Source of the DNA: a virus
Lineage: Duplodnaviria; Caudoviricetes
Virus record (IMG/VR): IMGVR_UViG_3300046382_000011
Location: 1-39,271 of that record
Reading direction: 5' to 3' (one strand)
Length of the DNA stretch: 39,271 nucleotides
Below the pieces are notes generated by a model, which saw only the letters and a program-made list of their open reading frames with translations, was not told where the DNA came from and ran no database searches. Shown in pieces: positions 1-39,271 of this stretch; the first letter of the stretch is position 1, and the number at the start of each line of letters is the position of its first letter. The translations under genes were made by a program, and so were the position numbers.

Positions 1-30
1 GGTTTGTGTTCTTCCGCGCCTGCGACTTTC
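1..30. repeat. 30-nt terminal direct repeat (copy 1); circular assembly overlap
   Basis: ggtttgtgttcttccgcgcctgcgactttc at 1-30 is identical to 39242-39271. Confidence 0.95.
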
Positions 31-944
31 AGCAGACTTCGAAGCGTGACCGGGCGGCCCGAGTAACGCCCCAGGCTGTTCCAGGTCAGCTCGAACTTCT
101 CGTCGGCGTGCTTGGCACTGGACGACGACCACTCGTACGCCAGTTCGCGCCCTGCGTCCGACAGTTCGTGATGCACTGCCGCGATGACGTTGAACCAATG
201 CTCGTAGGACGCGTCGCCGTTCGGGTGCGCGCGCAGCAGCCGCGCGACTTCCGGTTCGCTCTTGCCTACCGGCTGATCCGCGAATGGATCATGGCTGCCC
301 AAACGATCGACAGACCTCGATTCCATTTGTACGTTAGAGGCAATCCGCCACTTGCCTTGCGCAACGAGGCCGGACGCAATGCGTTCGAATGCGTCAATAA
401 CGCGTTGAGCGTCATCTCGACTGAGACACGGAAGGGCATCCCGCTCCACCACACTAATTCCATTGGCGTCGATACCGTCAAACCAGGCATAAGGCAACCC
501 AGTTTCGGGGTGGATATGGTAGGCCACCCACTGCTGACCGTCTCCGAGAATCTCGACCTTGTGTTCATTTTTCCCATCCGTGTAAATGCTGGACACCATC
601 TTGCGAAACGGCGTGTCGGAACGGAACGGCACCAGAAACTTGGGCGCCATGCCCGTTCGGGTCATCAGCAACTGGCCGGCGAAGATCCGGTCGATTTCGT
701 CAGACATGCGCTGCGCGATGTCAGGGTCCAGAATGTCTACGTCAATCGCTGGCGTGCTCGCCGCAATCACACCAACACCTGCCTGCGCCGAGCCGTTAGC
801 GGCCATCCTGCGCACGTCCTCGACGCTCAGATTGGCTTGCGGCCATCCCTTCATGCGCGGCCCTTTAGAGCCAGGTGGCAACGGGACAATACGGTACCCG
901 TGGCGGACAAGATCTTCGCCCAGGTCTTTGAAGTATTGGGGCAT
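1..944 (-). CDS. Primase-helicase, N-terminal part (bifunctional Prim-Pol + PriCT-2); continues across the junction into 39241..38200
   Basis: Own translation from ATG 944: MPQYFKDLGEDLVRHGYRIVPLPPGSKGPRMKGW...PAIDVDILD...KVEILGDGQQWVAYHIHPETG...SYEHWFNVIAAVHHEL...WSSSSAKH; in frame with the AAA ORF after removing the 30-nt overlap (~661 aa in total); missing from the ORF track. Confidence 0.85.
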   Translation of the reverse strand, partial: MPQYFKDLGEDLVRHGYRIVPLPPGSKGPRMKGWPQANLSVEDVRRMAANGSAQAGVGVIAASTPAIDVDILDPDIAQRMSDEIDRIFAGQLLMTRTGMAPKFLVPFRSDTPFRKMVSSIYTDGKNEHKVEILGDGQQWVAYHIHPETGLPYAWFDGIDANGISVVERDALPCLSRDDAQRVIDAFERIASGLVAQGKWRIASNVQMESRSVDRLGSHDPFADQPVGKSEPEVARLLRAHPNGDASYEHWFNVIAAVHHELSDAGRELAYEWSSSSAKHADEKFELTWNSLGRYSGRPVTLRSLLKVAGAEEHK

Positions 945-1120
945 TACGCCTCCGATTTTTCTTGCTTCGAATCGATATAGGCGTATACCTCTTCGCTTTT
1001 CCAGAACACCCGCCCGCCAATCTTGACCGCTTTCGGGAAATCGGGCTCCTGCATGCGAAGGTAAAGCGTGGCTCGGGAGACGGGAATAAGCGCCAGAACA
1101 TCGGCAATAGGGATCAGCAT
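944..1120 (-). CDS. AlpA/excisionase-like HTH DNA-binding protein (58 aa)
   Basis: MLIPIADVLALIPVSRATLYLRMQEPDFPKAVKIGGRVFWKSEEVYAYIDSKQEKSEA; SRATLY...FPK.VKIG...W pattern; AGGAG RBS; TAATG coupling to the primase start. Confidence 0.85.
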   Translation of the reverse strand: MLIPIADVLALIPVSRATLYLRMQEPDFPKAVKIGGRVFWKSEEVYAYIDSKQEKSEA

Positions 1121-1185
1121 GGGTTCTCCTAGGTTGTCTTACGGGGTCTTGGCATCCTACACCCGACCCGCCAACCCCGCAATAG

Positions 1186-1208
1186 AAAAAGCCCGCATTG
1201 CGCGGGCT
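1186..1208 (-). terminator. Rho-independent terminator
   Basis: Minus strand AGCCCGC-GCAAT-GCGGGCT followed by a T run, downstream of 1241..2137. Confidence 0.75.
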
Positions 1209-1240
1209 CTGAAAACAACAAAGGAGACGGGGCTAGTGTA

Positions 1241-2137
1241 TCACGATCCGCGATCAGCGAGAAGCGCGCGGAGCGTCTTTGCGACAGCCTTTGTCCTTTC
1301 GTGCCAGTCCTTATCGAAGTGGTACATCAGGTTCGCTCGGCTGTCGTGGCCGATGAAGATGGTCAGCAATAGAGCAGCGTCCTTAACCGCCTTGCGATGC
1401 TCATCCGTCAGCGATTTCGGCGAGGGGGCGGGGTGGGCGAGAATGTTGCGGAGAGCCTTAGCCTCATCTCCGCGCCCCATGAAATCCAGATCGTCTGCGT
1501 GTAAAAGGAGGTTCATACGCTGTGCCTCCGTCAGCGTTTCCGGCTCGCTGGCGGGGTGGGCAAAATAGAGCGGCGTGGCAACGTAGCCGGTCACAATGCG
1601 GGCCTTCTCGATGTGCGCCAGTTCTTCTGGATAGAGAAGGCCGCGGTTTCCGTTTGCATAAGCCATGTCGTACGCCACCGCTCCGGTAGTCAGCGCATCG
1701 ACGGCTGGCTGCGCTATCGGCGCTTCCCATTGTCCCTTCAGGAACGGGCCGTTCGGATCGGCCCACAGCTTTTCCATAATCTTCTTGCCTTCCTCCAGCG
1801 CATCGACGGCTGGCGCTTCCGGCGAGGGGGCGGGCATCGTCAGAACCGTGCCGACCGGGAAATACTCATGCGGCAGCATGTCGGCAAACTGCGGATTGCA
1901 CGCGAGAATGTGCCGCCATTCAGCCTCGTTCCCGCACTGGCGTAGCGCGATGCCTGCCACCGACTCGCCGGGCTGCGTGGTGTATGTACGCTCTGTCGGC
2001 GCAATGGCGTCAGTCGCTTCGGTAGTGGCGAGTGCGGCGCGGGCTTGCCATGCGCGTAATGCGACGGATCGGATCAAATCCGTGGGCGTCCATTCTTGAC
2101 GCGCAAGCCATTCCTCAAACAATTCTTCCTCGTTCAT
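1241..2137 (-). CDS. Mosaic hypothetical protein with a LysM/tail-X-like module
   Basis: YTTQPGESVAGIALRQCGNEAEWRHILACNPQ...FPVGTVLTMP fits the LysM/tail-X pattern; repeated linkers PAVDAL and AHPA. Confidence 0.6.
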   Translation of the reverse strand: MNEEELFEEWLARQEWTPTDLIRSVALRAWQARAALATTEATDAIAPTERTYTTQPGESVAGIALRQCGNEAEWRHILACNPQFADMLPHEYFPVGTVLTMPAPSPEAPAVDALEEGKKIMEKLWADPNGPFLKGQWEAPIAQPAVDALTTGAVAYDMAYANGNRGLLYPEELAHIEKARIVTGYVATPLYFAHPASEPETLTEAQRMNLLLHADDLDFMGRGDEAKALRNILAHPAPSPKSLTDEHRKAVKDAALLLTIFIGHDSRANLMYHFDKDWHERTKAVAKTLRALLADRGS

Positions 2138-2138
2138 A

Positions 2139-2783
2139 TCAGAATCTCCTTTTAATCTCGATCACATCAGCATCGTTCCACAATGGCGGAACGTTCATCT
2201 GTCTACTGTTCAGACCCGTGAAGTAATGCCGGTAATTCACGGACCACTTGCCATCGCCCACGGACGCGCCCACCACAGGCGCAACACGCCAGGCATTGTC
2301 AGAGCGTACCTGTACCTGAAACGCTGGAGTAATCACGTTATCCGACCACGTGTCCCGGTACACGTACGCGCCGACCTCGGCGCCCCAGCGCAGGCCCCAG
2401 CGCCACGCATACGGTTCCAGTGACAGGACAACACCGCTCATGTGGCCGGAGCCCGTGAACGCGCCCTTGTCGGCGTCCTTCAGTACCTTGTGCGCAACAG
2501 GATCGTAGTTCGCATCCGACACGCAGACACAGGACGCGGCAGCGCGGCCCAGGTAGACGTAATCCGCGTGCCAGTCGAGGCCCCACGCGCCGCGCTGGAT
2601 GACGGGACCCGTCAGGCCGGCGGAGAACGCAGGCGCACGCGAGCGCAGCGAGTGGCTTACGTCCTGCTGCCACCAGCGGCCATCCTCGGTTTCGTATTGC
2701 GCCATGCCGATACCAGCTTCGTACTCAAACCACGAAGCGTGGGCAGCGACTGGCAGGGCAAGAAGCAGGAGAAGGGGTTTCAT
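2139..2783 (-). CDS. Putative outer-membrane beta-barrel protein
   Basis: Signal peptide ending AHA-S; alternating amphipathic strands rich in W/Y/G; C-terminal Phe (IEIKRRF). Confidence 0.65.
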   Translation of the reverse strand: MKPLLLLLALPVAAHASWFEYEAGIGMAQYETEDGRWWQQDVSHSLRSRAPAFSAGLTGPVIQRGAWGLDWHADYVYLGRAAASCVCVSDANYDPVAHKVLKDADKGAFTGSGHMSGVVLSLEPYAWRWGLRWGAEVGAYVYRDTWSDNVITPAFQVQVRSDNAWRVAPVVGASVGDGKWSVNYRHYFTGLNSRQMNVPPLWNDADVIEIKRRF

Positions 2784-3007
2784 TTCAGTCTCGGTTTATC
2801 AGAAAGACCTAACAGGAAGTCGGCGGATACATTAAGCACCTGGCACAACTTCGTCAGCATCTCCCGGCTCGGGTCGCGCTTGTCCAGGCGCAGTCCGGAG
2901 ATGGTCGAGGAACTAGTCCCTGTTGCGCGTGCCAGCGCGTTCGTTCGCATCTCCGCTCTGCTTTGCGCCTTCATCAGTCGCACCCCGAATGTGTCTTGCA
3001 TTTTCAA
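2780..3007 (-). CDS. XRE-family HTH regulator
   Basis: FGVRL...LARATGTSSSTISGLRLDKRDPSREMLTKLCQVLNVSADFLLG. Confidence 0.85.
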   Translation of the reverse strand: MKMQDTFGVRLMKAQSRAEMRTNALARATGTSSSTISGLRLDKRDPSREMLTKLCQVLNVSADFLLGLSDKPRLK

Positions 3008-3107
3008 TCTCCTTGATTGCGTCCGTAAGAAGCTGCGCCATACGCCAATCGCCCGCCATGTCGCAGGCGATAGACGCGCTAAGTAGTTTCAAAACGATAT
3101 CCCTCAT
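2913..3107 (-). CDS. Small hypothetical protein
   Basis: ATGA coupling to the upstream gene, but overlaps the XRE gene by ~95 nt. Confidence 0.35.
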   Translation of the reverse strand: MRDIVLKLLSASIACDMAGDWRMAQLLTDAIKEIENARHIRGATDEGAKQSGDANERAGTRNRD

Positions 3108-3370
3108 GAGCAACCCTTATAGTGCTGGCACTTCGCGCACGCTTCAGCCAGGTCCCCGCGACGCAGTTCGGGAAGCGGTTTATGTCGCCCTCGCTTCGCA
3201 ATCGCTGCTGCTGACTTCTCGATCCGCCCCGCCAGTTCGCTACTTGCCTTGCGCGTGCCGTACGACAACTGGTAGAGAAGCGAGAGCGACGTTTCCGCGT
3301 TTTCCGCTAACTCGCGCTTCTCCTCAATCGTTGATTCCTTCATCCACGCTTTGAATTTGGCAATCGCCAC
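3104..3370 (-). CDS. Cro/CI-like HTH protein
   Basis: KRELAENAETSLSLLYQLSYGTRKASSELAGRIE; C-terminal CxxC. Confidence 0.65.
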   Translation of the reverse strand: MAIAKFKAWMKESTIEEKRELAENAETSLSLLYQLSYGTRKASSELAGRIEKSAAAIAKRGRHKPLPELRRGDLAEACAKCQHYKGCS

Positions 3371-3531
3371 TAAAGCCCCCTATCCTCAAATTCCTTCCTG
3401 TTACGACGTTCAAAGCGACGGTGCCACTCGTCGCGCTCTTTCTTAAGTAGTACTTCGCGGATCATGGCGAAGATGCACAGCATGCCAACCGCTGCACACC
3501 CCACGATCAGAATGATTGATGTGTCGTCCAT
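3370..3531 (-). CDS. Small single-TM membrane protein (53 aa)
   Basis: MDDTSIILIVGCAAVGMLCIFAMIREVLLKK...; packed between its neighbours. Confidence 0.55.
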   Translation of the reverse strand: MDDTSIILIVGCAAVGMLCIFAMIREVLLKKERDEWHRRFERRNRKEFEDRGL

Positions 3532-3532
3532 G

Positions 3533-3790
3533 TCAGGCGGGCTGTTTGGTGACGCTCGACAGACGCTTGGCAAAGCCGATGCACTCATCAAGCGATGTAG
3601 ACGAGAAAGCCGTTTCATGCCGCGTGCCTTTCTCAACAGCAACTTTGTAGCCGTTCGGCGTTGCAGCGACAAACACAAACGGGCCGGAGACGTACTCCAT
3701 CGGGCGCATGAGAATGCAGCCAAGTTCCTCCGCGCGAACCGCTTCAGCCGATCCGAAACCCTGACGTGCGTAAAAGTAGACTTCGTTCAT
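3533..3790 (-). CDS. Hypothetical early protein
   Basis: First gene after the leftward promoter; GGAG RBS. Confidence 0.65.
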   Translation of the reverse strand: MNEVYFYARQGFGSAEAVRAEELGCILMRPMEYVSGPFVFVAATPNGYKVAVEKGTRHETAFSSTSLDECIGFAKRLSSVTKQPA

Positions 3791-3816
3791 GTCTGTTCTC
3801 CGTTGTTGATGACTCC

Positions 3817-3845
3817 ACTATAGCAAATGCGAAACAGCAATGCAA
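3817..3845 (-). promoter_or_regulatory. Leftward sigma70-like promoter with the shared phage motif
   Basis: TTGCAT-17-TATAGT with extended -10 TG; contains TTTCGCATTTGCTATAGT. Confidence 0.7.
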
Positions 3846-3858
3846 GTGCAAAATTGTC

Positions 3859-3887
3859 TTGACAGCGAAATTTTCCGCGACTAAATT
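3859..3887 (+). promoter_or_regulatory. Rightward sigma70-like promoter for the replication arm
   Basis: TTGACA-17-TAAATT in the divergent intergenic region. Confidence 0.75.
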
Positions 3888-3920
3888 ACGAACCGCAGTC
3901 ACCCACCAAAGGAGATACAA

Positions 3921-4379
3921 ATGTCATTGGAAGCAAAGATCGAACTGCTGACCGCAGCAGTCGTTGAATTGACGCGCGCATTGACGGAAGACAAACAGCC
4001 GCAAGAGGTAAACATTTACCCAAACGGCCCTGCGGATGGACAGACCGCGAAGTCTGCCGACAAGTCTGCTGCAACGGAAACGGCTACGTCTTCAGAAGCT
4101 GCCACTACCGTAAAGGCTGAAGTCCCAAACGGCAAATCCTCGCCCACTACCGACACTTCGCCGCCTTCCTCGAACGAATCGCCAGCGGTGACTTACGATG
4201 AAGTATCGAAGTCCATCGTCGCGGTTAGCAAGATCGACAGGGCAAAGGCAATCGCAGCACTGGCGCGTTTCGGCGTGAAGAACGGCAAGGAGCTTACGAA
4301 ACAGCAATGGCCGGATGTGCTTGTCTACATGAAGCGTGTCGCAGCTGGCGAGATCGATCCGGAGTCGTCGCATGAGTGA
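3921..4379 (+). CDS. Hypothetical protein of the replication module
   Basis: AAGGAG RBS; coiled N-terminus, low-complexity linker and helical C-terminus (LARFGVKNGKEL), the type usually found ahead of DUF2800. Confidence 0.75.
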   Translation: MSLEAKIELLTAAVVELTRALTEDKQPQEVNIYPNGPADGQTAKSADKSAATETATSSEAATTVKAEVPNGKSSPTTDTSPPSSNESPAVTYDEVSKSIVAVSKIDRAKAIAALARFGVKNGKELTKQQWPDVLVYMKRVAAGEIDPESSHE

Positions 4380-5616
4380 CGAATACCACGCACTCGCAAG
4401 CCCCTCATCGTCAGCCAAGTGGCTAAACTGCGCGAACTCGCTGGCTATGGAAATCGGCCAGCCGGAAGGCGACACGGGCGCAGCAGACCTGGGCACGGAC
4501 AAGCACGAACTGCTGGCACTGTGTCTGGAGTTCAAGCAGGACGCGATGACCTATGAGGGGCACATCCTCAAGAAGGGTCATACGGTCAACAAGGAGATTG
4601 CTGCCGATGTTCAAACTGTTCTGGATAGCGTGCGTGATCGGATACGCGCTTACTCACTTCGTGGGGCTGCTGTCACTGTTGACGTTGAACAGGACGTTCC
4701 CATTGAACACATCACTGGCGAAGCTGATGCGACGGGCCGTGTTGATATCGTCCTGCGTATTAGCTGGCCTGATGGTGCGACAGATGCTGATGTGATCGAC
4801 GCGAAGTTCGGATACCAGGAAGTGCTTGCGGAGAACAACACGCAGGGACTGATGTACATGTCAGGCGTGGTCGAGAAGTTCTCACTGGTTGATGAATTCC
4901 GCAATGTGTCTTTCGTGATCGAACAGCCGCTGCGCACGAACAGCGAGTGGACAGTTACGCCTGACATCATCAACGAATGGGTAGAGTGGGCCTCTCCGCG
5001 CGCCGCCAAGGCGATCCTGATTCACAAGATGGCAGGCGAACGCGCACTGAAGGAAGAGGACTTCGCGCCGGCAGAGAAGACCTGCCAATGGTGCAAGGCA
5101 AAGGCGGTTTGTCCTGCGCTCTTGAAGAAGGTTGAAGATGTGATCGGCGCGGACTTCGAAACCATCGCCAGCGGAGAAGACAAGCCTTGGGACCCGAACA
5201 CGATGGAAAGCATGACGTTGCTTGGTTCGCTTTTCCCGCATCTCGAACTGATCGAAGACTGGATCAAGGCAGTACGCGCACGCATCGAAGCGGAAGTGCT
5301 GAACGGGCGCCCGGTGCCCGGCGTGAAGGTAGTTGCAGGCAAGAAGGGTAATCGCGCCTGGGCTTCTGATGAAGAGGCGGAAGCCATGATGAAGAAGTTC
5401 AAGATGAAGCAGGACCAGATGTACAGCTTCAAACTGCTCGGACCGAAACCAATTCTTGATGCGCTGAAGGATCAGCCACGGCGCCTGAAACAAATCGAAG
5501 CACTGGTCGTGCAGCCTGCCGGTAAGCCGCATGTGGTTCTGGAGTCGGACAAGCGTCCGGCGATTGAGATTACACCTGTCGAAGATGGCTTCGACACTGT
5601 TGATGAACTTTGTTAA
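4372..5616 (+). CDS. DUF2800 / Cas4-like PD-(D/E)xK exonuclease
   Basis: HALASPSSSAKWLNC, GTDKHE, GRVD...VIDAKFG, ENNTQGLMY, CQWCKAKAVCP. Confidence 0.85.
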   Translation: MSDEYHALASPSSSAKWLNCANSLAMEIGQPEGDTGAADLGTDKHELLALCLEFKQDAMTYEGHILKKGHTVNKEIAADVQTVLDSVRDRIRAYSLRGAAVTVDVEQDVPIEHITGEADATGRVDIVLRISWPDGATDADVIDAKFGYQEVLAENNTQGLMYMSGVVEKFSLVDEFRNVSFVIEQPLRTNSEWTVTPDIINEWVEWASPRAAKAILIHKMAGERALKEEDFAPAEKTCQWCKAKAVCPALLKKVEDVIGADFETIASGEDKPWDPNTMESMTLLGSLFPHLELIEDWIKAVRARIEAEVLNGRPVPGVKVVAGKKGNRAWASDEEAEAMMKKFKMKQDQMYSFKLLGPKPILDALKDQPRRLKQIEALVVQPAGKPHVVLESDKRPAIEITPVEDGFDTVDELC

Positions 5617-5628
5617 GGAGATTTGAAA

Positions 5629-6216
5629 ATGGGTACTATCGTTCAACTGAAGCACGTTCGTATTGCGTTCATCGACGATCTGTTCGAACCGGGCCAGTAC
5701 GAAGGCAAGGGTGATTTTCGCCACACTGCCACGTTCATCGTGGAACCCGGCAGCGTGAACAACACGGCCATCCAGATGGCCATCATGAACGAGGCTACCG
5801 CGCTGTGGGGCAAGAAGGCGGACAGCATGCTCGAAGACATGCGCGGGAACAAAAACAAGTTCTCATACATGAAGAACAAGAAGGACAAGGCAGGCGACGT
5901 GTACGACGGTTTCGAAAACATGTACGCCCTGTCCGGTGTGCGCAAACAGAAGGACGGTGCACCGCTCTTTCTTCACAACGTGAAGGACCCGTCCACGGGG
6001 AAGGCGCAACGCCTGACGGGCAAGGAGGGCATCATCTACGCCGGGTGCTACGTGAACGCGAAGGTGGAGATGTGGGCGCAGGGCGGCACGTATAGCGGCA
6101 TGCGTTGCGGTCTCCTGGGCGTGCAGTTCGACGGCCACGGTGACAGCTTTGGAGGCGCTTCACGGGCTACGGATGATGGCTTCGATGCTGTCGATGCGGA
6201 AGACGAACTGGCATAG
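5629..6216 (+). CDS. DUF2815 single-stranded DNA-binding protein
   Basis: IYAGCYVNAKV, GLLGVQFDGHGDSFGG, acidic C-terminal tail. Confidence 0.88.
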   Translation: MGTIVQLKHVRIAFIDDLFEPGQYEGKGDFRHTATFIVEPGSVNNTAIQMAIMNEATALWGKKADSMLEDMRGNKNKFSYMKNKKDKAGDVYDGFENMYALSGVRKQKDGAPLFLHNVKDPSTGKAQRLTGKEGIIYAGCYVNAKVEMWAQGGTYSGMRCGLLGVQFDGHGDSFGGASRATDDGFDAVDAEDELA

Positions 6217-6218
6217 TC

Positions 6219-6494
6219 ATGGCGCGCTACCACGTCCGATGCAGCAGCCGGAAGTGCAGAGCGCGCCGCGTAATGAAGCGCCATCCTGACGACTATTTGC
6301 ATCCGCCTAAATGCTGGTCCTGCGGCGGACGCAAGTTCACGATTGACCCCTGGATGACAAAGCGAAATACGCGCGCAATGGGCTGTATGTGTGCAGGGTA
6401 CGCATGGGGCGGCGTGATGTCAGGGGCGATGCATAGGCGCGGCTCTCTGCATTGCTGGTACACCAACGACGGAAGAGACAAGGCGTTTTTATGA
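6219..6494 (+). CDS. Cys-rich zinc-ribbon protein
   Basis: CxxxxC...CxxC...CxC...HRRGSLHC. Confidence 0.65.
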   Translation: MARYHVRCSSRKCRARRVMKRHPDDYLHPPKCWSCGGRKFTIDPWMTKRNTRAMGCMCAGYAWGGVMSGAMHRRGSLHCWYTNDGRDKAFL

Positions 6495-6820
6495 ATACCT
6501 ATCGGCACAAGTTCTATTCGCTATGCCCTAACAACGGGAAACTGATCGAATATGCCTTCGAACTGGTCACGAATAAAATGATCCAGGTAGAAGAGATCGT
6601 TAAGGGTTGCGCGGTCCACAAGATGGGCTATCACGAAGCTATCGCAGATGATCTGCTGAAAGTCTTCGGCGGCGCGCAGACTCTAAAAGCACACCACCAC
6701 GGCGTGGACATCGAAACGAGCCGGTCAGAAAGGAAACTCGATCAGCGAGTGGTTATCGGTCCTCGCGTGTTTGAGAAGGGTGTTGCCCTTTCCACGCTTA
6801 TTGAATACCTGACGGCATGA
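6491..6820 (+). CDS. QueF-like (T-fold) protein
   Basis: FYSLCPNNG matches QueF FTSLCP.TG (catalytic Cys); YHE matches QueF FHE; HHGVDI matches RGGI.I; ATGA-coupled. Confidence 0.6.
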   Translation: MNTYRHKFYSLCPNNGKLIEYAFELVTNKMIQVEEIVKGCAVHKMGYHEAIADDLLKVFGGAQTLKAHHHGVDIETSRSERKLDQRVVIGPRVFEKGVALSTLIEYLTA

Positions 6821-7050
6821 ACGAGACAGTGGGTGAGCGCATCCGCCGTCTCCGTAAGGAGACTGGACTGTCCGCTGATGCCGTAGGCGAGCGCATCCGC
6901 ATGAGCGGGACTTACGTGCTCGATGTCGAACGCAACAGCCACGCGCCGGGTTTCTTCATGGCGATTGAGTTATCGAAACTGTTCGGCGTGAGTCTCGACT
7001 ACCTGGCCGGCCTGACCGAACACCAGAATAACCCTTACGTGAAACGATGA
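6817..7050 (+). CDS. XRE-family HTH regulator
   Basis: GERIRRLRKETGLS...VERNSHAPG...LSKLFGVSLDYLAG. Confidence 0.88.
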   Translation: MNETVGERIRRLRKETGLSADAVGERIRMSGTYVLDVERNSHAPGFFMAIELSKLFGVSLDYLAGLTEHQNNPYVKR

Positions 7051-7799
7051 TCCACTATCACGGTTTGCCTATCACGCCTGACGAAGCCGCTATGCCCGTC
7101 GTACTGGCGGGGCACGTCTTCGTATCGTTCCGCCACCCCGGCCAGTTAGGGATGGCGCTTGAATACGCTTCGTCTTTCGCGCTGGATAACGGGGCTTTCT
7201 CCGCATGGATGAGCGGAAGTCCGGTAACCGATTGGGAACCGTACTATTCGTGGGTACAGGAACTGCACCGCTATCCGGGATTTGACTTTGCGTGCATCCC
7301 TGACGTGATCGACGGTGATGAAGCCGCCAACGATGAACTGATTAACCAGTGGCCTTGGCAGGAGAAGCGGTACATCGGGGCACCCGTGTGGCATATGCAC
7401 GAAAGCCTCGGGCGTTTGCAGCGTCTCGCGCTGAAATGGCCCCGCGTGTGCATCGGCAGTTCTGGCGAGTATGCGAAGGTGGGCGACGAAAAGTGGTACA
7501 TGCGCATGATGGAAGCGATGCAGGTAGTGTGCGACCGCGACGGGCGCCCCACGTGCAAGTTGCACGGTCTGCGTATGTTGAACCCGGATGTCTTCACGCG
7601 GTTTCCGTTCGCCAGCGCGGACAGCACGAACATTGGACGCAATATCGGGATCGACAAGGCATGGAAGGGTACTTATCGCCCTGCCACCAAGTCGGCTCGC
7701 GCGCGCGTGATGCGCGACAGGATCGAGTTTCACAATTCACCAACTTTTTTCAATCCGGAAGACCTTTACGAAAAGGTTCCGGGTCTGGAGTTCGTATGA
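7047..7799 (+). CDS. TGT/DpdA-like base-exchange transglycosylase
   Basis: TGT-barrel motifs in order: LDNGAFS, PDVI, PVWH, CIGSS, LHGL, ADST. Confidence 0.65.
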   Translation: MIHYHGLPITPDEAAMPVVLAGHVFVSFRHPGQLGMALEYASSFALDNGAFSAWMSGSPVTDWEPYYSWVQELHRYPGFDFACIPDVIDGDEAANDELINQWPWQEKRYIGAPVWHMHESLGRLQRLALKWPRVCIGSSGEYAKVGDEKWYMRMMEAMQVVCDRDGRPTCKLHGLRMLNPDVFTRFPFASADSTNIGRNIGIDKAWKGTYRPATKSARARVMRDRIEFHNSPTFFNPEDLYEKVPGLEFV

Positions 7800-9853
7800 A
7801 ACTCTGGTGGGATCTGGAAACGTTCTCCGAAACCCCAATCAACGACGGCTCGCACCGATACGCGGAGAACGCAGAGGTATTGCTTTTCGCGTGGGCGGTC
7901 GATGACGGGCCGGTTCAGTGTTGGGATCGTACCGCGCCGGGGAATTGTCCGGGCGCCCTGTGGGAAGCCCTCCATACTGCTGACGAATATTGGGGGCACA
8001 GTTCCGGCATGTTTGATCGGGTTGTTATGCGTCACGCCATGCCTAAAACCCTGGAACAAATGCCCGAACACAAGCACCGGGACACGAGGGTCCAGGCACT
8101 CTGCCACGGCTTACCCGGTTCGCTAGGCGCGCTTTGCGATATCTTCCGCCTCGATACCGACGTGGCGAAGGACAAGCGCGGCAAGCAACTGATTCGCATG
8201 TTCTGCATGCCGCAGCCTGCTAACCAGAAGCTGCGCCGCAAGACGCGCGAGACGCACCCTGCCGCGTGGGCGGAGTTCATCGAGTACGCGAAGTCGGATA
8301 TCACGTCGATGCGCATCCTGCATCAGAAGATGCCGAAGTGGAACTATCCGAATCACGAATTCGAATTGAAACTCTGGCAACTGGATCAGCGAATCAATAG
8401 TGAGGGAATTTATGTCGATCTTGAACTATCTGCGAAAGCCATCGAAGCGGTCGACGTTGCGCAAGCCGGCCTTGCGAGCGATGTTGCTGAGGCAACATCT
8501 GGCGCCGTCAGTAGCGCGACCCAGCGGGATAAACTTCTTGAATACATCCTGGCTGAGCATAAGGTATCACTCCCCGACATGCGCGGAGATACGCTTGAAC
8601 GTAGACTCGCCGATCCAAATCTCCCCGATGGAGTACGCGAACTGCTGGCCTTACGGCTCATGGCTAGTACATCGTCTGTAAGCAAGTACAAGCGCGTAAT
8701 GCGCTGCACGTCTTCTGACGGCTATCTGCGCGGCGTGATCCAGTTCTCAGGCGCAGGACGCACGGGACGCGATGCAGGCCGCCTGTTCCAGCCACAGAAC
8801 CTGATGCGCCCGACGCTGGAAGCCGAAGAGATCGAGACGGGTATTGAGGCCATCAAGGCGGGCTGCGCAGATCTGGTCACGGACAACGTGATGGAGTTGT
8901 GCGCCAACGCAATGCGCGGCGTCATCATCGCGCCGCCGGGACAGAAGATCGTAGACGTTGACCTGTCGAACATCGAAGGGCGGGTACTGGCATGGCTGGC
9001 GGGCGAAGAGTGGAAGCTACAGGCGTTCCGTGACTTCGATGCAGGAAAGGGGCCCGACCTTTACCTTGCGTCCTACGCGCGCTCGTTCGGCGTTCCTATT
9101 GAACAGGCAAAGCGCCAGGTGGGCAAGGTGCTGGAGCTGGCTATGGGCTTTGGTGGGGGTGTCGGCTCCTTCCTGACGTTCGCTGCCGGCTACGGACTGA
9201 ACCTTGAAGAGATGACCGCCGGCCTGTCGCTTGCGGATGACGTGGTTGCAGAGGCGAAGAACTTCTGGGAATGGTCAGTCGAGACGAAGCGGTCCACGTA
9301 CGGCCTGCCGCAGGAAGTGTTTATTGCCTGCGATTCGCTTAAACGCCTGTGGCGCCGCGCGCATCCGAAGACGGAAGCCATGTGGAAGAGTGATGAAAAC
9401 GCGTTTCGCGATGCCGTGATGAACGAAGGTGAGGAGTTCATCTCCGGTCGTTGCCGGTTCGTCCGGAAAGGCAACTGGCTACGTGCGATCCTGCCAAGCG
9501 GGCGTTCGGTGTCGTATCCCGCGCCTCGCGTAGAAGACAAACTGTCTTACATGGGTCTGAATCAGTACTCGCGGAAGTGGCAAAGGCTCTCAACCTACGG
9601 TGGTAAGCTGACGGAAAATCGCACGCAGGCGGTTGCGCGCGACGTGTTCAAGTCCTGCTATCCGACAGTGCTAGAAGCGGGCTACAGCATCCGTCTCCCG
9701 ATTCACGACCAGTTGATTACGTACGCGCCTGACGGCCTGTTGTACAACGCGAAACATCTTGCGGGGATGATGGCGACGAACCCCGCCTGGGCGCCGGGAT
9801 TGCCCCTGGCTGCGAAGGGCTTCGAGACGTACCGTTTCCGAAAAGAAGATTGA
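7796..9853 (+). CDS. Family A DNA polymerase with 3'-5' exonuclease (APSE/BPP-1 type)
   Basis: DLETFS (ExoI), YAKSDI (ExoIII), GAGRTGR, QPQNL, DLSNIEGRVLAWLAG (motif A), RQVGKVLELAMGFG (B), IHDQ (C); true start ATG 7796 overlaps the upstream stop. Confidence 0.93.
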   Translation: MKLWWDLETFSETPINDGSHRYAENAEVLLFAWAVDDGPVQCWDRTAPGNCPGALWEALHTADEYWGHSSGMFDRVVMRHAMPKTLEQMPEHKHRDTRVQALCHGLPGSLGALCDIFRLDTDVAKDKRGKQLIRMFCMPQPANQKLRRKTRETHPAAWAEFIEYAKSDITSMRILHQKMPKWNYPNHEFELKLWQLDQRINSEGIYVDLELSAKAIEAVDVAQAGLASDVAEATSGAVSSATQRDKLLEYILAEHKVSLPDMRGDTLERRLADPNLPDGVRELLALRLMASTSSVSKYKRVMRCTSSDGYLRGVIQFSGAGRTGRDAGRLFQPQNLMRPTLEAEEIETGIEAIKAGCADLVTDNVMELCANAMRGVIIAPPGQKIVDVDLSNIEGRVLAWLAGEEWKLQAFRDFDAGKGPDLYLASYARSFGVPIEQAKRQVGKVLELAMGFGGGVGSFLTFAAGYGLNLEEMTAGLSLADDVVAEAKNFWEWSVETKRSTYGLPQEVFIACDSLKRLWRRAHPKTEAMWKSDENAFRDAVMNEGEEFISGRCRFVRKGNWLRAILPSGRSVSYPAPRVEDKLSYMGLNQYSRKWQRLSTYGGKLTENRTQAVARDVFKSCYPTVLEAGYSIRLPIHDQLITYAPDGLLYNAKHLAGMMATNPAWAPGLPLAAKGFETYRFRKED

Positions 9854-9878
9854 CATTGCGTTTTGCAATTGCTATAGT
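9850..9878 (+). promoter_or_regulatory. Internal sigma70-like promoter with the shared motif
   Basis: TTGACA-17-TATAGT; contains TTTTGCAATTGCTATAGT; the -35 overlaps the polymerase stop codon. Confidence 0.8.
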
Positions 9879-9903
9879 CTGTTCAACAACCAGGGGGAAC
9901 GAC

Positions 9904-10083
9904 ATGTTCAGCAGAGACACAAAACACTACCGCCCAACGCCTCGCACGACTCAACAGGCGTTCGGCGCGTACCACAACTTCTACACGACCAACACGCCGA
10001 AGAAGCACGAACGGCTGGTTGCGATTGTCGGCGTGCTGTTTGTTGGCGTGGTTCTCGGTTTGCTGTTTGGGTGGAGGGGATAA
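9904..10083 (+). CDS. Small protein with a C-terminal TM helix (59 aa)
   Basis: GGGGG RBS; LVAIVGVLFVGVVLGLLFGW. Confidence 0.65.
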   Translation: MFSRDTKHYRPTPRTTQQAFGAYHNFYTTNTPKKHERLVAIVGVLFVGVVLGLLFGWRG

Positions 10084-10208
10084 TGTTCCATTTTCACAAG
10101 TGGGCTGAATGGGGTGAGCCGAAACAGTGGCAACACTACGGCGGATGGTTCATAACCCGCCGGTGCGAGAAGTGCGGTTTGCTTGAAACGCGCCGGGTGT
10201 ACGTGTGA
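10083..10208 (+). CDS. Small Zn-binding protein (41 aa)
   Basis: MFHFHKW...RRCEKCG; TAATG and GTGA coupling at its ends. Confidence 0.55.
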   Translation: MFHFHKWAEWGEPKQWQHYGGWFITRRCEKCGLLETRRVYV

Positions 10209-10486
10209 CACGTGAATCGGATATCGAAGCGTACTTCGTGAAGCGCGTCAAGGAAGCCGGCGGACTTCAGCGCAAGTTCATTAGCCCCGGCGTGCGCGGC
10301 GTGCCCGACCGTATTGCGATATTCGAAGGGCGAGTCATGTTCGTTGAACTGAAGGCCCCAGGAAAGTTTCTTCGCGCCGACCAGATTCGGGAACATGACA
10401 GACTACGCGCGCATGGCGCGGACACCTACGTTATAGATTGCGAGGAAAGCGTGGATTATTTCATCGAAATGGAGATGACGAAATGA
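10205..10486 (+). CDS. VRR-NUC domain nuclease
   Basis: ESDIE...KFISPGVRGVPDRI...FVELKAPG...Q. Confidence 0.9.
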   Translation: MTRESDIEAYFVKRVKEAGGLQRKFISPGVRGVPDRIAIFEGRVMFVELKAPGKFLRADQIREHDRLRAHGADTYVIDCEESVDYFIEMEMTK

Positions 10487-10566
10487 GCGGACTGTCAATG
10501 TTTATTCTGTGCTGGGGTATTGCGATTCTGTCTTTCGCTTGCGGATGGAGCATGCGTCCGCGATGA
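10483..10566 (+). CDS. Tiny hydrophobic peptide (27 aa)
   Basis: MSGLSMFILCWGIAILSFACGWSMRPR; ATGA overlaps at both ends. Confidence 0.45.
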   Translation: MSGLSMFILCWGIAILSFACGWSMRPR

Positions 10567-10745
10567 AACCAGCCCACATTGTAGATCTGGCAACCGTGCG
10601 CGTATCTGATTCCGAAGAGTGGATAGATATCGAGTGCCGCATGGCGGACGGCCAGAAAGGCGCTTTCGTCCAGGTAGACGCGGCGTTCCCCGAACTGGCG
10701 CACGCCATCGCGAACTTTCTTAACTCGACCGAATGCCCGGTATGA
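10563..10745 (+). CDS. Hypothetical protein (60 aa)
   Basis: ATGA-coupled at both ends. Confidence 0.55.
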   Translation: MKPAHIVDLATVRVSDSEEWIDIECRMADGQKGAFVQVDAAFPELAHAIANFLNSTECPV

Positions 10746-12112
10746 AACTCAGACCGTATCAGGAAATCATTCGCGATTTCATTCTCGAAAAGGAGCGATG
10801 CAATGCATTCGTCCCAATGGGCTTGGGGAAAACTGTTTCGACTCTTAAGGCACTTGAGACGCAAGCGCTTGTCGATGACGCGCCGACGCTTGTGCTGGCC
10901 CCGTTGCGCGTTGCTCAAAGCACGTGGCCTGACGAAGTCAAGAAATGGAATATCTCCCTCCCCCTCACGCCAATTGTCGGCAGTGCGGAGCAGCGCGCGC
11001 AAGCGCTACGTGAGGACTCAGCCATCTTTACGATCAACTACGAAAACGTACCGTGGCTCGTAGACTGGTTCAAGTACAATCCCCGCCCCTGGCCGTTCAA
11101 AACGATAGTGGCGGATGAGGTAACGAAACTTAAAGGCTTCCGCACGCGTCAGGGCACGAAGCGAGCCAAGGCACTAGCGGAAGTCGCACACAAAAAGGTG
11201 GACAGATGGATAGGTTTGACAGGTACTCCAGCGCCCAATGGGCTGAAAGACTTATGGGGCCCGATGTGGTTCGTGGATGGGGGCCAAAGACTTGGCAAGT
11301 CGTTCTCTGCCTTCTCACAGAGATGGTTCCGGAGCAGTTACGACGGCTACGGGCTGGAACCGGTGGAATGCGCGCAGACGGAGATACAGCAGATGATATC
11401 CGACGTGTGCTTATCGCTGGATGCGAAGGACTACTTCAATCTCTCAGAACCGATCCGCAACCGGATAGTTGTGGATCTGCCTTACAAAGCGCGGCAGATG
11501 TACCGGGATATGGAGAAGAAGATGTTCCTGGAGCTGGAGGGGCATCTGGGACCAACGGAAATCGAAGCGCTGAACGCGGCCAGCAAGACGCAGAAGTGCC
11601 TGCAACTGGCAGCGGGCGCGATCTATACCGATGACCAACGCAACTGGCAGGAGGTGCATGATGCAAAGATCCAGGCTCTTGACGACATCATTGAAGAGGC
11701 GAATGGTGCTCCGGTACTGGTCGCTTATCATTTTCGTCACGATCTTCATCGCCTTACTGCCGCTTTTCCTAGGGGCCGCGTTCTGGACAGTGATCCAGAA
11801 ACTATCAGGGCTTGGAACGCTGGGAAAATTCCTGTTCTTTTCGCTCATCCTGCTAGTGCCGGCCACGGTATTTCTTTACAGGATGGCGGAAATATACTGG
11901 TTTTCTTTTCTGTGAACTGGAACCTCGAAGAACACCAGCAGGTGATCGAACGGATAGGACCTGTTAGACAAGCACAATCTGGCCATGATCGCCCCGTATT
12001 TATTCACTACATTCTTGCAAACGACACAGTTGATTTTGACGTACTGGAGCGTCTGGAAAGCAAAAAGACGGTCCAGGAAATCCTTCTTCAAGCGATGAAA
12101 CGACGGAGATGA
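10742..12112 (+). CDS. SNF2-like SF2 helicase
   Basis: LRPYQ, MGLGKT, IVADE, LTGTPAPN, HPASAGHGISLQ, ERIGPVRQ. Confidence 0.92.
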   Translation: MKLRPYQEIIRDFILEKERCNAFVPMGLGKTVSTLKALETQALVDDAPTLVLAPLRVAQSTWPDEVKKWNISLPLTPIVGSAEQRAQALREDSAIFTINYENVPWLVDWFKYNPRPWPFKTIVADEVTKLKGFRTRQGTKRAKALAEVAHKKVDRWIGLTGTPAPNGLKDLWGPMWFVDGGQRLGKSFSAFSQRWFRSSYDGYGLEPVECAQTEIQQMISDVCLSLDAKDYFNLSEPIRNRIVVDLPYKARQMYRDMEKKMFLELEGHLGPTEIEALNAASKTQKCLQLAAGAIYTDDQRNWQEVHDAKIQALDDIIEEANGAPVLVAYHFRHDLHRLTAAFPRGRVLDSDPETIRAWNAGKIPVLFAHPASAGHGISLQDGGNILVFFSVNWNLEEHQQVIERIGPVRQAQSGHDRPVFIHYILANDTVDFDVLERLESKKTVQEILLQAMKRRR

Positions 12113-12113
12113 T

Positions 12114-12479
12114 ATGGCAAACCCTTTTATTGCAGACCCGATGGGCGAAGCGCTTAGCCGATACGGGCAGCGATTGACCGCCTTGGAAGATGCGCAGATG
12201 CGCTACATGCAAAAAACGCTTGAGCTTGAGGCGCGCATGACGCAACTGGAGCGCCTCGTCCTGTATCCCAACGACGTGAAGCAGGATGCAGCCGCGATCA
12301 AAAGTCAAGCCGCGCAGCATCAAGCCACGGAACACCTGTACGCGCCCCTGCGCAGCGATACGCGAGCCGTGATCGATCTGGCAGCGTTCGCGCGCCGCCT
12401 GATCGACATGCAGGACCTCGGCCACGCGGTGACGGATGAGGTACGGGAACTCGCAAAACGGGCTCTGGGGTTGAAATGA
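12114..12479 (+). CDS. Hypothetical coiled-coil protein
   Basis: GGAG RBS; operon position. Confidence 0.65.
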   Translation: MANPFIADPMGEALSRYGQRLTALEDAQMRYMQKTLELEARMTQLERLVLYPNDVKQDAAAIKSQAAQHQATEHLYAPLRSDTRAVIDLAAFARRLIDMQDLGHAVTDEVRELAKRALGLK

Positions 12480-13291
12480 AGCTGTACTCGACAACGGACA
12501 TCGCGGCATCGGTTCGCAAGGCGTATGAGACGTTCACGCATGTCGTGCTGAGTCGCGGTTACACGATCCTGAAGCCCGTATACTTCAAGACGGAAACGAT
12601 TCAGGATCTGGCGCCGCTCTACCAGTACGCCAGTTGGATACCCGCGTCCGCGCCCCAGTTGAAGCGCTGGACGAACCTGGGCGGTGTGCTGATCGAACAG
12701 GACACGCACCCGGCGGACGACTTCCCAAAGGCCGATGTGACGATCATGGTTGAGGCGCCCTACGACATGGACCGCCTGAAGAAGTGCAACTGGAGGAACA
12801 ACGAGTATGGCGTGATTCCGAACCCCGTATCGTGGTCCACGCATGAGGAGTGCATAGACCTACGCTTCCCGACTTCGGAACTGTTACGCGAGATCTGGAC
12901 CGTTGCCAACGGTCAGCCGTTCACAAATCACGAATTGGCGACGGAAACCGGAATCCCTGTCAGCCAGTTGCAGTACATCAAGAATGCGCTGCATCCGGTC
13001 GAGCACTGGTACATTCAGAAGCGCCTGGCGCCGGAGCGCGAAGAGATGCTACCCGCGTGGGAGTGGCTGGAGGCGGGCACGGTGCCGAAGTGGAAAATCA
13101 TCGAATCCGGCCACAAGGCGATGGTTGAAGAGCTTGGCAAGTTCGGCTACATCAACCTGAAACGCTATATGCATTACCCGGCTGAAGAGCCGGATTGGGC
13201 AGTCGTAGACCGCAAGCGGCAACGCGCGCTTAGCGACCTGGCGTCTGTTCGATCGTTAGTGGAGTCACTTCCCGATCATCTCGCAACGTGA
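12476..13291 (+). CDS. Hypothetical protein with a possible central HTH
   Basis: FTNHELATETGIPVSQLQYIKNAL; last gene of the rightward arm. Confidence 0.65.
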   Translation: MKLYSTTDIAASVRKAYETFTHVVLSRGYTILKPVYFKTETIQDLAPLYQYASWIPASAPQLKRWTNLGGVLIEQDTHPADDFPKADVTIMVEAPYDMDRLKKCNWRNNEYGVIPNPVSWSTHEECIDLRFPTSELLREIWTVANGQPFTNHELATETGIPVSQLQYIKNALHPVEHWYIQKRLAPEREEMLPAWEWLEAGTVPKWKIIESGHKAMVEELGKFGYINLKRYMHYPAEEPDWAVVDRKRQRALSDLASVRSLVESLPDHLAT

Positions 13292-13763
13292 TGACGGTTT
13301 GCCGTATCTCTTTAATTCGAGGAGCGTTAGCATGATAGAGAGCATTGAGTTCGGCCAGGGCGTTCTCCGTCTCACTGTTGCCAGCACTCGTCCCCGTTTT
13401 CCCGGTGAGCGCGAGTGCCGCATCGAGCTTAACTTTGGCGAGCGCGGCACTGTCACCGAACTCCATGGTGGCGAGCTTGTGAACTTCATTTATCCCGTCT
13501 ACCCGGAAGGCGCGCATGAGATCCGCAACCTGGTTCTCGAATTGCTCAGCACTCATGCGCGAGTAAGCCGGATCCACCTTTACTGTTTCTATAGCCCCGG
13601 CGAAAGCCTGGAGGGCGGCACTGCGACGGATGAAGATGTCAAGCTCGCGCGGGGTACAGTCTAGCGCGCACGCGGCCAGGAAGATGTCCCCTTTAGCTTC
13701 AGTCAGCGCGGTCTTGATTGACTGTTCGGAGATCAGACCGCTCTTTCGCGCTCTGCTGGTCAT
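13230..13763 (-). CDS. HTH protein, possible terminase small subunit
   Basis: IKTALTEAKGDIFLAACALDCTPREL (Fis-like HTH) followed by a helical region. Confidence 0.45.
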   Translation of the reverse strand: MTSRARKSGLISEQSIKTALTEAKGDIFLAACALDCTPRELDIFIRRSAALQAFAGAIETVKVDPAYSRMSAEQFENQVADLMRAFRVDGINEVHKLATMEFGDSAALAKVKLDAALALTGKTGTSAGNSETENALAELNALYHANAPRIKEIRQTVITLRDDREVTPLTIEQTPGR

Positions 13764-13909
13764 TTCTTACCCTTCGGGATCTTGGCGCCCACCTTGCGGG
13801 CCTGATTCAAGGCGATAGCCACGGCCTGCTTCTGTGGCTTCCCGGCTTTCATCTCGGTCTTGATGTTGTGCTTGACAGCCTCTTTCGATTTACCTTTTGC
13901 GAGTGGCAT
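13760..13909 (-). CDS. Small basic protein (DUF6496-like, 49 aa)
   Basis: MPLAKGKSKEAVKHNIKTEMKAGKPQKQAVAIALNQARK...; the QAVAIAL..AR motif is common in phage basic proteins. Confidence 0.7.
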   Translation of the reverse strand: MPLAKGKSKEAVKHNIKTEMKAGKPQKQAVAIALNQARKVGAKIPKGKK

Positions 13910-13917
13910 GATGACCT

Positions 13918-15261
13918 CTAGTAAGAAAGACCTACCCCGTACCCTAAACGCTGAAGATCCGGAAGTTGTTTCTTCAAACGGCCTGCACCGATGTCCGTTC
14001 TGTAGAAAGGGCTGTTGGGAATCTTCACCTTCTTTATTGCGCTGTACGCACTGCGACGCGCACCCGTTATCGTATCTCCTGTACCTGTGGCAATCAGAAC
14101 GTAGTCCCCTGCGGTCACAGGCCCCGGAAGATCCACCACCTTCCCGTTAATCTCGCGCGGCGTGTCGCCAATCATGACTTCCGAGAAGTGAAGATGCTCC
14201 ATATCTTCCGCATTGTAAATTGGAATCCCGCACAGATCTTTATTCGTTACTTTCGAGTAGGGAAAGTCGGGGAGCGCCATCAGGACGGAGATGGAGACTA
14301 CATCGGTCTTCACCTTCAGCGTGTCGCGCCCGTTCACCAGATCGAGCATCCATTGGGCCTGATCGCCTTCGATCAACGCGGTAAGGTTGTGGCGGATCGG
14401 CCAGCCGTCGCGCATCGTCCACTCCAACGGATAGGGGGTTCCATCGTGCGTTATCATGCAGTTCACATCAACGTAGCCGATGTACCCCACGCGATGGAGA
14501 TGATCTGTAGCCGGCTTGAGTACCTGGTCAGCCAGTTTCGACTTCTTCACGACGCGCACAGTAGTGCCCATCTCGCCCGTATTCACGCCGAGATCGCCGT
14601 TCATCAGTTTCTTATTCTCCCAGTTCTCAACCCATCCTGCTTCGGACCATCCAGCAGGCCCGAACCACCCGCCCACGGCCATCTCCATCCCGTCAATCTT
14701 CTCCTGGAGAATAAATCCGTCTTCTTTGGCCGATTTGACGTATTTAGGGACTGTTTTCCAGCGCTGAAGCATGTAGACCAGATCCGCCGCCGAGTTCGCA
14801 ACATAGGACATTGCCCGCTCGCCGTCACCGGACGGCTTGGAGACAAACGCTTTACCCTGCTTTTTTACGTAGGCGATAGCTGAGTCGTAGTCGTGGAACG
14901 TCTTGCCATCGATGCACGGCATGCCGCAATCTTCCATGACCTTCTGGCCTATCTCGCGGTCGAGCTCCCATTCAACGGCATCCAGATTGCAACCGAAGAT
15001 GGGGTACCCGATACGCCGGAAGGGTTCCAGCAGGTCGAGATAGTGCGTGTTGTCAGGCGTGTAGATGAGATCCGCCCATCCGATCCACTTCTTGCGAAGC
15101 TCGTTGAAATCGCGGATCTTTGTGACGAACCCTTCACCCGCGTGGCTGTCCGTGCCGTCAGGACGCGGTTTGTCGTACCAACGTACCTCATGTCCTTGCA
15201 TCTGCCAGCGCATGCACAGGTCAAGCGCGTTCGAACCGACATCGATTACTAGTATTTTCAT
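13918..15261 (-). CDS. PurD (GAR synthetase)-like ATP-grasp ligase
   Basis: ELDREIGQKVM, FVSKPSG, ILQEKIDGMEM, ENKKLMNGDLGVNTGEMG (cf. PurD DHKR..DGD.GPNTGGMG), LEWTMRDGWP (cf. LEFN.RFGDP), FYRTDIG. Confidence 0.8.
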   Translation of the reverse strand: MKILVIDVGSNALDLCMRWQMQGHEVRWYDKPRPDGTDSHAGEGFVTKIRDFNELRKKWIGWADLIYTPDNTHYLDLLEPFRRIGYPIFGCNLDAVEWELDREIGQKVMEDCGMPCIDGKTFHDYDSAIAYVKKQGKAFVSKPSGDGERAMSYVANSAADLVYMLQRWKTVPKYVKSAKEDGFILQEKIDGMEMAVGGWFGPAGWSEAGWVENWENKKLMNGDLGVNTGEMGTTVRVVKKSKLADQVLKPATDHLHRVGYIGYVDVNCMITHDGTPYPLEWTMRDGWPIRHNLTALIEGDQAQWMLDLVNGRDTLKVKTDVVSISVLMALPDFPYSKVTNKDLCGIPIYNAEDMEHLHFSEVMIGDTPREINGKVVDLPGPVTAGDYVLIATGTGDTITGARRSAYSAIKKVKIPNSPFYRTDIGAGRLKKQLPDLQRLGYGVGLSY

Positions 15262-15278
15262 TTTGCATCTGCTATAGT
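15250..15278 (+). promoter_or_regulatory. Promoter with the shared motif, antisense to the late arm
   Basis: TTTTGCATCTGCTATAGT (15261-15278); extended -10; weak -35 TAGTAT. Confidence 0.6.
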
Positions 15279-15303
15279 GGTCGTAACTACCTGGGAGATC
15301 ACC

Positions 15304-15426
15304 ATGTCTAAAACCGCAATCGTCATGTTAAGCCTTCGTCACTATCTGAACAATCCGAACGCCAAAGATATGCACCTGCTTTGCTCCATCTATGCCGCTC
15401 GCCTCATCAGCGGAAAGTACGACTAA
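15304..15426 (+). CDS. Small hypothetical protein (40 aa)
   Basis: GGGAG RBS; MSKTAIVMLSLRHYLNNPNAKDMHLLCSIYAARLISGKYD. Confidence 0.55.
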   Translation: MSKTAIVMLSLRHYLNNPNAKDMHLLCSIYAARLISGKYD

Positions 15427-15437
15427 AGGAGACGGAC

Positions 15438-15638
15438 GTGAAATTCCTTGGCTTCTCCCTACTCGCTCTGATTGCTCTTTTTGCAATCGGATCGTTTCTC
15501 GCTCCCTTTGCCGCAATCATCTACGCGCTATTCACGTTTTCCCTATCAGAGATCATCAAGGGCGCATTGATTCTTTACGTGGCCATGATACCGGTTAGCA
15601 TGATTCTCGACGCCAAAAAGCGCGTAGATCACGGCTGA
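15438..15638 (+). CDS. Small two-TM membrane protein (66 aa)
   Basis: AAGGAG RBS, GTG start; almost entirely hydrophobic. Confidence 0.6.
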   Translation: MKFLGFSLLALIALFAIGSFLAPFAAIIYALFTFSLSEIIKGALILYVAMIPVSMILDAKKRVDHG

Positions 15639-17167
15639 AGTGGGGGCGGCTGCACTGGCGGTCTGTCTATCAGTTGCTGCGTCACACGTGGGCCCAAGCG
15701 GTTGTAGGCTGCCGCTAGCGGAGACGTTGCCGCCGCCGTAGCGCCTGCCGCCAGAGAACCTACAGGATGCGTCATCAGGTTCTGCATGACGGAACGCTCC
15801 GCCGTACCGCTGGAGGGTTGCGACTTGAGGAACCTTTGTCCGATGTCGGCCAGGGTTCCGAGTTCGCCCGCTGCGCCGCGCGCAGCAGCAGACTTCCCCG
15901 CTTGCGTGCGTGTTATCGCGCCGAGTAGCGAAGCCGGGGCCACGTCTCCGGTTACCGCTTTCGCGACCAGTGGTTCAAGCGTTTTGCCTACCGCGTATTG
16001 GCGACGTGCGGTGTTGTATCGGGTAAGCTCTTCGGGAGTCAGTTGCGCAGTGAACGCGTCCTGCAAATCGTCTTGCAGATTGCCTAATGCATTGCGCAAG
16101 TCTCCGTTATTGCCCGCCCCCCGGATATGATTGTTCAGACGCGTGTTAATGCGCCGGAAGGCTTGCCCCGGAAGTTCGCCGTTGCGCGACAGGTCGGTTA
16201 TCTCATCCACATAGCCGCGCACAACGCGTTCTACGTCGCCGGACCCGAACCGTTGAGCCTCCGCCACATGGCCGGATAGGCGGTTTACCAGGTCTTCGTT
16301 GAACGGCACGTTATGCGACGCTGCAATGTCACCGATAGTGCTTCCGGAACGGTTCATCGCCTGGTTGAAGACGCGCCGGGTCAACTTGTCGCCTTCGCCG
16401 CCCAGTTGGTACACAAGCTGGTGGTTGAACATGCGCTGATTGAACTCGCGATTCGTTGCAATAAGCGGATTCTCCTGCGCCAGTTCGCCCGCGTACTTTC
16501 CGTACTTGCTTCCATACACCTCATGGGGGCTGAGACGAAAACCGAGTTCATGCGCCTGGCGAGCCAGCGCCTGCGTTTCCGGTTCCAATGGCGGAAGCAT
16601 GCCCACTGCGCCACGCCCGAGGGCGCGTGCAGGCGCCGCAGCCGTCCGGCCAACTGCACGGTTGATATCCGCCGCGCCTTCCGCAGTCCGCAAAGCCGCA
16701 CCCGGAATTTCCGGAATGCGTCCTATCATCCCGCCTTCAACAGGCAAACCCTGAAGCCGGGACGTTTCCAACGCCTTGCCGACGCCTTCCGTAAGCTGCT
16801 GGCCGGTCTGCGTGCGCGGCTGGTAGGTGAGTTTGTTCGCGAGATCCACGCCCGCGCGCTCCCCCTCCTGAATCCCGGCTTGCGTGCCGTATTTGCCGCT
16901 CGTCAATGTCTTGCCGATGCCGTACAACTGGCCGGCAGCGCCGCCCACTGCACCCGTGGCCGCAGATAGACCGGCTTCGCCGAGCCCCAGGATGCGGTGC
17001 GCGATGTCGTCGGCGTTCTTTTGCGGTTGGGCAGTCGGTGACGTTTCCGGCGGCAGGCGGTCAAGCGGCGCGGCAGGCGCCGCCTGTTGCTTGTACTTCT
17101 CCCACGGCGCGACAGGCGCACCGCCTTCCGGCGCGGCCTGCGATGCGTACTTTTCCCAAGGGTTCAT
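15629..17167 (-). CDS. Putative internal virion/DNA ejection protein
   Basis: PWEKY repeated twice at the N-terminus; Ala/Gly-rich and helical; last of three large low-complexity genes. Confidence 0.6.
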   Translation of the reverse strand: MNPWEKYASQAAPEGGAPVAPWEKYKQQAAPAAPLDRLPPETSPTAQPQKNADDIAHRILGLGEAGLSAATGAVGGAAGQLYGIGKTLTSGKYGTQAGIQEGERAGVDLANKLTYQPRTQTGQQLTEGVGKALETSRLQGLPVEGGMIGRIPEIPGAALRTAEGAADINRAVGRTAAAPARALGRGAVGMLPPLEPETQALARQAHELGFRLSPHEVYGSKYGKYAGELAQENPLIATNREFNQRMFNHQLVYQLGGEGDKLTRRVFNQAMNRSGSTIGDIAASHNVPFNEDLVNRLSGHVAEAQRFGSGDVERVVRGYVDEITDLSRNGELPGQAFRRINTRLNNHIRGAGNNGDLRNALGNLQDDLQDAFTAQLTPEELTRYNTARRQYAVGKTLEPLVAKAVTGDVAPASLLGAITRTQAGKSAAARGAAGELGTLADIGQRFLKSQPSSGTAERSVMQNLMTHPVGSLAAGATAAATSPLAAAYNRLGPRVTQQLIDRPPVQPPPLQP

Positions 17168-18708
17168 TGCACACGCTCCCAACTGGACGGGGAAGCCGGG
17201 TCACCGCCCTTGAAGCGATAACCACTTTCCACGGTTCCGACTGCCGGTCCGCCCGTACCGGGTTCGGTAGGCTCCGCGCGACCGCTGATCCGCGCCTTCT
17301 GGCGCGCCATGACTTCGGTCGGTGCCTTCTGTGCCGCCGCCATTTCCTTTTCCATCACATTCAGCACGGCGTTCAACTGATCCGGTGTACTGGCCGTGGA
17401 CAGCAGTTCGCGTGCGTGCTCCTTGTCGGCCACGGTCGGGACGCCTGTCGGGCTGATCGCGCGGGCGTAGGCGTTGATCGACGTGTTAATGGCCGTACCG
17501 AGCGCCACGACGCGCGGATCGCCCGTATTCGTCTGCGCGGCCTGCAAAGCGCGGTTGACTGGCACAAACTCCGTACGCGGCAGCGCGGCAGACGCCTGAC
17601 GGACCAGCGGGAAGGTGTTCTTCGCTTCCGATACCGCCATGCCGATGTTCGCGGCGCGCGTGGCGCCTGTGCGCGCTGCTGCCTTCTCCCCTTGGAATCC
17701 GGCGTTGGCCGCCGCGATGTCGGCGCCCGTCTCGCCCGCTTCGCGCGTCTGTCGCATGACCTCGCGCCGCAGAGCAATGATGTTCTTCGCGCCCTGCGCG
17801 CCGCGCCCAAGGTTCTGGTAGACGGACGTGTCCCCCTGGCGGGCCTGTTCCGCCAGAAACTTCAGGTCGTCCGGCGAGAACTTCGCGTCGTCACCATTGC
17901 TCAGTGCTACCTGCTGTTTGCGAAGCGCGATTGACTCACCGCGCAGCGCGGCAGACTCACGCGTAGCGTCGGTGCGCTGCTGGATACTCAGGCGCCGGTC
18001 TTCGGACGCCTGCTGCGCTGCCTCGCGGCGTTGCTCCAGCGCGTCGTGTCGATCCTGTACCGCCTGCAACTTCAGCTCGTTGTTGAATTGCTGTTGCAGT
18101 TGCGCTGCCTGCGCTTTCGATGCCGAATCGAGAACCGGAGTCAACTGCGCGAGTCCGGCCATGAGGTCAGAACCTGACAGACCCTGATCCTGAAGCACCT
18201 TCACCGCGCCCTGAAGCGAAAGCGGTCCGCCGCCCTGTTGGGGGGCGGTTGCCGCAGCCTGCGCCGGCGGCGCGGGAATCGCGCCTTGCGGCGCCGCGAC
18301 GGATTGGGGCGGCGTGGTCGGCATCGGGCGGAAAGGCGGAATCGGCTGTTGCTGCGCACCTTGCGGAATACCGCCGGGGGGCAACGGCGGCTGCACGCCA
18401 CCCGGCGCCGGACCCATGCCCGGCATCGGTGCCGCGCCTTGCGGTTGCTGCATAGGCTGCGACGCCTGACCCGGTGCGGGAGGCTGCGGGGGAGGCGGGA
18501 ACTGCGGTTGCTGTGCGGGCATCCCGCCTGCCAGGAGTTGGGGCAAAGCGTTACCCGCTGCGGCCTGTGCGGCCTGCTGACGTTGCCGGTCCTGTTGCGC
18601 CTGCTGGAACTGGAGCATCTGCATTTGCTGCTGTTGCTTTGCCTGTTCCTGCTGCTGCAATTGCCCCTGGTACTGGATGAAGTAGGGAAGCCCCGCGAGT
18701 CCTGCCAT
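17164..18708 (-). CDS. Putative ejection protein, Gln/Pro-rich
   Basis: Poly-Q/P N-terminal third, coiled coil, C-terminal GYRFKGGDPASPSSWERV. Confidence 0.6.
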   Translation of the reverse strand: MAGLAGLPYFIQYQGQLQQQEQAKQQQQMQMLQFQQAQQDRQRQQAAQAAAGNALPQLLAGGMPAQQPQFPPPPQPPAPGQASQPMQQPQGAAPMPGMGPAPGGVQPPLPPGGIPQGAQQQPIPPFRPMPTTPPQSVAAPQGAIPAPPAQAAATAPQQGGGPLSLQGAVKVLQDQGLSGSDLMAGLAQLTPVLDSASKAQAAQLQQQFNNELKLQAVQDRHDALEQRREAAQQASEDRRLSIQQRTDATRESAALRGESIALRKQQVALSNGDDAKFSPDDLKFLAEQARQGDTSVYQNLGRGAQGAKNIIALRREVMRQTREAGETGADIAAANAGFQGEKAAARTGATRAANIGMAVSEAKNTFPLVRQASAALPRTEFVPVNRALQAAQTNTGDPRVVALGTAINTSINAYARAISPTGVPTVADKEHARELLSTASTPDQLNAVLNVMEKEMAAAQKAPTEVMARQKARISGRAEPTEPGTGGPAVGTVESGYRFKGGDPASPSSWERVQ

Positions 18709-18717
18709 GACGCCTCC

Positions 18718-19770
18718 TTACATTGTAAAGCCGTAGCTATTACCGCCACCGCTGTAATAGGGGTTCGACGTGAACGCGCCGCTGAAGTCGCCACCGCCGA
18801 AGGAGCCGGTAGTACCGCCAAACAGGTTGCCCCAGCTCCCGGCGTTCTGGTACGCGCTGCCCAAGCCACTGATGCCTTGTCCGATTGCCTGCCCACCGAG
18901 CGCGCCAGCGGCGCCCGCACCCTGCGCCTGAGCCTGATAGGGCACGGCTTGCGCCCCCTGACCGTTGTTCGCGTAGGGGATGTATTGCCCCTGGATCGCT
19001 TGTCCCGGACCGTACACGTTCTGGTTCAGGAACTGCCCGAACGTGTTCGCAAGTTGCCCCTGGTTCGCTGCGATGCTCTGCGCAGTATCGTAAGGCAATT
19101 GACCACCTTGCAGCGTATAGCCTGCACCAGCACCACCGAGCGCGCCCGCTTGCCCCGCTGCCTGCCCTGCCTGACCGACAGCCTGCCCGTACCCCTGGAG
19201 TCCGGACAACTGCCGCTGCAACTGCTGGTTCTGCCAATCAATATTAAAGTTCGACAGCGCCTGATTCGCAATCCCCGCACCCGCGCCGGAAGCGCCGAGC
19301 CCGTACATCGAGTTCGTGGCGCCAGTCTGGTCTTGCAACTGCTGCGCGGTGCGAGCGTAAAGCGCGTTCTGCGGATCGAGCGCGGTGTTGTACGTGTTCA
19401 GACCGGCCTGAAGCAAACCCTGTTGCGCGCCGAACTGCTGGCCGGCGGCGCCCGTCAACTGGTTGCCCAAGGCGCCGTACTGGTTGCCGGCCTGATTCGC
19501 CGCGTTCTGCAACGCGGGGGCGTACTGTTGGCCAGCCTGAATGCCGTTCCACAGGGAGCCCAAACCGTACTGATCGAGGTCGTACCCCATGTACTTGTTG
19601 AAGTTCTGGTTCTGGATCTGCTGCCATTGCTGGTCGGCGGGCTGAAGACCGGTAGGAACATAGTAACCTCCCCCGCCTCCGCTGCCGCCGGAACTGGATG
19701 GCGATATTGCGCCAGAGATGGCCGACCCTGCGACAGATGCGGCAACGCCTGCTGCGACTCCCCAAGGCAT
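18718..19770 (-). CDS. Putative ejection/pilot protein, Gly/Gln/Ala-rich
   Basis: Hydrophobic Gly/Ala N-terminus typical of podovirus pilot proteins. Confidence 0.6.
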   Translation of the reverse strand: MPWGVAAGVAASVAGSAISGAISPSSSGGSGGGGGYYVPTGLQPADQQWQQIQNQNFNKYMGYDLDQYGLGSLWNGIQAGQQYAPALQNAANQAGNQYGALGNQLTGAAGQQFGAQQGLLQAGLNTYNTALDPQNALYARTAQQLQDQTGATNSMYGLGASGAGAGIANQALSNFNIDWQNQQLQRQLSGLQGYGQAVGQAGQAAGQAGALGGAGAGYTLQGGQLPYDTAQSIAANQGQLANTFGQFLNQNVYGPGQAIQGQYIPYANNGQGAQAVPYQAQAQGAGAAGALGGQAIGQGISGLGSAYQNAGSWGNLFGGTTGSFGGGDFSGAFTSNPYYSGGGNSYGFTM

Positions 19771-19773
19771 GAT

Positions 19774-20055
19774 TTACTCCTTATCGATGTCCGGGTCCGC
19801 TATCGCTTCCGAGTGAATGCAGAGCCAGGTGATGTCTGTTAGTGCCTGAATCCGGTGCTTCTTTCCGGCCTTGATTTCCAGCATGCACGGCGCGTGGTGA
19901 ACTTCCATTTCGCCGTCCACTTCCACCAGTGCGGAGCCCGCGCCGAGATAGCTCAGGTGGTCGTAGTCGTGGGCGTGCTTTTCGACTTCCTGCCCCGCTG
20001 CCAGTGTCTGTTCGCGCGCGTACACACCGCCGGCTGAGAAGTGGTGCTTTATCAT
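19774..20055 (-). CDS. Cupin-domain protein
   Basis: HHFSAGGVYARE, KHAHDYDH, IKAGKKHRI, WLCIH. Confidence 0.8.
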   Translation of the reverse strand: MIKHHFSAGGVYAREQTLAAGQEVEKHAHDYDHLSYLGAGSALVEVDGEMEVHHAPCMLEIKAGKKHRIQALTDITWLCIHSEAIADPDIDKE

Positions 20056-20615
20056 CGCTCGCACCGCAGGCAGATAATCAGCGTGATCCGGTCGTCCGGC
20101 CCGTCGTTCACGACTTCGTGTTCTTTCAGGTTATCGAAGTACCAGACTTCGCCCGGCGCCATCGATACCCGCTCGTCTTCCACGCGGTTCACGCATTGCG
20201 GATTCGACTGCAAAACCACGTATAGCTTGGTATTGTAGTACTTCGCGTGCCAGCCGTCGTCCGCGTGGGGTTCTATCCTGCCTCCCGGCGGGATGCGGGT
20301 AATCATCACACCGCCAATCCGCACCGCGCGCACCCGGTGTGCGAGATCGAACACGATCTGGTGGAGGGATGGCAGCGCGAACCATTCCGGGTAGAACTTC
20401 GCGTCGTGTTCGTCATTGAACTTCGAATAGTCGCCCGATTCCTTGAACGGCTTTTCATCGTTGTACCGCAACCAGATATCATCCATTGCCGCGTGCGGAG
20501 TCTCCGGCGCGGTCTTCCTGACCGTATGCCGGTTCCACAGTTTCGGCTGGCGCGCAATCTCCAGAAGCATCGGCGCCGTGTCGATTCCTGCTGCGATTTT
20601 TACAAGATTCCTCAT
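20052..20615 (-). CDS. Aspartyl/asparaginyl beta-hydroxylase-family 2OG-Fe(II) oxygenase
   Basis: PGGRIEPHAD (HxD), GEVWYFDNLKEHEVVN (distal His), DRITL (2OG-binding Arg). Confidence 0.85.
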   Translation of the reverse strand: MRNLVKIAAGIDTAPMLLEIARQPKLWNRHTVRKTAPETPHAAMDDIWLRYNDEKPFKESGDYSKFNDEHDAKFYPEWFALPSLHQIVFDLAHRVRAVRIGGVMITRIPPGGRIEPHADDGWHAKYYNTKLYVVLQSNPQCVNRVEDERVSMAPGEVWYFDNLKEHEVVNDGPDDRITLIICLRCER

Positions 20616-21016
20616 TGAGCATCTACCAGGCTGTTACGGGCAACGCCCTTGATTTTCTCTACCGTGCGGTACGCGCCGAGACCCAGCAGCGCGGTCAGCA
20701 TCGGCATCATTTCCGACGTGTCGGCAGGCGTCAGGACGATCGGATATTGCAGGATCGCGCACACCGCCTTGGCAACCGAAATTCCAATCCAGTTCCACGC
20801 GCACGCGATGCCGCATACCCACATGATGAAGGGGCGAGCGCCCGACACGAAGACGGACGGATTGGACGCCTGCGCCTTGTTCGCGTCCATCTGCCCCTGG
20901 ATCATGCTCAGGACGGCGGCAAGTTGCTGCTGTTCCTGCTGCGACTTGTCCGGCCAGATGCGCGAGACTACGGTTTGCGCCAGATCCATCCCGGCGGTGA
21001 TAGGGTCTAGTGCCAT
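20612..21016 (-). CDS. Holin (3TM / GTA-type)
   Basis: VFVSGARPFIMWVCG...LLGLGAYRTVEKIKGV; adjacent to the endolysin. Confidence 0.8.
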   Translation of the reverse strand: MALDPITAGMDLAQTVVSRIWPDKSQQEQQQLAAVLSMIQGQMDANKAQASNPSVFVSGARPFIMWVCGIACAWNWIGISVAKAVCAILQYPIVLTPADTSEMMPMLTALLGLGAYRTVEKIKGVARNSLVDAQ

Positions 21017-21567
21017 GACTCACTCCAGTAGCCGTCGCCGACGCCGAGCGTCGTGCAACACATCTTCCACAGGTTCACGCGGTCGTCATACCCGTTCAGC
21101 CCGCCGTTGATGACCTTTGTGATACCTTCGAAGTCCATCACGTCCGCCGATACGTTCAGGCCGTGCGTGTTCCAGAACCATGCCGCAGATTGCGCAGCGT
21201 TGCCGGGTTGTTCCAGCAGTTCCGGGTGATCCGTAAGCGGCAGGACCAGTGCGTCTCCGCAACGCTGGTAGTTCGTGCGGCCCGTCACCTGAATCAGGCC
21301 TCGGCCCCGGAACTTGAACCCGTCGCCCTTCTCGGTGTTGCCGAGATCCGCGCGGCCTTCGTAGCGCTCCTGCGCGGGCGTCGGCCCCCACAGTTCGCGA
21401 ACGTAAATCAGGCGTCCGGATTCGTGACCGATCTGCGCGAGGAACGCAGCCTGGCGCTTAGGCGAATTGATCGCATAAAGCGCCATTGCCGCAGACAGCG
21501 GATCAGCCCACGTTTGCGCGCGAGCGAGAGGAATCCCAAGACAGGCTGCTAACTCTTCCGGAATCAC
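21007..21567 (-). CDS. Glycoside hydrolase family 19 endolysin
   Basis: AAFLAQIGHES, LGNTEKGDGFKFRGRGLIQVTGRTNY, SAAWFW, ITKVINGGLNGYDDR. Confidence 0.92.
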   Translation of the reverse strand: MIPEELAACLGIPLARAQTWADPLSAAMALYAINSPKRQAAFLAQIGHESGRLIYVRELWGPTPAQERYEGRADLGNTEKGDGFKFRGRGLIQVTGRTNYQRCGDALVLPLTDHPELLEQPGNAAQSAAWFWNTHGLNVSADVMDFEGITKVINGGLNGYDDRVNLWKMCCTTLGVGDGYWSESWH

Positions 21568-21776
21568 AGCTTGCCCACCAGTGTCAGGAGTTCCGTCACC
21601 TTGTCCGGCGTCGCCTTCGCGCCGTCGTCGATGATCGCCGTGAACTGGTTGGTGAGCGTCGTCATTTCCTGAGCGCGCGTCTGGATGCCGACCAGGTTAG
21701 CCAGCTTCGTTGCTACGCTGTCGGCGCTCGTGATTACCGCGTTGTAATCTGCTTCGATCTGATCCCAAAACGACAT
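21564..21776 (-). CDS. Hypothetical protein in the lysis cassette (70 aa)
   Basis: AGGAG RBS; helical. Confidence 0.6.
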   Translation of the reverse strand: MSFWDQIEADYNAVITSADSVATKLANLVGIQTRAQEMTTLTNQFTAIIDDGAKATPDKVTELLTLVGKL

Positions 21777-21786
21777 GATGTTGCTC

Positions 21787-21978
21787 CTATTTAAAGAACT
21801 TCCCGAATCCGCCAGCCGCACCGTAAGCCGCAAGCCAGAGTATGAGATAAAAACACGCCTTCCACACCAGGGAGAGAACGCCCTTTCCGATATTCAGCTG
21901 GAAACGCTGCGCCGCGCGCCGCTCCAGTTCATCTACGATTGCCTTGACATCGCCCTCGGTGAGCGTTCGCTGGTCCAT
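21787..21978 (-). CDS. Small single-TM protein (holin/antiholin-like)
   Basis: C-terminal hydrophobic helix; first gene of the lysis cassette. Confidence 0.55.
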   Translation of the reverse strand: MDQRTLTEGDVKAIVDELERRAAQRFQLNIGKGVLSLVWKACFYLILWLAAYGAAGGFGKFFK

Positions 21979-22002
21979 ATTTTTCCCCGGAATAGCACAT
22001 TT

Positions 22003-22776
22003 TTATGCAAACTCGAAAATTATCATCAAACCCGGTGCGCCGTTTTGCCCTTGCGCCGCCGCCGAGTTCTGCCCGACACCCGCGCCGACACCCCCGGAAC
22101 CAAACCCGCGCGCCGCACCGCTGTTGAACGGATCGCCGCCGGAGCCCCACATGCTATTAGCGCCAAGGCCGTTCTGGACGTACGCGGTAGTGAAACCCAC
22201 CCCCGTACCCCCCGTGGCGCCGCGCCCGTTCACGATAATGTTTCCGGAGCCGGAACAGTTGCCGCCCGTGCCGCCGTTGCCGGAGTTGAACCCTCCCGCT
22301 GAGCCGGACCCCGCGCCGCCCTGCGTGCCCCCTGTGCCGCCGACGCAGACCAGAAGCGCACCGAATGAAGTGTTGCCGCCGCTGCCGCCTGCGGGAGCGA
22401 GATTGGCAAGACCACCGAGGCCGATAGTGATAGTGGTCGTAGCCAAGCCCGTCGAGACGTACAGTTCACCGTAGGCTCCTGCGCCGCCGCCACCGCCCGC
22501 CGCGCATTGACCAGGGCCGGTAGGAACTGTCGCGCCGCCCGCGCCGCCGCCCGCGATAGCGCGCACCCATGCTTTCGTGGCGCCTGAAAACGGCGTGTAC
22601 GTGCCACTAACCGTGAACGTCTGGACGTTAAGCAGCGTTCCCGGCGCGACGAAGGAAGTCGGAAGCGCGTTCGCGTTCACCTGGTTCACGATGAAGTTGA
22701 AGTCCGACATAACCTGTGTGGCGTCCGCCGTCGTGCCGTTCTGGAGTGTTACCGGCAAGATGCCGATGATAGCCAT
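22003..22776 (-). CDS. Glycine-rich tail fibre/tail protein
   Basis: NGTTADATQVMSDFN N-terminus; AGGGAGG...GGGGGAG Gly-rich domain ending GAPGLMIIFE. Confidence 0.7.
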   Translation of the reverse strand: MAIIGILPVTLQNGTTADATQVMSDFNFIVNQVNANALPTSFVAPGTLLNVQTFTVSGTYTPFSGATKAWVRAIAGGGAGGATVPTGPGQCAAGGGGGAGAYGELYVSTGLATTTITIGLGGLANLAPAGGSGGNTSFGALLVCVGGTGGTQGGAGSGSAGGFNSGNGGTGGNCSGSGNIIVNGRGATGGTGVGFTTAYVQNGLGANSMWGSGGDPFNSGAARGFGSGGVGAGVGQNSAAAQGQNGAPGLMIIFEFA

Positions 22777-22780
22777 GTCG

Positions 22781-24403
22781 TTACCCCGCGTTCAGTAATC
22801 CCGTGTCCTGGTATTCGGCGTAGAACGTGCCGATTGACAGCGCAGAAGCGCTGGTCGCCAGAACATCGATTGCCATTTTCTGGAAATTCAACGGCGCCTT
22901 CCACGCGAGCGTGTACACGTGTGGCACCTTCGTGTTGCTGGTCCACAACGCGCCGCCCCATGAGAAAGCGCCCCATATCGTCTGCTGCGCCTGCGTCATG
23001 ATGAACGTCGAGCCGAGCGTGTTGCCCTGATCGTCCACCGCCGTGATGTTGTAGTTCACCGCCGCGCCGGAAGCCGACAGCTCAAGCGTCGATTGCACTA
23101 CCTGCAACTGGCGCATGTGATTCGTCTTCGGGAATGTGGACGACTTCAGGTGACTCGTCAGGTTCGTTCCCGCGTCGTTGTACACATCGTTCAGACCGGG
23201 GATGCTGTCGCTCTTGAACAGCGCCGCCCCGTGGTCGGCTCCCGACAGGATGAAGTAATTCCCGACTTGCGAAGCGCAATCGTAGGTGAACGTGTGCGGC
23301 CCCGTCCACCGCAGGCGTCGAATGTCGTACCAGTAGTCGTTTGTCTGCGCGATGCCCTGAATCACTGTCGGGATGCATATCCGGTAGATGTTCCCGGAAT
23401 AAGAGGCTGCGATCCGGGAAGGAGTCGTCGCGTTCTGGAACGGGACTTGCACGTCCGACATACCGCCCTGCCCCGGCGTTTTAGACAGGGGGCCTACCGT
23501 CCCCGCGTAACTGGCCACGTAAGGCCCGTCTACGCCTGCAAAGATGATCCCGAAAGGCGAGGGGACGATACTACGCGGCGCGACGCTACCCGTGGTCAGC
23601 GTGATGTAATTCAACGACAGGTTATTCGTGGCGGGATCGCCCGATACCTGCCAGATCTGCGAGATCTTGAACACTGCCAGTGCGCCGAGCACGCCCGAAG
23701 ACGTAGTAGTCAGCGGCAGGCCGGACAACGCGGTAATCAGCGTCGTGTCGCCTATCGTCAGATCCTGAGAGGCGTTCGTGCGCACAGTCGGCGCGAGCAC
23801 ATCACTCAGCGCCAGATGGTTGCTGTTGTAGGCGAAGTACGCGCGGTTGTTGTAGTTCGCAACAGCCGTAGGGACTTTGCCCATCGGGTTTGTGGTCAGA
23901 TCGGTAGAACTCCAGGCCGGTGCCGCCGGGTTCGTGATGTCGATCACGCCGAAGAAGTTCGTACCTGTCCCGCTAAACCCCGGATGCGTCACGAGAATCT
24001 TCGTGCTGACGACAGCCATTGTCGGCGGCGTCCACGCGCCCGACGTGGCGGGGGAGGCCGGCACGTTGCCCGCTACCACGCCTGAGATTGTTACGAACGT
24101 GTTCGTCAGGCTGTTATAGGCGAACGGTTCATCGAAACCGGGATTGCGCGCGGTCGATACCATTCCGTAAATCATCGTTCCGATAGACACCTGCACGGAC
24201 ACGAATGTCGGTGCCGTGAAGCTGCCAAACGTCGTCAGCGCTGCGCCCACGCCGGGGCGTGAGACAACAATTTCCGGGTTGCCCTGATCGAAAATGAGAT
24301 TGCTTAGCGCTTGACACGCGCCGGGGAAAGCGTCCGTTGCGTCGAATGCATCGCACAAACCTTTCGGCGTAAAACGCATCGGGTACCCATTGCGAATTCC
24401 CAC
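22781..24403 (-). CDS. Tail nozzle/stabilisation protein (P22 gp10 / T7 gp12-like position)
   Basis: 540 aa, beta-rich, directly after the adaptor. Confidence 0.6.
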   Translation of the reverse strand: MGIRNGYPMRFTPKGLCDAFDATDAFPGACQALSNLIFDQGNPEIVVSRPGVGAALTTFGSFTAPTFVSVQVSIGTMIYGMVSTARNPGFDEPFAYNSLTNTFVTISGVVAGNVPASPATSGAWTPPTMAVVSTKILVTHPGFSGTGTNFFGVIDITNPAAPAWSSTDLTTNPMGKVPTAVANYNNRAYFAYNSNHLALSDVLAPTVRTNASQDLTIGDTTLITALSGLPLTTTSSGVLGALAVFKISQIWQVSGDPATNNLSLNYITLTTGSVAPRSIVPSPFGIIFAGVDGPYVASYAGTVGPLSKTPGQGGMSDVQVPFQNATTPSRIAASYSGNIYRICIPTVIQGIAQTNDYWYDIRRLRWTGPHTFTYDCASQVGNYFILSGADHGAALFKSDSIPGLNDVYNDAGTNLTSHLKSSTFPKTNHMRQLQVVQSTLELSASGAAVNYNITAVDDQGNTLGSTFIMTQAQQTIWGAFSWGGALWTSNTKVPHVYTLAWKAPLNFQKMAIDVLATSASALSIGTFYAEYQDTGLLNAG

Positions 24404-24411
24404 AGGGCCCC

Positions 24412-25116
24412 CTAGTCGGTGATTTTGGTCGGCTTAAGCGTACGGTTCGTGTGGAAGCGTCGCGGATCGAGGCGCACGGACTTCACCACCTGCTGTTCAT
24501 CGCCTTCCATGATGAGATGGATACGCAACATCGCGTCGCACTGCGCGAGGAAGCTCTCGCGCCGCGTGTCGTCCGTGATGTCCATCAGCCGCGCCGCCGT
24601 TGCCTTGATTAGGTAATCCTGGTCCGGGAACCACGGAATCACGGGCGACGTTTCCGGAGCCGTGATGTCCGGTTGCTTCACCATGTAACGGTGCGTCAGC
24701 GTGATCTGGCCGGACGACTGCGGGTAGATGAACAGCGTGCCCGAACTGTTCTGAGCGATAGCCGTTGTCTCGTCCACGAGGATCGTCATGAACTCGTACG
24801 GATAGTTCGCGATCGACGGGTCTTTAAACTCCTGGTCGTACTCCTCCGTGCTGATCGGATTCAGGAAGTACGGCAGATTGTTCTGTTCGAAGAACAGATC
24901 GTACGTGCGCAGATAGTTCAACGGGAGCGTGAACGGCCCGAAGTTGTTTGCCTGCACAGTGATGAATTCGATGACCCGGTTGATCTTCAGGTCACGGTGC
25001 AACCAGAGGTCCTCCAGGGCCATGTTCAGAAACTGCCCGCCCTGCTGGACATAGCCGGGGCACTTGGCGATGGTGCACGCCAAGGAAACAATCTGCTGGG
25101 CCTGGAGGTAAGCCAT
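24412..25116 (-). CDS. Head-tail adaptor protein
   Basis: Helical N-terminus (FLNMALEDL), LFIYPQ, position after the capsid. Confidence 0.6.
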   Translation of the reverse strand: MAYLQAQQIVSLACTIAKCPGYVQQGGQFLNMALEDLWLHRDLKINRVIEFITVQANNFGPFTLPLNYLRTYDLFFEQNNLPYFLNPISTEEYDQEFKDPSIANYPYEFMTILVDETTAIAQNSSGTLFIYPQSSGQITLTHRYMVKQPDITAPETSPVIPWFPDQDYLIKATAARLMDITDDTRRESFLAQCDAMLRIHLIMEGDEQQVVKSVRLDPRRFHTNRTLKPTKITD

Positions 25117-25499
25117 TACGCCGCCTTCTTCACAGAAGCGATTTTCGCTTTGCCTTCATCGAGATACTTCTCGATCTGCTTGATCTGGACGGGCAGATTC
25201 GTCATCTGCGCCTGTTCCTGACTCGTCAACTTGTACTTTGCCTTTGAGCGTTCCAGCAGATCCGCGTACGCCTTGCGGTGATCTTCGAGCATCTTCACCT
25301 GCGCCTCGATAGCCTTTTCGAGCACAGGGATTTCCAGAATCGCCTGCTGGCGAAGAAGGGCTTCGCGGTAGACATCCATCCGTTCATTCAAACCTTCCGG
25401 GGTCTCGCCTTCGATCACATAGCTGCTGATCGAAACGGAAGCGCCGTTCGGCGCGGGCAAGTTGATCTGGAAGTTTCCCAGTACGGTATGTTCGTTCAT
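25116..25499 (-). CDS. Hypothetical coiled-coil protein
   Basis: GAGG RBS; operon position. Confidence 0.7.
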   Translation of the reverse strand: MNEHTVLGNFQINLPAPNGASVSISSYVIEGETPEGLNERMDVYREALLRQQAILEIPVLEKAIEAQVKMLEDHRKAYADLLERSKAKYKLTSQEQAQMTNLPVQIKQIEKYLDEGKAKIASVKKAA

Positions 25500-25508
25500 C
25501 GTTTCCTC

Positions 25509-25997
25509 TTATCGACGGCGGTCGCCACCGCGCAGCACGCGGTCTTGAGCCACCTTGTAGGCGTTTTCGTTTGCGCCACTGATGTTGTTTTCGTGATCCC
25601 AGGTGCGGGCCACGATTTCCTTCACGCTGCGCAACACGTCCGTACTGAATTCATACGTCGTGCCATGCACGTACTGCTGACCGTTCAGGCGGATATCGAT
25701 GCCGCCGCACGGCGCGAGATCGATGCGATACCACCAGAGGTCTTTTCCATCTTCCGTGCGGCGCGAGAAACGCTCCGTCACGTTGGCGGTAAAGAGCGAC
25801 GACTGGGCCTGAGCAGACAGACGCGCGGATTCTTCTTCCGCGATCAACCGACCGGCGGTCGATTTCGCCAGTTCGGCTTCAAGCGCCGCGATGCGGGCTT
25901 TAAGCTGTTCCGGGGTTTCGGCGCCGGTAACTTCCGGCTTGTCGTCATCTTCAAAAACCCCCTCTTGCGAGGGGGCGTTAGGCGTGCGCGGGGGCAT
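25509..25997 (-). CDS. Hypothetical protein downstream of the capsid
   Basis: AAGGAG RBS; operon position. Confidence 0.7.
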   Translation of the reverse strand: MPPRTPNAPSQEGVFEDDDKPEVTGAETPEQLKARIAALEAELAKSTAGRLIAEEESARLSAQAQSSLFTANVTERFSRRTEDGKDLWWYRIDLAPCGGIDIRLNGQQYVHGTTYEFSTDVLRSVKEIVARTWDHENNISGANENAYKVAQDRVLRGGDRRR

Positions 25998-26008
25998 CAA
26001 CTAACTCC

Positions 26009-27430
26009 TTACGGGGTGGTCACGGTACCGGCAGTATAACCCGGCGTGAAGGCGGAACCGGCTTCCACACGTGCGAGGAATGCCTGATTCAGGATGATCG
26101 AACCGTAGAACACTTTCCATGATACGACGCGCGTCTGGTTGAGCGGATCGCTCTTGTCAGCGCCCGTCAGGTAGTGGAACTCGGGGTTTTCGAGCAACAC
26201 CTGGCCGTACGAGTGGTTGCCGATGAAGATGGTCGGGAACACGCTCACGCCCGTGGCGGGAGCCGCCGGCGGCGTTTGCGCGACGCCAATACCCGTCAGC
26301 GTAACCGTCTGGTTCGGCAGAAGCTGCGTAGCCTGACCCGCCAGCGGACCGGTGACGGGAACACCGTTACCGATTGCCGTTGCCAGATTCGACGGCGTGG
26401 CCGACGTACCGATATACACGTTGAACACGTAGTTCGGCACGTTCGGGATCACGACCGAGATCGAACCCGTGGGGCCCGTGACGCTGATGGCGTTCGAAAC
26501 CTGATAGATGATCTGTTCGACCGACGTTTGCGCGGGCGAAGCCGTCACGATGATCTGGTAGCCGGCATTCGTTGCCAGCGTGCCGCCCGACGCCGATGCC
26601 GTACCCTGGATGGCGGCTGCTCCCGTCCAGTAGGGCATCATGTTCGATTCAACGAAGCGTGCGCCGTTGAAGGGCCCGAGTTCGTTGTTGTACAGACGGT
26701 TCACATCGCTGTACGACCACGCGTTCACCACCGTCGTGTTCTCGCGCATGTCCTGCGCCGACAGCGGATGGATGAGCGCGATGTAGTGTTGCATGACCGC
26801 TGGCGACTTCGACGGATCGCGATACGCGCCCGCTTCGATCATCATGTCTTCGCGTTCGTCGCCCATGAAGCGCGGGACGCCGTACGTGAGGAACGAACCG
26901 ACGATGCGGTTCGTTTCGTGCGGTGTCATCACGTCGGTTGCCAGCAGGTTCGCGCGCGACGCCTTGCCGTTCGCGTAGTTCACCTGCGTCGTGGCGAGAA
27001 GCGTGTTGAACGTATTGCGTTCCAGCGTTTCCGGCAGTTGCAGCGCGACCAGTTCGCATGCCTGCTGGAACAGCGGGTGCTTGATGGTCAGGTTGGCAAC
27101 GTCCGTGATAATAACGCGGTCGCCCCATTGCTGGGCCGTGGCCGAAACCTGTTGCAGCGTCATCGCTTCGCCGGGGGGCGCAACGCCTTCCTGCAACGGC
27201 GCGAACGGCAGCGGCAAGCGCTGGTAGCGCGAAGCCGTGTACGTCGTGCCACGGTTCGTGTCCAGCTTCAGCGGCTTGCCGAACTGGTACGCGACCAGCT
27301 GGCGGCGCGCGAGCGGTTCGACTTCTTCCTGAATGTACGCTTCAACGTCCGCCGTAAAGCTGGTGGACTGGTTGGTAATGCCCGGGAACAGCGAGGCCCA
27401 CAAGAGGCCCAATTTTTTGAGGTATCGCAT
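26009..27430 (-). CDS. Major capsid protein, N4-gp56 family (473 aa)
   Basis: PLQEGVAP, QWGDRVIITD, YIALIHP, ELGPFNGARFVESN, DKSDPLNQTRVVSWK; GAGG RBS before ATG 27430 (the ORF-track start at 27853 overlaps the scaffold). Confidence 0.9.
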   Translation of the reverse strand: MRYLKKLGLLWASLFPGITNQSTSFTADVEAYIQEEVEPLARRQLVAYQFGKPLKLDTNRGTTYTASRYQRLPLPFAPLQEGVAPPGEAMTLQQVSATAQQWGDRVIITDVANLTIKHPLFQQACELVALQLPETLERNTFNTLLATTQVNYANGKASRANLLATDVMTPHETNRIVGSFLTYGVPRFMGDEREDMMIEAGAYRDPSKSPAVMQHYIALIHPLSAQDMRENTTVVNAWSYSDVNRLYNNELGPFNGARFVESNMMPYWTGAAAIQGTASASGGTLATNAGYQIIVTASPAQTSVEQIIYQVSNAISVTGPTGSISVVIPNVPNYVFNVYIGTSATPSNLATAIGNGVPVTGPLAGQATQLLPNQTVTLTGIGVAQTPPAAPATGVSVFPTIFIGNHSYGQVLLENPEFHYLTGADKSDPLNQTRVVSWKVFYGSIILNQAFLARVEAGSAFTPGYTAGTVTTP

Positions 27431-27446
27431 GGTTTCCTCTTCGTGG

Positions 27447-28166
27447 TTAAATATTCGTGTTCGCGAGACGCTCACGACGCTTGTCCTGATCCGAGCGCCC
27501 CGAACGTGCCGGTACATCACTGCGAACTCCTGCCGACTTCCCGCGCGGCACTGCCGGTGCGGACGACTTGGGCTTTGCCTTAAGCTTGCCTTCAGCAATG
27601 TCCTTACCGAGCATCCAGTAGTACACATCCTCGCGCGAAGCCTGCTGACCGCGCTGACGTGCCTTCTGTACTTCTTCTTCCACCCGCTCCGTGTACTTCG
27701 CTCGGCGCGGTTCGCTCGCAATCTTCGACTCGAAGCGCGCACGGTCCGACATGTCTTGCGCCTGGAACATGGCCTGCTGCGCCTGGCGTTGCGTGTCGCG
27801 CAGCGTGCGGTTCGCCTGAATCTGCCAGCGTTCCATCTCCGTCGTGTCCGCACTGCGCAGGCGTTCTTCCTCGCGCTGGTACTCCGCGTCTACGGGCGCA
27901 GGCTGACTCGAAAGGCGCGCTTCCGCTGCAAGGCGGCCACGGCGTTCGACTTCAGCTTCCAGGCGAGCCAGACGCTCAGCAGAATCATCGCGGCGCGATG
28001 TGGCCCGTGCAGGAGGATCGTCAGGAAGGTCATCAGCAGGCAGATCCAGATCATCATCATCACTGGAATCAGATGCAGGAAGGTCATCAGGTAGGGGATC
28101 ATCGTCCGTTTCTCCGTCAATCCCCGGAAAAAGAAGGCCTAAGAGTTTTTTAAGCAGCTTGTTCAC
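27447..28166 (-). CDS. Capsid scaffolding protein
   Basis: Acidic N-terminal region, coiled coil, basic C-terminus; immediately upstream of the capsid gene. Confidence 0.7.
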   Translation of the reverse strand: MNKLLKKLLGLLFPGIDGETDDDPLPDDLPASDSSDDDDLDLPADDLPDDPPARATSRRDDSAERLARLEAEVERRGRLAAEARLSSQPAPVDAEYQREEERLRSADTTEMERWQIQANRTLRDTQRQAQQAMFQAQDMSDRARFESKIASEPRRAKYTERVEEEVQKARQRGQQASREDVYYWMLGKDIAEGKLKAKPKSSAPAVPRGKSAGVRSDVPARSGRSDQDKRRERLANTNI

Positions 28167-28175
28167 TTGGGTTCC

Positions 28176-28685
28176 TTACAGCAGCGTGAAGCCGCCGATG
28201 TTCTGGATAGTGGCCGTGGGCGTTGCCGCGTTGGTGATCGTAACGATAAAGTCACGCGCCGTGGCCGTCGCAATGGTCATCGTACCGCTGAGCGTCCAGC
28301 CTGCGGCGGTTGTGACCGTGACCGTTTGGCCCGTGCTATTCAGAATCCGGAGACCTACAGAAGAACCCGTCACGCCTTGCTGCGGCGTGAGAGTTGCAAG
28401 AAGGACGGCAACTGTCGGGAGGGTGAGCGCTACGCCTGCGCCCGCTGCGCCAGTAAGAGACAGGACCGTCTCCTCGGCACCCATGATCTGCGATTGCGTC
28501 GCAGTAAAGCTTGCCGTATTGGTCGCGGTATTGAACACCGTCGCCTGCCACGGGTTTTGCGACAGGATCGCGTTAATCAGACTGATCTGATCCGGCATAG
28601 AGCCGTTGTCCGCGATGACCGGAACCGCGCCCTGGATACCAGGGAACATTGTGCCGAGCATCTCGGCGGTAAGGATTTTTCGCAT
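28176..28685 (-). CDS. Putative capsid decoration/cement protein (169 aa)
   Basis: Thr/Ala-rich beta protein, LTLPT motif; head-module position. Confidence 0.55.
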   Translation of the reverse strand: MRKILTAEMLGTMFPGIQGAVPVIADNGSMPDQISLINAILSQNPWQATVFNTATNTASFTATQSQIMGAEETVLSLTGAAGAGVALTLPTVAVLLATLTPQQGVTGSSVGLRILNSTGQTVTVTTAAGWTLSGTMTIATATARDFIVTITNAATPTATIQNIGGFTLL

Positions 28686-28737
28686 GGTATTCCCCTGATT
28701 AGGCTTTCGCCGGTTATATAGCGTTTGTTTCAAAAAG

Positions 28738-30021
28738 TCAACGTACGCGCCGCGCGCGGATAAAACCGTTATTCGTTAGCGTACTCGTGGCAAATACCGC
28801 ATTGGCGACGAGAAATACAGTTGTCGCAGTTGTAAGGCTGATTCGTACGCGTGGCGTGCATTGATGCTGCGCCTGATTTGCTGCGGTAGTCACGCCCTGT
28901 ACGGCCTGAAGAGTGCCTACGGCAGCGAAAGTAGCAGAGGTCGTGCTGATACCCGTAAGCCACGCGGACATTGTTGTCGTTGCCGCCGGAAGATACTGGA
29001 CGGACCCTTCCACGTCCCAATCTCCTGCGGTTAGCGAAACACTCGTGGCGTTTTGCGGAACACCCGACGACATCGCGTTCCCGCTGTTCGTGTTCGTCGC
29101 GTACTCGCCCACGCTGCCCGCGTTCGCGTTGTTGTTCGTGGTCGTGCCGACAATACCGTTTAACTGGTCCGGCGTGAACGTGCCCGTGCTGCTTAGCGTG
29201 GTGAACGCGCCCGTGCTCGCCGCCGTGTTCCCAATAGGGCCAGGGGAGGCGAAACGCGCCGTGAAACCTGCGCCGCTAACCGCGCCGCTCGCGGCCAGTG
29301 TCGTGAAAGAACCTGTACCGGGCGTTGTCGCCCCGATATTCGTGCTGTTGATACCGCTTGAAGCGGTGAGCGTAGTGAACGCGCCCGTGGAAGGTGTCGT
29401 CGCGCCGACAGCCGTGCTGTTAATGCCGCCCGTCGCGCTGAACCCACCCGTGTGAGCCCATGCGCCCGTACCGCTGCTGGACGTGATACCGCTGATGCCG
29501 GATGCCTGGCCGCCCGTGATGTTCAGCGCGTTCACGAAACTGCCAAACGCGTCGTTGGCAAAACCGAACGCCAGAACCGTGCTTCCCCACGTGATGAACG
29601 CGTTTTTGTTGTTCGCGCTGCGGATCGAGTCGATAAACTGGACGGTCGGATTCGGGCTGTTATAAACCTGCGTACCCGTGGCGGTAACCGCCGGAATCGC
29701 GCCGCCACTTGCGAACAGGCTGGTACCCGCCACCGTGTTCGGTGTCGTGCCGCCGATTGGTGTGTTGTTGATCGTGCCGCCTGTAACCGCGACGCCTGAC
29801 ATCGTGCCGGAAGTCGCGTGCACCGCTGAGACAGTCGGGTTCGGGTAGGTTCCGGAAAGATCGCCGCCCGCCGGCCCCTGCGGCCCTGCCGCCACGATGG
29901 TGTTCAGTGCTACCGTCGTCTGCTGTGCAAGCGAGTTGATACCGGCCTGCACTTCTTCAGGCGGCACGTCGGTGCCCGCGCTGCGCACCCGGTACGGAAT
30001 AATCAGGAACTGGTCAGCCAT
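28738..30021 (-). CDS. Fibre-like virion protein with internal repeats
   Basis: GPQGPAGGDLSGTYPNPTV; four I(N)ST.IG.TTP.TG.FTTL-like repeats. Confidence 0.6.
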   Translation of the reverse strand: MADQFLIIPYRVRSAGTDVPPEEVQAGINSLAQQTTVALNTIVAAGPQGPAGGDLSGTYPNPTVSAVHATSGTMSGVAVTGGTINNTPIGGTTPNTVAGTSLFASGGAIPAVTATGTQVYNSPNPTVQFIDSIRSANNKNAFITWGSTVLAFGFANDAFGSFVNALNITGGQASGISGITSSSGTGAWAHTGGFSATGGINSTAVGATTPSTGAFTTLTASSGINSTNIGATTPGTGSFTTLAASGAVSGAGFTARFASPGPIGNTAASTGAFTTLSSTGTFTPDQLNGIVGTTTNNNANAGSVGEYATNTNSGNAMSSGVPQNATSVSLTAGDWDVEGSVQYLPAATTTMSAWLTGISTTSATFAAVGTLQAVQGVTTAANQAQHQCTPRVRISLTTATTVFLVANAVFATSTLTNNGFIRARRVR

Positions 30022-30349
30022 GAAGTGCCCTTAACCGTTTGCTTATCGACGGGCGCCCGCCGGGGCAGTGCGTCAGGAGATACGTTACAAGTCCCGGCCC
30101 GTAGCCGCATGTCTTGGCGTACTGGTCTGCCTCCAGTTCCTGCGCCTCGCACATCGCGAAGAACTTTTCCGTCTGGAAGAACGCGCGCAGCGTCACGAAC
30201 CATAGCAACCGCGTGCGCACGTGCCTGTGATGCAGGTGCCCGCGCTCATGAGCCAGTACCGCGTTCTGTTCGAACTTCGACAGGGAGTCGAACTGGCTCC
30301 CGGTCTGTATTGTGCCCCACGGCGTGACGCGTGCGCAGAAGTCTTTCAT
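30014..30349 (-). CDS. Small HExxH zinc metallopeptidase (M48/M56-like)
   Basis: AVLAHERGHL, QELEADQYA, P.ISKRL. Confidence 0.75.
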   Translation of the reverse strand: MKDFCARVTPWGTIQTGSQFDSLSKFEQNAVLAHERGHLHHRHVRTRLLWFVTLRAFFQTEKFFAMCEAQELEADQYAKTCGYGPGLVTYLLTHCPGGRPSISKRLRALHG

Positions 30350-32526
30350 CGCGGCCCCATCTGCGGGTCCTGCACCTGGTCCGGATGGACTGCTCCCGCC
30401 GGTTGCTGGGGACGCGGTACCCCCGGTTGCGCGCCAGGGCGCGGCGTTCCTGCTACCCCCGGACCCGCGCCGCCCGGTACGCCGGGTTGCCCCTGCGGCG
30501 CGCCAAGCTGTTTCTGCATCTTCTGGTTCATCGCCTGCTGATGTGCCTGAATGTGCGCGCGGAACAAGCCTTGCGGATCGCCAGTCAGCGTCGCGCCGCG
30601 CATATGCTCCGCGATGTGTCGCTGGTCGTCATCCGCCGGATGGACTTCCGCCGGCAAGCCGTTGTGCATCATCAGATTTTCATCAGACGGCTCGACGTGG
30701 AACAGGTTGCGCTCATCGATCAGGATGCGCGGGCCGACTTCCGGTCCGAAAATCTGCTCGGTTCCCATCTCCAGAATCGGGCCCACGTTCAGGCGTCTGC
30801 CGTCCAGCTGTTGTGGCGGGATGCCGCGTAGCACGTTCATCCACGCAATCATCTGCTGCATGCGCTGCATGCCCGTCTGGTATGCCGTGCCGCACCAGCG
30901 GAAGAAGTAGCGCTCGTTGAACGCCTGGACGGGAATCTCTTCCTGCTTCGCTCGCGCGCCGACTTCGCCCATCGTCACCACGGTCAGTTCCTTCGTGCGG
31001 AACTGGCGGTCCAGTTCGAACATACGTTCCAGCAGCGGATTCAGGATGCACCCTTCGTACCGCTTCGCGTGGTCGATGATGTTCGACTGCTGTTCCTGCG
31101 CCTGTGCGGCGGCCTGCGCCTGATTCTTCCGGCCCGCCGGCATCTTGCCGAGCATGGCGTCGTTCACTTCCATGCTCTCGTTGATCTGCGCCTTGATTGC
31201 CTGGCAGAGTGCGACGGCATCCTTGTAGATGGCCGGGAACTGCGCGAACTGCGTCTTCTGCGGATCGGTCAGCCACACGGCGGCGAGGCCCATCACCATT
31301 GACTGATAGTTGGGGTTAGCGAGCGGATCGGTCATCACGATAGGCAGAAGCGCGTACTGCGCGCTGTCCTGCCCCATGTTCCAGTAGTCGTTCAAGTTCC
31401 ACTGAAGGTACTTGACGGGTTCTACACGCGAAATGCCGTAGATAGTCCCCTGGATGCGCTCCACGGGGGCCGTGATGATCGGGCGCTTCTTCGACCAGAA
31501 CGGGTTACGGATGATGCCGAGAATGATTTCAGGGCCGGCGTAATAGACGAAGCAGGGCTCTTTCCCCCGGCCTTCCTCCAGCTCCAGATTCGTGTGCACT
31601 TCGTAGATCAGCGCGTACTTGTACGTGCCTTCCGTGCGCACGCCCGCGTCCGCCGTGCGTCGCTTGTTCGGAACGCGTTTCTGACGACCGCCATCCGGTT
31701 CGTTCAGGTTGTCCATGATTTCCTTCGCGTTCCAGCCGACGAAGACACCTTCATCGATGAACTGCTGGACGGATTCCTTCGACAGGCGCAGCCTTACCGC
31801 CGTAGCGGTCGCGCGCTCAATGTCGTTCACGGTTGGCGGGTAGACAGCAAGATCATCAACGGCCATCGGTGTGATGTCCGGCATCTCGTCAACAATCTCT
31901 TTCTCTTCAACGTCCCACTCTTCTTCAACGGTGATGTCTTCCGCCTCGACGCCTGCGGCTTCGTCCGTCAGGATTGGCGGTTTCTTCACGAGTTCCGTGA
32001 TGCGGCGCGTGGTCTTCATCCAGTCCACGTAAAGGCACCACTGCCCCGTCACGTCACCTGACAGCAGATCCGCGCGAACGATGTCTTTCAGGTTCGTCTT
32101 ACGAATGTAGTGTTCGAGAAGTGCGAGAGTAGGGAATGGCGTAACGCTTGCAGGTCCGACAGCGTCGACGTGCTTGTAATTGGCGGGAAATAAGGTGGCG
32201 AGAGTTCGCTTGCAACGAGCGTTGATAGCGTCTCGGACAGCCGGTATGTAGCACTGGCTGTTACCCGTATATTGCTGGTTTTCGTCGGGGCGCGCATTGT
32301 AGATGTTCCAGTATTCTTCAACCCAGTCGGACTGCTGCTGCTTGTTCTCGTAGCACTTCTGGATCTTCGGATAGAGCTTGCAGGCGTCGATATACGCATC
32401 GCTGCCCGTGTCTTCCGCGAAATTCTCCAGTTCTTCGCCCGTCTTTTCAGCGTCCAAAGCCCGTGAATCGAGGGTTTCGATTACGGGCTCATCGACCTTC
32501 TTTTCTTCTTTCTTTTTGCGCGCCAT
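30346..32526 (-). CDS. Portal protein
   Basis: 726 aa between TerL and scaffold; IYGISRVEP; helical with a Q/P-rich C-terminus. Confidence 0.8.
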   Translation of the reverse strand: MARKKKEEKKVDEPVIETLDSRALDAEKTGEELENFAEDTGSDAYIDACKLYPKIQKCYENKQQQSDWVEEYWNIYNARPDENQQYTGNSQCYIPAVRDAINARCKRTLATLFPANYKHVDAVGPASVTPFPTLALLEHYIRKTNLKDIVRADLLSGDVTGQWCLYVDWMKTTRRITELVKKPPILTDEAAGVEAEDITVEEEWDVEEKEIVDEMPDITPMAVDDLAVYPPTVNDIERATATAVRLRLSKESVQQFIDEGVFVGWNAKEIMDNLNEPDGGRQKRVPNKRRTADAGVRTEGTYKYALIYEVHTNLELEEGRGKEPCFVYYAGPEIILGIIRNPFWSKKRPIITAPVERIQGTIYGISRVEPVKYLQWNLNDYWNMGQDSAQYALLPIVMTDPLANPNYQSMVMGLAAVWLTDPQKTQFAQFPAIYKDAVALCQAIKAQINESMEVNDAMLGKMPAGRKNQAQAAAQAQEQQSNIIDHAKRYEGCILNPLLERMFELDRQFRTKELTVVTMGEVGARAKQEEIPVQAFNERYFFRWCGTAYQTGMQRMQQMIAWMNVLRGIPPQQLDGRRLNVGPILEMGTEQIFGPEVGPRILIDERNLFHVEPSDENLMMHNGLPAEVHPADDDQRHIAEHMRGATLTGDPQGLFRAHIQAHQQAMNQKMQKQLGAPQGQPGVPGGAGPGVAGTPRPGAQPGVPRPQQPAGAVHPDQVQDPQMGPR

Positions 32527-32747
32527 TATCCGATGACTTTTCCGGCCAGCTTGCGTGACAGGGGGCTACCCGTGTTGCGGTCCTTCGGCGTGCGCGCGGG
32601 CCGGTCATCTTCTTCCGGCTTCTTCGACGTGCGCCCGAACACCGTATCCGTCTTCTTGCCGCCCCACGGTACACCGTGGCGCAGTTCGACGGACTCCGAC
32701 CAGTTGCGCCCGTTGTTGCCGGCGCGATCCTTTTTCGACACTTTCAT
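32526..32747 (-). CDS. Small basic protein (73 aa)
   Basis: MKVSKKDRAG...KLAGKVIG; coupled to the portal start. Confidence 0.55.
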   Translation of the reverse strand: MKVSKKDRAGNNGRNWSESVELRHGVPWGGKKTDTVFGRTSKKPEEDDRPARTPKDRNTGSPLSRKLAGKVIG

Positions 32748-32881
32748 GCTGGCCTCTTCTTTGGTGCAATCTTGCGCTTCGCACCCATCGGCGGGAGTTT
32801 GGCGCCCTTGCCGGGCGTCTTGCGCGTGTCGCGCTCCCGGCCCTGGCTGCCTTCGCTCTTGTGGTGGTCGCGATAGCCCAC
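32744..32881 (-). CDS. Small basic protein (45 aa)
   Basis: GTG start; GYRDHHKSEGSQGRERDTRKTPGKGAKLPPMGAKRKIAPKKRPA; ATGA coupling. Confidence 0.5.
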   Translation of the reverse strand: MGYRDHHKSEGSQGRERDTRKTPGKGAKLPPMGAKRKIAPKKRPA

Positions 32882-32883
32882 GA

Positions 32884-33048
32884 TCAGCCGCCCATCTTCG
32901 CTTTGTGCTTCGACGTGCGCTCGCCGCGCATGGGCATTTTGCCCTTGCCGGGATCTTCCGAGCGTCCGCCCTTCTTGATAGCTTCAGGCGACGCCTTGAC
33001 ACCGGGGGCCGTATAAACCCGGTTCATCCGGCCTTTCTTGCCTTCCAT
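32884..33048 (-). CDS. Small basic protein (54 aa)
   Basis: AGGAG RBS; MEGKKGRMNRVYTAPGVKASPEAIKKGGRSEDPGKGKMPMRGERTSKHKAKMGG. Confidence 0.6.
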   Translation of the reverse strand: MEGKKGRMNRVYTAPGVKASPEAIKKGGRSEDPGKGKMPMRGERTSKHKAKMGG

Positions 33049-33272
33049 CACAGGCTCCTGTACTTGCGTTCGAACACGTCTTTCGGATTGAAGTATTCGT
33101 AGCCGTCTTCCTGTGTTACCAGGTAGTCGCCAGCCACAGGCTCATAGCGGGAAAGCATGCCCGCCTGTGCTTCGTAGTTCCGTCCATCTTCAAGTCGGAA
33201 CATCGCGCCCGTCACTTCAAGAATCCGCGTTGCGTTCACGCGAACCGGGTTCGCTTCATGAGTGAATTCCAT
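33048..33272 (-). CDS. Conserved-type phage hypothetical protein (74 aa)
   Basis: PVAGDYLVTQEDGYEYFNPKDVFERKY pattern common in phages. Confidence 0.7.
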   Translation of the reverse strand: MEFTHEANPVRVNATRILEVTGAMFRLEDGRNYEAQAGMLSRYEPVAGDYLVTQEDGYEYFNPKDVFERKYRSL

Positions 33273-33433
33273 TACAGACCATTCCGGCGCATCTTCTCGC
33301 GCATCGGGCCGCCTTGAAGCTTCTCAGGAACGCTGGTCGGCTTGCCGTGCGTGCCGCCTTGCTGCTCGCCCTTGTAGAAGGCGGTCGGGTTTTGCGTGGG
33401 GGCTTTCGGAACAATGGTACGGGAGACGGCCAT
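33272..33433 (-). CDS. Small basic protein (53 aa)
   Basis: GGAGG RBS; MAVSRTIVPKAPTQNPTAFYKGEQQGG...MREKMRRNGL; TAATG coupling. Confidence 0.6.
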   Translation of the reverse strand: MAVSRTIVPKAPTQNPTAFYKGEQQGGTHGKPTSVPEKLQGGPMREKMRRNGL

Positions 33434-33435
33434 GA

Positions 33436-35439
33436 TTACCTCCGGGGTAACGATGTGAAATAGGTTGCACCCTGCGGATTAGTAGCAGAAGACAGGTCTT
33501 CCGGCAAGGTGTTTTGTCGCGATGTTAGCACAAATACTGCCGACTCCAGCCCCTCCAGCAACGTGCGATGCGCGCCTCGCTCAGGCTCCGCCGCGAGTTG
33601 CCCTGTCTTGCTGACCGGATAACAGTAACCCCCCGCGAGGGCGTTCAACGCCTGCCGCGCGTTGCTGTCAACCAGCAACAGGCGCTTGCCCTTCATCTCC
33701 GTGCGGATCATGGGCGACAGCGCGCCGCGCGCCATGCTCGGGTAGGCTCCGCGCATCGGGTTCATCTTCGCCGTCCGCAGGGCGGTCATCAGCGGCATGC
33801 GGTCCGCCTGGTCTGCCACATCACCCGGTATCCACGCAGTAAGGCGCGACCTTGGAAAGGCAGCCCGTACAAGTTGGACAATATCCGGCACTCCCGCTGC
33901 TGGAGCCATTGGCGAAACCCAATCGGTAATGACGACCAGTCGCTCACCTTCCACACTAACGAGGACAGCCGTAGTCTCTGATCCACTAGCATTAAAACAA
34001 AGCGCCAGCGCATCACGTTGAGTCGGTTCGTAGCCATCCACAATATTCCACTGCCCGAAGTCTTCATAGACCGGTACTCCTGAGAACACACGCTGCGCAT
34101 ACGCCAGCGCGTTGAGAATGTCGCGTTTGCCCGAAGGAAAGTTGAGTATCTCCGCGACCAGTTGCGCGTGCTGCCCGCGCCCACCCACCAGCACCACGTC
34201 CCCGGCTTCGAAGAACGGTTGCAGGCCCATGATGAAACTTTCCTTGCTCCGATCCTGTGGAGCCATCACCGCCTTGAGCGGCAGGCTCACCCCGCGCCGC
34301 AACATCTCCGCGCGCATTGGCTGAAGCAACCACTCGTCCAGGGAGTTCTTTTCAATCGCCACATTCGCATCATCAAACCGGCGCGACGTGTCAAACGCAT
34401 CCGCGATTATCTGGTCCGGCTTCCAGTACTCGCCGGAACTCGCGTGCACGTAGATTCTTGTGCCAAGCCGTGATAAGACAACCCTGCCAGTACGATCAGA
34501 ACTAGTGACGCTGGCAGTACGAGCCGGGTCCACCACCAGTGTTTTGGGTAGCCATGGGGCAGGGTCGAGTGCAATTTCACGGATATGCTCACTTTCGAAA
34601 GGTTTATCCTGACTGCCGATCGCCATCAGCATCAGTTCCTGAAGAAACCCGCGCAGCTGCCCGGCCTTCTCGTACCGGTCGCGTTCCTTCCGGATCCACT
34701 CCATCGGGAAGCGTTCCGGCCAGAGTGCCTCGGTTGCCGGGTCATCGATATCCCCGTTGCAGATCGGAAAGCGTAACGTCGTCCACTGGTCGTCCGCACG
34801 CAGCCGCGACACAAGGCAGTCTTCCGCCAATGGTGTCTGCGTTACCCGTACCTTGCGCTTCTCCTTGTCCATCGCGGGGATCAGTTGCAGGTAGAGCTTC
34901 CTCAAGGTGGCGTCCACTGCCGCCTTGTCCTTCACCATCGTCTCGTTCTCGATGTCGTCCAGGTACGCGCGGTCCGGGCGCCAGTCGTGCCACTTGAAGC
35001 CCCGCAGTTCTTCCTCCCACCCGTGCGCCTCCAGCAGCACACCGTTCGGAAGCTCGAACTGGTGCTCGTTCCACAGGCGCCCGCGATGCCCGGTCAGCTT
35101 CCCGAAGAGCGTGAGCAACTTCATGTTCTTCGCGGCTTCGTTCTTTATCGCCTCAAGTCTTTGACAAGCTTTTGTGTACGTCTCGCCGATGATGAGGCAG
35201 TAGTTGAAGTTGGCGAAACACGCCTCCATCAGCAGATGCTCTTCCGACAGGGTGGACTTCGCCGCGCTCCGGAATGCTTCGATCAGCACCAGTTCGTCAG
35301 CACTGCGCCACGCGTCCATGATCTGTACGTGGAACGGGGGGCTGGCCTGCGGATGCCGGTGCGGGAACAGCATGGCACTCGCCAGTGCCCGGTCTTCCGA
35401 GATTACCCTGAGCGTGGCAGCGCTTGTGAGTCCTGTCAT
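33436..35439 (-). CDS. terL: Terminase large subunit with C-terminal extension
   Basis: Walker A FRSAAKST, LRG, RPDRAYLDDIE (Walker B), TPLAEDCL, LWPERF, VVDPA, EILNFPSGKRDILNAL. Confidence 0.9.
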   Translation of the reverse strand: MTGLTSAATLRVISEDRALASAMLFPHRHPQASPPFHVQIMDAWRSADELVLIEAFRSAAKSTLSEEHLLMEACFANFNYCLIIGETYTKACQRLEAIKNEAAKNMKLLTLFGKLTGHRGRLWNEHQFELPNGVLLEAHGWEEELRGFKWHDWRPDRAYLDDIENETMVKDKAAVDATLRKLYLQLIPAMDKEKRKVRVTQTPLAEDCLVSRLRADDQWTTLRFPICNGDIDDPATEALWPERFPMEWIRKERDRYEKAGQLRGFLQELMLMAIGSQDKPFESEHIREIALDPAPWLPKTLVVDPARTASVTSSDRTGRVVLSRLGTRIYVHASSGEYWKPDQIIADAFDTSRRFDDANVAIEKNSLDEWLLQPMRAEMLRRGVSLPLKAVMAPQDRSKESFIMGLQPFFEAGDVVLVGGRGQHAQLVAEILNFPSGKRDILNALAYAQRVFSGVPVYEDFGQWNIVDGYEPTQRDALALCFNASGSETTAVLVSVEGERLVVITDWVSPMAPAAGVPDIVQLVRAAFPRSRLTAWIPGDVADQADRMPLMTALRTAKMNPMRGAYPSMARGALSPMIRTEMKGKRLLLVDSNARQALNALAGGYCYPVSKTGQLAAEPERGAHRTLLEGLESAVFVLTSRQNTLPEDLSSATNPQGATYFTSLPRR

Positions 35440-36218
35440 TGCAGCTGCGTGTTATCGATCAGGATGCCTTCGAACGCCGCAAAACCGTCCACGGTGCCCG
35501 TCACTGCCTTGACGCGCGTCGTCAGTGTCGTCTGCTGCGGCACCAGCGCCCCCACGATCACACTGCGCTGAACCGGGAACAGCGGCCCCGCCAGGTACTC
35601 ATTGGTTGTCTGGATCGTGCCGTTGATCGCATTGATCCGTGTAAAACTGAACTGGATCACGCTCGCCGCGCCCGTGCCGCCGCACTCAAACAGCAGGTCC
35701 GTCACCAGCAGCGTGAACCCCGCCGGCACCGTGTAGATCGCCTGCTTCGCGTACCCGTAACCCGCACGCGCAATCGCCTGGGTGGCCCCCGCGCCTGTCA
35801 CGCGCAATGTCACGTCCCCCGCGTTGACCTGACCACTCCCGCCACTGGCGATAATCAGCCCGTTCACACGCAGATAGCTGTTTACCGTCTGCACGGGCGT
35901 CACGCCCGCCATCGTCAGGACTTCACTGATGACGTTGTAGTTCGCGTCCAGTCCTGTGAGCGTGAACGTCCGTGCGCCCGTACCTGCTGCCGTGTCACTG
36001 GCTGAAGCGGACAAAATTTCCAGTTTGGTTGCCGCCGCCTGAAACGGATACGCGCCGCTACCCTCCCACGCGTCAGCACCTGCCGTGATCGGGCTTGGAT
36101 GGTGCCCGTACAGCGCAACGCGGGAATGACCGGCGATCCGGTTCAGCGTCGCCCCCAAGGGGAATTCTACCGACACCGCATCCTGCGATGTGCTCTTCAC
36201 GTATCCATTATTCGCCAT
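35436..36218 (-). CDS. Hypothetical beta-rich virion-type protein
   Basis: GGAGG RBS; SASASDTAAGTGART..GLDANY motif; coupled to terL. Confidence 0.65.
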   Translation of the reverse strand: MANNGYVKSTSQDAVSVEFPLGATLNRIAGHSRVALYGHHPSPITAGADAWEGSGAYPFQAAATKLEILSASASDTAAGTGARTFTLTGLDANYNVISEVLTMAGVTPVQTVNSYLRVNGLIIASGGSGQVNAGDVTLRVTGAGATQAIARAGYGYAKQAIYTVPAGFTLLVTDLLFECGGTGAASVIQFSFTRINAINGTIQTTNEYLAGPLFPVQRSVIVGALVPQQTTLTTRVKAVTGTVDGFAAFEGILIDNTQLQ

Positions 36219-36242
36219 ATTCCCTCCTGGGTTTCCGCGCGA

Positions 36243-36767
36243 TTATGGCACGTGCTTCCAGGTCTTGCGAGACCGGATGAAATGAATCGACACCTGCGAT
36301 ACGCCGTAGACTTCCGCCAGTGCGCGGGTCGTGGCGTTGGCGGCTCGAATCTCGCGCACGTCATCTTCGGTCAGTTTCGCCTGGTGGTGTTTTGTGCCGA
36401 TCATCTGTGTTCCGTGAAAAGTCTTATCGCGCATGTTGTCCGTGTGCGTGCCCCAGCGGAGATTTCCCAGCCAGTTGTTCAGGTGGTTCCCGTCGTTGTG
36501 CAAGCCGTCAAGATCGCCTTCCGGCGGCCCCCGGAACGCCAGCAGGACAAGACGGTGAACCTGAAACCGTTTCTGGACGTTATACGCGCTCAGCACTACC
36601 GACATGCGTGCGCCCTTCCCCCACGGCATCTGGCGAAGTTCGTTCTGGTGGACCCGTACGCCCTGTTCGTGAAGCGACGGGAGAATGCGCTTCAGGCGCA
36701 CCACCGATCCGAAATTGCTGACCTGATAAAACCCTTCATAGCCCGGTACGTCGCGCCATTCGATCAT
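36243..36767 (-). CDS. NUMOD4-HNH homing endonuclease
   Basis: EWRDVPGYEGFYQVSNFG (NUMOD4); VHRLVLLAF...HNDGNHLNN.LGNLRWGT..DN; C-terminal KLTEDDVREIR HTH. Confidence 0.92.
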   Translation of the reverse strand: MIEWRDVPGYEGFYQVSNFGSVVRLKRILPSLHEQGVRVHQNELRQMPWGKGARMSVVLSAYNVQKRFQVHRLVLLAFRGPPEGDLDGLHNDGNHLNNWLGNLRWGTHTDNMRDKTFHGTQMIGTKHHQAKLTEDDVREIRAANATTRALAEVYGVSQVSIHFIRSRKTWKHVP

Positions 36768-36905
36768 TTCCGCCTCCTGATAAGTGGTACGGCTATTCTA
36801 GTTGTTCTTGCTGAACTTATCAATGTGTTTTCGATTCGCGGATCGGGATTTGCCTGTGCAAATTTACCCACCCGATCGTCGGGGAGGGCTAGGGCCCCCA
36901 GAGTT

Positions 36906-36946
36906 GAGAATGATTATCGTTTCAGGGTGGAATGATTCTCATTATC
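36906..36946. promoter_or_regulatory. Two Fur-box-like operators upstream of the late arm
   Basis: GAGAATGATTATCGTTTCA (14/19) and TGGAATGATTCTCATTATC (15/19) versus GATAATGATTATCATTATC. Confidence 0.4.
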
Positions 36947-37254
36947 TTGATATATCAGATCGAAGTTCGATAGTTACCATTACGTTTGATAAGCAAGTCA
37001 TACCGTTATCCCTTTGCAATCAATAACTTACGAGCGTCATCATCGCTATCCGCCCTCCGCAGACCGCGATTTGCTGGCCTAGGCAACCATTATCAGCTGA
37101 TAGTGATTCGCATTCCGGAAAGGCGAGCCGGGCTGGCGATGCGTGTTTTCGAGACGCGCACAGGGAGTCATTTCGCAACAAATCCGATTCGCAAACCGCG
37201 AGCCGACAACATTTGTTGCAAGACTTTCTGTGCATACGCACGCGTTCATAATGC

Positions 37255-37282
37255 TTGTATTCTGTTTTGCAATTGCTATACT
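37255..37282 (+). promoter_or_regulatory. Promoter with the shared motif
   Basis: TTGTAT-16-TATACT; contains TTTTGCAATTGCTATACT. Confidence 0.65.
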
Positions 37283-37308
37283 GGAATCTCCACAACGGGA
37301 GACACATC

Positions 37309-37452
37309 GTGATTTCAACTCTTCACACCGAACTGATCGTGCTGGCAAACGCCTACATGGAGATGGGATGTCCGAACATGGAGATGCCACCCAGATGGCG
37401 CCATTGGCTCATCCGTCGTACGGTTGATCTCCGTCACGTGGTGTGGTGCTGA
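37309..37452 (+). CDS. Small hypothetical protein (47 aa)
   Basis: GGGAG RBS, GTG start, directly after the motif promoter. Confidence 0.5.
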   Translation: MISTLHTELIVLANAYMEMGCPNMEMPPRWRHWLIRRTVDLRHVVWC

Positions 37453-37453
37453 C

Positions 37454-37636
37454 ATGATCCGCTACGCCATCCTGATCCCCGGTGACGAGATGATCGGTTT
37501 CATCGACTACGACGGAGTGCCGACCCTGGAAATCTGTGCCGACGCGCTGGCAGCGGAAGCCGGCTTTCCGGACCGCGATTCCTTTCTCCTCGCCAACCCT
37601 GAGCTGAACACAATCGGCTTCGCGCCCATCCACTAA
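37454..37636 (+). CDS. Small acidic protein (60 aa)
   Basis: MIRYAILIPGDEMIGFIDYDG...; followed by a hairpin. Confidence 0.55.
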   Translation: MIRYAILIPGDEMIGFIDYDGVPTLEICADALAAEAGFPDRDSFLLANPELNTIGFAPIH

Positions 37637-37639
37637 CGC

Positions 37640-37670
37640 AAAACGGCCCACAACGGGCCGTCGTTCGTTT
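37640..37670. terminator. Terminator hairpin between convergent units
   Basis: ACGGCCC-ACAAC-GGGCCGT; T run on the minus strand, weaker T-rich tail on plus. Confidence 0.65.
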
Positions 37671-37684
37671 CTGCTGCCTCGGTA

Positions 37685-37870
37685 TTACTCCTGCTCAACG
37701 AAAGGCCCTTGCGCGATTCTGGCGCGGCGCGCAGCCTCTGCCAACTCGGTATCCGCGTACGTGATACACGGCTGGCACCAGAGCGGCCCTTCCCACCTCA
37801 CCAGTTCCAGCAGGCGCACGCTGAACTCCCGGCCACAGCATACGCACAGGACTGAATCATCGCGGCGCAT
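37685..37870 (-). CDS. Small Zn-finger protein
   Basis: CVCCG...WCQPC. Confidence 0.55.
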   Translation of the reverse strand: MRRDDSVLCVCCGREFSVRLLELVRWEGPLWCQPCITYADTELAEAARRARIAQGPFVEQE

Positions 37871-38105
37871 TGTGGCCTCCTGCCAGCATGGCGAGAATCT
37901 CGTCTACCGATTCCTGTACACGGTATCGGTTCATCCCGTCATCGGTTTCTGCGTCCAGTCCACGAAACACGACCAGCGTGCACGCTTCCAGAGGCACTTC
38001 CCGGAAATACTCAACATGCGAAAAGTTCAGGGCGATTTTCTTTTCAGTAGACACTTCAGTCAGAAGTAAAAACATTTCATTTTCCTTACGTAATCTAAAA
38101 GTCAA
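37857..38105 (-). CDS. Hypothetical protein
   Basis: IALN..HVEY...YRVQESVDEIL pattern; true start probably the internal MFLL. Confidence 0.55.
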   Translation of the reverse strand: MTFRLRKENEMFLLLTEVSTEKKIALNFSHVEYFREVPLEACTLVVFRGLDAETDDGMNRYRVQESVDEILAMLAGGHNAPR

Positions 38106-38114
38106 AAAGGAGGG

Positions 38115-38228
38115 TCATTCAGCTCATTCACTCATTCGCTTATAAAGCGCGAATGAGATGAATGAGGCTTCTGACTTCATTCAACCTCATTCGAATGATC
38201 TAGAATGAGCCCGAATGACCCGAATGAG
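38115..38228. repeat. GAATGA/TCATTC inverted repeat array; candidate replication origin
   Basis: Eleven hexamer copies at the primase-helicase 3' end. Confidence 0.7.
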
Positions 38229-39271
38229 GCAGGCTCAATCTTTCACCATCCTTACAAATATGGCCCGCGATTGCGATCTTCGCGATGCTTTTCCGGATGC
38301 TTTGCGACTGCGAAGGATCGTGGTCGTTCTCCCTCTGCTTCGCCTTGACGGCTTCAACGAGTTCCGTTTCTGTCATTTCGAGAGACATTCCAAGCGACGT
38401 GCGAAATACTTCATAGATGAAAATCTGTTGCTCGTTGGTCAGGGGCTTACCTTCCGCCTTGCTGATCGTCTTCGCCTCTTCCTGCACGTAGCAGGACGTG
38501 ATGACCTTGCCGCGCGGCGTCGTGCCAACCTCAACCGACTGGAGGGAAAACCCGAACTTCGCGCCGCGCTCGCCGTCCTTGAGCTTGTCCACGATCATCG
38601 TGCGATCCTTGTCTTTTGCCACGACTTCAAGCACGAAGTCCGCCCCTGCGTACAGTGAACTGGAACCGCGCATCCCCTTCGTCTCGTCCTTCCCCGTGTG
38701 GTGGACGAGCACCACCAGCGCGCCTGTGTCGTCGGACAGGATCTTGCAATGCCGCAGGACGAGAGACATATCCTTGCTGCTATTCTCATCGCCGTCGTGC
38801 GACAGTGCGAGCGTGTCAAGGAAGATGAGGCCAGCGTTCTGTGAGCGCAGCTTGATCGATCTGGAAATCGCGTGAACAGATTCGAGAGTCGCGAGGTTCG
38901 GCTGGTAATCAACAAACCACGGCATGGCGCCCGGGCCGTTGTGTTGCAGATACGCGGCAATGCGCTTCTTGATGCCATTGCCGGCCTCCGCCGCGACGTA
39001 GAAGGTATCCGCCTGTTCGATCTGCTTCAGACGCCACGCGCCGCCCCTCTGGACGGCGCACGCCATGTCGAGCGCGAAGAAGGTTTTCCCGGAACCGGAC
39101 GCGCCGTAGATGACGCCAACCTGGGCGCGCGGCACCACGTCCTCGATCAGCCAGTCGATATCCTCGAACCCAATCGCGAACTGCGAACCCTCGCTGAAGG
39201 GTACAGGATCGTCTTGAGTAGCCTGCGGATGCGGCGGCGCGGGTTTGTGTTCTTCCGCGCCTGCGACTTTC
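38200..39271 (-). CDS. Primase-helicase, C-terminal RepA/AAA_25 helicase part
   Basis: DWLIEDVVP, IYGASGSGKT, YVAAE, IFLDTL, LVHHTGKD...MRGSS, KLKDG; continuous with 944..1. Confidence 0.9.
   Translation of the reverse strand, partial: KVAGAEEHKPAPPHPQATQDDPVPFSEGSQFAIGFEDIDWLIEDVVPRAQVGVIYGASGSGKTFFALDMACAVQRGGAWRLKQIEQADTFYVAAEAGNGIKKRIAAYLQHNGPGAMPWFVDYQPNLATLESVHAISRSIKLRSQNAGLIFLDTLALSHDGDENSSKDMSLVLRHCKILSDDTGALVVLVHHTGKDETKGMRGSSSLYAGADFVLEVVAKDKDRTMIVDKLKDGERGAKFGFSLQSVEVGTTPRGKVITSCYVQEEAKTISKAEGKPLTNEQQIFIYEVFRTSLGMSLEMTETELVEAVKAKQRENDHDPSQSQSIRKSIAKIAIAGHICKDGERLSLPHSGHSGSF
39242..39271. repeat. 30-nt terminal direct repeat (copy 2)
   Basis: Identical to 1-30. Confidence 0.95.

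Follow-up and report, generated by a model that had tools for sequence, protein, structure and literature searches.

The canonical prohead proteases, namely the S78 enzymes of the HK97 and T4 type with their relatives and the ClpP-like S49 enzymes, are serine proteases whose task within the prohead is to break down scaffold or delta domains, and the phage head-maturation proteases known to us are all serine or cysteine enzymes. Cleavage by phage or host proteases is described as common in the available text of PMC6893505. For the staphylococcal phage 80alpha, the available text of PMC5744158 reports that the protease Prp removes 13 residues from the capsid protein and 14 from the scaffold, and that the same leader motif recurs on further virion proteins that are not homologous; the leader of the scaffold is essential, its cleavage dispensable, and the authors propose a shared-chaperone role. 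Prp, a cysteine protease of the host, normally acts on ribosomal protein L27; its site is LQFF↓A, with the motif LQ(F/L)F↓A (the arrow marks the cut), and in phage Cp-1 a capsid-processing cysteine protease of clan CR trims an N-terminal extension of the capsid protein (both from the available text of PMC9261936).

Here we compare these systems with a locus from the window, by which we mean the whole 39.3-kb stretch of DNA analysed. First, as in 80alpha and Prp (MEROPS C108), a short leader with a hydrophobic end is common to unrelated head proteins (15-17 residues here, 13-14 there according to PMC5744158), whereas the motif is (L/M)FPG↓I in place of LQFF↓A and the candidate enzyme is a zinc peptidase of the phage in place of a cysteine protease of the host. 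The analogy with 80alpha, drawn in the preliminary description of this DNA, holds for function and position; it fails for the enzyme, which is not Prp, since PF04327 (Prp, C108) was not found in the complete genome (the control was positive in 3 of 14 genomes). The proposed system of the window would work like Prp processing, yet it lies outside the Prp system by motif and by enzyme. Second, Cp-1 also has a phage-associated protease and an N-terminal capsid extension, but its enzyme is a cysteine protease of the Prp clan and its extension has about 40 residues and, in the text available, is described for the capsid only. Third, like the canonical prohead proteases, the candidate is encoded between the portal and the scaffold and capsid genes and would process head proteins; unlike it, those are serine enzymes of other folds, and the S78 prohead protease (PF04586) was not found in the window genome, with the control positive in 4 of 14.

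A leader common to three adjacent head proteins

The window holds the complete genome of a phage, bounded by direct terminal repeats, with the late genes on the minus strand in the order terminase, portal, 111-aa HExxH protein, fibre-like protein, 169-aa protein, scaffold-like protein and capsid (Table 1). Close relatives of its capsid carry the source names Burkholderia, Paraburkholderia and Rhodanobacter, the first two of these names being those of prophage-like relatives. The nearest capsid of a cultured phage is only 27.5% identical (best of 31 matching records), and the capsid family is widespread, with 2106 relatives among 7995 scored candidates. The scaffold-like protein, in which an acidic tract is followed by a charged region, gave no family match in profile searches, and it is therefore named from its position and composition. 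The 169-aa protein was modelled with a pLDDT of 86, and its best structural match is the capsid spike of phage Pa223 (Foldseek E 4e-4; Z 9.1, rmsd 3.0 over 95 residues), with tailspike-type domains within 1 Z unit of that match; to call it a decoration or spike protein on this model is reasonable but not certain. Some relatives, for example L195 and L221, have the spike gene without a leader.

Table 1. Coordinates of the late-region features of the window.
Feature	Position	Strand	Basis or remark
Terminase	33436-35439	minus	late region
Portal protein	30346..32526	minus	phrog_1216 and phrog_332; stop of the gene overlaps the peptidase start
Minimal M48-type zinc peptidase, 111 aa, candidate leader peptidase	30014..30349	minus	PF01435, invariant residues, model
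Peptidase H34-E35-x-x-H38	30236-30250	minus	HExxH
Peptidase third ligand E71	30137-30139	minus
Peptidase D75	30125-30127	minus
Fibre-like protein, 427 aa, without leader	28738..30021	minus	phrog_11393, E 2.6e-12; between peptidase and spike genes
Predicted capsid spike/decoration protein, 169 aa	28176..28685	minus	structure model match
Spike/decoration-like leader, 16 residues, ends MFPG	28638..28685	minus
Scaffold-like protein, 239 aa, start GTG at 28166	27447..28166	minus	position and composition
Scaffold leader, 15 residues, ends LFPG, predicted cut G15↓I16	28122..28166	minus
Major capsid protein, N4-gp56 family, 473 aa	26009..27430	minus	TIGR04387, E 2.5e-40 (above cut-off); phrog_1357
Capsid leader, 17 residues, ends LFPG, predicted cut G17↓I18	27380..27430	minus

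As originally claimed, these three adjacent head proteins do carry basic-then-hydrophobic leaders that end in (L/M)FPG-I, with the Phe of FPG at residue 15 in the capsid, 13 in the scaffold and 14 in the spike. The abrupt change of composition past the scaffold motif is equally real, Asp and Glu making up 17 of the next 40 residues. The probability that three neighbouring genes would all have FPGI by chance in their first 30 residues is about 4e-10, a composition-based and post hoc figure that serves as a rough guide. Elsewhere among the 49 listed genes FPG occurs only in a tail gene (residue 26) and in one early ORF (residue 34), neither time behind a similar leader. The capsid, scaffold and spike genes write the motif with different synonymous codons, which rules out a DNA repeat as its source and makes the motif a protein-level signal.

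Type I signal peptides have Ala-x-Ala at -3/-1, type II signal peptides a lipobox Cys, and type IV prepilin leaders a G↓F site followed by a hydrophobic helix. All three were rejected because the site does not fit: it has Phe at -3 and lacks a Cys, and the residues that come after it are polar or acidic.

Conservation of the leader and the predicted cut site

Conservation of the motif in homologues, which had been suggested as a check, proved to be a matter of degree: the leader is kept, but FPG itself varies across the family. Among proteins with a called start in the 80 IMG/VR loci closest to the window, 71 of 78 capsids, 65 of 74 scaffolds and 15 of 68 spikes have the strict motif FPG[IV], and 76, 71 and 66 of the same proteins, respectively, have a looser motif. 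Across lineages the variants LFPG↓V, LTLG↓V, FTRG↓V and LKAQ↓L were found, FPG being particular to the lineage of the window. The 62 distinct capsid N-termini have mostly L, M or F at P4, P (35) or L (24) at P2, G (55) at P1 and V (55) at P1'. Leader length varies widely, and five loci (L009-L012 and L016) have a 32-residue in-frame insertion inside the leader with the terminal LFPG↓V retained; the residues at the C-terminal end of the leader are fixed. Variable length with a fixed end is what a cleavage site would be expected to show.

Leaderless homologues indicate where the cut would fall. Sister capsids that lack the leader, 51-63% identical, start M-AVN or M-ATN in register with I18, and for many capsids from the 50%-identity representatives the alignment opens at query residue 19, which is their own residue 3. 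Most of the leaderless capsid starts in the sister group have ribosome-binding sites, and most of the sister-group scaffolds begin at the acidic tract. Since leaderless homologues begin at the residue after Gly, that residue is the equivalent of the natural N-terminus, and on these leaderless starts a cut at G↓I is likely. In some relatives, several Leu-type phages among them, as many as five head-region genes carry the tag, and there are gene families with tagged and untagged members, from which it follows that the tag is portable.

A minimal M48-type peptidase in the head module

The window peptidase has intact the HExxH motif, the downstream Glu ligand and the Asp (ExxAD) of M48, and H34, E35, H38, E71, D75, P100 and R105 are invariant in 22 sequences that are 26-59% identical to it. 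Its PF01435 score is 28 bits against a cut-off of 20.3, over residues 24-55 only. The model of the whole protein (pLDDT 94.5) has the catalytic domain of ZMPSTE24 as its top fold match (Z 10.3, rmsd 2.1, 103 of 111 residues), ahead of Ste24p (Z 7.8), BlaR1 (Z 6.3) and BepA. Foldseek ranked the same proteins first, yet below significance (none at E <= 0.001), and when the peptidase sequence was searched against solved structures, Ste24p was the sole match, at E 0.2. Its Atlas cluster has 51 members, mostly viral and M48, and may be the peptidase's own cluster.

With the M48 family (Ste24p/ZMPSTE24, HtpX, BepA; PF01435) the window protein shares the HExxH and ExxAD zinc site and the catalytic-domain fold, but it is 111 aa long, is free of membrane barrel and accessory domains, and is encoded in a phage head module; the papers searched did not give the family a part in virion assembly. 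Usual M48 proteins carry an 'HP' motif; the position of its His is mostly Tyr in the relatives and Arg in the window peptidase. Membrane anchoring in M48 is by transmembrane helices or lipid; the window protein has only a short aromatic-rich helix (residues 43-58). The archaeal enzymes abylysin (4jiu) and selecase (4qhf) are likewise small, namely 105-109 aa, and have the gluzincin core, but they match less well than ZMPSTE24 (Z 4.8 and 4.6) and are cellular proteins not tied to virion genes.

The gene of this peptidase, hereafter mini-M48, occupies the slot from portal to scaffold, and in L320, L322, L324 and L327 it comes immediately before the scaffold gene. It diverges fast, being 47-61% identical in most loci whose capsids are 83-95% identical, and 34% in L225. 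A tblastn search of 50,697 phage records with two peptidase queries gave no match, so no cultured phage with the peptidase was found, and no other protease family appeared among the ORFs of the genome that were scanned with profiles (40 ORFs, plus a set of 16). A metagenome scan with second-lineage peptidases returned 13 loci and no new capsid lineage: one is a new short contig with a mini-M48 (L457), L458-L460 resemble known loci in size and match, and nine look cellular, mostly BlaR1/M56-like genes.

Co-occurrence of leader and peptidase

That the leader goes together with the HExxH peptidase, a second check proposed beforehand, was borne out. Among 247 loci, a redundant set that spans portal to capsid and in which L083 was scored by its true start as having neither, 188 have leader and peptidase, 56 have neither, 3 have a different extension without the peptidase (L081, L088 and L238), and none has the peptidase alone. 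Dereplication at 90% left 61 loci with 18, 40, 3 and 0 in the same classes; the locus set was partly gathered with peptidase queries and so favours peptidase-positive loci. A search of whole records found the peptidase in 0 of 20 leaderless, 0 of 4 other-extension and 10 of 10 leader-type records, and where one of the closest loci takes in the portal gene (53 cases) the peptidase is always present. In a quick tree of 57 rows the N4-gp56 phages with a leader fall into one clade (SH-aLRT 96), so the 18 lineages with leader and peptidase count as a single event.

The pairing of leader and peptidase recurs, with exceptions, in the unrelated family of P22-coat-like capsids. A mini-M48 together with a capsid extension was found in L344, L363/L364 and L365, by searches led by the peptidase, and also in L379. 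The capsids of the first three of these belong to phrog_283, with PF11651 for L344 and L365, and their extensions have about 35-60 residues, ending in ..ALG↓VN in L344 and L363; their mini-M48 gene directly precedes the scaffold gene or else precedes the terminase gene. The scaffolds of L365 and L379 have no evident leader. As to the exceptions, 77 relatives of the L365 capsid could be scored out of 80, of which 2 combine the extension with the peptidase, 2 (L395 and L420) have only the extension and 73 have neither, the portal being in view in 54 of these 73 loci; L370 likewise has an extension without the peptidase. The whole records of L081 (57% complete), L088, L395 and L420 contained no peptidase. 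Two of three cultured relatives are leaderless, while in the third, Rhizobium phage P106B, an extension of 20 residues ends in Ala-Tyr-Ala, and the peptidase was not seen in the fetched stretch of any of them.

The pairing of enzyme and substrate, for which co-occurrence is one argument, is also argued from motif changes that run across several genes of a genome. Capsid and scaffold of one locus have the identical P2 residue in 57 of 59 cases, where shuffling gave a mean of 26.4 and a maximum of 39; the count is inflated by kinship and by the scaffold site-finder, which took only P, L, R, I or A at P2. Independent pairs on well-supported branches number only 3, all concordant (p 0.25). The three genes of locus L190, which is nested in the Leu group, carry FPR↓V, FPQ↓V and WPR↓V. 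Six changes of P2 are needed on the peptidase tree and six on the capsid tree, and motif types are grouped no better by the peptidase; because the peptidase tree does no better than the capsid tree, a specific co-evolution of enzyme and motif is not established.

Discussion

Comparative evidence backs the earlier suggestion of cleavage near G↓I and of a link to the HExxH peptidase of the phage. We consider it probable that this 111-aa M48-type zinc peptidase cuts the tag shared by capsid, scaffold and spike at Gly↓Ile. Precursors would be recognised by a site of the form hydrophobic-x-P/L-G↓V/I that follows an amphipathic helix, with the phage M48 cutting before Ile or Val and releasing the mature forms of capsid, scaffold and spike. 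If 80alpha is a guide, the tag would most likely aid folding or the timing of assembly before its removal, and the peptidase may act partly as a chaperone of the tag. As the tag is found on the inner scaffold as well as on the predicted outer spike, the enzyme probably acts on free subunits or early intermediates, not only in the closed prohead.

An unlikely explanation, though one with several observations in its favour, is that the leaders stay uncut and serve as amphipathic helices that tether assembly to the inner membrane or to a shared partner, the peptidase being a chaperone or having another substrate. The capsid and scaffold leaders are indeed amphipathic (net charge +3, hydrophobic moments 0.57 and 0.61), a low-confidence model shows the spike leader as helical, second-lineage peptidases have a hydrophobic N-terminal helix, and the 80alpha scaffold leader is, in the available text of PMC5744158, needed even where its cleavage is dispensable. 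However, uncut helices do not sit well with a leader of variable length and fixed C-terminal residues, with the invariance of the catalytic residues of the peptidase, or with leaderless homologues that begin at the leader boundary.

That a host protease removes the leaders, as Prp does in 80alpha, with the phage peptidase merely a linked gene, strikes us as distinctly unlikely. Besides the 80alpha precedent, it could draw on the Prp-like motif found at the matching position in Firmicute-type capsids of the same family (P0272, P0287 and P0291) and on the extensions that occur without an M48 gene, but a peptidase without a leader was found in 0 of 61 representatives, and in 0 of 73 leaderless P22-coat-like loci, and the motif variant shifts between phage lineages in several genes together. 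Moreover, the available text of PMC9261936 reports Prp for a few phyla, the Proteobacteria named for close relatives of this phage not being among them.

RiPP-like modification of the leaders by the phage ATP-grasp ligase or hydroxylase, which the preliminary description had listed, is very improbable and largely refuted by the distribution of the two enzymes: both are encoded in the late region, but neither tracks the leader across records, the ligase being present in 15 of 16 records with the leader and in 17 of 20 without it, the hydroxylase in 8 of 16 and in 0 of 20. Downstream true starts, which had been named as a refuting observation, are hardly credible either: translation from the residue after Gly might be suspected because GTG stands at P1' in 33 of the 62 distinct capsid N-termini and makes up 33 of the 55 Val codons there, compared with 37.5% in gene bodies, but a ribosome-binding motif precedes P1' in 0 of 62, the P1' codon is not ATG, GTG or TTG in 28 of 62 and is ATT, ATT and ATC in the window, and the leaders are conserved as protein with different codons.

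Beyond cleavage by the phage M48 peptidase at this locus, it is possible, as a tentative extension, that tag and private peptidase form a portable module, in which any virion gene could gain the tag and its product would be parked at the membrane or at the mini-M48 until release. If so, the M48 version would have been installed on at least two unrelated capsid families, the enzyme would be the first M48-type metalloprotease to act in virion maturation, and it would be among the smallest working M48 enzymes.

Neither a head-maturation protease of the M48 or HExxH type nor an account of this leader turned up in the literature searched, from which most subscription papers were absent. A zinc-dependent head protease of the M48 type would, if confirmed, add a catalytic class to phage head maturation. 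With a system of four small phage genes and no essential host protease involved, the purpose of shared leaders would become testable in E. coli, and the 111-aa enzyme would serve as a minimal model of the ZMPSTE24/HtpX catalytic core, one for which a natural substrate motif is predicted.

Variation within the window-type leader and its candidate peptidase

In five related phages (L009, positions 3464-3630; L010, L011, L012 and L016), the capsid leader is interrupted by a 96-nt in-frame insertion that keeps LFPG-V (hyphens in motifs mark the inferred cut). In another relative, L225, the capsid (start at 4712) is 84% identical to that of the window, while its M48-type peptidase (1478-1879) shares only 34% identity with the window enzyme and is an outlier in the peptidase tree, and the scaffold motif deviates too; the peptidase may have been replaced.

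FPG also occurs at residue 26, near the start, of a window tail protein (22781-24403, minus strand), without a basic-hydrophobic leader. Since relatives show similar residues, the motif is probably structural there.

Other enzymes of the window

The PurD-like ATP-grasp ligase gene lies where the late region ends. It is conserved in the phage family, being present in 32 of 37 related records irrespective of leader; the Asp/Asn beta-hydroxylase-like gene was found in eight of them. The phrog_887-type gene adjoins the DNA polymerase gene and could possibly function in DNA modification.

Features of the window and extended capsids of related phages
Record	Feature	Position	Strand	Remark
Window	Queuine tRNA-ribosyltransferase-like gene	7047-7799	+	phrog_887, E 6.5e-72
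Window	PurD-like ATP-grasp ligase	13918-15261	-	TIGR00877, E 1e-31, below cut-off
Window	Cupin and Asp/Asn beta-hydroxylase-like genes, side by side	19774-20615	-	After holin and endolysin
L081	Capsid N-terminal extension	7905-8000		Unrelated to window-type leader
L088	Capsid N-terminal extension	7944-8003		Unrelated to window-type leader
L238	Capsid N-terminal extension	Capsid start		Unrelated to window-type leader
L370	P22-coat-like capsid, extended	4935-6152
L395	P22-coat-like capsid, extended	7842-9152
L420	P22-coat-like capsid, extended	7842-9152

Leaders and extensions of other types

Ten phages (L133, L135, L137, L139, L160, L163, L168 and L230-L232) carry a leader on the scaffold alone, with a leaderless capsid, and the M48 gene is absent from them. 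This is a different tag, ending in several cases in an (F/Y)xAP(E/Q/N)-like or HSP-E motif, and is perhaps read by a host enzyme.

The extensions of the three P22-coat-like capsids, an unrelated family, end in VAA-A or AYA-S; no M48 gene was found with them (L395 and L420, whole records; L370). One of these extended capsids is that of the cultured Rhizobium phage P106B, which showed no M48 gene in the stretch covered.

Nor was the gene found with the extended N4-gp56 capsids of L081 (57% complete record), L088 and L238. The upstream context of the L081 capsid is the same as in leaderless L082, which suggests a separate gain. Still different leaders occur on six distant N4-gp56 capsids (P0169, P0174, P0184, P0213, P0218 and P0295), two of them ending in AGG-AD. 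Leaders seem to have been gained repeatedly at the N-terminal position of N4-gp56 capsids.
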